Origin: Phallusia mammillata
Lineage: Eukaryota
Reading direction: 5' to 3'
Length of the DNA: 64,000 nt
Assembly: GCA_965637545.1 (NCBI GenBank)
Contig: OZ281494.1
Span: 25,482,001-25,546,000, forward strand
Shown: positions 1-64,000 of the stretch, piece after piece
Position numbering within the stretch: position 1 is the first letter of the stretch
How the letters are laid out: each line of letters starts with the position of its first letter
Notes under the pieces: model-generated
The model's input: only the letters and a program-made list of their open reading frames with translations
Told to the model about the DNA's origin: nothing
The model's database searches: none
Made by a program: the position numbers and the translations under genes

Positions 1-236
1 TGGCTCGCAAAAAGAGAAAAAGGCAATCGCGAAAAAGAGAGAGGTGCTTTACTAGCTAAATTGGTGAGACCGCATGTCATCAATCAGATGTGTGGTCGCA
101 GTCGTGGTAAGACACAGCTTCTCCTGAGAGAGTCAGCAATTACAAGTAGTAAAGCATTTGAGGTGATCTTGTTGTGGAGCTGCTTTAGTTTAAGGCGCAG
201 TTTGTTGTGGTACAAGGATCCACAAGACGGGTCACA

Positions 237-356
237 TATAAAGCGCTTTGCATAAAGAAAGTGAATTTTACTTTAGCTAACAAGGCGCAAAGTTGTGTTT
301 CGTAAAATCATCTTTATTTTAAAATCATTTTTATAACCTGTTTGTCCATTTTTTAG
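237..356 (+). promoter_or_regulatory. Candidate TATA box plus upstream splice acceptor of ephrin-1
   Basis: TATAAA at 237-242; T-rich stretch; TTTTTTAG ending at 356, 41 nt before the ATG. Function is inferred. Confidence 0.4.
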
Positions 357-397
357 GTTTATTAGTTATTTTGCACTTATCAAACAGTACTATAAAC

Positions 398-3300
398 ATG
401 AATATGATGAGATTCGCAAGTATGTTTGTTCTGTTCTATTTCTGCCAGTGCTGCGTCGGTGGAGCAACGAGGCATGTTCTCTATTGGAATTCAATTATGT
501 CTCCACAGTAAGTTCATTTACACCCGTTAAATACAGTTTTGTATAACGTTTTTAACATAACGTTAAACCACATCGATCGAAACTTTGTCAGTGAAGTATT
601 ACTATGTACTGCATATGTATGTCACTATGTGGGCGGTACACATATAGAACCCCCCAAACCGTAGTAATCCGATTGTGAAAAACTCGGTAGTTAATACTTT
701 TTAAGTAGATATACCCAGCGCAATAAAGTTACAGCAGCTCGTCAGATTTGATCGAGTAATTTTCCGAAATTAAGTACCAGAGGCATTTAAAATTGAAACC
801 CTGCAATTATTATCCGCGCTTTGCCCTTATTCGGTGCTACGTGAGTTAAACGTTCCTTCGTGCAAAAGCAACCCATCGAATTTCAGTGCTATATTTATTG
901 GCGGTAGTTAGCAAAATTTTATTGATATTTTACAAGTCGCACTATTGTCACCGCTTCTACACTGCGACGGTCATAAAAGTTTCTCACTGTCGTGGAGTCG
1001 CCACACATTTCCGTGAATATTCCCTCCACGAAGCGTTGTCCTGACAACGAAACCATTGATTGCGTTACGTATTGATTATACGACAAACGCGTCATCCTGT
1101 TTTGTGGATGTATAATGGTGTCCCGGACCGCTGGCCAACCTTTTATGAGAGAATATTGGCGTATTGTTTCCGTGGCGTTACAGTCGACCTGGCATCCGGT
1201 TCCCACAAGCGCAACTACAATTTAGGATCTGGGTTTGCTCCCCGGAGAGTTGCGCAGGCCTTTATGCCGAATCCGGCACGAACTATTTACCAAGGAACCA
1301 AATTAGTTTGTCAAATCGAAAATCGTTTGCCTACACAGCGTGGCGTCCTTGTTTTCCGGCAAGCGTCTGTCTTTGACAGTTCCACTAATGTTGTGTGGAT
1401 ATTCGACTAGGACGACGTGATTATCAAACATTCTATTGTTTTTGACAGTAGAGATTTACGTGTGGGAAAATTAAGCCCCTCATTGCCACGCGCATTTAAA
1501 TCCCAGTCCCAACAATTGTTTAATTGTGCATTAAGCAGCAAGTACTTGCAGGCGGCAAGATGTTAACGTCGTGCGTTCGATCACAATTATCGTTAGCGAT
1601 GGGAAGAAAATCATTGAGTGGGTTTACGACCATTGTCCAAACCGCCTATTTGGTTTAACGCCTGTTAACAAAAAACACAAAGGCTGTGCAAAGGGCTGCA
1701 ACGGTCTTTCAAGCGACTCATCGCAAACAATGGTCAATGCTGAAACACGTGTTCGGGTTTTTTCATCAAAGGTCAAACCGCGAAAAAAGTTCGATGTATT
1801 GTCCGCATGCTAACCTCAAGTAATAACGACGCGATATTAGGTGCGTGGTTAATATTTGATACTGGCACTGTGGCACATGTCCACAAGTCGTATTGAGTGG
1901 CTCGCGTTAATGCTTTAAATTGTGGTTGGGCTCAACTCAGCAAGGGACCTTACTCATTGTTTGTACAACCGTACTGAGGTCTCTTTAGCGCGATGGTCAT
2001 TTTTTGCTTGTTCTTGGCCACGTAGCCGTGTAAATATTGGTTTTACGCTCGAACCGGGACATTCATACTTGGAACGTTGCGCAAACAAGTCGCCTCTAAT
2101 CGCGCCTTATCTCCTTGGCGCAAAAGAAGGTCTGGCATTGGCTCTCGGCCCACTAAATCGCATTACTTATCGCCGTCTAACAAAAACAACAACACGGGCC
2201 AGCCCAAAGTGTCTTCGCTTGCTACACACTAACGCAATCAATCTCACCAGAACGCGCACTAAATCTACATGAATCCACCAAAAATATATAAACGTGTCCC
2301 GCAATCCACACAAAATTGCAAAAACAAATAACACGTATTTATCTTCTTTTCCAGACTTAAGGATCGTGATCACATCACGCATGTGAAAATCGGCGAGTTC
2401 ATGGACATACTGTGCCCCCATCGAAGTCTCCAGGGAATCACCGGAGGTCCACGGGAACCGGCGACCTTTGACTTGCTCAATGTGACGGAATCGGAATACA
2501 ATGAATGCCACGCCAGAGGTCAGTATTCATCATTTGTGTAGAAGTTTGTGCTAAATTCTCCCAAAGCACAATGCGTCGGCCGCGCAAACGAACAGACATG
2601 TGGGGATTACTTGGCCTGATGATAGTTCATGCAAGTATTTTATTCGAAAGATTAGTTTTGGTGACTTCCTCGCTGAGTAATATTGCGCCGGCGTTAAATA
2701 GAGTGGGAGGAAGGCCAAGGCGTTGGTGCGCTATTATGACAATTAAGCGAGACACGATTAGGTCTGTTTTATACACAAATTATCGTCCGTGTAATACAAG
2801 TCCCGTGTGTGGCTCTGACGTCTGCTGACTGTGGGTGACAACCTACAGTGTATTCACTGCTTATGCGGTATATATGATGAGAAAAGTCAGACTAATGGGT
2901 AATGACTCAACACCCCATTTCTGTAAACAATCAAGTTTTTAAGGCAACTTTCCGCTGGAAACGGAGGCAGCGCGGTTAATTGTTTGTATTGACGCCTGGG
3001 TATCACATGTCGCTGTTTGCCTAACTAATTGCCGCTGAAGCCTATTCGAATTTCCACACCTCTTTGTGATACAAAGCTATGTTTACAATGGCCACTTTGT
3101 TCTGTCGCGATGATTTGGTGTTCGTTAGACAGTCATCAAACATCCGTTAGACACTTCGTTGCGACACAATCTCAGTGTTAGACACAAAACCTTAACACAA
3201 TTGTTTCTCTTATTTCAGGAAAAGGAAAATTTATGTTCGCCTGCAACAAACCAGAACGCGAAAACAAATTGACTCTCAAATTTCAAACCATCAGCCCTTC

Positions 3301-4650
3301 TCCACTCGGATTTCGATTTCAATATTGTGCTGACTACTATTTCATGGGTAAGTCGATGGTTAAAGTAGCTATACTTAAGAACACGATTAAGGTGAAGAAC
3401 ACAACAGTGTTCTGCGAAGTCACGGCTTATAATTCCCGCTTGTGTGTGTTTGTTGTGCGATCTCGGGCGGTTTAAAACTGAATTAGAATATTAAGTGGGT
3501 GACTTAAATGCAGTGCCCGCTTTGCGTCCAAAGAAAGTCAATGCACTTGGACGTAAACACCCCGGGCCACAAAACGACCAACCATCGCCTTGGGAAACTG
3601 TCTAGAAACGGCCTGTTGTCGATGTACACAGACCAGAGCAGATAATTTCCATGGCGTGGTCAGCCTTATTTATACGGTGTCGGCAACAGTTTTTGTTTCT
3701 TTTTGCAGCTCTGCCACGAGGCCGACGATCCCGTCATGGCTGCTCAAAAGATACGACCAGGATCCACATTCGAGTCGCTTGCAAAGGTAACATTTGTTCC
3801 AAAGTTTGCGGTTGTTTATCATTGGCACTCAAGTTAGTTTTTCCCACATAATGGCAGAAGAAGATTTAAGTTAATAAGCCATCTGTCTGAGACCCAGCTT
3901 GACACACATTTCAGACGCGATTAAAAATAGATCAACTAAGAGCATGTTCGAATTAGTTATGGCGAAGCAAGGTTGCCAATTATGGGCCTGGTACTACCTG
4001 TGGCTGTCGAAGATAAGAAGAAAATGTCTCACACTCGCTTGCTCACGAGCTGTCCTCAATAAGAAGCGCTCTCCTTCCTAAAGCTCTTTTTTGTTCCTCG
4101 AGCTTACCTGCGGCTTATCGCAAACTAGCATTTATACCCGTTGAAAAAGAGAGAGAATAATTTAATTGAGCGTGCGCACGTGTTGGTCTTTTCAATGAGC
4201 CGCGGGGCGCGCTGTTTTGATAAACAAGTTCACGTGACTTGTGTGCAATACTTACAACTTGTGCCGTGTGACTCATCAAGCTAAATGTGATTACTTTGAT
4301 TTTTAGACGAAACAACTACTGTTGAAACAACAACCGAAGCAACGACAACGACGGTCAAAACAGCGAAACCTGAGGATGTTCTCTCGGACGTTATAAAGCG
4401 AATTCGTCACCACAAGAAGCCAAGCGCTGACCCAGTCAAAACAGAAGACATTGTAATCCCAGAATTGACAAACCCATTCGATATCGAGACAGAACTCTCT
4501 GAAAACAATCCGCAAGTGTTAAAGGTTGTCTCAGGACACCGAGACGTTGGTGGTGGTGAAAATTCAGCATCTTCTTTCGGAAAATCGACTTTACTACTCG
4601 CTGCAACAGTGACTGCTGGTTTCGTCATATCAAAATTCATCGTATCGTAA
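398..4650 (+). CDS. EFNA: GPI-anchored (A-type) ephrin, paralogue 1 (274 aa)
   Basis: Exons 398-507, 2355-2518, 3219-3347, 3709-3786, 4307-4650; all GT-AG, 825 nt, in frame. Signal peptide then RHVLYWNS; HVKIGEFMDILCP; KLTLKFQTISPSPLGFRF; YYFM; Thr-rich stalk; C-terminal small residues plus hydrophobic tail (GPI signal), no cytoplasmic tail. Symbol is family level only; the a/b/c/d paralogue cannot be assigned. Confidence 0.95.
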
Positions 4651-5311
4651 CGCTGTCTTGGAAACGGACTTAATACTGGTGCCTGTTCAGTTCCAGCTGT
4701 TGGTTGTATCGGTTGGCGGCTTTAAATCACTGTGGATAGTTTAAATATTTAATGCGACGACAAGTTTCAGCAACAAGTTGGATCTTTTCCAAACAGCTGG
4801 TAAGTTTTTATTTTTCATGTTTTGATATTTTGTTTTATACTTATTTTTAATTAAATAAACACAAAAATTAAATAAATAAAAAATCTGCTTAGAGTACTGT
4901 CGTTCGAAAAAAATATTTATTTGAACACATACACTGAACAAACCTTTTTACTTTTTTAGAATCTTCAATATGCACTCAAATCCACAGGCAATACATCAAC
5001 GAACTGCTATGCTTGCAAGTGTTCATTTCGCTGACGTCAATCATGGCAATCCGCGTCTTTATTAGCCTTTGCTTGTATTTTGCATCCTTGCCAACGCTTT
5101 CATCAACTGCTACTTTGTATTTTTGCTTAATTTCGCGGTTGTTGATTGTGCAATTTTTCCTTAGAGTATGTTTTTCTAACCACTGTTCTGCACTTTTGTT
5201 TTTTGATTTCTTTTTTCTTAACCTTTCTTGTTATTTTTTCTACGATCGATCAAATAAATCTAAAATCCCGATTTTCTACGTAATAATTTAGACTTTAGAG
5301 CTATTGCTCGT

Positions 5312-5406
5312 CAAAACATGTAAGCTAGGCAAAACATGACCAGATGGTGGCAGTGAGGCTCAAACATGAAAGCTAGTGAAGGCATGACCACATAGTGGCA
5401 GTGAAG
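5312..5406. repeat. Imperfect tandem duplication, about 47-nt unit x2
   Basis: CAAAACATGTAAGCTAGGCAAAACATGACCAGATGGTGGCAGTGAGG followed by CAAACATGAAAGCTAGTGAAGGCATGACCACATAGTGGCAGTGAAG. Confidence 0.7.
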
Positions 5407-7245
5407 AGTAACTGATACAATCGAAGATCTGTGGTTGCGTGTTCCATATTTAACGAGTGGGATCAACAAACACACACGTCGTGTTTATTGCCGACATTAG
5501 TTGCACATCCGAAGATTTTGCAGAGGCATCGATTTGCGGCAATTGTGCATAAAAAAAGACGGTCATACGCTAGTTGTGTTTTTCCGATTAATCGATGTTA
5601 AAATCTACGCAAAGGAAATTCCGTTATTTGACTGAAAAAACACCAATTTAATAAGCTTTGTTGTTTAGTTTGCTTAGCAAAAATATTACGCCTTTGAATG
5701 AAATTTAGTATAGAACCTAAGATTCTATGTCCTGAAGTAATGATTGTAATCTTCCAGAACTAAATCTGTTCATTGTTTTCATTACCAAACGATATGAAAG
5801 CAAAAAAACTGCTGATCGTTAGTTGCAACGTTTCACACAGGTTGTGGGCCAGTTTTTTTTAAGGTTTGGTTTGGGTGACCGCTAAGTAGTTTTAAGAGAC
5901 CGTAAGTGTTTCATTTAAATACCAAAAAATAGCCATATTTGCTTAAACGAATTATTTGGGAAACCGCTGGAGAAATTTGGACACCTTAAAAAAACACTGG
6001 TTGTGGGTATTATTTACTTCTATCTTGTACTAGAAGTTATACTTGTAGGAAAGCACATTTTTAGTCAATCAAAAAACCATTCATTCACACAGTAATTTGA
6101 AATTGATGAGTAAAATGAATTTAGACAGACGAACAAGCGACAGACAAGCTGCACCCAATTAATACGCCGCCACGTCGGCCATAAAACCGTCAGTAGCAGT
6201 CATCAAACAGACGTCAAACAAGATTATTTATTGCAAACAGGCGTTTCGAATAAACCGATTACTATTCGAACGGCAGCATTCAACGTCACAATGATGCAAG
6301 TTCGTGACACCGTTTCTGAACCTCCACAAGAAACGTGTAGAGAAAATAATCATGAACAAGTATTAACACGCTCAACGCCTTGAATTCAGCGTAATTTATA
6401 CACGAATATTGAAGGATTGTCTTTAATATGAATTACCTTGGGTAAGATTATTACAATAGACGCTGAAAGAAATAAACGATTTGATTGTACAATCCCTGGC
6501 TTACACAAAAAAGTGAAGGAGTCGTGATGTGTATCTCTGATCGCAGCGATAGTAGTGCAAAATCTGTCCTTTGCTGAGCTGAGCTCGTACCTTTTTCTCT
6601 ACGCCTACTTTGTTGTCGTTCTACGGGAGACGCTCCTCGGCTCAGTTAGCTGCCCTGACAGTCTTTGCCGATGGACCAACAGTAAGTTATTGCAGCCAGC
6701 CCAGCACAGGCAAGTTAGAATTGGTTGAACAGGAGTTGCAGTTGTCAAGTATATTAAATTTGCAATGTAGATGAGGTAAGGTGTGAAGAGATTAGGATGT
6801 TGACACATTCAATGCTTCACATTAAAATAACAAAAATGGGCGATTATATGTACAGCTGTGTGCACAGAAGTCTTTACCATAAAAAAACATATAGTTGCTG
6901 AACTAAGTTGCGCTGGTATTACGCTGCGTACAAACTAACACTACAATACTTGGTTTGTTGACTTATGGACGACAGACTATAAGGGCTGGAGGCGTCAGTC
7001 TGCTTTCAGTCAAAGGGTTTTAAAGTCTCCGTCATGAGTCAAGTTGTTGAATTAACTGTGACGAAATTAGGTTGACGACCTATTGTTTACGTTTAACTGC
7101 GCGGAACAAGATGCAACAACACAAGGCAGATTCTGAACTTCGTGTTACATGACTACAGCAGAGCAGTACAATAGTAGAGACTCATGGTTACCCAAAGAAA
7201 CAGTAGCTTTATGAACTTACTGTTTGAATTATTAAAAATGTACCG

Positions 7246-7450
7246 TATAAACAGCAAAACTTATTCGGAAGCGCTTAACGTACGAAGCAGCTGTAAAGGA
7301 AGGCAGCGGTTGTCGCTCCCGTGTTTCTAGTTACGGCGTTGATTGGCCAAAGGAATTTGTAATTACATTCAATCCTAAGGGAACATCACATGTGTTTACG
7401 GAGGTGCTTGCAGACAGATGCCTGTAACTTTGCAACATGTATTTCAACAG
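7246..7450 (+). promoter_or_regulatory. Candidate TATA box plus upstream splice acceptor of ephrin-2
   Basis: TATAAA at 7246-7251; ATTTCAACAG ending at 7450, 27 nt before the ATG. Confidence 0.35.
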
Positions 7451-7477
7451 TCTTGTGCTACCTAGCTTGTAGAAACA

Positions 7478-10400
7478 ATGAACCGAATATTCGTGTTTTG
7501 GATTGCTTTGTCGTTGGTTTTTGCACAAGTTACTTCTTCCAAGCGGCATGAACTTTATTGGAACACATACGCAACGCCAAAGTAAGTACACCATTTGTAA
7601 GTTTATTAGGCACATCAGCTTAATGTCATTTTACCCAGCTCAGGCTGTGTGGCATGTACGATTATTAGCGGGCCTACCAAATGTTTTGCATTTCAACCAA
7701 ATTAAAAGTATTCAGACGTATTTATGGCGCTATCAAAACATGTGCGTCGTCCATGATAAGACGGTGAGCTGCATAATCCCGCTGCAAGAGGCGAGCAGCA
7801 ATTCGTTGTAAGGCTCTAATTGCTTATCTCTTTGCGGATTTTAACATGGGAAAGTGTTAGTCGGGCATTGTGTGCTGCCTTGCGACGCATAATAGCACAA
7901 AACCAACGATGGTTGTAATCTATCAGAATAACAAACAGACATGGGATAAGCTTTCCCTCGGGTCGCAAATGAATGGAGACAATAGCTCACTATGTGCGAC
8001 CCAATCAGCTGCTAGGATGTTTGTTGTTTGGTGAATGAAGGGTTTTACCTTTCAATGTATTTGACTGTCAACCGTTTTACTATTGTGTTGTGGTTTGGTC
8101 CTGCAATCAGGGTCATGTCGTGCAAATGCGAAGGTCTAATTACCGTTATGAAATCATTGGGGTACTATGTGATAAAGTTAACAGTTTAGAAAATATTTGC
8201 GCGAATACATTTACACATAACTTTTCTTTCCTAATATCAAAACCTGAATTATACGCTGAAAATGAAAGATGTGACCAGTGGTTGTCATATACATTAATCT
8301 TTGCATTTTGTGGTATACCTAATTATTGTGGCATGTTGCGGCTTATCTTGTTTCTGTCGTAATTAGAAATTGTTCCCGAAGGACAAGCCTTAGCTTTGCC
8401 CTGAACGATCGTTTGGGGCGAACTCATCTGATGCCAGTTTTGCCGTCTGCATCTTGAATATCGAATGTCATTAACCAATTGATTGAAAAGCACCGTAATT
8501 ATTCCATTGCTGCCATTAGTAAGCATATGACCTTTAATTAAGGCCTATTTATACGTAGATTAAGATACGGAATATAAATGCCTAAGAAGATTTGCAAAAT
8601 GAACTGGAAATAGTAAACCCAAGGGTTTTGTTAGGGTGCACTGCCTGGAAGACTTGCAGCTCGATACCGTAAAACAACTTGTACGAGTCAAATTTCTAGT
8701 GCCGCGTGCTTTGTCACGCCGACGCATTGACTGCAGCGAGATTTTTTGAATTGCAGCGTGTCAAGTTACATTCTGCAAAGGCAGGCAGTGATTGATACAC
8801 CGAGAACTGTAATGTTTACTTTATATTATCCACGCTTCTTTACCCCCGAACCACGGTGCTTGACAAGCAGAAAGACAGAGAACTTTAACGTGAAAATGGA
8901 TAACATAAGCAAATGGTACTAAGCTAAATCAGCCTGGTCTTGTGTTTCTTAATATATCCCGAAGACACACGACCACTCATGTTCCACAATCATGTGAGAT
9001 TAAGCTGACATGGCCTGCTACAAAAAGGTCAACTACAGTAGATCAATATGGAATATGTACTGGGGGGCGGCCAATTTCGCTCAGCTACAGCACTGTTAAT
9101 TGTGGTCCGTACGGAATTAACACTTGGACTTGGAAAGAGCAGATTCGTGTTCGCATCGGCGTCGAATCCCAAGATGATTGAGACAGTAGATTTGGTAATG
9201 CTTAAGTGAGGTGTCCAATTCCTAACCGAGACACCCCTTAATAGGTGTGCACATTTTCGCGTTCGACATGTCGCGTGCAGATAGCGGCAAATTAAACTGC
9301 GCTTAGTCCCGTATCGGCATTGGCATTGCTATTAGTCCGCGCCTGATGTAAAAAGCCTCAGCGTAAATCTTATCCAGGCAGGCCTTGGACACGAAGCTGA
9401 TAGCTTGAGGCGAACAAGTGCCATGGCAAACAAACATTAGCGCGGCAGACAAGTTCTTTCCGCTCGAAGTGCGGTTTGTCTGCGTTCTCTTCAACAGAGC
9501 GTCCAACCGCTTCAGTTATAGGTTCGGCACACTAAACGCAACTTCTGTTGATTAAAAATGCCTATCACGGTGCAGTATTTGGAACTTGCACTTTTGGCAA
9601 GTCAAAATTGTACAGGGAAGTTAAATGTTTTCTGGTGTACAGAACTCGGTTCAATTCGTAGTGTGAAACAAATTGAGGATTGTGTGAGTCAATGTACGAC
9701 TTCATATCAACACAGACAATTGTCTCGTCCCCGGCGCTGCAATTTCGTGCCCGAATTGACATCACTAACCCTGATCGACTCATCTCTTCACGACCTTAGG
9801 TTTCCCGCACTCTAGCCATTTAAGTCAGGTTGAGTTTCCGAAGCATGGGACTAGTTTTCTGACACCTTCTCTGTAGCATGTTATCTGATCTTCACAAATA
9901 TTTGCGAGACTGGCTGCTTGTTTTACAGCAAAACGAAGCCGCCATGCTCGTTGCGAAACCATCGGCTTATCTGCGTCATGCTTGATTTACCTTCAAGCCT
10001 CTAAAATCGCTTTGCTGTTGCGTCTCACGTAGTTCAAGTTAACGATAAATATCAAGTTTAGCCGTCGTAATATGTCTGAGTTAGTTTGCTTTTTATGTAA
10101 GTTATCGTGGAAAAATTATTACACTTTTCGGCAAATAGTTTATGACGCGTGAAGCTCTACTCGCCCACGCCGCTGGTTTATTTAGTTCCGCTCAACTTCG
10201 GCCGATAGAAGAAGTGATGAAATGTGGAGTTAACTTGAAATCATCCAAAACGTTGGAGAGCCACGGAAAAGCTTTTAGAAAAACAATTGAACTATTCAAA
10301 GCACGCTTCTGAAAAATGTCGTCATTAGCAGAAAGATCCCGTTCTTCCTTGATGCTTGGGAAATGATTTGTCAAGGATTGTCCCTATTAGCGGCACTTAT

Positions 10401-13400
10401 TAGTGTATGATGGCGTTAATTTTCAAACCGGCGCTAATTTATGTCAGCTGAAACCGGTGATTGGCAACGTGTGTCCTTCAAATTGCCGTATGTCCCTTTT
10501 CGTCAGTTTTTTGCTACTATGTAATCGTTAAGACTGGACATCCAGCGTAAGAATGTGTGTTATCCGTGAAACTCGGTGCTAACTGCGAACCGAGCCAAAG
10601 CGGTTCAACTTCTTAGCGTCGTGTCATGAGAATCGATTTATGGGTTTACTGTCCGTTTGGTACAAGATAGCCTGGTGTCGTGACCGACCCACCCCTGCTC
10701 TTACCTCACATTGTTATCCTTGTTGGGCGAATTAAACAAACTCGATGCACTTACTGATTCACGAACCAGATCCGGCTGACGAAAAATCGCGCAAAAGGGT
10801 ATTTAAGACTGGCGTCATTTGTTAATTTTAGACCCAATGTTTGCTTGTTATAAGTAGTCCACTATTTGCAAGTCATCTATACATGACCAAGCATTTTACA
10901 GAAAAAACTGCAATGTAGCGTATATTCATTCGTTGATATTTTACTTAAAGACTTGAAGCCGTTTGTTATGACACAATCATTACCATTGCTGGTTGTGAGA
11001 TAGCGCTTTACTTGGAATGACAATGCGTAAGTGAACTTCCATTACTACTACGTCTCAATAATCAACAAGGGACCACCGCAGGGTGCTGAACAACTTTATC
11101 AAGTCAAGAGGTGACAGCTGACCACACGGGCACACGGAAACTAAATTAATTGCTGCGTATTATAGTAGGGCCACGTCGAAGACTGAGTCCAAATTGGAAG
11201 TGACGCGAAGTAATCCGTTTTGTATCTTGTAATAAAATTAGTTTGCAAGCATCGTTTATCTAAGATTCGGCTTAAGACAACGAGCAGGCTTTAAACAGGA
11301 GCCGTGTGTTATGGAGGTTAATCGTCATCAATAATTCATGTACGAAGCGTGGTGTTTAGATATTTTCCCATGTTTCTGATACACTGGTGTTATTTGTTTT
11401 TTGTAAGAAGCATTCATATATAATAGCTGTAATTTTGAAGACTAGTTTGTTATGATATTAGTTTTCTTACTATAGTGTACGATCGAATGGTTATCCCCGG
11501 TCGAAATTTCCGCTAAGACCACAGTTTGACTGGTGCAACCGCGAAATTCACATTTCTAAAACGTCTACCGGTAGTCGTACATTATTTATCTGCTCTGTCT
11601 GCTTTTGACTGGTGGTAAATTTTCAATCCCAAGAGAATCGAGTTATCTGACGCAATTGTAACAAAAAATCTCTTCCTGTTGTGCCACTTCGCGTTTAGCC
11701 GATACTAGCTTATCCCAAGTGTTTAAGATTCGGTAAACGTGACTGTGCGTTATGCAAACCACTTTCCAAAGCACAATCAACCATTAAGGCGCTCCGTACA
11801 TAATCGTCACATAAGCCGAGAGAAGTTTACTTGCGCACAAGTGGGTTTTGTGTCTGCTGCAAATACAGCTGTTTCATCCTCTTGCAAAAAGCCTCATGCT
11901 TACTCTGTTTTAAACAGAACTTTGTATAATCTATTCAATACATTAATCATACTGCGAAACAACAAGGCGTTGGTTGGGATTTACCAACTGCTTGTGGCCA
12001 TAGATTCGATGTTGATTCATGATTGTTTACGTTTTTTGTGATGAACTTGGTCGGTTCGCCTGCACTCATAGTGAGATAATGCCCAAAACGCGCGTAACGC
12101 GTCAATGCTTTTAAATACACAAAACGCGTTATGCCGCATCACCCTTTTACCAATCGAAATCTTTTGTCCAAACTTCGAACACCAAAAGTCACTGGACAAG
12201 ATGACTTAACAAAAAATCTATTATTAACTTTCAACTGCTTTTGAGTGATGGAAATCAATGTGGTCACGTTGTGTGATATTAGTTCAAAACTGGTCTTTGC
12301 GTGCTAGTTGTCAAGGCGTTTCTTAGCTATTGGCGGTTGGGTTGTCTGCCTATTTTTCAAATGCAACGGACCGGTTAAACCTTAATTAAATTAGGTGCTA
12401 ATCTTTTAGAGAAAGTCCTTACAATTGAGCTGTTCCCAAAGGCGCAAAGTGAGTGTCAAAACTGTTTTGACAAACAAGGAGCAGTTTATTTTTAACCTGA
12501 ACCTTTGGTCTGTCAACTTAGTTTCAATACATATGTTTAATGAATATTGATTTTTGTGTTTACAGGTTACTGGTCGAAAACAATGACGAATTCGTTCTTC
12601 ACGTGAAAATTGGGGAGTTTCTTGATGTGATGTGTCCTCATAGCAGCCTCATGGGTATTACGAATGGCCCGAAAGAACCAGCCCAATTCGACCTGTACAA
12701 CGTTACCAGGAAAAGTTATCTCAAATGCCACCATGGAGGTAAGGAGTGATAATTAACTAATTTCGCCCTGTCTAATAAGCGAACCGAGTATTGCCGGCCG
12801 AATCACAGTTTCCTATTTCGGGTGTGTGCGTGCTGCCTGTAATAGATATGTGAGGTTTTCCTAATAATATTCAATCCATCTACTTGTGCCCCAAAGTTAA
12901 GCTTTGGTCTCACTTTATCTATGAATTTAACACAACAATTTTCCACTTATTCTTAATCGTTGATGACGTCACAATTATCAATATTACGATCGTTGAGCTA
13001 CAAAACACGTTTCGATAACCTTTTTGCCAAGTAAAAGTAGCCTTAAAAAGTACAAAAAATATACTTATGTTGTGAAATACACGTTTCAATATATTCTTTT
13101 ATCACCAGTATATATCTTAGGTATTTCCTATTCGTGATAATAGACAGTTAAACTTTAATAAACTCGATGTAAACCCATCATAAACAATAGGTGCCCTTTC
13201 CGCCAACCCTTAGGTGCTAAATCCTTGCACAAGTTTGTTCTTTGTGTGTTCTTCCCTAAAATTTTCACAACATGTATTGTTTGGTCGCATAAATAAGTTA
13301 GCCCGTATGATGGGCTTGTTGAATGATGAAAAACACAGCAGCAGCAGAGTTAAACGGTTAAGCCATTGCCTTATCATCGTGTTAACGTTCTCTGTTAAGA

Positions 13401-14725
13401 GCTCAGGTTGCGTAGATTTGATGTGGGAACTCATTTTGGCCAGTTAAAGAACAATTATTCTCACATTAGCCAATTAATTAGACGTTGTTTATTTTATCGC
13501 ACAAAGACTTTTCTGTGTGTTAACAGCAAGAGATCACTTACCCACCATTCAACGCGTCACAATTCAGTTGAAATTTGAGTGTTCGTGGGTTTTAGGCCAC
13601 TTTTCACTTCAAAAGACAGTTTTTCACCTTTCTTACTACTTGGCGTAACACGTAAAGTTTGGTTGTTAAAAAACCTGTCACGAAACCAATCCTTTCGAAA
13701 TTACTTTCCGCACTAATCGTTGTGTTTCGAAAAGTAATATTCGCACAAAAGCGGCCGCTCCTTAATTGTTTGAAAAGATGTCACGCTCTTGACACGAAAA
13801 TGTTTTTCCTTTTCAGACAAGAAGAACTTTATATTTGCGTGCGACAAACCAGAGCGAGAAAACAAGCTGACAATCAAGTTTCAAACTATCAGCCCTTCCC
13901 CGCTTGGCTTTCGTTTTCAATATTGCGAAGAATATTATTTTGTTGGTAAGATTTGTTCGTTAATCTGCCTTCATATTTCCTGTTCGGTTTTCTTGATGTA
14001 TGTGGACAAATTTTATGTCTAATCTGAACAGTGGTTAGGCTTGAAGTGGCATTTCGTGTGAATGTTAACGATTCCCAGCGCGAAAGCTGATTGTACTTTA
14101 GACGTGCAATTCTCACGAGTCCCACATGGTGGAGTAACTGTTGTAGGACAGTTGATGTGCAAAACACACATAAAACATCTGTCAAGATTTTTGAACAAAA
14201 TTTATTGTGTTGTAGAACTAACAAGAATTCTTATTTTTTCAGCTATTGACAAATCGCATAAGAACCGAGGTTGTACTAAAAACTCAACGAGGATACGAAT
14301 TGTTGTGCAATGCAAAGGTAATGTTTTGTTTTTTTCGTTTTGATTTGCTTGATTACTACGATTTTTATCACACATATAAATAGTAAGCCGCCAAATTTGG
14401 ACGCCCTAAATTTACGTGTATTTTACGAACAGACAAACCTGTGTCGACTAAAAAACCAACGACCACTACAACTTCGACTCCCAGCACCACAATAAAGGCA
14501 ACCACACAAAGAAAAAAAGCCGACCCGCGATTTGTACACCCAAAACTGCAAAGACCCACTAAAAACTCAACTGTTTTGTCGACCGGCGTTCGAAAACAGC
14601 AAAAACAAGACGAACCCGATTACGGAGGGGGCGCTTGCGGCCAAGTTGCGCCGTCATTATGGCGAATACTGACATTTTCTTTTGTCGCTTTAACAATAAC
14701 TAACATTGTACGGCAAGCGGCTTAG
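7478..14725 (+). CDS. EFNA: GPI-anchored (A-type) ephrin, paralogue 2 (257 aa)
   Basis: Exons 7478-7581, 12566-12738, 13817-13945, 14243-14317, 14433-14725; 774 nt, in frame. MNRIFVFWIALSLVFAQVTSSKRHELYWN; HVKIGEFLDVMCP; KLTIKFQTISPSPLGFRF; Thr/Lys stalk; GPI-type C-terminus (GGGACG...LWRILTFSFVALTIT). Confidence 0.95.
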
Positions 14726-16074
14726 AGCAGATGACAAGCGCAATTTCAATCAATTATGATTCGTAAATCAAATAGATGGTGCAGATAGCGCGTTGCTTGA
14801 CGAAAGAGCCGAGAAGCTTTTCAAAGAAGGGTCCAGCAGTCTCCAACCATTGCCACATCATGCCTGCAAATTATTCTTCAACATAAATGTCAATGACTAA
14901 CACTGGCATGTAAAAGCTCCGAGCAAGTCGCTTTGCATCAAGATAGGCGCGGATGAACTGTATTTGACCGAGCTACACATGTCTGGTATCAAAATAGCTT
15001 TCGTTCGACGGGGGGTGACTCGTGCACCCTGTAAAAGCCTTCATATTCAGTTGGTTGTGTTCCGAGGAAGTGCAAACTGTTTCTGTTTTTCAGAACCCGT
15101 TTTTGTTTGTGTTGTGTCATTGTAAACACACCGATACGAATTCGGACATCACTCTGATTCACACTGATTCAAGTTTGCGTTCGTTGTGTTCGTCTTGCGT
15201 CTTTATTTATTTCACTGTGATACAGAGAGATTATTTACTTTTTTCGTTTTATTTTTGCTGCCCCAGAATTTCTTGCTACCGAGCTTTCTAATTTACCGGA
15301 CATTTAAGTTGTTAAAGAACTTACGCCTGTTTTATTGTAAGAAATCATTTTGACAACTTCATCGTTACCGCAGTATTTGTTTTTTCCCACCTGGCACGAA
15401 CTAAAAAGTTCATTCTGTTTTCCTGCTGACGTTTATTTGAAATAAAATGTCAAATTCAACGATTTCTTATTTGTTGAGCCGACTTTTGTGAATCCACATG
15501 GCTTACAAAGTTCACCAGTTTGAGTTTACCATTTCAATTTTCAATCGGTTTAAAGTAGTGGAAGGTGGTCACTATATATCAGGGCACCTACATGCCGTTA
15601 AAGCAAACAGTAAGTATGTTATTAACAGCATATGACGGCGCCTTGTCGTCTGTGTTGATGGTCGGTCTTGAGTGTTAGTGTCGGAGATATATTTGTTTGA
15701 TGACGCGAACTAATTAGCCCGTTTTTTATGACTTGACATGGGGAGAGGCAAAAGTCTTTGGGCTGTAAAGTAAGGAATTGGGTAAAGCTGTTACATTTGT
15801 TGTGATTGGAAAAGTACGTGATAGTCAAGGATGAAGGCAAGTTTGGACTCTCTTACCGTTTGGTTTTTATTTGCACAACGAGATAACTGTGGACAAGCTG
15901 TGGCACGCCTCTTACGACTAAACGACTTCCACGTATGACTCACATTGCCGCACAGCAAGCTCTGCAATTCTTTGACAAGTTAAAGTTGCAAATCTCCAAT
16001 CTTTCTCACTTAAACTGATGTTTGTATGTCACTTGCTATGAGAATATTTTCAAGGTGGCGACAAATCTGTTAAT

Positions 16075-16859
16075 CAGTGGTCTTCAACCTTTTTTATAGG
16101 CGACCCCAATTTAAGGGAAAATGAAATCAGAATTTACATGCGACCCCATTTTTTTCAACACTGAGTGCTGAACCGAAAGAACAATTACACAAACTGTACA
16201 TAATTACAAACAAATTTGGCGATACAAAAGTATTACGAATAAAGTTTTTAAGGCGTTTCATTTAAGACATAAACCCAATTTTCGGAACACAAACTTGTCA
16301 GATTGTTCAACATTTAGTTTGCACTGTTAGTGAGATGGTTGCGCCTGTATACTGTCCACAAGTTTTTGAAACCACTGCTTGACTTTGCACAAGCTTAACC
16401 GCATGTCATGCTCCACTTCCAATCGATTACGATGTTTCGTTTCTAATACACTCATTGCACTAAATCCTGCTTCACACAGCCACGTGGTTGAAAACGGGAT
16501 TAGAGAAATTTGGCATAGTTGGGTATAAATAGTTGCATAAATAACTATTCACTCGTTCTGGTGTCACCTTAAATAATACAAACTTATAGTGTTGACTCAT
16601 AATACACGTTGTCGAAACCCATTGTTACACGATAAAGGCATTTTCTGTTTTTTCACTACCACGATTTAATTGCAACATGAGGTAGCAAGCTGTACCACAA
16701 AACAAGAACAAAAGTTGCGATCTAAAAGAACATAATATTAGTTTTATTTTATGTAATCAATTTTAAAATGCGCTAAATTAAATTCGGCGACATTTCGCGA
16801 CCCCAGAAAAAGTTTAGGCGACCCCACTTGCGGTCGCGATCATAGGTTGACGACCACTG
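16075..16859. mobile_element. hAT-type non-autonomous element (about 785 bp), older
   Basis: TIRs CAGTGGTCTTCAACCT and AGGTTGACGACCACTG (15/16 complementary); subterminal GCGACCCC repeats at both ends. Flanks share only TGTTAA, so the TSD is degenerate. Confidence 0.7.
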
Positions 16860-19800
16860 TGTTAAGTTACCATAAAAAAATTAAAAAAGTATTTTGGTTT
16901 AATATTGTCAAACACTTAGCAGCATTGCTTTACGAGATCAATTCAAGACTGTTTCCAATCTTGCCAGTTTTATGTCGTTTATAGTCGGTGCTCTTAACAG
17001 TGCAAGTACTGGGAAAACTGAGACACAAACAACTAACTGACGGGATTGAAATCCACAACTCAACACTATCGTAACAGATGAGACCATCGTTCCACTACGT
17101 TAAACACAGACACAATCAGTAATTGTCCGGGGGCTAATAACAAATTCACGATGCGGAAAACGAGCTACTTTACGATACCAATCGTTTCTTTACCAGTTGC
17201 TTTCAGAATCAATCACATGCTTTCATACCAAACGGTATTAAAATGGGCACGAAACGTATTTGGACCCTTTAAACGCTGTCAGCAAAGCAAACGAAGTAGC
17301 TTAGGTAAATTAACTTCATCGATCCTGTGTCGTTTATAAATCCAGCGACCAGTGGTTTTATATCGAACAAAATAACGCCGTTATTTTTAATCCATTAATT
17401 ATGCATCTTTCCGACCGAATTGTCGTTTTATGTGACAAGACGGTTGACCCTTGTATTATTTATTAATGACTAAATTTAGAAACAGTACGCGGCAGTTTTA
17501 TGTTTACTAAAACGTATTTAAAAAAATGTTTTCACGGCACATTTGCTTATGCGACTTTATATGCCCATTTTTCACTACTTGTTCAGTCAAATTATCTACG
17601 GCTGCTTATGTTTCACGCAGTTTTATTCAGACATCAAAAAAGATTATTATTAATGTCAAATTGACACAGGCGCCTAGAGCGCTTTTCACAATATTAAAGT
17701 AAAATAGAACGTATTTTTTAATCATGTTTAGGCGTCAAAACCAGGCCAGGATGTTGTGTGTAGCCCAGTGCTTACTTTTTGTAATCTTTACCACCACCAA
17801 GCGATGATTGAATGTGATTGTAAAGTATGTGCTAACATTCAACACTAAATCGTAACTAAAAAGATGTTTTAGCTTTTAATTTTTAAAGTTTTTCCCTTTA
17901 AATTGCTATAAAATTTGAACGTTTGAAACAAAATTAAACATCAACAATTTAACGACTTTAGTGTAAAGACCTTGCTGTACAAAAGAGGCCCTCTTGGCGC
18001 ACTGAGTTTGGTCAAGATTAGCCTACTAAGTGGAGCCTCGTTGGTTTATACCAGTCATGTTAATTTATTTTTGGCAAAAGGGTGGATTTGTTTTGCAAAC
18101 AGCCGTAATCACGTGATAATCCTTCGCTGTCGTTGCTCAATCAAACCTGCCACATTGTGGCGAGTGCGGAAACTTTCCGGTGCGGTAAATGCTAACGCTT
18201 GTCCCGATACGGAGTTTAGCGCTGAGCAACAATATACAAACTCCAAAAGCGCACGTTTGGGCTTGAAAATAAGCGGCACGAAATGAATCGGCAACCCCCC
18301 ACACGTTAGGAATACGAAATTCTCCCAAAAATGTTTGACCTAAAAAGTACAAGATTTAGGTCCACCGAAAACAAAATTTCCATGTTATTGATAATCCCAT
18401 AAATATACATGGATTTGGTCCTTTTCATACAACTTTTTCAACCACTGCGCTAAAGCTTGTATCTTACATTATTTAACGTTGGTTTTTGGTTCCGTTATGC
18501 AGCAGTATATGTCTTCTCTTCTTACACGAAAACAATGGCTAGCAGTTTGTGCGTTATCATTAGTTAATCTCAACGTCAAGAAAACCGCACCTGACGTAAA
18601 CTCTGGTTAGGCGAACAAACCTCATTCATGATGAATCAGTTTTTGCACGAGCTTGTATTGTTGTGGGATGTTTTGTGACCAGAATGCAGCGTCCAGATTT
18701 TTACACCGCTCGATGTTTACTTCAAATGTTCGCGCGCCCAGTTTGTTGCCAAACAAACAAATACTCTAAAAAGTCTTCATCGATCGTCCAGAAATAAAAG
18801 CTGTTTGCATAGAAAAGAAGCAAAGATCGCTTAAGGCGTTTCGACTAGTTTTTACGCTTCATTCTGAGTAAAGGTGTGCGTTAATCGCTTTTCTTTGGTC
18901 GTTAAGATTTTCTGAGCCGAAATCAGAATTACTTGCAATCGCCGAACTGATCACTCTGGTAAACAAACAAGGTATACCGCTGTAGCGTTCGAAGAAGACC
19001 CGGATGAACCCTATACAGTATACACGTATGCACGCATGCACCCACAGTATCTAAAATTAAAATCACTTTGACCATGCAAAACTTAAGCAGCACGCGTCTG
19101 TAATTTGTGCATTCCTGCGCATCTCATTGGTTGTCTGCTCGTTTTACAAGCTATTTCAAACCGCGGGCAACGTTGTTGCACACTGCGCTTTGTACTCTGG
19201 AATGATAAAGCACCGTCAATCAACATCTTCTTGGTTGACTTATATTGCAAGTTTGATCCGGATACAAAAGCACATTTTACCCGCCAACGTGTTGTAGTCA
19301 ATCTTTTTTTTTTAAAAACTTTCATGTATATTTGCACAAAAACAATTTTCCACAATTTTCTTTCCTTGGACCGCATTTTACCTGACGATTTGTTACTATA
19401 AATTTGAGATAAAATATGCATGAAATTAAGATCAAAGTATTTTGCTCATTACAAAGACATCGAAGTGTACACTGCATTAATCTACATTTCGTGTCCGTTA
19501 GGGGGCGGTCCGACTTCGCAAGAAAAGTATAATGTAGCGGCCATTTTATTTCATGTTACGATTATGGCATTCACTACAAATTATACAAGCAGTGTATTAA
19601 CAATAAAATTACTAATTGTCTAAGCAGGCTGGCAGCAGCATAAACGTAAAAACTGAATGATTTGAGGTTAACGGTTAGAAATTTTAGGATTGGTTTGAAT
19701 ATAATTTATTGTTGTTATTCTTATTTTCAAATTATATGATTATTAAAAATAGCCTTTACGAAAGTATGTGCAGTACTGTTTGCCTTTGCAAGATAAGTTA

Positions 19801-20472
19801 CATTTTTTAAATTAAGTTTATAGATTCCGCGTAATTAGGCAAAGGAAATATCTGCCTTCCGCATATGTGCCATTGTTCAACCGAACAACAAGCCCGAGAG
19901 AATTTTGCGGACATAAAATAGAGTTTAATAGATTACTAAATGCGGCTATTCATGTCCCTAAGGCACAAACAACCGATAACGACTGACCAACCAAACGCGA
20001 TCCGAAAAGGAAAAAAAGGCAAATGTTTGGCTGTGAGACTGCTGTCGAGTGTCGATAAAGCAGTATTTTACGAAGTAGTAATATGTTGTCACAATTAGCT
20101 GTGCGTGAAGGCAAATGACGAACAAATGGTGCTGTTCTATTTTAGCAGGAAATGCAACAAAAGGGTTATAGTCAATTTGTTACGGAACTGCACATCGTCG
20201 ATAGCCTGCCTTCCAACTGTTCCATTGAAGGCCTCCCTAGGCGATTGACTGCGCGGTCATTGTGCTTTCGCCGATTACATGCAGCAGTGTCAGTTGAGCC
20301 CGCTGGCTTTCATTTCAGTAACAGACTTTTTCAGAGCAGTCTTCATTTACCGCCATGATCTGCAGTTCATAACAAGACGATGTGCTTGAGACTAAACAGA
20401 ACAAACCGCACTGAGTAGCGTACACACTACACAGCCGTCGGGCAATAGCCAGCCAACAGTTGTAGCTTGCTG

Positions 20473-20717
20473 TATTATATCAGATTACGTTTCAAAAGAC
20501 AGGCTTAAACAAAGTAGTCCATGGAGAGTGTATTAGTTGAAATCAGTACGCAAGACATGAGCATCAGTGAAGAAGAACAAAATAGAACAGTCTTGTATTA
20601 CGTCACAAACCACAATTGGTGCTCATTTTAAATGAGGTTTTGTTGGTTAACTGAGAATGAGATTACTACGCGATTGTGAAATCTTTAGGTGTAAACAAGA
20701 TTTTTGATTTATTACAG
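20473..20717 (+). promoter_or_regulatory. Candidate TATA-like box plus upstream splice acceptor of ephrin-3
   Basis: TATTATAT at 20473-20480 (weak); TTTTTGATTTATTACAG ending at 20717, 43 nt before the ATG. Confidence 0.3.
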
Positions 20718-20760
20718 ATACTGTGTTTAATATTAACTGCGCTCAACGTTTGTAGTAGCC

Positions 20761-23700
20761 ATGAGGATTGCGATTATCGTTCTGTTTCTGCTTACCAACG
20801 CCAAGGTTGGAATAACAAATCGACGAGTCTCCCACTCCAAAGAGGTTCATGAGATTACCTGGGACCCGAAAGTTACCAACGGGTGAGTATTTAGTAATTT
20901 GTTTTTTAAGACATAAAAAACAAGTAAAATCCAGGCAATGAATGACTCAGTTTGGCAAAAACACACGCTTCGATAAATCCGCGGTTAAAGCATGCGCTCT
21001 TCGAACTGAACTTCCACGTAGCTGGAGGGATACGCCCGACCAACTGTGTTATGTAAAACACGAAAAGTGACTCACGAATTACCTGAAAATCGCGTGATGG
21101 TTTCAACTCAACGCGAAGATCGGTCAAAACAGATAAGTTAATCCCTAGCCCGGCACTTCATTCTACACATTGTTCGATGAGAGAAAAACATTGTATTGTA
21201 ACCATGGGTTAGATTTTGGTACGACAATACCGTTGCTGACCATATGTTGTTAATAATTTATGCGCCTTTTTATAATGACAAGTTTCGCTCAAAATGAAAC
21301 TAGCATGACTTGTCGTTTTTTTACGAATCTCCACGAAACCTATTTGAACGATGCCAAGTTAAACATGGCCTTTGTCAAGTATAAAAAAAACTACTACTGT
21401 TAATATGTAACGGTTTCGATCTTAAAATCCCATAAACATCCAGTCGCAAAGCTACACACTAGGCCGTTTTACGCTCGATTACACATGAAGCTATGTGGGA
21501 GGATTCAGTTCTCGCTGTGTGTCAAAACCACAATCACAAGCGCTGCGAATTAATATGTTGTGTCTGTGAAACAAATGTGTTTTTGTTCATTTTTCAATGC
21601 CACACTATTTGTCATTCGATTCATCGAACTTCAGGTTATCAATTTCTTGGACAGAAAGCGGGATTTAAGCTCTGACGTACAATCGAGCACAAAAGCGTTT
21701 GTTATACCATCCGTCACTCGTCGGGCTATATTGTTTGCTCCATGAAAAGAATAGACCAGGTCTGGGCTTGCTGCACTTGAGTACACATTCGTGGGCTAAG
21801 AACGACCTCGTAAAGTAAACTTCATTCGCGCAAACAAGAGTTATTCCACTTTCCATTTTTTAGCGCAACAAATCGAACTAATTCTCTTTAATTTTCTATA
21901 TTATTACTAATAAAACTATTGTGGATACAAAAGTATTGGAGTTTAGAGCGTTATACATTGATTGATTAAAACAGGCCCTTTTAAAATTGGTATTTACCTA
22001 GGGCGTGCGTTTTATGGCATTGAGCAAATACATGACACTTGTTTGTGCTGACAAAGCAACATATCGTGTAAACTATTTATTGTCAAGGTTACATCACTGG
22101 TTTAGAGTTAAAATCTGCTTTATTAAGATGTTTTCTAAACTTCATGTATAAAGCCAGTCAAAGCGAGCTTGTATGTAAAGTAAAATAACTAAATCCACTT
22201 CGCAATGAACAGTCACACTCTTTGAAGATCACGAGTTTTGTCAGCTTAGAGATAATACATATTACATACTGGTCAGTAGCGGTCAGTGTGGCACGTGACT
22301 TATAATGATTTGCAGGTGTCGTGGTACGTGACATGGCAAATTATGCCGGTCACCTAAAACGGCGAAACATCCTTAATATTACCACCTTTGAAGTGATCTT
22401 TTGATAATCCCTTGCTATCAGCACGAGCGTGCCAGTCACCAAATCGTTAAAGCTTCCTTCTTAGCTTTGACGTCGCAAAAAGTCCCCAAAACACTGTCAC
22501 ACTGACCATATTTGACACACCCATATAAGGCGCTTGTTAATGCAATAAAGGTTGAAGCTGATCTTGTGTCATGAAAAGACCAGTAATTGCCTACTACTTC
22601 GTACACACATAGCAAAAAGAAAAACACCTTTAAATTTGACTAATTAGTAGCCGAGGGTTGAAATAGTTTCCATGCTTTGGCTATGGGCGTAATGCGACGC
22701 TTGAAACGTGTCAATTGGGCGGCAAAAATATCACCTTTAACCCGTTCGTTGCGTGGTTCCGGGCACTTGATCACTCACATCCTAACCAGTAAGAATTCTT
22801 TTCAGTCAAAGTGCCGACCATTTTATTACGAGTCATAAGCGCTGGCCTCTCGACGTTGGAGTGCTTGTGGCCAGTTGTAAATGCCCCATGCACTTTGTCC
22901 GATCAATGTGTAGAGCAATTCGGCCACTGTTATTAACTGTCTCATCAGCAACCACAACATGGCCTGGAAGGTGATCGTCGGCGTTCGGTACCGGGCCGTA
23001 CCAGTCGCGAGATCTGCCCGAGCTTCCACTAACGACCACCTTACAATTGGCTGGCGTACGGAATCGGCTAATTTTGCGTTTTCACGCTATTGTTTCACGC
23101 GAGAACGTGATGTTTGAAAAAAACAAGACCCGCTACTCCCATTGAATTTTGACGCCTTCTGCAAAAGCAGTAAATTAAGGCACTTGGAAGATTGATAATT
23201 GATATCGGTTAAACCAGTGTGTTTCGCGATGCAAACTACAAATTACTTCCATTTGTTTTTTCCCCATTTTGGCTTATGGGAATCGATACGACAATAACGT
23301 GATTTTAAATATCTCTCAAGCGACGCAATATGACAATTTAAATATATTTCTATTTCCCGCTGTTTGCCATCTGTTTGCTTTTCAAATGGACATCTGGAGC
23401 AAGTTTGAACTGTCAGCGTGAGATTTAGTTTAAAGCATCTTGTGTCTGTCGGGTTGGTTTATCCCCAAAGAGAAGAGGCCGCTTCACGCTGGTTCAATGT
23501 GCTAATCATATAATCTTATTTGGGCGCAACATGGCTTTGCGGCATTAGAGTTTACCATTCCCTCATTAGGGCGAAGTTAGATTATAGCATATGTCGCTGA
23601 GTTTTGTATACATAATCGCTGCATGGAATAACTTTCTTTACCACCAATACGGTTGCGCTGGGAATTTTTCGGGGGATAAAAATCTTCATCTTTTTTGTTT

Positions 23701-26700
23701 GTTGGTGGTTCGTTGACGAGAGGTGCGAGTTTAAAACTTCGCTACACACGTTTTGGTGGCTAATAATAATTTTTTGCTGTGAAATTTATGTTTGCACTTT
23801 AAGCCGTGATCGCCGGCGGCGTATTTCGTGACATTAACAACAAACACAGTTAGCCCGCAGACATATAAGATTTTTGGATAACAATACTAGCCGCCATAAA
23901 TTATGAAAGGAGAAGTATTTAAACAGTCATGTCGTTGAAAAACAAAGACCAACCAATCTACTATAATACCCACTGATCCTTATTTATGTGATTAAAACGT
24001 TAGACATCGCGTGTCTGTCGATTTTGGACAGCGGGATATACATTTGCGGGCAATAAATCGTGTTGAATTTAACGACTGTCTCGTGAAGTTTAAACTTAAA
24101 TAATAACACACTTAAAGACAGTGTTGGATTTTAACAAACCACTTTACAAGAGAAATCTCCGAATAAATCATTTGGGCGAGTCTTATCCACGATCCTTAAG
24201 TGTCGCTGCCACTTGCCAATGTACACTTAAAACATGTAAGAATTGGTCAGCTTGGCCGTCGTTTAGGTAGCTGGACAAGCGAGCACTCAAACTCGATGAT
24301 TTCAACTTCAACGATTTTTTTGACTCAAGTGTGCTGGTGGGTGCGTCAGCGTGAATGTTCAAATGTTCGCGAGAAGTGATCAAGAAGCTTTCGAGTGATC
24401 TTGAAGCGTTACACTCTGTCGAATCGTGAGCTAATGATGTTTGCTGCCGTCGTAGCCGCCCAAACCATCTCATTTACGACTAGGTTCAAAGTCAAAACAG
24501 TGAACGTGTGCTGTGCACGTAGCTGTGATGATACACGATGAGATCATACATGCTCTGTAAATATATGTGTGACATAAAAAAACAGACTTTTGGCAGATTG
24601 TTCAAGTGGTCCCATTTGACCAATAAACGTCGGACAAATATTGACATCTAAGGCAATGTTGCACCATAGCATTAGTTTCACTTCTGCTCCAGCACTTTGC
24701 AGCCTTCAAACGCGAACAGCACTCAACGTAAAGAGATACTCTAACACCGCGCTGGAGGTTACAAGTCGTGTATAATGCCAACGCAACATCTGTACGACAA
24801 GCCCTCACCATGTGGTGAACCCTTGCCCATAAGCTGACAACCCAATCTTAGTTGTAAATGAACAGACAAGCACCCAGTTTATAAGAACATAAGATTCGCG
24901 GAGCCTAAAAGAGTTTGGACCCGTATCATATGACAAAAGCTACTCCTGCTTTTGTCGGTTTGTTGACGGCGTAACTATACGCGGCCGTGGGTTCACGATC
25001 GTATAATCGAACGAGCATTGTCCCCGACAGGTAGATAATCTTTAACTTTCTGTGTGCCCAGCGTCGCAGTTTAGCCTTTCCGTCTGCTTAAACAGCGTTG
25101 GAACTAGCTTAACCGAATTCGTTTATGGCGCTCAACAAACGTCACTAATTACCCATACACTTGAACAAAGATTAAAACCATGACAACAGCAGGTTCCTTC
25201 GAATCAATCACAACATTGTTGCTTGTATTTTTGACCAAACTTCCCCTTTCGGAAGCTTTTCAAAATTTGTGTGCGTTTCTCAGGTAAAACAAAGTTTTGG
25301 GAACAACCTTGGCACATTTAAACCGAACTGTGAAACTAGTAATTACGTCAGGTGTGTCAGATCACGTCACAACGTTAAACATTGGAAAATGACATAATGT
25401 GTATTCTGCGTCTACTATACAACAAACCAGTCACGTGACCCAACTACACCCACCTACACAAGAAAACTGAAATCTAAATTTAGCCCCGTTTACCATTGTT
25501 ATACCAGCCGATGACGTCAATGAACATGTCTTCCCACTCAACATACATATACACGTCCCCAAAACAAATGAGCATGTAGCCAGGGTGTCCAAAACACCTA
25601 CAATACACATCAAACGTTCTGTTGTTTTGAGCTTGTACTGTTTCTGTTGCAGACTCGGCAATGGTCAGATTTACCACATCAATGTAAAGATGAATGAGTA
25701 CATGGACATCTTTTGTCCGCAATACGACGCCGACGCCCCTGAAGCCCAAGTCCTGAAGTTTGTAATCTACAATGTCAGTTACCAGTCTTTCCAGGCGTGC
25801 ACCAAAACCAATGGTAAGAGCAAATTTACTACAAAAGACTTTTCGCTAAAGATTATTAAGGCCCACACAATATGAAATAACATTGACATTCGATGGTGTG
25901 GAGTATTGTGGTAAAGCGTCCATTGTGAATTTTATTTTTATCAAACTATGTGACTGGGCGGATTTATTGTGGCTGCTTCTGTTTGTTGTGCAGTTTCCGC
26001 AGCGACGTATATTTTGTTAGCCCCAATCTCCATACGATGCGCTGGTGTATGGCACGAAAAAGTGACAAAATGAGTTTGCCCCATGGGTGGTCTTTATCAT
26101 TCGAATATACGCCTTTGTAGTGTCGATGTGGCGTTTTAGCCCAAATTGTCGCCGCGCCCGTCGTCTTCAAACGTATGTTTGCCGTGCCCCGTGGTTTAAA
26201 ACCTTTCTTTTCATATTCACAGAAGCAAAAAAGATCTTCAACTGCAGTTCACCAATCACATCGCGCAAATTGACGACCAAGTTCCAACGTCGAAGCCCAA
26301 ACCCACTGGGTTTCGTATTCAAACCGGACTCCGATTATTATTACATCGGTAAGGAACTCCCATTGATCATTGCTTTGTTTGGCGGCCTCTGATGTATGGG
26401 TTTTTTAAAAGAAATGGGAAAATCAAGTCGTGTTTCCAACCAGCCTCACTCACCGTGGGCGACCGTTCCCCACGATACTTTCGAACACGTCAATAGTTTC
26501 CGAGCTTTTTGGAGTTAGTGTTGCGTTCCAAGCCTTGATCGTCGGCCAATCACGCGGAAGGTCTTCCTGGAAACTCGTCTGCGGAATGCTTTTATGTCAA
26601 AACGTTTCCTTAGAGATAGAATTTCTTTTTTTGCTAGGAATCGGTGCAGGGTTAAAATGTATAACCGTTTTTTTGGCCAAAAATGTCACTTGCTCCTTGC

Positions 26701-27557
26701 ACTAAAAAGGTTAAGAAAACAAAAAATAGCACATTCATAACGTATTTTAACAATATTATTTTCGTCACAGCTTTTACCGATGAAGACAAGAAAGGGTGTG
26801 AAAACGCAATGCGCATGCATATTAAAGTTCACCACCGAGACCGAGTCAACGCCCACACGAAAGTACCAACAGTAAATGATAATTCTTCACCCAAAGTACC
26901 AGATGTGAAACCGCCTCCTGCTAACACTAAATCCACCACAAAGAAACCCACAACTACAAGGTCTACTACCAAGAAAATTGCAACGACGCATGCCCGAACA
27001 CCCAAAAATGGACATCGAGGTAAAACGAATTTACTGCATTTTAGCTTTTCTCATTAAATTTCACTTTTACTGTCCCACCTCTTTTCCTTATACTAGTGGT
27101 TCTTAACCTGTTGGTACTACTAATACCACTGAGATCAACTAGATAACTTATATGTAGCCACAAAAAATAACCATATAATTAGCCTCTTTTACCCCTTTAA
27201 ATTACGCCTACAGGGGTAAATACCCACAGGTTTAGAACCAACGCTTTATAATATGTCCTTTGATCTGTAACTTTCTAAACACATCGTGTCTGAAGGGCCC
27301 GATAAAAACAGCTAAACAAACCCAGCAAATTCATTATTATATTTTGTATGTTTCAAACTTTAATACAACTGTGCTTGGTTTTTAGTCTTTTCCTTCTTCA
27401 ACTGGCCCAAATATTATCATTAACACGAGTTCTCCTTATATTTACAGTTGGCGATCCGTCAGTTGGTGGTTCAGGTTCTCCCGGTGCAGCTTCAACGCTT
27501 CGATGTTCAGCTTTGTGGTTTTTATTCATCTGCGCGATGGCAATACTAAGGAATTAA
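20761..27557 (+). CDS. EFNA: GPI-anchored (A-type) ephrin, paralogue 3 (255 aa)
   Basis: Exons 20761-20882, 25653-25813, 26223-26348, 26771-27019, 27448-27557; 768 nt, in frame. HEITWDP; INVKMNEYMDIFCPQY; KLTTKFQRRSPNPLGFVF; YYYI; GPI-type tail GSGSPGAASTLRCSALWFLFICAMAILRN. Confidence 0.95.
27094..27243. mobile_element. Degenerate hAT-type MITE in ephrin-3 intron 4
   Basis: Ends TAGTGGTTCTTAACCTG and CAGGTTTAGAACCAACG (13/17 complementary); flanks CCTTATAC / CTTTATAA (6/8). Confidence 0.5.
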
Positions 27558-30500
27558 CAATTGGCTGGAAGATTTATTTTGAAACCTAATCTGCCTCATC
27601 GCGCTGTGAATGCAGGCAATTCGAGAGTTTGGGAAAGGCATTGGGAAAATACGAGGCTTTAACCCACGAGAACTTTTGGGGAAGTTTTAAGTCAAGCGGG
27701 AGTTCAAAAAATGAACAAACAATTTTCTTCAATCGCAGAAATCTCTCACCATCAAGATTTTCATGCACTTAGGATTTCTGAATCAGATTGTTATTTTGCT
27801 AAATGGGAATTTGATATAGGGTATGATGCATAAACCTTTAATGAAGACAACTGTAAAACGGATTTCATTACCACCATTGCCTGTAGCGCATTGCCAAATC
27901 GTCGCCCGCCTGCCGTTATACTTTACAACTGCTTGCTTCGGATACACAAGGCAACGACCTTTTCGGTTTCCTGCGGCTATATTACTGCAGTCTGTCTGCC
28001 CAAAATGAAACTCCTCGGAAGAAGTTTTTTAATTGTCACACTGTGCTGGCGTGGTAGACAATATTAAAAACATGGGTGTATTTGTGTTGCGAGATCATGT
28101 TCATACATGTTCCTCAAAGGGGCGAAACTTTTTGTTAGTTTAAACATGTCTTTTTAAACGATTTAGGGGTCTAAATGTGTACTTTATAGCTCAAAATCCA
28201 AGGGAACCGATAAGTTTGACCTTGTGTATCATCCTTTTAAGATAATTGACGCAACTTAATACCATAAAGCAAAGGATAAGATTTTATCGACACTTACCCC
28301 TGCTTAACTTTAAGTGAACCTTGTGTACAACCGGTCACAGCGATCGCCTACTTTAACGCTGCTACATAAAGACGAAATCAAGTTATCTGTACGTCCAATG
28401 ACAACACCAATGAAACCATTGGAAAATATCAATTTTATGTTTGAAAAAGTTTTTCTTTTTTTTTGCGTTTTACTTTGATCAAAATTATCGTTGTTTTCTC
28501 TGCCAAATGTTTCGTTTCATTCGTCACCTCAATTTTACAAAGCAAAAACTTATTTTAATGATCGACAAATGGACGGTTTTGACAGTCCCTGAATTGTAAA
28601 GTCGAGGGGACGAATATTTTCTGGTTGTTCGCACAACACTGTGAGTTTAAACTGTATTTTTTCGCTTGTTTTCTTTTTTTCCGTTTTCTTTTCTTGTTGT
28701 TTTTGTTTTGTTCAAGTGATAACAGAATAAAATTACAAATCCTAAAAAGTCCTCGTTTTGGCAGTATTTTAGACACACTTAATAAAACTAAAAAAGTGGT
28801 ATTGCTACTGAGAGCAGAGACAAATTTAACACTATATTTTGGCAACCTAACAAATCTATTCCAACATCTTCTTTGCTGTAATCATCTACTTGTAATAATC
28901 ATAGAGGTGTTTAAACATGGCGCTTATCTATCTTGCTATTACAGCCATTTTTCGTAACTCTGCAAGAGTAAATAACTACTATTCACTTACCAGCGCAAAG
29001 AGAAGGAGTGGCAAAATACACACCTGTAATTTTAACAATTGCCGCGTTTCAAATGTCTGCATGGCGTAATAGTTTTACTGAGGAACTGTTTGGATTTATC
29101 GATCATCTTTTTTAACCTTCACACACACAAAAAGGAACCATAATAGACAAATGAGATTTTCATGATAAATTTCAGGACTTGGTTCTGTAAAAAATATTAG
29201 TCATCTTGTGGTATTTTGTAAGTGAACCACCTTAATACAACACATTTTCTGTGTACACTTACCTTTGCGCGATAAAAACATTATTTATTGTGGCCTGTCG
29301 ACGAATTGTTTTGTTTGCTTGTCGTACATTAACGTAGCACACACGAACACAATGGGGCCATTATGTGATACAATCTCCCAGAATCGAGCAAATGTTTGAC
29401 TTGTTTGCTACCAAGGTTAGAATTAATGGCGCCTTTGCTGAGTGAATAAGTGGCCAAACAGATGCAACACACCATATTGAGTAAATATATTGGTGAACTG
29501 TTCTGTGAAAGTTGTCAATGCTATATTCTCCCTAAGTGTTACTATGTATAATCCAAGTAATGTTTAGGACTTTTGTTGTTGATGTAAGTGTAGTAAAAAA
29601 ATCTCCGCAACACATTGGCCTTTGTTATACAAGACCATATTTGGTCACACAAGGCGGGTGCAAATTTACGCGTTGGCTGGAATACACAAATCGCATGTAG
29701 TGTGGGGATTTTGAAACCAGTCCTTCTGAAATTTCCATCTTGTTGGTGTTAAACAATATTTTGACTTAAATAAAGATTTGACTGGAACTTACGGGTTTTC
29801 CAGTTCTAAAGGTTGTGGTTATTTTTCCAAGAAAACTGAGATAACATATTGTGAATGTTGTTGAAAAATAGGTTATCCTTGTAGCAACCGCCCAAAATCA
29901 GTTTTAGTGGTTTGAAAAGAAACAAATAAAAATAAACCGAACAAGAACGAAATCTTTGACAAGAGATATAAGTCAATTTAGGGTTCTTTAGCGCCATCTT
30001 GTGAAAGTTTGTTTGACCAAATCTTTAGTGTATTTGCAATAAAGAAAACAAATAAAGAAAGGGGGTATTTTGTTTGTTTACTACGTTAAAACACACTTTT
30101 CCAAACCGTTGGTTAGTCTCAGTTTTTTTTATATTTGATATTTTGCAGTGGAACTTAATGTTAGTCGTGTTTTCAAAGTACTTTCCAATAATATTCCGAT
30201 TTGATAAACCACAATTTGCATGACATTAATGTTGTGGGGAAATCTGCGGTGGGGAGTAAATTCAGACAGCATAAGGCTACTGCGACTATTTAGGATTCCC
30301 TAAAGAGCAACATGCGAATGCCAATACCTTTCAGTCATCCAGTTGAAATGATTGGCAGTAAGTTTATGTGCTGCGCCGTTATAGTTAGTTTTCATAAATA
30401 TTACAAAAACATTAAACAACAAAGTAGTAAGGCATTTTTTGCCATATTGTTTATTATTTTTTGATGATTTTGCAGTCGTTTCCTGATCCTGCGGCACTAA

Positions 30501-31565
30501 TGTTTTTTGCACTATATACTGTATCGTTTTTAAGTCTAGTTTCAAAACTCATACGAAACAATATCTAGGAATTTTCTGGAGTCTTTCCTGAATGCTAAAA
30601 CTAAAATTGCATAAATCGCAGTGTCATAATTATAACGGTCTACAAAAAAACAAAAGCTAGATCATGAAATACAGTACAGGGCTAAACCATCTTTCTTTTA
30701 TGTTTCCTGTGGTCATAGGGAGGTTGTAACATATGTTACAGCAAGAAAATATGTTGATAACTAACATTTTGTCATCACTTACACACGCCGCTTACCACCC
30801 ATGGTGAAGCAAACACGACACCGGGAATTTACTATGTTCAAACGCCCTCCTTCACAAGGCAAGTGAAGGTTTGATAAACCATCTTATAAGACATCAGGAC
30901 AGCTTATGCAACGTGGTATAATGTTGGATTGAAACGGATATTGATACTAAATTTGTGAAATTACGTTTTACATTAAAGCATTTAATCGCAATCACATTGA
31001 AGTAGTGTATTTTACAATATTTCAATTCATATTGAAATGCTATATTGTTTGTTGTACCAACCAATTTCTGAATGTTTCATTTTTTTATTTGCGCATACAT
31101 GAAAAAATATTCAGCTCAAAAAGTAGCACTTGGAAAAACACAAAATCAAAGGCGCACTTCAAACAAAAAACACAATGTGAAACAAAGACATGGCAAGATC
31201 GAAACCCAGCCCAAGTTACGCAATACCTTCAAAAACAATGCGTCACCAGAACGCCCCAAATGTATTACGAGGTTAAACGCAGATTTATTATTTATGACCG
31301 TAAAGTGCATTATCCTCATTCAATCCAAAGATTAATCTACTCATCATCGATCGATGGGCCTTACTCATGCCGCTAGGTGGGGCTGCAACACAAAATTTTC
31401 GGGAGTTGAAAAAACTGTGCCACCAGCGGCTAATCGGCCTCGGTCTGAAACCAAATTGTATTTGCTTGGCTCAGCAAAGACAAAGCTGTTTTACAGCATG
31501 TTGTACTTAACGTCCTCCGCCTTGGAGATCATCACTGATGCCTCTTTTGGCCCACGGAAAAGTTT

Positions 31566-34500
31566 TCACGCAACATACATGCACATTAACAAAGCAATCA
31601 GAAAACTGGACAAGGTCAGTCCAAATGATACTTGATGAATTCGTGTTGCTGCATTGTCGTCGTTATTGGACGATGCTGCAGCACTTGCACGCGGCGCTTG
31701 AGGCGTTTTAACAATAGGCCTCACTACTGGATCCATCGGTTTGTGTTTATTGTGGTTTTCACGCTTGTGATCACGAGTGTTGCTGATTGCATCTGCGAAG
31801 TAAAAACAAGTTTGTTAAAAACCAGCACAACGTGTTTTTTAGCCGTGTAACAGTGTAAGCAGGACCTTATTGAAACTTTGAGGAGTAACTTCATACACCT
31901 GGAACCGTATTTGTATATGTTCGATTGTACTACTTCGTAAACAAATTACAAACTTGTATGCTTTTTATTTTATATTTTGAAATTGCATTAGTTTAACACG
32001 TTAGCTCCCAAACCTATTTACTGCAGGGATTTTAGTCACTCTATATCTAATTGAAAAGAAATTCCAGTCGCTGCTTTGGTCGAAAGGCGTAAATAGGTGG
32101 TATGAGAAGCTTTGACTTTCGTTTTAAACTTCAACTTTATCACGACTAAACTTAATTGAATGGCATATATGTGATGTGTAGCATGTCGTAAGTTTCAACA
32201 CTCCTAACAGGTCGTTTCGATAAAAGGTATTCCTGACACGACACTGTATATACGTCTGTTATATCAGTTCTTATCAGTCACATGCTATCCTCAAATCCCA
32301 TCGCTAATAGCTTTCCAGTTTTGTCTGTGTTTTAGGTCTGATGTCCTATGTTTACCAATGTGGTGGTGATAGTGGATACGTGTGTTTTCCTTGACCCAAT
32401 ATTTACTGACACAAAAGCTTTCTGCTGTTCGATTAGTGGTAAGCTTAAGTGACAACCAACCAACCAACCTGGCGATTGAATAAATATTTCAGGTCCTCTG
32501 TTATTTTTCCATGAGTTTTTGTGCTTGGAGTCTTGACCTATAATTAAAACAATATATTTTTCGCACCGAAATTACCACAAAATAGAGTCTTTCTATCTGT
32601 TCTCATAAAGAAAGGTCCTAACTGTTGTGTTACTCATGTTTTGTTTTTGATGCTGTTTTTATGTGCTTTTATTTAGGCTTAGTAAGATTTGTTTTAGGTA
32701 TAATCGCCATTTAAATTGTATTACTTTCGAACTGATGACGCTGCCCTTGATTCTAAATCCTTGATACGATCTACATACCTTGGTCTTTTTCTTTTCTGAT
32801 GGTAATAACAAGTTTCAAGATGTCCTTGTCGCATGTTCCACTTTGCTTCGTTCTCGGCTTGGCTGAAAATAAAATAATATGTAAATAGATAGACAAATAA
32901 CATCGCAGCTATGTTATTCAAATTTTGTGGATAGAATCAACAACATTAGACTGTATACCGCCCTCTGGCAAATATATACACGATACTTTGAAGTGTTATT
33001 TTCAACACAAATTGTCAAAACTGTATTTGTGGTAAGAACATGTTGTTGCAAATCTTTTTACCAATTTGTAATGTAACTCATGGTCACGTTTTTACAAAAT
33101 TGTTTAGGCTGTTTTAAAAATCTAGTTATTCAAATTTATTTACATTGTCACTTCATTACATTGTCATCGTTGAACGGTTTCATAAAACAGCATGGACACC
33201 GAAAAAAACATGGGTTATCACTCGTCCTAAAAACATTGCTGGACAATTGTCAAAAAAGCTAAAACTTTTAACACAGCTTTCTAATAGTCGTTTATGCTAT
33301 CAAAATAATTTAAAATCTGTTTGAAAACTATTTATTCAATATGAAACAAACACAAGCACATGTTGAATGCATAGACTCGAAACGTTGTTTCTCATACAAC
33401 CGCGACATTTTAAAATATCAACGAAAAACATGTTTCAATGTTGACACCATGATGATTAAAATGGCGATCCCTATCTGGGGGTGAGTCCACCACAGTGACG
33501 CAACCAGCGGTGTTTTTACAATGATTTTGTCACGTTGCGTTCAAGGGCAGGTGCTATATAATAAACAGAACAAACTCATATCTAACCACCATCAATAACA
33601 CTGATATGCGGTTACAGACTTAATGTTTCTTGTTTCAAGCATAAAAAATGGTTTATTGAAAGAAATTGTTTTTCTAACAAAAGAAATTTTTTTTACAATT
33701 CAGTAAAACCACCACGTTTATAAAATTCACAAAAAGTTGGACTGATCAGAATTGATGACACTTGTCTATCACCTGACGCCAACACAAGCATCAGTGGACA
33801 GTTAAATTGGCTGCAACGAATGCCAATGTTTAGGCGTAAACATGTTTGAAAGAAGTTGAACAATACGGCATCCAATTTAACATCGCTAATCGCGAAGTCC
33901 GATCGAAAACCGGATTCGAACTCCGTTCAGCCTCATTAACTATGAGGATCGCACCAACCGGCGTGAAATTAATTGCACAAGCACAAAAGCCACAAGCAAA
34001 CACACAAAGGCGGTAGGCTCTTTGGAAAACATAGAAGTTTTTCACATCATGTCAGGAGTTTGACAAAATTCAGCAAAACGAAGACGGATTGTTCGGTTTG
34101 CAAAATGGGATCATGCGCATTCTTGCGAAGCAAAAAGTGGTGATGTGTCATCCATGCATGAATGAGCATAGGACTGGTGGATCAGGACTTCACAAACATG
34201 CGTGATTCTTGGCAATAACAGCACGCATAGCCTCAGGTTTGGCAATGACCAGTGCGGCGAGTCCCCAAAATAGAGGCTGATCTATTGTTGTGATGACTGA
34301 TGTACTATCAGGCCAAATTATCAGCAGTAATGTTTTCGCGAAATTTCCATCGTCGAGTGAGCAAGGTTTGGCCACCTGCAGTCTGACTTGGCAAAATGGG
34401 TGGCCCCATTGTTTTTCGTGTGATAGCATGTGAGCAGGGTGCTGAGCACGTGATTGTGGGTGGGACGAAGTACTACGCAAACATTCGCTGGCAATGTAGC

Positions 34501-37500
34501 GTGACTCCAAAAAAGCATTCGGCGCCAATATTTAGCGGCAAACTACAATGCAACGTCTGTAAGATTCTCGATAACCGTTTTTTCCCAAGGTCTTATTTGA
34601 CATTTGAACACATTTGAACAAACATTTTTTTAAGGGTGATTGTGTCACAGTTCTTCTATTTACGCCCAGAATTGTCAGTTTTCATGCACGTTATCTTTCA
34701 GTGTCTATTCTCGCTCCAAATGGGATTGGGAGCTTCTATAACTGCATGAAATGCCAAACCTTAATATCGCGATAAATGCCATTTCCTTTTTATAATGTAT
34801 GCACTTTTTTCAGGTGTGCTATTTTTCATTAAGGAGCGCTCAATTAGGCAAAGTGGGTCGAACAGACGAACACGCCTCTGGATTCGACGCGCGATATTTG
34901 CACAGTTTTATCCACCGAGATCAAGCGGTCAAAAGTAAACGAAACAGTAGACAGGCGCAGCTTACGCATCAAAGGCGTGAAGAGCCCTGATGCAGGAGTC
35001 GGTAAAAGATTGGTAGTCTGCTTTCTAGCGAAATCGTGTTTTCGGGTGTCTAAAGGCATTTGCTTGACAATAAATCAAGCTGATGAAATGTGGATGGGGT
35101 AGGATAGGCGGGCACTTATTTCCACGCGTAGATTGGCAACCCGAGATTGAATCGACTTTTCTTTGCGCGAAAAGAATGAGCTTTTTTGGCTCGCCGCCAA
35201 ATTCAACAAGGCCGGTTTGCAGTTCATCAATTTAAATGCACTTCTACACAAAATTGACATTTTTCTTCGTATTTATCTGTATTGGGTTGTCAGGCACTGT
35301 TGAAGCGTGCATTGATGGGGTAAGCGCAGAATTCGACAAATTTATGCAGCAAATAACGTTTTGCCCGTAAATTGCATCAGCCAAAGATGGTAAACGTTTT
35401 CAACTTAAATTTAGGTGATTGAAATTTCTGGGGTAAATTCCGCAAAAACAAGTTTCGCTTTCAAATTCCAAACCTCACATAGGCTAATACTCGGGATATT
35501 TACCGAAAAACATTCATCATTTCCCATAAAATACGATCGTCAATCTGACTTACAATGTCAACGTTTGTTGAAGTTTGTCAAATTTAAAATCGTCACGCAT
35601 TGGTTTGAATGACGTCAATCCGGTGGAAGTTCATTCTAAACTACGTCCGTCAGCAAATACGCAAAGACAATGTACACATGTTATCAGTTTCCCAAATGAC
35701 GTCCATGTACATCGTTCAAATGATATTGACAACGCTGATGTAACGGATTTACATAATTACGAGTCCTAAACGGTATAACTTTGCATTTCCTTGTCCAGTC
35801 ATCCGAATTTTGTTCAGTCACCTATATTTGTTCACATGTCAGAACGGATTAAGTTAAGCCAAGCGTGACTAAGAACAATTTGAGGGACATAGCGGTCAGA
35901 AGGTCAGGTGTCCGAGATAAAATCGCCATTGATATGAATGAGTTAGGGTCATGGGATGTGCAAACTACGACGTGACCTTCGAGAAAGCGCCTATTCCCCG
36001 ATAAAATACTCGTCCAGTGATGGACAGCGACATGTCCACTAACCGAGTTCAAATGCTTGACCAGTTGGAGGAAAACGCCGCAACACTGAAGTGTGATGTG
36101 TTTGACGATAAACAAGTGGACAACTCAAAGACGTTTTGTTACATTTTTAGCAAAAAGGTCACTTCTACTTGGCTTACATCCATTAAGGAAGAGCAAATAT
36201 AAAATTCAGATCCAACCTCAACTTGTTTTGTTCGTGCAAAATTTTTCGGCAACTCTTTTTTTTCCTAATTGATAATAACATACTTTCAGAAACCAACTTG
36301 TCCAAACTAATTTTTTACTGTTTCCGGAAAAGACGTTTTGAGCCGCTTCATTTCATTCAGAGCATTTTAAAAGCCGGGAATACGACACTAAGCAAATAGC
36401 AACGGACAAAAGTTTCGAACGCGTCCTCTGCGTTTCGACTTGACTCCGAAAAGGGGAAACCGACTTGGTTGAAACAACGTTTCCAATTTGTCAATGAGAC
36501 ACTAATCAAATTGTTCAAAGAAAGCAAAGTGCTTCTCGAAATACCCAAGCTACCAAAATTAGGTTTAACTTATAAAAACAGTATAAATACAGCTACTGAC
36601 AAAGGTATAATGTTGGCAAATTATCGAGATGTATAAAGAACTTGGTAAATGGGGTATATGTAGCTAAAGTGCAAAAATTGTTTGGCCGCAGCACAAATGG
36701 ATTTACATTTAGAAGTATCATTCGCGAATTGCCGCGGTAAATTGCTCATGGCCGGGTAGTAATGGACTTCGTCTTAACGGCAACAATCTTTCAATCTGGG
36801 CCTTCTAAAGCGGGACAGAAATGCGCAAGCGAGTAAGACCTTCCTGGGAAGAACGTGAAATGTCAGTGAGGTTTGTCAGCTGTTATCGTGTGTTTACCTC
36901 AAAAAACAACACAACACTACTGATGGAAACCATGGGCGCATCATGCTACAACATGTTTCTGTTTGTGAACTTTGTTTAGAAACAGTGATGTGTGTTTATC
37001 AGATAAAGAAAATAATCGTCGGGCACAGTTTACCGTATACATCACGTGGGAATTCAACATCGCAAATATTTTAGTGGTATATACTCACAAAAATAGTAGT
37101 AAGTGTGACCGGGTTTGAAAACAAATCCAACGGGACTTGGGCTTCTTTTCTGAAACTTTGTTGTCAATTTCGTTTCATGCTCAGGATCAAAACATCGAAG
37201 TATTGTTCGTTCTCCTAAAAAAGTTCAAAATAAAATTTTTAATGCATTTTAGAAAATGCTCATATTGAAGTGTCTTTTCTTAGCTAGATATACAGAGGTG
37301 ACACCAGCACTGCTTTGTAGCTAATTTTCATCACCTCTGTGCCTATTAAAGGATCACAAATTTGGTCGGAAGTTGCATTTCTGTTAAATGTTTTGGGTAA
37401 TATCACGTAAGGTTTGTTTTAAAAACGGATTTATACAACCGCCGTATAAACATCGTCAACAAGTAATTCCGTCGCTACATTTACATCATTAGAGCCGGAT

Positions 37501-40500
37501 TGTTAAAACAAAACAAGCAAGAAAATACACGGGTTTAAAGTGATGTAAGTGACATCAGTAACACAGCGTCGGTACCTTATAATGCTCCCACTTACAAAAA
37601 ATGTTGTAAAGTGAATTCCTACACAAACTTACAAAGAAAATCAATCAACTTAAGCAACTGCACGACCAGATAGTTGGTGCCATTTTTTTCCAAATAAGGG
37701 ACCAAAAAATTAAAGGGTTAAAATCTATCGGGGTTATAAGGGCATTGAGTTATATCACAACATCAAGTACACATCACATGAAAGACTAATCCTACAGAAA
37801 AGCTCAGGGCATTGTGTATAAGATGTCATGGCCGAAATCAGACACCAATCATCCGGCCTTGCGCTTATTTACGTGCTGATCGTTATCAACAGCGGACCGA
37901 ACATGGAGCATTTACGGGACAAGCGCCTGTACTGAGTTGTAAATTGTGTAATGCGAAGCTACACGGAAGAAGTGTCGAGACGATGCGAGCGAGATAGAAA
38001 AGATGGCGACCTTCGCAGTAAGCGTGATTGAGACTGAGATATCATTCCACGCAGAGCAAGTAACTCGCAAAAAATCGCCTCAACAGAGTGCTGCATTTCA
38101 AATCTGCAAATTGTGTGGCTGCAGAAAACTTAAGGTGTTTTTAAAATGTCGGTTGAAATTAAGCTATTGATCCCTGCTCACTGGTCGTGGTGAGATTTAT
38201 AACCGTTTTGGTGCCAAGCCAAGTAAAAATATCTGCAGAGTAACGACTCGCTCTTGCAAAATGCTAAACGTATTACGACATATTTCACAATGCAATTGAA
38301 ATGCAATCTCACTCTTTAACAGTTTTATCTTTCAGAGGTCGAACAAATGCCCTAGGTCTTATATTGAAATGCCTCGTAACTATAAAACAAAATTTTAATT
38401 GGCATTCAAGTTTGGTAGTTTTAAGTATCGTTTTCAGGCAAATAATAAAGACCGGTATTGGGTTGAAACCTTACATATAAGATGCCACTGTGGCAGTGCC
38501 ATGCGACCTTCAGGGGTCTCAGAGCTCTAAATGTCAGTATAATGACTCATGGGGTGCTTAAAAGGAAATAATTATTTTCTACGGTTTTCATTGTATAAAG
38601 GATTTTATATGCTCCACAAAGTCTTTGAAAGACATATTTAACTTACTTTACCAAAAGTGTAAGGGTTCCGGTATTCCAAAAACTTTGAAACTTTTGCAAA
38701 AATATTGGGTTGCACCAACTTTAAAAATATTGGTAACAAGTTTCCCCTAAAGGTTATCTGGAAACAATGTGCAGCACTGAATGCATGGCTCGAAAAATGG
38801 AATAATAACCCAATCTATTCGCTGCAGGATCACTTACTTGTTGCAGTGCATTGGGTAAACTCTTCCTTTGTTACGTTGAAGAGTTCAATCAACAAGTGTC
38901 TGTTCGTGCTGCGGTGACGCTTGTGAACAGACGTATATGGGCATATGATGTCCAACCAGTCGTCCACATCCACTTCGAGATGCATGATGCCTTTTCCCAA
39001 ACTTCAATAAAGAAAAAACTGTATTCACTACATTGTAATGGTTTATTAAAGCTGCTATAATTCCGCTTATAGTCGATACAATAAAACCACGAGTCCATGG
39101 AAGGTTTTGCTATGCTGTGGAATTAAAGCCCAAAAACCTAAAATTTGCGGAATTATGACCGTTTTAGTGGAAACAAAAGTTTTAGTTGCGAGTTTAGCAG
39201 TGATTAAGAAGGCATGGTTTTTAATCCGAGTCGAGTAATCCTATTCATGACACTAAACGGTTTTGGGTCATTCCCAATCACGTTTGGCACGCATGAATTT
39301 TATGCCGAGTTGTTCAGTTAAAGTTAAACAAACAATTATTCCATTACACAATAAACTAATTGACTTAACCTTTATTCTTTTGATTCTTGTGTGCAGTGGA
39401 AAACAGATTTTTTTGTTTTGTTCGATCGATAAGGTAGAATGCAAAGACAAAAAGGTTTGTGTGAAAATTGCAGATGATGCAATTTTGCTTGTTTCCCATT
39501 TCGGGCCAAATTAGCCGGGAAAAACAATCTTTTGGCAATCGCACAGTTTTTTTGAAGTCAGTAATCCCTAAATCTTCCCAAAAATGTGTACAACAACTCT
39601 GCGTGAACAAACAAACTGATTCGGCATTCTCCGTCAACTGATTGGCAGATTTAAATTCGACACAGCAACCAATCCTGGGGTCGACTGGTTAGCAACGTGG
39701 AAAGATGGCAAGATTAAGATAACCCCAGAGGTGAAGAGAACACTTGGTTTCGCGGCGTCTGCTTGTGTTTGCGCTACGTGCCAAGTAGCGATTTTACCAT
39801 GACAGCGCAGCCAACAACAGCAAATAGTCACTCTGTCTGCACCTATTACCTAGCATCATCAGCTTTCGGTAGGAATGAATGCGCCGCTAAGTAATCCAGC
39901 GCGAAACACTTGTCGTCGGCTCACGTGATCCAAAGCGCCCCGACCGTCTGCCCCCGGTAGTACCCAGTCATTAATTGAAACTTTATCAGATTGCAAATCA
40001 ACAACCATGACTTTGGTGAATGTCACGGTAAAAAGGTTGAAATGTTTTTTTGCACATCATATTTCGAAGAATATTTAAACTAAAAAATTATAAAAGCGGA
40101 AGAGGCGTCATAGGATAACAATGGAACCCTATTTTTGCAAAACATGTTCAAACTAAATTTACGTCAAAAGAATACTTGACGTAACAATAACGAAGCACAC
40201 CCTATTGTTTAGGATTACAAGAAGCAACACAACGTATACAATTGTTACGAAAATTGTTATGCAAGTTGCGACACAATTGTTATGCAAGTTGCGAACCACA
40301 TAATTACTATAACTTCGTGAACGACGGCCCATAAGCAAATGTCGCGAACTATTTTATAAACACAACATCATACACACACAAATTGGACGATTGAGTTTTG
40401 TTTACATGCCTGAAGGGCTCATTTAATTTCAGCTGTTCGTCGAACTGTGAAAACCCGATAAAATCGATACCATGACGACAGTAGTGACTGTGACCCGTGG

Positions 40501-43120
40501 TAACCTTTACGCAAAGTTGCCTCTACTTATAATCATATTCTTGAACCGAGTAGATCGGGGAAAAATCGACGAAATCATCAAACAACGTAATTCCATTTAA
40601 CGAGATAACAAAAAATGCAATGCAAATAACCCAAAACCACAAATATAACTGTGTAACGGTTACATGACATAGAATTTATTATTTGTAATGAAATACTGTT
40701 TGGAAAATATGTTATTAGAAAAAAATCTAATTAAAAATTTAGACTACGGCGTATACCACAATAAACAAACATATATTTGTACAGATTCGTACAATTGTTC
40801 TTTCATGAGAAAATAAAACCAATAAAGCACCTGTAATAATACAAAAAAGGTTTCGTTCACAAAGGTACTGAGGTTGTTTATGTGAGAGCATTTGAAAAGA
40901 GACGAAGCGAATCGTCAATAAACTTCGTAGCATGTGAAATCGAATGTCTCCGTCATGCGATAGACAATTTTTGCTTGTTTGAAACGGCAACGCTAAATTC
41001 TATTGCCACGCGGTTGAAACCAAACGAATTAAACCGAATTTTTATTTACGAAGTTCAGTTTACAGTAACAATACTTTAAAATAACTTCAAAGGCAAAATC
41101 GAAAGAACAGTGGTTGTTTGGAAGTATCTAATAATAGAATTTTGATCTTTTAAGAACGTGGGTCGAATAAGGATAAAGTTTATCAGCATTTAGTTTAACA
41201 AGGTTCACATTCTTACAAACGCTATCAGCACGGTTTGGTTCACATACAGGTAGCTTTGTTTGTAAACAAACCACGGCTGTTTACATTTCAGATTACGATA
41301 ATCTTTTTTGTTTAATGCCCAGTGGCTGTGTGCCTGCAAGTGCTAAAGAAACAACTGCAAGCTGTAATTAAACAAACCAACGTTTTTTTTGCTTCGCATA
41401 ACGTTTTTTTTACCAGTACGCAGGAAATATAAAAATGCCAAAAACATTTATTATGTCGTGTTTGCTGAGAATGCGCTTTTTTGCAAAATAACGAGTATAT
41501 TTGTGATGTTAATATTTGTAATGACTTGCATTGACCCTCAAAACGTATTTGTTTTTACTTTTATGGCAATTATGCAATCTCATATTGTTCTAACAAACGT
41601 TTAGGGCTTCACCACGAAACTTTTCCGTGGCCCGAATTTGAATACAGATTAGTCTGATTATAATGACAATCATAAACATATCCGTAAGTGGTGCTTCATA
41701 AAATTTCTAATTTCTTACGGCATCATACGGTCATACAAACAAGTGACAAATTGGCAAGAATGTTGCGTTTATGCTTGGCGCTTCACTATATGTTTGACGC
41801 GCAAATTTGTTGGCACAACAATCTTGAAAATAACTTAGTCGCTATTTAAACCGATTTACGCAAGGCTTAACGGTTCTCGACGAAGGCGCACAAACAATTA
41901 TACCGACGCCATGGACCTTTTTAGTGGAACGAGGCTCATTGATTTGATCGAAGCCCAACGCGTTTGCTGTTGCCCGCAATTTTATGTCAAGACTTTCGTC
42001 GAAAAATCCGATTATAGAAAGCGACTAGGCTTGTTAACCCAACTCACTCAATTTTACTGTTCAACACAATGGTGTTGTAGTTGTCAGTCGACTTGTTGCC
42101 TTTGCACCCATTCAAGATCAAACCAGGTGCTTTCGATCTTTACAGACGAGTTAAAACGCATGAAAACTGGAAAGGCCATTGTTCAGCAACCGTGAAATCC
42201 ACGGTAGAGAAGTTGCGAGTCTCTACACTTTGCGGTTAAGAGTTCTCGGCTAACGAAGCAAACTTGGTGGAGTGGTGCACTTTAGCGTATTGTGTAAAAT
42301 TGAAGCTTTGATTGGCTTTTCAGATTAAAGCACCTCGAACTTTTTAACTGCTCAGCAAAATACGTAAATCCACTGTCTATAGATGCTATAGCGAAGCCCC
42401 ATCGGGCTTGTAAAAACAAGAAAATTTTTGGCCGTGAGTCATACAAGTCACGCTATAGTTTTCACAAACGAAGCACTTAAAACTTGTTCGACGTTAGGTG
42501 CGCAAACAGAATACATTAAACTTGTATGACGATTACATGTAACGCTGATAAATATAACATGTATCCTTAATGTTGGCCACCTACATATATAACAACCCCT
42601 AAATGGAGGAAAGTGTACGAAAAAAATTGGTAATTGCGACCAATAAAGTAGTACATGGATTACCGCAACTACCACAATAACTTGGATCACACAGTAAAAA
42701 AACGCCCTGCAAATCGCACAAAGAACCAGTAACTCGACCTAATTAAGTAAACAACTTACTACAGGTGAAATTACAGGCAGATAAGGGAGCCAGAAACCCT
42801 TGCCGAAATTGACGAACAACTGATTCCGCCCAACTAATCGCTAATCGTTTCTTTGTGTGGTGAAGTACGAGGTATCGTGTTTCAATTAGATTTGTAACGA
42901 TTATATGCCGCAAACCAGAACGGACCAAAGACCTTGCAATTGCTATCAGTAACATACAAACATAAATTACCCATTTCCCACGCGAAAATATATGTTTTAA
43001 TGTTTCTATTGCATATACTAACCGTGGTTCAAGTACTGGATCCCATTGAATTTCGAACTTGGCGGCGGTCAGAAACCTTGGTCCAAATGCGATGAGAAAA
43101 ATTGAAGCTACAAATAACAT
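31566..43120 (-). CDS. EFNA: GPI-anchored (A-type) ephrin, paralogue 4 (232 aa), opposite strand
   Basis: Minus-strand exons 43120-43023, 39001-38838, 37214-37089, 32862-32779, 31792-31566; 699 nt, in frame. MLFVASIFLIAFGPRFLTAAKFEIQWDP; LEVDVDDWLDIICPY; KLTTKFQKRSPSPVGFVFKPGHTYYYF; CDKDILKLVI; tail DNAA...FGLTLSSFLIALLMCMYVA. Most exons are too short to appear in the ORF track. Confidence 0.93.
40252..40294. repeat. Short tandem duplication, period 23
   Basis: AATTGTTATGCAAGTTGCGA occurs exactly at 40252-40271 and 40275-40294. Confidence 0.85.
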
Positions 43121-43154
43121 TCTCCAACAATTTTTAATTACAAATGCTAACAAC

Positions 43155-43256
43155 CTATTAAACCGAAGATAAATCAAAGCGTTATGCACGTGTACATCGC
43201 GTAATCAGAACACCATACTTGTTACCTGGTGCAAGTATCAATTAACAGCACTTATA
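43155..43256 (-). promoter_or_regulatory. Candidate TATA-like box plus upstream splice acceptor of ephrin-4
   Basis: Minus-strand TATAAG at 43256-43251; acceptor TTTAATAG ending at 43155, 34 nt before the ATG. A CAG|GTAAC donor-like site at 43225 allows a cis-intron alternative. Confidence 0.35.
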
Positions 43257-43552
43257 AAACTTAAGACTGACTTTGATGCTTGAGAGAGCTGTATGACTAG
43301 AAGCACTACTAACAATATTTCATGCAGTAGTTTCTGCACACTGAACAACCTTGCATTGCTAAAACTTCCTCCCATTACTGCAACACACAGCAAATCTGGT
43401 TTTCTTCCCTTCGCTCGAACCGCTGGCAAAAGGGAGATTTTGAGATGCGCGTTCAAGCGAAGACTCTGTTACAATGCACTACTGCCGCATGTGGCAAATT
43501 TCCACATTGGGTGATTACCACTTAAAACAGGACCGGCTCGAAGATGATAGAG

Positions 43553-43839
43553 CAGGGATCGGCAACCCCTGGCACGCGTGCCAAGATTGGCACGCGAGGT
43601 TGTTTTTGATGGCACGCCAACCGATTTGCGTGTTTATATTGAAGTAACAATTTAACCTGTTACACTGCTTGTTTATAGTTTTTATCATCCCATTGTCTTA
43701 AAATTAAGCATTACACGCACAAAACACTCTGCTTTCTCCTTATTATTGATATCTGCTGGCACAAACGCACGCGAGGTCATTAACACATGGAAGTAACAAG
43801 TAAATTGGCACGAGTCGCCTAAAAGGTTGCCGACCCCTG
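43553..43839. mobile_element. hAT MITE (287 bp) between ephrin-4 and the kinase-Kelch gene
   Basis: TIRs CAGGGATCGGCAACC / GGTTGCCGACCCCTG; subterminal GGCACG repeats; perfect 8-bp TSD TGATAGAG on both sides. Confidence 0.92.
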
Positions 43840-44563
43840 TGATAGAGTTTGTTTCAAAACTTTTGTAATTAATTTTATGGTTGTATGTTGTAACATACCG
43901 TATACCACAAAAGGTCATGTATATGGAAACGGCCAGCAAACCAATTCTAGTTTTCACTTTGTCAAATTTAAAATTAATTTACAGTTATTTTACTTGACTG
44001 TACTATAAATGTGTTATAGTCTACATTAGAACAACTAACTTATGGGCGTTATCGTCACATCATGTTTCCTACACTCTTTGCACTGGAATAACGATCAATT
44101 CAAATTCATTTCAAGTGTTAATCGAGTATCGTTAGCAAATTAAGCATTTGCTCGCATAGGTAAATTGAACCAATTACAAAAAAGGAAATTAAATGCATTA
44201 AGATGACATTACCATTAATCTGCTATCAGGCAATAAGGCTTCTTCGTCATTGGGTAGGCTTTCTGGTTTCGCCTGGACGTTGCGCGTTTCAAACGGAAAT
44301 GACGTTGACTCCAGCTTCGTCGACACGTTAAAGTTTCAAGGATAGTAGAACAGCAGCGAAAACCCTGATTTGTATTCAGATGAGCAAATCTGCGTGCAAT
44401 TACTACGTTTAGACGTGCAACTCGGCATGTTTCCGTTCATGCGATTCATCATAACGGGTGTTTTATTTTGACTAGCGCACAGCGGCGTAGGTCAATTTTT
44501 GCAAGAGAAATTATTAGTTGGACTACTTTTCATATTCTTGTGGAGGGTAAAACAACAATCGAT

Positions 44564-47500
44564 ATGATACAGGCAGGTGAGCTTGTGACCGTTTTAAGCT
44601 CCACCGCTACCGTCGGTTTTGGAAGCTTTGGAAAGGTCCTCGACTGTTATCATCGCTCCTACGGCCGCGTTGCTGTCAAATGTATCCAAATAAATGGAAC
44701 TGCACAGAGTTTAAGTGAAATAGAAAACAAGTGAGTTGAATCGTTTAACATTTTGTCCCTCAAAATTTATAAAATACCATTATTATGTCTTATTTCGGCT
44801 GATTGAACCCAAACAGTATACGTCAATTGCGAACAATAATGATGCCACCAATTAGCCTCTTAAACAATCTATATCACCTAACAGTGTATTGTTGATTGCC
44901 AATTATGAAACTGAAAAATAGCTCGGAAATCAAACGTTTAAACATTCTTTCGTAACTTTTTTTATCAACCTTTTACAAGCGTTTTTATCTTAGAATGGTG
45001 TTATAACCCTATATACAATGAAAATAGAAATTACTTTTTCACAGTCTTACCAACGGTTTGTCGGAGTTGAAGAAGATTAACCATGGGAGTATTGTTCAAC
45101 TTTATGCTGTAACAGCGTGGTCCTGCAACTTTGGGATTGTTACAGAATTCATGGAGGGTGGAAGTCTCAGCGATTTTCTGTCGGAGAGCAATCTTTCCGT
45201 TATCCCTTGGTGTTTAAGGTTATGTATAGCACATGAAATAACAAAAGCGCTATCATTTCTGCACCTGATCGACCCAAAAAAGCCAATAGTCCACGGAAAT
45301 CTCAAACCACAAAATGTTTTGCTGACTGCCGATTTGCGTGCAAAAGTGGCTGACGTAGGGCTGGCTCACGTGATGACGTCATCCGGCGCGTCGAATTCTG
45401 TTCACAACGGTTCGACAAACCACAGCTCTGTCTTGTACTCCGCACCTGAGTTGTTAGATGATATCACTATGGAATACACGACTGCAATGGATATTTACAG
45501 GTATATTAGTATACATAAGAAAGGCATGGGTTTTCATAAATTTGAATGTCAACATAAAAAGCAAATGTCTTGCAGCTTTGCGATGGTTGTTTATGAAATT
45601 CTTGCAAGAAACCGTGTTTTTCAAAAAGTATCAGGCAATCTTGCACTGGTTATTTCCACGATTCTAAGCAAGGGACAAAGGCCAGACCAACAACCACTGC
45701 GATCTATTCGAGCAAAGATGAAACAAGGTCATCAGGATTTGATCATATTTGACGTTTTGTGCAAAACCATGCTGGAATGTTGGGACCAAAATCCAGCATA
45801 TAGGCCTCACATAAATACTGGTAATTATAATACCTTACTGTACAACAACGTTTACTTGACCTGTTTAAGTAATAATGCCAGAGAGTTTAACATATGGTGA
45901 ATATAATGATTACATATGTTGGATATAATGAGGAATGTAATGATCACAAATGTAAACCTCTATACAACAACTTTAATCTCAAATAATCGCCCCAGTCGAT
46001 CGACCAGAAAGAGTAATTCGCATGCAAAGTTACTAAAACCTTTGTAAGATGTTGGTATTACGCTGCACCACACTATTTCGACAGTTGGAAAAGAAATCGG
46101 TTGCCATGTTTCTTCAATAAGCGAAACGGAGATGCTACAGGCCCGATTGTGTGCACTCAACCGTCGCGATCGCAATAGAAACTGGCACTATGACCAAGTT
46201 GAACATGTTCCCCTTTCTGAATGTTGGCAGAACGAATTGGCTTTGAAAAGCCCGCTTTCACCAACCACCAGTGAAGTCGGTATGTGTATAATTACAAAGT
46301 ACTGGTATGCTTCCAGTAGTATTTTCGTTTCTAGAACATGACCTCTTAAAGCAGTGTTCCCACTTTGTAGTTGCATACTGCTGGCAAAATACTTTTTGTC
46401 GGTGCAATTGTTTTTACATTGTAAGTAAAAACTTGAAACTTAATGTGCTCTGTGGGGCCGCTTTCCTAAGAAATGAAATCAACGAGGAGGCCAGGCATTA
46501 TTTACAATTTAAACATGTATAGTAGTTGCACTCTTTAAAAGCACTTTTCGCTGTACCCTTTAAAACTCTTTGAAAAAAACAAACACTGCCTTGATACTGG
46601 TGGGTTCTCAATTTAAACTCAATAACTACTTTTTTTTAAAAAAAAACACGCTGGTTTCGATACCGTCGCTTCATTAATGCACACAAAAACAAGAATACAA
46701 GAAACACTCACCAAAAGAGTTTGATACAGTTTAAAATAACATCGATATTCCAACGTATTTCAAGCAACAACAAAGTAGAAACGTACCACAACTCGCCCGA
46801 AATTGAATAACTGCAATTCGAATTATCAATTTTACTGAATAACGCCTCTTTGACGTCATAGACGGTCCCTGTGTTGTAAGAAAAAGGTGCGTGCAAATGG
46901 CGGCAAACGAAGATTTTATGAACCAATATTAGTATTTATTTCAAAATGGATGTTTCACGCAATACACTTTTTAACAAAATAATCTCACTCAAATATAATT
47001 ATGTTTAGATTGGCAGTATGTGGACCCGCAACCTGTACAAAAAACATCACCTGTAAAAACGGTCGAAGAACTTTCAATCATATTTTTTGTGACCAACGAA
47101 GTTCAACAGTGTGATGTTTTCCAGTTTCTTCCCTCTTCGAAAACATTTGTTGAATTTCCGGTCAGTAGGTTAATACAAAAATCGACATGTTCGTATAGTT
47201 TAGTACAGGGGTGCGCAACCTGCGGCCGTACGGCCGCATGCGGCCGAAGAGACGAGTTTGTGCGGCCGTGAGCACGTTTATTAAATTATGTGTAACTGGC
47301 GGCCGTAACGTAAATAAGACTCTATTGCTAAATATTTTAATTTTTAAATTGCTCTAAACAGTTTTTGTGATACTAAAAAGAGTATTACCAGCCTAGAAGC
47401 CACATACGTCGGCCTTTTTATACGCCTATTGTGTGCAAACAATGCGAACAAAACAGGTGCTACAAACATCACAATGTAGTCTATGCCATCACAAACACTT

Positions 47501-49211
47501 AAGGCTGTTCAGCTTAATCTGTGGACCAGGTTAGAAAATTGGGATTTTTGGGCGTGATTGCATGGTGTATATATGATATAAACTAATTTCCTTCAATCAG
47601 TAATTTTAAAACAAAAACAAGCAGGTAAATGGCGGCCGTTAGTGAAATAAGAATCCGCGATGCGGCCGTCGTAGCAAAAAGGTTGTGCATCCCTGGTTTA
47701 GTAGAATGACATAAATGCCAAAAGACAATTTATTAAAGCAACATTTCAACATTCATCAAGTACATGTTGCTACCTTATTAGAAACTATTTTGGGACTGGA
47801 ACGACTCTACGGCCGTTGTTCTGCAAAACTCGTTGTACGTTATTGGCTCCAATTCAGTATTTAGCTTGAAACTGAGCGGAAGTGCTACTTCTTCATGGGA
47901 AGCAAAATCGCCAATGCTGCATACAAGGACACACACTGCTGCAGCAGTCATCAAAGGTGCATTATTGATGGACACAAAAATTCAGTAAAAAAAACACAAG
48001 AAGAGATCAAAAGCACAAATTCGAGAGCACTTTACACTTTGCATACTTTAACAGCCTATGTAAACTCAAACGGCGTATTCACATTATTAGCCTCCAAACA
48101 TTTTGATCATAGCACACCAATGCAAAATCAGCAGGGGGCAGTGTTCACATAGAATTTCCATTGCAGGTGAAATATATGTGTTTGGGGGCATTGACGAAAA
48201 CCGGAAAGTTCTGTCGTCGATTGAATGCTACAATCCATCGAGCAACACATGGAGAAACAGAGGAAAGTTAAAGAAGCGTAGATTTGGACACAACGCTATT
48301 GTCTATAAAGGTAGCCTACTTCGTCAGACCTTATTAATTAGTATTCACACTATAATGTTTGGCTTATCATTAGGAAAAGCATATTGCATTGGAGGAGCAA
48401 ATGCAAACGTCGAATGTTACGATCCCAAGGACAAAACCACTACAATCCTCACCAGGACACCAAATAGAAACGGATTTGCAACTGTTATATGCAACGGAGT
48501 CATTTATGATATCGGTAGGTCTGCATATTTACCACCTTGTTAATTGTAATGTGACAAAATGCAAGCGTCATCAGGCCTTATTCATCAAATACTGACAATC
48601 AAAGTTAAGCATTATGCTTATTTTTGAACCCATGTGTTTTATTTATAACTTTACTTAGTTTTACATGTATGTGCGTCAACCTGCACACCTAACATAATAT
48701 TCATATGGCGAAACATATACTTTTCAAAGATTATAGGCCAAAGTCAAATTTACAATATTTTTTGCAGGCCGAAAAGCTAAAACTCAAACTCGAGGTAAGC
48801 ATGTGAGGGTAATTGCGTGTAAAATCCTGCATTATTGCCTATTAGCAGAAAAGATATGAAAACATCTTTATCTGCAGGTGGTTCCATCAAAGGTCAGGCA
48901 ATCCACTTTAATATTGATTGCTACGACATTTCATCGGACTTGTGGAAAAGAGCCGATGACCACAAAACTGACCGATCGCAAGGTTGCGCATGCGCAATAG
49001 GTGACAAGGTGTACCTTGTTGGAGGGTAAGTTTCCATTGAGCACTAAATAATGTTTATGCAGTTTTATCCCCAAATTCGGTTTGCCTTGTCAACAGGTTT
49101 AGCAAAGTGACATCAACGCAGTTCATCGAGGAATACGACACAGTTTTAAAGCGCTGGAGAACGGTGACTACCATGAACCACGGGTTTATCAAACATGTCT
49201 GTGTTTCGTAA
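44564..49211 (+). CDS. RIPK-like (TKL group) probable pseudokinase fused to six-bladed Kelch propeller (657 aa)
   Basis: Exons 44564-44730, 45045-45500, 45576-45820, 46049-46279, 47009-47160, 47782-47956, 48167-48310, 48374-48514, 48878-49025, 49097-49211; all GT-AG, 1974 nt, single open frame. Kinase motifs GFGSFG, VAVK, HGNLKPQN, DVG, YSAPE, DIYSF, CWDQNPAYRP. Kelch motifs LYVIGS, IYVFGG..ECYNP..W, AYCIGG, IYDIGG, VYLVGG..EYD..W. The two linker exons (46049-46279, 47009-47160) are the least certain. Confidence 0.82.
47206..47695 (+). mobile_element. hAT MITE (490 bp), copy A, in intron 5 of the kinase-Kelch gene
   Basis: Ends CAGGGGTGCGCAACC / GGTTGTGCATCCCTG; repeated subterminal GCGGCCG; perfect 8-bp TSD GTTTAGTA; near-identical to 49827-50321 in inverted orientation. 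Confidence 0.95.
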
Positions 49212-49460
49212 AGATGTAGTACCAATGCTAAAATATAGTGTACAAATCAGTTCAGTGTTATTTGTTTACCTTTTTTCGTAAATCCGCAATTAAATCAAAA
49301 TGAGCAAATTAGATGTTGCAATTTCTCGCAGTACGGCTGTGTAGACTGGCGTATAGACTTTTGTGCTTACATCTACCGTGGAAAAGATGAGTAGGACCAC
49401 GTGAGCGGCCATAGGTTGACGTAGCACATGTAGCTGCAGCATTTATACCAGTATGTAGGC

Positions 49461-49768
49461 CAGTGGTTCTCAACTGGTAGTCCATGGACCACTACTGGTC
49501 CATGATGACTTTGTGGCTGGTCCATAGGACGCCCATTAACTTAAGGGATAAACTGGAGATGATTGTATATCACATATTGAAAGAGTGTCAAAATGTTAGC
49601 TGTTATAATAATTGTATCTCATTTGTTGAAAATCGGGTTTAATCAATTATGTTTCAAGCCCAAATAGTTTTGTATGCGTACTTCGGTATTGCTCAAAAAT
49701 AAAATGGTCCACGATATTATTTTTACTCGGGCGGTGGTCTATGGCCTGAAACGAGTTGAGAACCACAG
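49461..49768. mobile_element. hAT MITE (about 308 bp) downstream of the kinase-Kelch gene
   Basis: Ends CAGTGGTTCTCAACT / AGTTGAGAACCACAG; subterminal GGTCCAT repeats; TSD not intact (left ATGTAGGC; right end looks partly deleted). Confidence 0.65.
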
Positions 49769-49826
49769 GCCTAACCAAAAACCATAAACTGAGGCTAAAC
49801 ACTGGCCTTGATTCAAGGCCCTTGAA

Positions 49827-50321
49827 CAGGGATGCACAACCTTTTTGCTACGACGGCCGCATCGCGGATTCTTATTTCACTAACGGCCGCCATTTACCTG
49901 CTTGTTTTTGTTTTAAAATTACTGATTGAAGGAAATTAGTTTATGTCATATATAGGCCTACACCATGTAATCATGCCCAAAAAGCCCAAATTTCTAACCT
50001 GGTCCACAGATTGAGCTGCACAGCCTTAAGTGTTTGTGATGGCATAGACTACATTGTGATGTTTGTAGCACCTGTTTTGTTCGCATTGTTTGCACACAAT
50101 AGGCGTATAAAAAGGCCGACGTATGTGGCTTCTAGGCTGGTAATACTCTTTTTAGTATCACAAAAACTGTTTAGAGCAATTTAAAAATTAAAATATTTAG
50201 CAATAGAGTCTTATTTACGTTACGGCCGCCAGTACACATAATTTAATAAACGTGCTCACGGCCGCACAAACTCGTCTCTTCGGCCGCATGCGGCCGTCCG
50301 GCCGCAGGTTGCGCACCCCTG
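49827..50321 (-). mobile_element. hAT MITE (495 bp), copy B, inverted relative to copy A
   Basis: Reverse complement of 47206-47695 with few differences; has its own perfect 8-bp TSD CCCTTGAA. Confidence 0.95.
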
Positions 50322-50339
50322 CCCTTGAATGACCAGTTC

Positions 50340-50640
50340 CAGTTCGTCAACCGTCCAAGTGGTAACCTAGCTCAAAGTTGCCTAACTTTCGAAAAAAGTG
50401 ACTGTAAACTTTGAGTGATGGTTTGTCGTAGAGAACGTGAGATTGTCCAACACGGAATCCCTAAATGTACTGAGTGTCATTAATGCGGTTGCGCAGCAGA
50501 AATCTATTTGTCGGTAGATGTCAGAAACTTGGCGTGGGCAGCCAGGGCAGGTGCCTACTAGAGTCCGTGAACCGTGAATTATTGCGTCAAAAAACAGCAT
50601 TTACAAGGAAACAAGTAATGAAATAAGTATGGATTGAAGT
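50340..50640. promoter_or_regulatory. CpG-retaining patch upstream of VPS25, probable promoter
   Basis: Last CpG-rich stretch before the CpG-poor VPS25/GMPS gene bodies; no supportable ORF. Inference only. Confidence 0.35.
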
Positions 50641-50844
50641 CAACGTTTTTGTTAAATTGTTTTCAGTCTTCACTATTTTTTTTGGATTTTTCTTTTTTGG
50701 AGGGGTACACATATATGCACGATTTATGCCGACTAAATAAAACTACAGCCTGAGCCTACGAAGTACCAACGATACAGTTTTTTTTTAAACTTTTTAGATG
50801 CATGCTTTGAAATGAGTGTAAATATTTAAATAGGTAACAGTACA

Positions 50845-51375
50845 ATGGCTGCTTCAACAACATTTAACTGGCCATGGCAATATGACTTTCCACCATTCTT
50901 TACAATCCAAAAGAATGCGGACACAAAAGCAAAACAAATTGAAGCTTGGTGTACTTTGGTTTTGGAGTATCATCAACACAACAAGTTATTGAAGTTGAGG
51001 GTTGCAGATGCATTGGCATCCCCACTTTTTTCTAACAAAGCAATCGAACGAAAACTCCCGAAAGAGGGTGTTATGGAAGTACTGGAAAGTTTATGCAAAA
51101 AAGGAAATGTTCAGTGGGATGACAAAAGCAAAACTTCCTGTGTGATATATTGGAAAACGATCGAACAATGGGCAGACATTATTTACAGTTGGGCATCAAA
51201 AACTGGTTCCTTAAACACTGTCTGCACACTCCATGAATTAACACAGGGACCACATACAACATCTGAACCTTTCCATGGATTGGATGATTGGTTGTTAATT
51301 AAAGCACTTTCTACATTGCAATCAAGAGGAAAGGCAGAGTTAATTGGTGAAGAAGGAGTGAAGTTTTTTGCTTGA
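50845..51375 (+). CDS. VPS25: ESCRT-II subunit VPS25 (176 aa), intronless
   Basis: Single ORF with the diagnostic N-terminus FNWPWQYDFPPFFT, then AWCTLVL, PLFSN, LHEL, FHGLD and C-terminal GVKFF. Confidence 0.97.
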   Translation: MAASTTFNWPWQYDFPPFFTIQKNADTKAKQIEAWCTLVLEYHQHNKLLKLRVADALASPLFSNKAIERKLPKEGVMEVLESLCKKGNVQWDDKSKTSCVIYWKTIEQWADIIYSWASKTGSLNTVCTLHELTQGPHTTSEPFHGLDDWLLIKALSTLQSRGKAELIGEEGVKFFA

Positions 51376-52032
51376 TAGGTTTTCCTCTTATACTTGGCTT
51401 TAACCATGAATGTTATCAAACCAAGTACACATCTATAGTTTGATTTTTGGTTTTTGGTAGTCCGTGTCATATTTAATTGCAATTTTGAAAATTGTAATAA
51501 TAACCATGATGTATGTTTGTTTAGTTTTAAAAGTTACCACTGAAAATGTAATTGAAATATCACAAAAATAAAATGTTTAGTGCAGGGACGCACAACACAA
51601 TTGATATCACTGGTTTCCCATTAATGTTGTCATGTGACATTTTTTAAGTGATTTCTTAACTGCACAATGCAAAGCGTAGGGATGGGCAATAATAAGTTGG
51701 ATGCTATTTCAAAACTATTCTATGTTAAATTGAAAATACTGAATCCTAGTTGATGGGGCAAACTGGCCCAGTTTGCTTGTCTTAAATTTGAGTAAAGTGC
51801 AATTTGAGAATGAAATGTTTAACTTAAACTTGTGCAGTTTTGAATTTAATTTGAAATTTTGTGTCTAAATTGTATTTAGAGATAAAAGAAGTAATATATT
51901 TTAACATAATATGCATTAACTAACTTTTTAAATGTGTATCAACGTTAATTCTTTCAAGAAAACAGATGTTTTACTTTACCCTTTTCTTCCTACTAGCTTC
52001 GGTTTGATAAATGCTTGGCATACACATGTAAT

Positions 52033-55000
52033 ATGGCCAAAGTAGTGATTTTGGATGCGGGATCACAGTATGGAAAAGTCATTGACAGAAAAGTAAGAGA
52101 ACTGAGTATTCATTCTGAACTACTGCCACTGCAGACCCCAGCAAGTCAACTCAAAGATGCAGGTTTTGAATGCATCATTATTTCTGGAGGCCCAGCTTCT
52201 GTGCATTTATCAGAGGCCATAGCTGTTGATCAGGAAATTTTTAATCTTCATGTTCCTGTGTTGGGAATTTGTTATGGTATGCAACTTATGAATCAGCATT
52301 TTGGCGGAGTTGTTGAAACATCACCTGTAAGGGAAGACGGACAATTTGATACAGTAGTTGAGCGAAGTTGTGCACTTTTTCGAGATCTAGAGTCTGATAA
52401 TCAATCTGTTTTGTTAACCCATGGTGACTCTGTAAAGACTGTTGCCCCTGGATTTACGACTGTTGCCAAATCAGGTAAACAATGCTTTTGTGGTCATTGT
52501 AAAACTGGGCTGCTTTACATGCTACATGTTGTGGTGTTTTTAACGACTGTAAAAAGTTTTGACCAACAAGTTGTGTCCCCTAAGTCAACAAGACTTGATT
52601 TGCCTTTAAGTTTTTGTGCTTGCTGGAACATTTTAGTGTTTTGGATTGCAAGCCTGGATAACTCTTACATGCAGTAATAAATATATTTTTGAAGTTTCAT
52701 AATCTTTAAAAATTGTATCAATTTATGATGACTGGCACAATAACTGCACCTAGACTGGTATTATAATGTGAAATGTGACACACAGCATTTGAAAGCTAAG
52801 CAACAGTTAAAACTTATTTTTCTACCAGATGTGCATTGTTTGTTTTTCAGGTAATCTTATCACAGCAATTGCAAAGGAAAGTAGAAGATTGTATGGACTT
52901 CAGTTTCATCCTGAAGTTGATCTGACTGACAATGGAAAACAAATGTTAAAAACCTTTCTTTACAACATATCTGGTGAGCATATATAGCTTGCATTGCATA
53001 CTGGAGTTGAGTTTAGTTTATTTCGCTTGGTGACAGAAAACATGGAGACAAAATTGCAATAAACATTTACCAAACTGGAAATAGCTGCAAAATGTTAAAG
53101 AGCATGAAAAAGGCAGAATGGTTGATGAGACCTAAATGTGCTTCAGCTACACTTCTTTTTTAAGTGAAATAAACCATTTCTTCTTAGGTTTGAAGCCAAC
53201 ATACACTGTGGGAAGTCGTGAAGAAGCTTGTTTAAATTTAATCAAATCCACAGTTGGTACTTCCAAAGTTTTGGTGCTTGTGAGTGGCGGCGTAGATTCT
53301 TCTGTCTTGACAGCTTTGTGTTACAAAGCACTAAAACCAACCCAGGTAATGCAGGTAGTTGTAACATAAATAAACCACAATATTTCTATTTCATATTTTG
53401 TTTTTAAGTAACATTATTCAAAGAAATTATGTCATGTTGTCTTTTAGGTTATAGCATTGCATGTGGACAATGGTTTCATGCGAAAAAATGAATCACAAAA
53501 TGTAGTAAAGGCATTAAAAAGTCGTGGAATTGATGTTAAACTTGTAAATGCTGGAAACATATTTTACAACAGCACTACAACTCTGAATGTCAAGCATCCG
53601 AAAGGGGCAAAACGAAAGGTAGAGCATGCATGTATTGTTTCTATTGTCCATCATTAAGCACATCTTTGTCCAAAGTTTCTGCCTTTTTAATGCTTGAGTC
53701 AATTTTCTAGATTGTTAGCCGAGTTTTATGTCAAACATTAGATCCAGAAGAAAAACGAAAAATCATTGGCGATACTTTTATGAATGTTGTTGATTTTGAA
53801 GCACAAGAACTTGAGATTTCAATAGATGATTGTTATCTGGCACAAGGTAACCCCTACACATATACATTTTATTGCTTGAACTAGTTTCTGTTCTAAGTAA
53901 TCTAAAGTTACTAACATTCATTTCAAACCCTTTTTTGCTTCAAGGAACCCTCAGACCTGATTTGATTGAATCAGCTTCCAGTCTTGTCAGTACAAATGCT
54001 GATGCAATAAAAACACACCACAATGATACTGAACTTGTCCGAGCTCTCAGAGCAAAAGGTCGTATCCTGGAGCCCTTAAAGGACTTTCACAAGGACGAAG
54101 TGAGAAAATTAGGAAAATTGCTAGGGCTGCCCAATGAAGTCCTGATGAGGTAAAACACCTTTGGGTTTTACATAAATTTGTGAAAAGTTAGGTTTCATTT
54201 TTACTTTCTAATCTGTTGCCCTGCAGTTACTATTAAACTCTTGTTTTTGGAGATATTCACCCATCTTTTTAAATTATTTCATCTAGAAGTTTTGTATCAT
54301 TCTTTACCGGTGTGAAATTAAATTGCAAAAACAAAATTAATGGTGTTTTAATTATAGACACCCATTTCCTGGGCCAGGTTTGGCAATTCGTGTCATCTGT
54401 GCTGAGGAAATTTTTCAATGTGCTGACTTTTCCCATACCCAAACAATGCTGCGAATTATTGCTAGTTACAGCAACTCAATCAGCAAGCCACATGCTTTGT
54501 TACAAGTTAGTTATATTCTAATTGCGATAAAAATCATGTTATGTACAACTGTGTAATAATTTCAGAAAATCCATGCAGTAATGTCTACGGATCAAGAGCG
54601 AGAAAAACTGAGAATTTATACAGAAAGATTTCCAATGAAAGCTACGTTGCTGCCAATTAAAACAGTTGGTGTGCAAGTGAGTCTGATTTTATGGTCTTTG
54701 TTTGTTCAACTAGTATGTGCTTTACAACATATTATCAAAACATTTTTAGCTCTTCCAGCAGTCTTTATTATATTACGTTTTTTACCACCGCTTTTTTGTG
54801 TGTTTCGCTGCCCTTTTTTGCTTTATACTAACTTTGTGTTTTCAATTTTTGTCATTATCCTGATGAAGGTGTCTCATATGCATTGCTGGGATTCAGCCAG
54901 TTCTTACCGGTTCTATAGAACCGTCTCACGAAATTTTATGAAATCAGCGAACCGGTTAGCATTACTGGTTACTGTCAATGGACTTTTTGTACAGAACCGA

Positions 55001-56046
55001 ACCCTTAAAAATATAGCTTTTGTGATAGAACTGGCTGACAAAAAATTTAAATCCCACCAATGTTTGTATGGGACATCGAAACGACGGCATATTATAAAAA
55101 AACTGCTGGAAGACTTAAAAATTTGTTGATAAATTATGCCTGGCAGCAACAGTTTATTCATACAACATATTATGTTTGTCTTTTTCAGGGAGATTGCCGG
55201 ACATATGGTTATGTTGTTGGCCTGTCATCGAACAATGAAAAACCAGATTGGGAAGTTTTATTCTTTCTTGCCAAAATGATTCCCAGGATATGTCATTCAG
55301 TAAATCGTGTAGCTTATGTCTTCGGTGCAGCAGTAACTGATCAGATTCAGGTGGGTTATGGGGTGAAAATTTTCCGATAAAAGGAAAAATAGTGTTGCTG
55401 ATTTTTTTTAGTAGCTGCATCTTGCTAAACACTTCACACTTTCTATACTTGAACACAGAGTTGTTATAGTATATATACCTTTTTGATTTTTTCTTGTGTG
55501 TCCTTGGTACATATAGTAGGCCTTAATCCTACTGCGAGGTCTTGGTGTCTTTTCAATCCCTATTATTGTTTGTTTGTATAATTGTGTTTAGTGCTTCACA
55601 TTTGTTTGTTGTTACAGGATGTTACTCCAACTGTCTTGTCCTTTAATGTTTTGGCAACTTTACGACAATGTGACTTTGTAGCAGACAAGATTCTTACCAA
55701 ACACAATGTTTACAACAAAATTAGTCAGGTAGGTCACTATTTTTCATACCCACATTTGCTGTTGTTTTTGTTTCACAATTGACGATTTTTTTAGATGCCA
55801 GTTGTTTTACTGCCTCTACATTTCGATCGAGACATCTTTGTACGTGAGCCTTCCTGTCAAAGATCCATTGTTTTGCGTCCGTTCATAACAAAAGATTTTA
55901 TGACTGGGCTTGCAGCACACCCGGGCAAAGATATTCCTTCTGAGGTTGTAACAGAAATGGTAAAAGAAATTGAAAAGGTTCCAGGAATTTCAAGGGTTCT
56001 GTACGATCTGACATCAAAGCCACCTGGAACAACTGAATGGGAGTAG
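52033..56046 (+). CDS. GMPS: GMP synthase, glutamine-hydrolysing (672 aa)
   Basis: Exons 52033-52474, 52851-52973, 53188-53345, 53448-53618, 53711-53846, 53945-54149, 54358-54505, 54566-54676, 55189-55350, 55618-55728, 55795-56046; 2019 nt, in frame. GATase motifs ILDAGSQY, GICYGMQ, QFHPE; ATP-PPase SGGVDSS; GTLRPDLIES, IKTHHND, RHPFPGPGLAIR; C-terminus SKPPGTTEWE. Confidence 0.97.
54881..55062. mobile_element. hAT-type MITE (182 bp) in GMPS intron 8
   Basis: Ends CATTGCTGGGATT / AATCCCACCAATG (12/13) plus an inner inverted repeat CAGCCAGTTCT / AGAACTGGCTG and GAACCG motifs; flanks CTCATATG / TTTGTATG (5/8, differences all transitions). Confidence 0.7.
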
Positions 56047-56276
56047 TTTTTTGGCTGCACACTTATATAAAGTAAAAATGTGCTGCTTTTGGTATTTCCT
56101 GCTGCGACTTTACAGTTGATTGTGTTTTAACTCGAATAAAAGAGAGCTTTGTTCCTGTCAAAAAAAGGTTATATGTTAGCTAAAATCTGACACATTGCTG
56201 GTTAATAGCCGGTGCAAATTAAAACAGTCTTTCAATTTCTTCATTTAATTTTTGTCTATTTATTCATGGTTTAAGA

Positions 56277-56502
56277 CAGTGGTTCTCAATCTTTTATGGA
56301 TCGCGTACCACCTGACAACTTTTTTTTTATTGCTGCATACCACCCAAACCCTGTTTGAATAGATAAACCAAGAAGTAGGCCCATTTTCCTAACCTGGTTA
56401 GCATATTTAACAATTTCAAAAGAATGTCCAAACCACGAGTTTCACCAAAAAAATCACAAAAACCTACTCGTGTACCACTTGAAAAGTTCTGACGTACCAC
56501 TG
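56277..56502. mobile_element. hAT MITE (226 bp) between the GMPS and MEAK7 3' ends
   Basis: Left end CAGTGGTTCTCAA; right end truncated to TACCACTG; GTACCAC subterminal repeats; perfect 8-bp TSD GTTTAAGA. Confidence 0.8.
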
Positions 56503-56852
56503 GTTTAAGATAAAGACACCAGCATATAATTTGCAAAAAAAGGTATTACAGGACACCCATCTGTTTTTTTAAATCTCTTGAAAAGTTTGATCAGAGTATG
56601 ACATCACATGTGGTCAAGGCAAGTTGGAAAATACCAGAGAACATTTTTGACTGACTTACAGTTATGCTAATTTTAGAACAAATAAAACAGCCAATTTTTT
56701 GCTGCCAAAACTATGTTAATAGACAACCGAGAGTGTAACGCAGAAGATACGAAGTTCCTGCATTTATACAAAATCTTGCATTGTCCTAAAAACACATTTC
56801 CATTGTGAACATATGTTTTACATTATTTTTTTGTGAAATATCAGATCTGCTT

Positions 56853-56939
56853 ACAAAGAAGAACTTTAAATGGTAAAATTGTTGTAAGGTCAATTTTTTT
56901 AGACAAAGAAGAACTTAATGTGGTAAATTTTTTGTAAGG
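56853..56939. repeat. Imperfect tandem duplication, period 50
   Basis: ACAAAGAAGAACTT...TGGTAAA...TTGTAAGG at 56853-56889 and 56903-56939. Confidence 0.75.
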
Positions 56940-57485
56940 CTGAGTGTCAAATTTCATGTTGATGCTCCGGATATAATGACATCACATACATTAGTCTCCA
57001 TCTTCACCACTTAAAAAGTGTTTCAATTCTAGACGGTATGGAGATGCATTTGTATCATGAAACTCATGAAATGTTACTGAGTCATATTGACTCTACTGTC
57101 AATGAATTTTAGGACGTTTTAATAACTTTTGTTCAAAGCTGCCATTTTACAGGTGGTTCTGGTAGATGGAGTGTTATTAACAAAACTTAAGACAATTCCA
57201 AATTAAAGAACTCAACACAAAATTGTGAATACAGATAGTTTTTTTAGCACAAACATGTAGATAATGTATTAAACGCTGCAACAAATGAGTGAAATGACAT
57301 GCGACATGTTAACCTTGCATAAACTTTGCTCACAACATAACAGAAAAAATGTACGACAAATCTAAATTGTTCAACACATCTCATAGTCATAAAAATTGCA
57401 CAACTAGTACACAAAATACAGCAAAAATATTTAGATATATATAATTCATGATAAAATTGCACTCTTGGTGAATGATATAAAATTA

Positions 57486-60033
57486 TCAGTAATCCATAGG
57501 ATCTCGAGGTTGGTGTAATTCAGTTGTTTCAGGCATTGTCGTTGTTCTTTCACTTTCCCTGTAACCTTCACTAACTCGCTCTTTTCCCGCAATTTGTAAG
57601 ATGGCAACAGCTTCGGGATTTTTGTCAATCACGCTTGTCATTCCATCCTAAAAAGAAGCAGCATATAAAAACAAGGCATGTAAAGTTTTACCGAGTTTAA
57701 AACAAAATGGTTTTGGCATGTTGTTCCTGTGTAATTCTACGAATAATGGTTAAGATTACAAGACACAAAGTCGTAAACAATTATATTTCCTGTAAAAAAA
57801 TTAATGAGAAAAATGTCCAGATAACAGGTTTGCCACTCTTAACACAGAAATCATTGTCATCCAATTTAACAATGAGTATTTCCTTAAAATAAACACAAAA
57901 ATCACTACAGATGAATAACATAATCTGTTTAATTGCAGGTAGCACAAAGTCCAACTGTAGACATTTTTTGAGAAAAATTGCCTAGCTAATTGCATAATAA
58001 AGCAAAATGATGAAGGCATTCAAGGTATTGTAAAGTTTCCCATATGTATATTTTATTTTGAAATTGAAAACAGACCTCATCACTGTCCATGTTTTCTTCT
58101 TGGGGCTCTTCACCCAAGCCCCATGCTTCAACCGTGTCGATTGAAAACTCTTCAGATGAAGAAAGTTGTGGACTTTTATATGTTGTGCATGTCGGTTTTG
58201 CTTTACTGTGACCTTTTCCAAATTCAGAGCTCAACCACAGACCAAAATACTCATGCTGTCCTCCCATTCCCTGTTGAATAAATAAATAAAGTAAATCTTT
58301 GCCTTTGATCAGAGGGGAAATACATTGTCCAAAAATATGTAAAACAGCTGTTTACTATACATTTGTTTCGTCAAAAAAATCAAAAAAACAATTTTCTGAA
58401 ATGAACCATGTGATTGATGTTGGTTTGGCAACAAAATGCAAATATTATTGCACACAAAACAATCTTTTTCAATTTTTTTGACAGTTAACAAAATATATTC
58501 TCTTCCTTGTGACAATGTTTTACAACAGTAAAATAACTTACAAAGCCATTGGGCATTGTTTCCTGCCTAATGTTGAAATACACAAAATGATCATTGTAGC
58601 CAGTGGTTGTGAAAATTTTTAAGCTTGGAGCAATGGTAAAAAGAAAGCTGTGAGGAGTACCTGTGTATCAAAAGTATCCATTAATTATGCATGTTGTGTA
58701 AGTGCTCGCAAAAAGAAACTGTCACATACCTTGAAACTGTGAACTGTAAGATAAGTTGGTTGGTACAAAGCCACCAAAAACATGTCCACCTTGGTCTTTG
58801 ACAAGAATGAGCAAGGGTCCTTTGTTTGCTATTTGGGTGCTCAGCTTAGAAAAACTTTCACCTTGCAGCCTTGACGAATATAAAAATCTCCACTTTGATT
58901 GCAAGTCCACTGGTAACTTGCTGTTTAAGTAAACCACATGTGAAGTGTCCAACAAAGTGTTTGTAGAAGTCAAAGCATGGTGAGGTAGTAATTCGATGTT
59001 GGGTAAAAGACAAGGAACACTACCTTGCATATCCTGTAATGACTACATTAGTTAGTGATATATTTTTCTTTGTTAAAACACTTGGACTTACACTTGTAAC
59101 TGATTTAAAAGTGCCCAAAAACAGAAATCTTGTGCCCACTGAAATCAACTCCGCCAAGACACTGGAATTTTGAATTAATGACAAAAAATCATTTTTTTTG
59201 ATATTTTCTCTGTAAGACACAGCTGACTCAAAGAACTGGTGACATGAAACATCATCAACTCCAAAAATATGGGATGAAGCATGGTTCAAAAGCAACTTTA
59301 TTAAACCTATGATAAACTAAAGAAATGTTACTAAATGGTATCGAATTCAGTAAACAACACACAACTAATGCTGATGAAAAACATAATGTAAAATATAATA
59401 CATATAAATTTACAGCAATCAACTTCCTGATACTTGAGTTAAACAGTTCAACAAATTTAGTGCAGTACCTTTTCAAATGTAAGGATTGGCACAGAAGAGT
59501 TATCAAAGCTAAGGACATCATACACAAAACTGATCCGGTCATTTTGGTAACCAAAAATCATCTTGCATATTTCTTGCTTGAGAACTTGCCCCGAAGTCTT
59601 TGATGCATTGTTGCATCTCACTTGCAAACTGAGAATAATTCCCTTTACGATTTCAGAAGGCAATGTGTGAGAAACATGGTTCTGTAACAAAAATAAGAAA
59701 AAAACTGGTTTTATTTCATAAAAAGACTGCAACAAAAATAAGAAAAAAATGGTTTTATTTTAAAAAAAGGTTCAGAAAATCTCAATGCATTTAATAAAGT
59801 GTATATTATATACTTTACACTTGTACAAGAATATTCAACTTTGTTTCTAAAAATGATTTTGGAACTTGAAAAGGCAGACAAAGTTATACCTGCAGCTTAG
59901 AAAGTTGACCAGCTAATGATTCTTCTGTTTCAGTTCCCAACATTTTATCTAGGCTTTCTGCTTCTTCGTCAGTCAAATACATTGCAAAGTCTTCTGTTTC
60001 ACCACCACTTTTTGTTGAATGAGATTGACCCAT
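57486..60033 (-). CDS. MEAK7: MTOR-associated protein MEAK7 / TLDc-domain protein TLDC1 (453 aa)
   Basis: Minus-strand exons 60033-59890, 59681-59469, 59316-59092, 59033-58730, 58660-58542, 58270-58076, 57647-57486; 1362 nt, in frame. N-terminal MG myristoylation-type start; TLDc motifs WRFLYSSRLQGESFS, VKDQGGHVFGGF, ETMPNGFGMGGQHEYFGLWL, CTTYKSPQLS; tail SVIDKNPEAVAILQIAGKERVSEGYRE resembles the MEAK7 C-terminus. Confidence 0.9.
59686..59769. repeat. Tandem duplication (period 45) of the MEAK7 intron-1 polypyrimidine tract
   Basis: AACAAAAATAAGAAAAAAA(C)TGGTTTTATTT at 59686 and 59731. Confidence 0.8.
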
Positions 60034-60345
60034 GTTTTTCAGTGTTTTTTTTAGTATTCAAGTTATTTAATCACTTTATCTAAAGAATAACATGGAGCAG
60101 AGCAATAATTCTTACTTATTTAGTTTTGTTTGTTTATCAGGTGTAGAAATCCCATGCCCACATTAAGAATACACATTAATGTCACATAAAATACGACATA
60201 ATACACAAACATTTAGTTCCTAACAAAAAAATCTTAAATTTTGTATCTTTATTTTGATGAAATATGTATATATCTGTTTGAACAATCTTGCATGTGGTAT
60301 AAGAACATTTTCTGTTTGCATGTTAAAATCAATACATAATATATA

Positions 60346-61032
60346 TTACAGTTGCTCAACAGTTCTACTCGCAACAGCACGCATGTTTCCATACACTTTT
60401 GAAGGTGGGCTACCCAAAATTAAATTACAAATCGCATTCCTCGCCAATCGAATATTTTGATATGACCCCAAAATATGAACATTTATGTCAGCCAACACGA
60501 TTCGAGTTTTTGTGACATTTTCAATTGTAAATTTTGTCCTTCCTCCAGACCCAGCAACTCTTCCAATTGCCCGAGAAAGATGGTCTCCCTTCAGTCTTTT
60601 TACATCGGTAACTTTAAAGGACTCCAGAAATAAATCATCTAATCTGACAAGCGCTAATGCATCATCAACAGAAAAGCCCAACACAAATGCCTTGATAAAG
60701 TCTGCTGCTTTTTGCAAGGCTGAAATCTCAACAGTTTCTTTGCATGTTTGGATTTCAACATTCCGAGTCTTCAAATTAAATCGAACTTGCAGTTTCAGAT
60801 GTTCAACAATAGGAGTATAAAGTTTCATCCAGTTTTCTTTCAAGGGAGTATAGCGGTTAGCTGGAACAGGAATCCTTCGTAAATTTTTTTGACCACTAGC
60901 TGACTTTTCAGCAGACAATGGTGGAAAATTTGGCCTTTTAGCAGCACCAATATCCATAGAATCCATCAGTTTGTCAGTAGATTTTCTTTTCTTTGCTTTG
61001 ACTGTCTTAAATTCATTCTCTTCACCAGACAT
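60346..61032 (-). CDS. PNO1: RNA-binding protein PNO1/Dim2, 40S biogenesis factor (228 aa), intronless
   Basis: Single ORF with RRIPVPANRYTPLKENWMKLYTP, LQVRFNLK, ALQKAADF, ALALVRLDDLFLESF, LSRAIGRVAG..GRTKFTIEN, ILGSPPSKVYGNMR. Confidence 0.97.
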   Translation of the reverse strand: MSGEENEFKTVKAKKRKSTDKLMDSMDIGAAKRPNFPPLSAEKSASGQKNLRRIPVPANRYTPLKENWMKLYTPIVEHLKLQVRFNLKTRNVEIQTCKETVEISALQKAADFIKAFVLGFSVDDALALVRLDDLFLESFKVTDVKRLKGDHLSRAIGRVAGSGGRTKFTIENVTKTRIVLADINVHILGSYQNIRLARNAICNLILGSPPSKVYGNMRAVASRTVEQL

Positions 61033-61199
61033 TTCTTTGTTTTTGTTTTACAAAACAGTTAAAGTCTGCTGAATCTGAAAAACACAGCATTGTTATTTTA
61101 CTTTCCATAAAAATCAATATTTCCAAGCACAAGGAAAGGCCTATTAACCTTACACAACTAACAGTAATTACATACTTCATTCTCTGTCAACTAATTTGT

Positions 61200-61500
61200 T
61201 AGAATCGCGTACAATGTATTGTCACTAGTCTACTTTTAACAGAGATTTTAGATTTAAAAGAAAGCCCAATAACAATTCCAATGGTAACTTATGATGCAGC
61301 ACTGTCTGCCTGCTTGAAAGTTGAAAAGGCGGCGGACAAAACGTTTCACGACTAGCCTTTATTTTATTCCTTCGAACGTGCAAACCTACACATGCACAGC
61401 AACACCACTCGTCAGACGTCAACTCGTCGGCCGGGTCGTCACGTGTGCTGGGATCAACCAAACCACGTACTAAAACAGTTTAGGATAACTGAATTATGCC
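61200..61500. promoter_or_regulatory. CpG-rich patch between divergent PNO1 and CEP164, probable promoter
   Basis: Dense CpG (e.g. CTCGTCAGACGTCAACTCGTCGGCCGGGTCGTCACGTG) with GACGTC and CACGTG motifs, inside an otherwise CpG-poor block. Confidence 0.45.
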
Positions 61501-63049
61501 CTAAATATTATTTTTTAAAACATCCTCTGCTCTTTACAGATATAATCAATTTGTTGCCAAAGTAAGATTTTTTAGACTGTTAAAATAAAGAAAATAATGT
61601 GAAATGATTAAATCGTGACAAATCTTAACCGAGCAATGTACTTGGTAGTTTGGGCTATGCGACAATAAATAATCGCTTAAAACAAACAGCGTTGTGGTTG
61701 TGGCAAAGAGTGGGAAATAATTTGTAATGAACCTTCTGTCTGGACCAAATTACTACAAGCGTTTTTAAACAAAAATTTAAGGCACAAAACGCTTCTTTTC
61801 CGTCTAATTACGTAACACGCGATCGTAAAACTGTGCTAAATTAACTTTGCATCATTATTTGCTCCTTACAGTCCTCACTCCGACAAAAGATCATACAGTA
61901 TTGATAATTCTACATAAGAGAGATCTAGAATTCTAGACTGGCAACACAAAACCCTGTTGGAAAAAAGATCACAATGCGCCAAGATCAAAAGTAAAAACGC
62001 ACCGAGATCCAGGGCAAAAACGTTTTACTCACTTTCTGTGCGCATTTTTCTGATGTCGTTTCCTGTTATGCTGTCACTTTCGTTAGTTGTGTCGTTGAAC
62101 AACTTGTTTGTCTGTTTTTCTTACACCCCACCCCATCGCATTGTTTCAATAAATTTGGATGATGGAACAACGTTGTTCCACACTACGTATTTACACTACC
62201 TCCGGTTCTCGTCATATTCACTGTTAGTGTTAAAGTTTTACTTAAATCCCGCCTACTACAGTGGTTCTAAAAGTGTACTTGGTTTTAAAGTTCAAACCTT
62301 CGTGATCGGGTGTATTCAGCTATAAAATACTGAACATTAATACTGTCTGTGGATCCGCAATTATCAGTTTAATGTCCTCGTTTGTTCTTTAAATATTAAG
62401 GGCGGAAGCAATAAAGTCTGAGATCACCGAGTAAATTCTAGGAAATTAGACGAACTAATAGAAGTTTCCTATTCTCCCTGAAGTTAATCACATTGGTTTT
62501 ACTGCTCACGTTGATTCCCTTGGTTTGATGATGTCTGCTGAACCAATCTTTTCCAAACTGACATACATCCCCGATTCCCATCTGCTTGGGCAAAGCAACA
62601 ATGTAATCATAGAATAGGTGCAAACTAGGTTTAATCCTGCGACTGTTGCAGTAAACTGATAAAATAACTGGTACCGGTATGAAACAAATCAGAACATTTT
62701 TTTTGAATCAGTGTGAATTGAAGCCTGCGAGCTCGTTCGGTAAAATATTTTGAAGAGGTTCGAGGTTGTTCGTGGACTATTTTGCTGCTGTGCAGGAGAC
62801 TGTTGCTTTGCTAAAGTTTTTCATTTAAGTGCTAAAGTTAAATGCTATTCTCAATTACTCATCCCTAAACTGAGCCAACACCTAATAATGCATGTACCAT
62901 TTTAAAACCCACGGGTTGGCAGTTACTAATATTGGCAATAAACTTTTGTATGCTTGTTACTTAGATTGTTGAGCTGCAACACTGCTTACGTCAATAATAG
63001 GATTTCAATGAATTCTTATCAAAACTGTTCCAATTGCAAATAATCAGTT

Positions 63050-64000
63050 ATGAATGAGCAAGTTATTTTGGAGGAAGACTATGATGAAAACTATGTTCCC
63101 ATGGAAGAGGAGATACACGAGTATGCTCGAGTTATTGGTTTGGATCCATTAAAGGAACCAAACCTTCTGTGGATTGCTCGAGAGGGAATAAATGCCCCAC
63201 TTCCAAATCATTGGAAACCATGTCAAGATACCAATGGAGACATTTACTACTTTAATTTTGAAACAGGAGACAGCATATGGGATCACCCTTGTGATGAATT
63301 TTATCGCAACATGGTGGCTGAGGAGAGACAAAAACAACTTACAAAACCTGCAGTGCAACCCAGCGCTCAGCAGAAAAAGAAGAAAGAAAAGGGAACAAAG
63401 AAGAAAAAAGCCAAAGGAGAAAAGGTCGGTGAAGTTCCTACTTTGCAAAGCTCATTGAAACCTCTGAATCCATTAAAAACAATTGATGCACCAATGGGTT
63501 TACAGTCACCTTTGGGCACTCTTGCTCCATTAAAAGGTCTGGGATCAACGAAAATGATGACAAGTTCACCAGTTTCGCCTGGAATCCCGACACAGCCTGA
63601 TGTTATGCAATTGACAGGTAGTTCCCTTGCCAGTACATCTGACATTGGAAGAATAAACTTGGAGAAAATGAAGACCCAAGACCTTGAGCAGTCAGCTCTT
63701 GAATACCATATATCAGAGGAAGAAGAGGTTGAGGAGGAGAGTGGTGGTGATGACATAGCCAAGATGAACATTTCCTCCAACTCGAATGACCTTGATAGTG
63801 AAGATGGAAAATTCACACCAGAGGCAAACTTGCTGGAGGTGGAAAAACTGGCACCAATTGAAAAGCAAAAGAGTGTAAAGTTTGATGACAGTTTGCAATT
63901 GCATGAACCAGAAAAAAAGGAAATATCTGCCCCAGGTAAAGCAGCTGCAAAAGCTGCAGAGCAACGTTTGTATGGAAAATCTGATTTGAAAATAGATTCC
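63050..64000 (+). CDS. CEP164: Centrosomal protein CEP164, 5' part (WW-domain N-terminus); runs off the window end
   Basis: ATG at 63050 preceded by an in-frame TAA at 63041; open to 64000. [75 protein letters not shown] matches the CEP164 N-terminus/WW domain. Absent from the ORF track because there is no stop in the window. Confidence 0.93.

What the first reader, a model, noticed from the sequence alone, without database searches (positions are those of the whole stretch)
44564..49211. RIPK-like kinase domain fused to a six-bladed Kelch propeller with no BTB domain
Seen: ten GT-AG exons splice into one 1974-nt frame with compatible phases at every junction. The product is a TKL/RIPK-like kinase, a linker of about 90 aa, then five clear Kelch blades plus a degenerate first blade, ending in a strand (HVCVS) that could close the propeller. 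Established: RIPK-family kinases usually carry death, RHIM, CARD or ankyrin modules, and animal Kelch propellers usually sit behind BTB/BACK as Cullin-3 adaptors. I do not know this fusion from vertebrates, but did not search. Inference: a lineage-specific scaffold in which Kelch recruits a ligand and the kinase fold acts as a switch, possibly in innate immunity, cell death or the cytoskeleton.
Basis: partly seen in the sequence, partly recalled or inferred. Interest (0 to 1): 0.85.

Follow-up and report, generated by a model that had tools for sequence, protein, structure and literature searches.

The report
Sea-squirt RIPK-like kinase–Kelch gene
This is a real sea-squirt gene that joins an immune-type (RIPK-like) kinase to a six-bladed Kelch propeller; other sea squirts carry predicted but unstudied relatives, and this species' copy has lost the aspartate that does the catalysis, so it probably works as a scaffold rather than an enzyme.

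Summary
The spliced frame is real. Two details change:
- The only RNA contig on the gene joins 45820 to 46085, not 46049.
- A 27-nt microexon (48768-48794) matches a 24-nt microexon in the Ciona ortholog.

The best model has 11 exons and 654 aa. It is the ortholog of Ciona intestinalis LOC100182307 ("uncharacterized protein"). Identity is 43%, every intron falls at the same position and phase, an ephrin gene lies upstream in both, and kinase and Kelch trees both place them as sisters (99/95).

The kinase is closest to RIPK1/RIPK2. The propeller is KLHL-type with six blades closed by the C-terminal strand, as modelled on the Ciona ortholog.

Kinase+Kelch relatives occur in Ciona, Clavelina and Phallusia and on unlabelled metagenome contigs. 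I found no paper on them.

The family is non-RD (HGD), with an invariant catalytic Asp. The window copy has HGN, the αC Glu replaced by Gly, and a faster-evolving kinase domain. All conserved Kelch positions are kept, so it is a probable pseudokinase scaffold.

Any role in immunity or cell death is inferred only. Moderate interest: an undescribed variant of RIPK-like kinases, not a new kind of system.

The parts
44564..44730 (+). Exon 1: start codon, Gly-rich loop (GFGSFG) and VAVK lysine (K39, 44678-44680)
   Evidence: First in-frame ATG after a stop. Pkinase N-lobe hit. Donor GT in phase 2, at the same aligned position as the Ciona intron.
45045..45500 (+). Exon 2: kinase core. It holds the αC position (G60 where the family has Glu), the catalytic loop HGN (45292-45300; N141 at 45298-45300), DVG (45352-45360) and APE.
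   Evidence: Pfam PK_Tyr_Ser-Thr 4.9e-24. Equals Ciona exons 2+3 (180+276 nt). Motifs. No sequence differences in two DNA runs.
45576..45820 (+). Exon 3: kinase C-lobe, 245 nt
   Evidence: Same length (245 nt) and phase as Ciona exon 4. Its donor at 45820 is used in the RNA contig of run X4.
46085..46279 (+). Exon 4: helical linker.
   Evidence: An RNA contig joins 45820 to 46085, GT..AG. 195 nt against 198 nt in Ciona. No Pfam family. Helices in the ortholog's model.
47009..47160 (+). Exon 5: end of linker and the three strands of degenerate blade 1
   Evidence: Ends in phase 0 as in Ciona. Blade mapping.
47161..47781 (.). Intron 5, holding a very high-copy MITE-like repeat (about 47206-47703)
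   Evidence: Contig word depth is 45,000-95,000 against about 350 in the flanks. The imperfect terminal inverted repeat was read.
47782..47956 (+). Exon 6: blade 2 and the start of blade 3
   Evidence: 175 nt against 172 nt in Ciona, phase 1. Weak Kelch_1 hit.
48167..48310 (+). Exon 7: blade 3 (IYVFGG ... W), 144 nt, phase 1-1
   Evidence: Identical length to the Ciona exon (144 nt). Kelch_1 1.2e-12.
48374..48514 (+). Exon 8: blade 4, 141 nt, phase 1-1
   Evidence: Identical length to the Ciona exon (141 nt). Kelch hits.
48768..48794 (+).
   Evidence: Strong AG/GT sites and phase 1-1. Same place as the 24-nt microexon of the Ciona model. In the ortholog's model it lengthens a β-hairpin of blade 5. 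No RNA evidence here.
48878..49025 (+). Exon 10: rest of blade 5 and the start of blade 6, 148 nt
   Evidence: Identical length to the Ciona exon (148 nt). Kelch_1 7.9e-6.
49097..49211 (+). Exon 11: blade 6, the closing strand FIKHVCV (49185-49205) and stop TAA (49209-49211)
   Evidence: Acceptor AG, phase 2 as in Ciona. The C-terminal strand completes blade 1 in the ortholog's model.
37057..37224 (-). Ephrin exon of the upstream, divergently oriented neighbour (synteny marker)
   Evidence: Pfam Ephrin 1.4e-9. An Ephrin gene lies upstream on the opposite strand of the Ciona ortholog as well.

Best explanation
One protein-coding gene (11 exons, about 654 aa) on the + strand. It is the ortholog of Ciona intestinalis LOC100182307 and belongs to an ascidian family of cytoplasmic proteins. 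These join an N-terminal RIPK1/2-like, non-RD (HGD) kinase domain, through a short helical linker, to a KLHL-type six-bladed Kelch propeller closed by its C-terminal strand. Shown: the gene structure, the orthology, the domain identities, and the loss of the catalytic Asp in this species. Inferred mechanism: the propeller is the partner- or ligand-binding module. It takes the place that death, CARD, RHIM or ankyrin modules hold in vertebrate RIP kinases, and the kinase domain is the signalling part. In this species the kinase keeps its fold and its nucleotide-binding residues (Gly loop, VAVK Lys, N146, D159). It has lost the catalytic base (HGD to HGN) and the conserved αC Glu. It most likely acts as a pseudokinase: a scaffold or allosteric partner whose output depends on what the propeller binds, and perhaps on pairing with active paralogs, rather than on phosphotransfer. 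The pathway (innate immunity or cell death) is the weakest, purely associative step.
For: Gene and orthology:
- The ORF and splice sites check out.
- An RNA contig links the last kinase exon to the linker exon.
- All ten window introns fall at the same aligned position and phase as introns of the exactly solved Ciona gene, with exon sizes 245/144/141/148 identical.
- An ephrin gene lies upstream in both species.
- Window and P0003 are sisters at 99/95 in both the kinase tree and the Kelch tree.

One polypeptide:
- 33 collected homologs carry both domains.
- These include intronless single ORFs such as L002 10001-12004, which translates exactly to P0114.

Domain identity:
- The kinase piece is closest to RIPK2/3/4/1.
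- The family profile is closest to RIPK1 (4e-47) and RIPK2 (1.8e-45).
- The ortholog's propeller is closest to KLHL20/KEAP1 by sequence and to KLHL12 by fold (TM 0.84).
- The AF2 model has pLDDT 84.7 and 24 propeller strands.

Pseudokinase:
- In 28 family members, H146, D148, K150, N153 and D166-F167-G168 are invariant and E67 is 93% conserved.
- The window has N, V and G at D148, F167 and E67.
- It keeps 8 of 8 conserved Kelch positions.
- HGN occurs in only 2 of about 140 related kinase domains.
- Tajima relative-rate counts show more window-unique than Ciona-unique changes in the kinase with all 9 outgroups (p<0.05 in 7), and no such excess in the Kelch domain.
- Branch lengths are 0.79 vs 0.36 for the kinase but 0.34 vs 0.96 for the Kelch domain.
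- D138N is the standard kinase-dead RIPK1 allele, and it keeps scaffold functions (PMC13079931).

Context:
- Sister kinases in Clavelina carry TIR+Ras/Roc and GTPase+Macro modules.
- Canonical RIPK1 is reported absent from tunicates (PMC12119088).
Against: - Transcript evidence in this species is one 152-nt contig at depth 3. No RNA covers the linker-Kelch junctions or the microexon.
- Overall kinase identity to Ciona (45.2%) equals Kelch identity (45.5%), so the rate asymmetry is modest and rests on one species pair.
- DVG alone is not inactivating, since active RIPK1 has DLG at that motif (alignment).
- A Glu lies three residues after the lost αC Glu and might substitute.
- Some Asn-for-Asp kinases keep weak activity (my knowledge).
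- The structure was modelled for the Ciona ortholog, not for the window protein. Its inter-domain geometry is uncertain (pTM 0.55).
- No partner, ligand, expression pattern or phenotype is known for any family member.
Confidence: 0.6

Rival explanations
1. It is still an active, atypical kinase. The Asn in the catalytic loop, together with the retained Lys, Asn146 and Asp159, supports slow or specialised phosphotransfer, such as autophosphorylation on clustering. The Kelch propeller recruits the substrate.
For: The Gly loop, VAVK Lys, N146, the D of DVG and APE are all kept. RIPK1 is active with DLG in place of DFG. A Glu lies 3 residues after the lost αC Glu. Overall kinase-domain conservation is as high as that of the propeller.
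Against: The catalytic Asp is invariant in 28 of 28 family members and changed only here. The same D-to-N change is the standard kinase-dead allele of RIPK1 (PMC13079931). Several other family-conserved kinase positions are also changed (E67, G84, QHT in the activation segment). The kinase domain shows lineage-specific acceleration.
Confidence: 0.2
2. It is a gene on its way to becoming a pseudogene. Catalysis is lost, expression is very low, and the intact frame is a leftover.
For: Available RNA runs of the species hold almost none of it (shares 0.00-0.02, one contig). The kinase domain is accelerated.
Against: The 1965-nt frame is intact over 11 exons with all canonical splice sites. All 8 conserved Kelch positions and 35 of 44 conserved kinase positions are kept. 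The Kelch branch is shorter than in Ciona. At least one correctly spliced transcript fragment exists. The RNA runs are small (16-34 million letters of contigs).
Confidence: 0.1
3. There are two transcription units: a kinase-only gene (exons 1-4) and a separate Kelch gene (exons 5-11) that happen to be in compatible phase.
For: No RNA read spans 46279/47009 or 47160/47782. Kinase-only relatives exist (P0165, P0171).
Against: Exon 5 has no start codon context and begins in phase 1. Intron positions and phases across the junction are conserved with the single Ciona gene model. Homologs from three other ascidian genera and intronless metagenome ORFs encode both domains in one chain. Blade 1 needs the C-terminal strand and the linker-encoded strands to fold as one propeller.
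Confidence: 0.05
4. It is a Cullin-3 substrate adaptor of the KLHL type that has picked up a kinase domain.
For: The propeller is closest to KLHL12/KLHL20/KEAP1. NCBI names some Ciona paralogs 'kelch-like protein 12/20/26'.
Against: No BTB or BACK domain is found in the window exons, the ortholog or its linker, even at E up to 1. Without BTB there is no known Cullin-3 docking site.
Confidence: 0.03

Closest known systems
Ciona intestinalis LOC100182307 (P0003, 644 aa, 'uncharacterized protein')
   Same: Ortholog. 43% identity over 632 aa, the same domain order, all introns shared in position and phase including the microexon, an ephrin gene upstream, and sister placement in both domain trees.
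   Different: Ciona keeps HGD, DFG and the αC Glu, so it is predicted active. It has one extra intron in the kinase. Its Kelch domain evolved faster and its kinase slower than the window's.
Vertebrate RIPK1 / RIPK2 (TKL group, RIPK family)
   Same: Best solved-structure matches to the kinase domain (family profile 4e-47 and 1.8e-45). N-terminal kinase followed by a C-terminal protein-interaction module. Non-RD catalytic loop (RIPK1 HKD). RIPK1 also lacks the DFG Phe (DLG).
   Different: There is no death domain, RHIM or CARD. A Kelch propeller takes their place. Only about 25-30% identity, and no orthology shown. JAK/TYK2 and RIPK4 score only slightly lower. The window copy lacks the catalytic Asp.
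KLHL-family Kelch domains (KLHL12, KLHL20, KLHL3, KEAP1)
   Same: Six-bladed propeller with C-terminal strand closure. Ortholog model TM 0.84 to KLHL12, 27% identity. Sequence E about 1e-31 to KLHL20/KEAP1.
   Different: No BTB or BACK, so it is not a Cullin-3 adaptor. Blade 1 is degenerate. Blade 5 carries a microexon-encoded hairpin extension.
Pseudokinase members of immune TKL families (IRAK2 with Asn and IRAK3 with Ser at the catalytic Asp; MLKL) and the engineered RIPK1 D138N
   Same: Loss of the catalytic Asp with the fold retained. Scaffold or allosteric roles beside active paralogs. RIPK1 D138N keeps scaffold functions (PMC13079931). The IRAK and MLKL details are from my own knowledge, not tested here.
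   Different: Different subfamilies and different partner modules. No partner is known here.
Kinase+Kelch proteins outside ascidians (ESM-Atlas clusters mostly from Porifera; Entamoeba histolytica and Leishmania kinases with Kelch)
   Same: Same Pfam combination of Pkinase/PK_Tyr_Ser-Thr with Kelch_1 and no BTB (PMC2939887; PMC1266030).
   Different: Common descent with the ascidian family is not shown. The Atlas hits are feature matches without alignment. None is functionally characterised.

Membership tests
Ascidian kinase-Kelch family (orthogroup of Ciona LOC100182307) | N-terminal TKL kinase plus C-terminal Kelch propeller in one chain, homologous over the full length | tested here: met
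   43% identity over 632 of 654 aa to P0003. phmmer of the C-terminal part against P0003 gives 1.2e-79. Sisters at 99/95 in both domain trees.
Ascidian kinase-Kelch family (orthogroup of Ciona LOC100182307) | Shared gene structure and neighbourhood | tested here: met
   10 of 10 introns are shared in position and phase. Exon lengths 245/144/141/148 are identical. An ephrin gene lies upstream on the opposite strand in both.
Ascidian kinase-Kelch family (orthogroup of Ciona LOC100182307) | Family-invariant catalytic residues (HGD Asp, DFG, αC Glu) | tested here: not met
   The window has HGN, DVG and Gly at the αC Glu position. All three are invariant or at least 93% conserved in 28 members. It is a member by descent but a catalytic outlier.
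RIPK family (RIPK1-5) | Kinase domain closest to RIP kinases among known kinases | tested here: met
   RIPK2/3/4/1 are the top PDB sequence hits. The family profile gives RIPK1 164 bits and RIPK2 158 bits, ahead of JAK (156), TYK2, RIPK4, RIPK3 and IRAK4. The margin is small.
RIPK family (RIPK1-5) | Characteristic C-terminal module (death domain + RHIM, CARD, RHIM, or ankyrin repeats) | tested here: not met
   Pfam finds only kinase and Kelch families in the exon pieces and in the orthologs. PMC12119088 reports no kinase+RHIM+DD protein in tunicates.
RIPK family (RIPK1-5) | Placement inside the RIPK1-5 clade in a tree with vertebrate RIPKs, ANKK1, DSTYK, MLKL and IRAKs | not tested
   No tool gave me vertebrate RIPK sequences as usable records, so they could not go into my trees, which hold only database hits of the query.
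BTB-BACK-Kelch (KLHL) Cullin-3 adaptors | Six-bladed Kelch propeller of KLHL type | tested here: met
   Tested on the ortholog: TM 0.84 to KLHL12, 24 strands, C-terminal closure. The window keeps all conserved Kelch positions.
BTB-BACK-Kelch (KLHL) Cullin-3 adaptors | N-terminal BTB and BACK domains | tested here: not met
   No BTB or BACK hit in any exon piece, in P0003, or in linkers scanned at E up to 1.
Pseudokinases | Loss of at least one of the catalytic residues: VAIK Lys, HRD Asp, DFG Asp | tested here: met
   The HRD-position Asp is Asn141 (codon AAT, 45298-45300). The sequence is identical in the contigs of two DNA runs.
Pseudokinases | Absence of phosphotransfer activity | not testable with these tools
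   This needs a biochemical assay of the recombinant domain.
Non-RD kinases (innate-immunity-associated class) | No Arg before the catalytic Asp (HxD with x not R) | tested here: met
   This holds for the family: HGD in 83 of about 140 related domains and in at least 96% of kinase-Kelch members. The window has HGN, so the class applies to its ancestry, not to a working catalytic loop.

The most novel reading that the evidence does not exclude
Ascidians, which lack a canonical RIPK1, may have rebuilt RIP-kinase-type signalling around a non-RD kinase domain shuffled onto alternative recognition modules (Kelch propeller here; TIR-Roc, GTPase-Macro, SH3, Sushi and TPR in sister genes). On this reading the kinase-Kelch proteins would be cytosolic sensors or adaptors of innate immunity or cell death. 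The window's catalytically dead ortholog would be a naturally evolved 'D138N-like' scaffold, decoy or regulator of its active paralogs.
Probability: 0.2. Interest if true: 0.65.

Novelty: new variant of a known kind. Interest (0 to 1): 0.4.

Why it matters
RIP kinases are central switches between survival, inflammation and cell death in vertebrates. Their pre-vertebrate history is poorly resolved, and tunicates, the closest relatives of vertebrates, are reported to lack a canonical RIPK1.

A conserved ascidian family puts a RIPK1/2-like non-RD kinase in front of a KLHL-type propeller. It shows one way the partner-binding module of such kinases was exchanged, and it gives a tractable candidate in Ciona, where knock-down, reporters and pull-downs are routine.

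The window's ortholog adds a natural experiment. It carries the same Asp-to-Asn change that is used to make kinase-dead RIPK1, has a conserved propeller and has a faster-evolving kinase domain. This makes it a clean case for asking what a RIP-like kinase fold does without catalysis.

The limits are plain. All function is inferred, expression here is barely detectable, and the proteins are already present, unnamed, in public databases.

Tried and rejected
1. My first hand-built 11-exon model had the last acceptor off by one base and broke the frame. I corrected it.

2. RNA support was thin. Two run searches found only DNA-like runs holding the locus, plus small RNA contig sets with shares of 0.00-0.02. 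The single read-laying run gave one junction.

3. The spliced window protein has no reference. I did not type it into the homology, structure or atlas tools. I analysed it only in scripts and used the Ciona ortholog P0003 as proxy for AlphaFold2 and Foldseek. The search for homologous proteins could not be queried with a window piece long enough to reach 650-aa relatives, so I went through the search of protein representatives first.

4. The window's own protein is not in the protein collections. The best hit is 48-51% identical.

5. The organism behind the intronless ENA/JGI kinase-Kelch ORFs stayed unknown. No names came back, and there is no DNA similarity to the window. The Atlas hint of Porifera was not confirmed by any named sponge protein in the word-indexed searches.

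6. I looked for BTB/BACK remnants in the linker and found none.

7. I looked for a paralog inside the window and found none.

8. Literature searches for kinase-Kelch fusions in animals, a Ciona kinome with Kelch, or LOC100182307 gave nothing.

9. The bacterial promoter/terminator scan is irrelevant for this eukaryote.

10. I first counted DVG as inactivating. I dropped that after seeing that active RIPK1 has DLG.

11. The FastTree of 149 kinase domains left it unresolved whether the fusion arose once. Starred branches force at least 11 gains or losses, but many 'Kelch-less' rows are fragments or isoforms.

Full report
**Observation**

- The ten exons have AG/GT borders and compatible phases.
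- They give 1974 nt, or 657 codons, ending at TAA 49209-49211.
- The ATG at 44564 is the first in-frame ATG after a stop.
- Pfam on the exon pieces finds a protein kinase in exons 1-3 (PK_Tyr_Ser-Thr 4.9e-24).
- Pfam also finds Kelch motifs in the later exons (Kelch_1 1.2e-12 and 7.9e-6). No BTB or BACK domain appears.
- The window contains no N.

**Transcript evidence**

Two run searches found only two DNA-like runs that hold the whole locus, introns included. They also found small RNA contig sets of the same species with almost none of it.

I laid four runs on 44300-49500. This gave a single informative RNA contig (X4, 152 nt, depth 3). It joins 45820 to 46085 with GT..AG ends.
- It confirms the donor of the last kinase exon and shows that this exon continues into the linker exon.
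- No RNA covers the other junctions.
- The two DNA runs show no differences from the window, so the unusual catalytic codons are not assembly errors. These runs may come from the assembled individual.
- Intron 5 and the region from about 49456 are very high-copy repeats.

**Relatives and gene structure**

The spliced protein has no reference, so I searched with the open frame that runs through exons 2-3.
- The best cluster representative is P0003 (644 aa, 48% identical). NCBI calls it "uncharacterized protein LOC100182307 [Ciona intestinalis]".
- Of the 150 nearest kinase representatives, 17 also match the window's C-terminal half.
- After further searches I held 33 proteins with both domains.
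- Named members come only from ascidians: Ciona intestinalis (several loci, auto-named "kelch-like protein 12/20/26", "NS1A-binding protein-like"), Clavelina lepadiformis and Phallusia mammillata.
- Many more come from unlabelled ENA/JGI metagenome contigs.
- One of those contigs (L002) encodes the 667-aa kinase-Kelch protein as a single uninterrupted ORF in a tandem array. In this family the two domains are therefore one chain without any splicing assumption.

I fetched the Ciona locus and solved its exon chain exactly against P0003.
- Ciona has 12 exons of 188/180/276/245/198/92/172/144/141/24/148/124 nt.
- The window gene has 167/456/245/195/152/175/144/141/27/148/115 nt.
- The 456-nt window exon equals the Ciona exons of 180 and 276 nt together.
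- In the pairwise alignment every window intron lies at the same column and phase as a Ciona intron.
- Introns have no DNA similarity between the two species, so this is conservation of structure, not of sequence.
- Upstream of both genes, on the opposite strand, lies an ephrin gene.
- Careful IQ-TREE trees of the kinase domain (38 rows) and of the Kelch domain (15 rows) both place the window protein as sister of P0003, with support 99/95.

I conclude that this is one gene, the ortholog of LOC100182307. The best model is 11 exons and 654 aa, or 645 aa if the microexon is skipped.

**What the domains are**

Kinase:
- The window's kinase piece matches RIPK2, RIPK3, RIPK4 and RIPK1 best among solved structures (about 1e-17).
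- A profile of 16 family kinase domains ranks RIPK1 (4e-47) and RIPK2 (1.8e-45) first. JAK/TYK2, RIPK4, RIPK3, CTR1, plant RLKs and IRAK4 follow closely.
- "RIPK-like TKL kinase" is therefore fair. Membership of the RIPK1-5 clade was not tested with a tree, and the defining C-terminal modules are absent.

Propeller:
- The Kelch part of the ortholog is closest to KLHL20/KEAP1 by sequence (about 1e-31).
- An AlphaFold2 model of the ortholog, built on a 28-sequence family alignment, has mean pLDDT 84.7.
- The model shows a kinase, three linker helices and 24 β-strands arranged 3+4+4+4+4+4+1.
- That is six blades, with the C-terminal strand completing blade 1.
- Foldseek gives TM 0.84 to the KLHL12 Kelch domain.
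- Mapped to the window, the closing strand is FIKHVCV (49185-49205).
- The microexon lengthens a hairpin in blade 5.
- No BTB/BACK remnant is detectable in the linkers.

**The catalytic state**

- In the family alignment the catalytic loop H-G-D-x-K-x-x-N and the DFG motif are invariant, and the αC Glu is 93% conserved.
- The family is non-RD (HGD), as are most of its nearest kinase relatives (83 of about 140).
- The window protein keeps 43 of 52 family-conserved positions.
- All nine losses are in the kinase domain: the catalytic Asp (N141), the DFG Phe (V160), the αC Glu (G60), G84, R123, Y134 and the QHT triplet of the activation segment (positions without a window residue are in P0003 numbering).
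- All eight conserved Kelch positions are kept.
- DVG by itself should not be over-read, because active RIPK1 has DLG (alignment).
- A Glu three residues after G60 might partly replace the αC Glu.
- The Asp-to-Asn change at the catalytic base is the same change used to make kinase-dead RIPK1 (D138N). That allele retains scaffold functions (PMC13079931).

Relative-rate counts agree with a domain-specific shift.
- With each of nine outgroups the window lineage has more unique changes than the Ciona lineage in the kinase (for example 45 vs 25 and 38 vs 13; p<0.05 in seven).
- There is no such excess in the Kelch domain, where two outgroups show Ciona faster.
- Terminal branches for window vs Ciona are 0.79 vs 0.36 in the kinase tree and 0.34 vs 0.96 in the Kelch tree.
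- Overall identity is nevertheless equal in the two domains (45%). The fold is maintained, which fits a working pseudokinase better than decay.

**Mechanism (inferred)**

The propeller binds a partner or ligand. The kinase domain is the signalling part. In most family members it is probably a non-RD kinase activated by clustering. In this species it is probably a nucleotide-binding but catalytically dead scaffold that may pair with active paralogs.

The link to innate immunity or cell death is associative.
- Non-RD kinases are tied to immune signalling (PMC8463890).
- The nearest characterised kinases are RIPK1/2.
- Sister kinases in Clavelina carry TIR+Ras/Roc and GTPase+Macro.
- Canonical RIPK1 is reported missing from tunicates (PMC12119088).
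- Earlier unchecked notes of this scan mention other RIPK-like fusions in the same sea-squirt genome. I did not test them.

**Comparison and novelty**

- The architecture is not unique to this lineage. ESM-Atlas lists several Pkinase+Kelch_1 clusters whose recorded members are mostly sponges.
- The best AlphaFold-DB cluster hit is a 699-aa kinase-propeller protein.
- Kelch-bearing kinases were noted in Entamoeba and Leishmania kinomes (PMC2939887, PMC1266030).
- Whether these share a fusion event with the ascidian family is unresolved.
- I found no paper describing kinase-Kelch proteins in animals or LOC100182307. The library searched holds open-access papers only.
- My verdict: a real gene, an undescribed but database-visible variant of RIPK-like kinases, with a species-specific pseudokinase state.
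- Interest is moderate.

Noticed in passing
window 3182-3472 (+), 13774-14019 (+), 26066-26389 (+), 37057-37224 (-): Four ephrin receptor-binding-domain exons form a tandem ephrin gene cluster (Pfam Ephrin 1.1e-13 and 1.4e-9 for the two tested). The last one is head-to-head with the kinase-Kelch gene, as in Ciona.
   Followed up: partly
window 47161-47781 (about 47206-47703) and from about 49456: Very high-copy repeats: contig word depth of 45,000-95,000 against about 350 in the flanks. The intron-5 element is GCGGCCG-rich with imperfect terminal inverted repeats (CAGGGGTGCGCAACCT / AGGTTGTGCATCCCTG), so it looks like a MITE. RNA contig sets also hold pieces of it.
   Followed up: partly
window 50845-51375 (+) and 52015-52677 (+): An intronless ESCRT-II/VPS25 ORF (Pfam 7.9e-52) and the first exon of a GMP-synthase-type glutamine amidotransferase (5.5e-27) lie downstream. 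The Ciona ortholog instead has a fucosyltransferase-like gene downstream, so synteny holds on the upstream side only.
   Followed up: partly
window 45501-45575 and 48311-48373: Introns 2 (75 nt) and 7 (63 nt) are multiples of three without stop codons. Retaining them would keep the frame, adding 25 aa in the kinase C-lobe or 21 aa between blades 3 and 4. There is no evidence that this is used.
   Followed up: no
proteins P0156, P0267, P0075, P0250 (Clavelina lepadiformis): Kinases of the same non-RD RIPK-like clade are fused to TIR+Ras/Roc, to Arf/Ras GTPase+Macro, to SH3 and to Sushi domains. This suggests wide module shuffling on this kinase domain in ascidians.
   Followed up: partly
L002 (ENA ERZ25067590, contig ctg30074_29x_l) 2952-3785, 10001-12004, 15769-16233: An intronless 667-aa kinase-Kelch ORF is flanked by Kelch-bearing fragments. 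At least eight collected relatives map to this 881-kb contig, six of them carrying both domains, so this is a tandem array in an unidentified eukaryote from a metagenome.
   Followed up: partly
protein P0024 (1658 aa, unlabelled): This is the only other collected relative with HGN in the catalytic loop. It keeps DFG and sits on a long branch, so it looks like an independent loss of the catalytic Asp.
   Followed up: no
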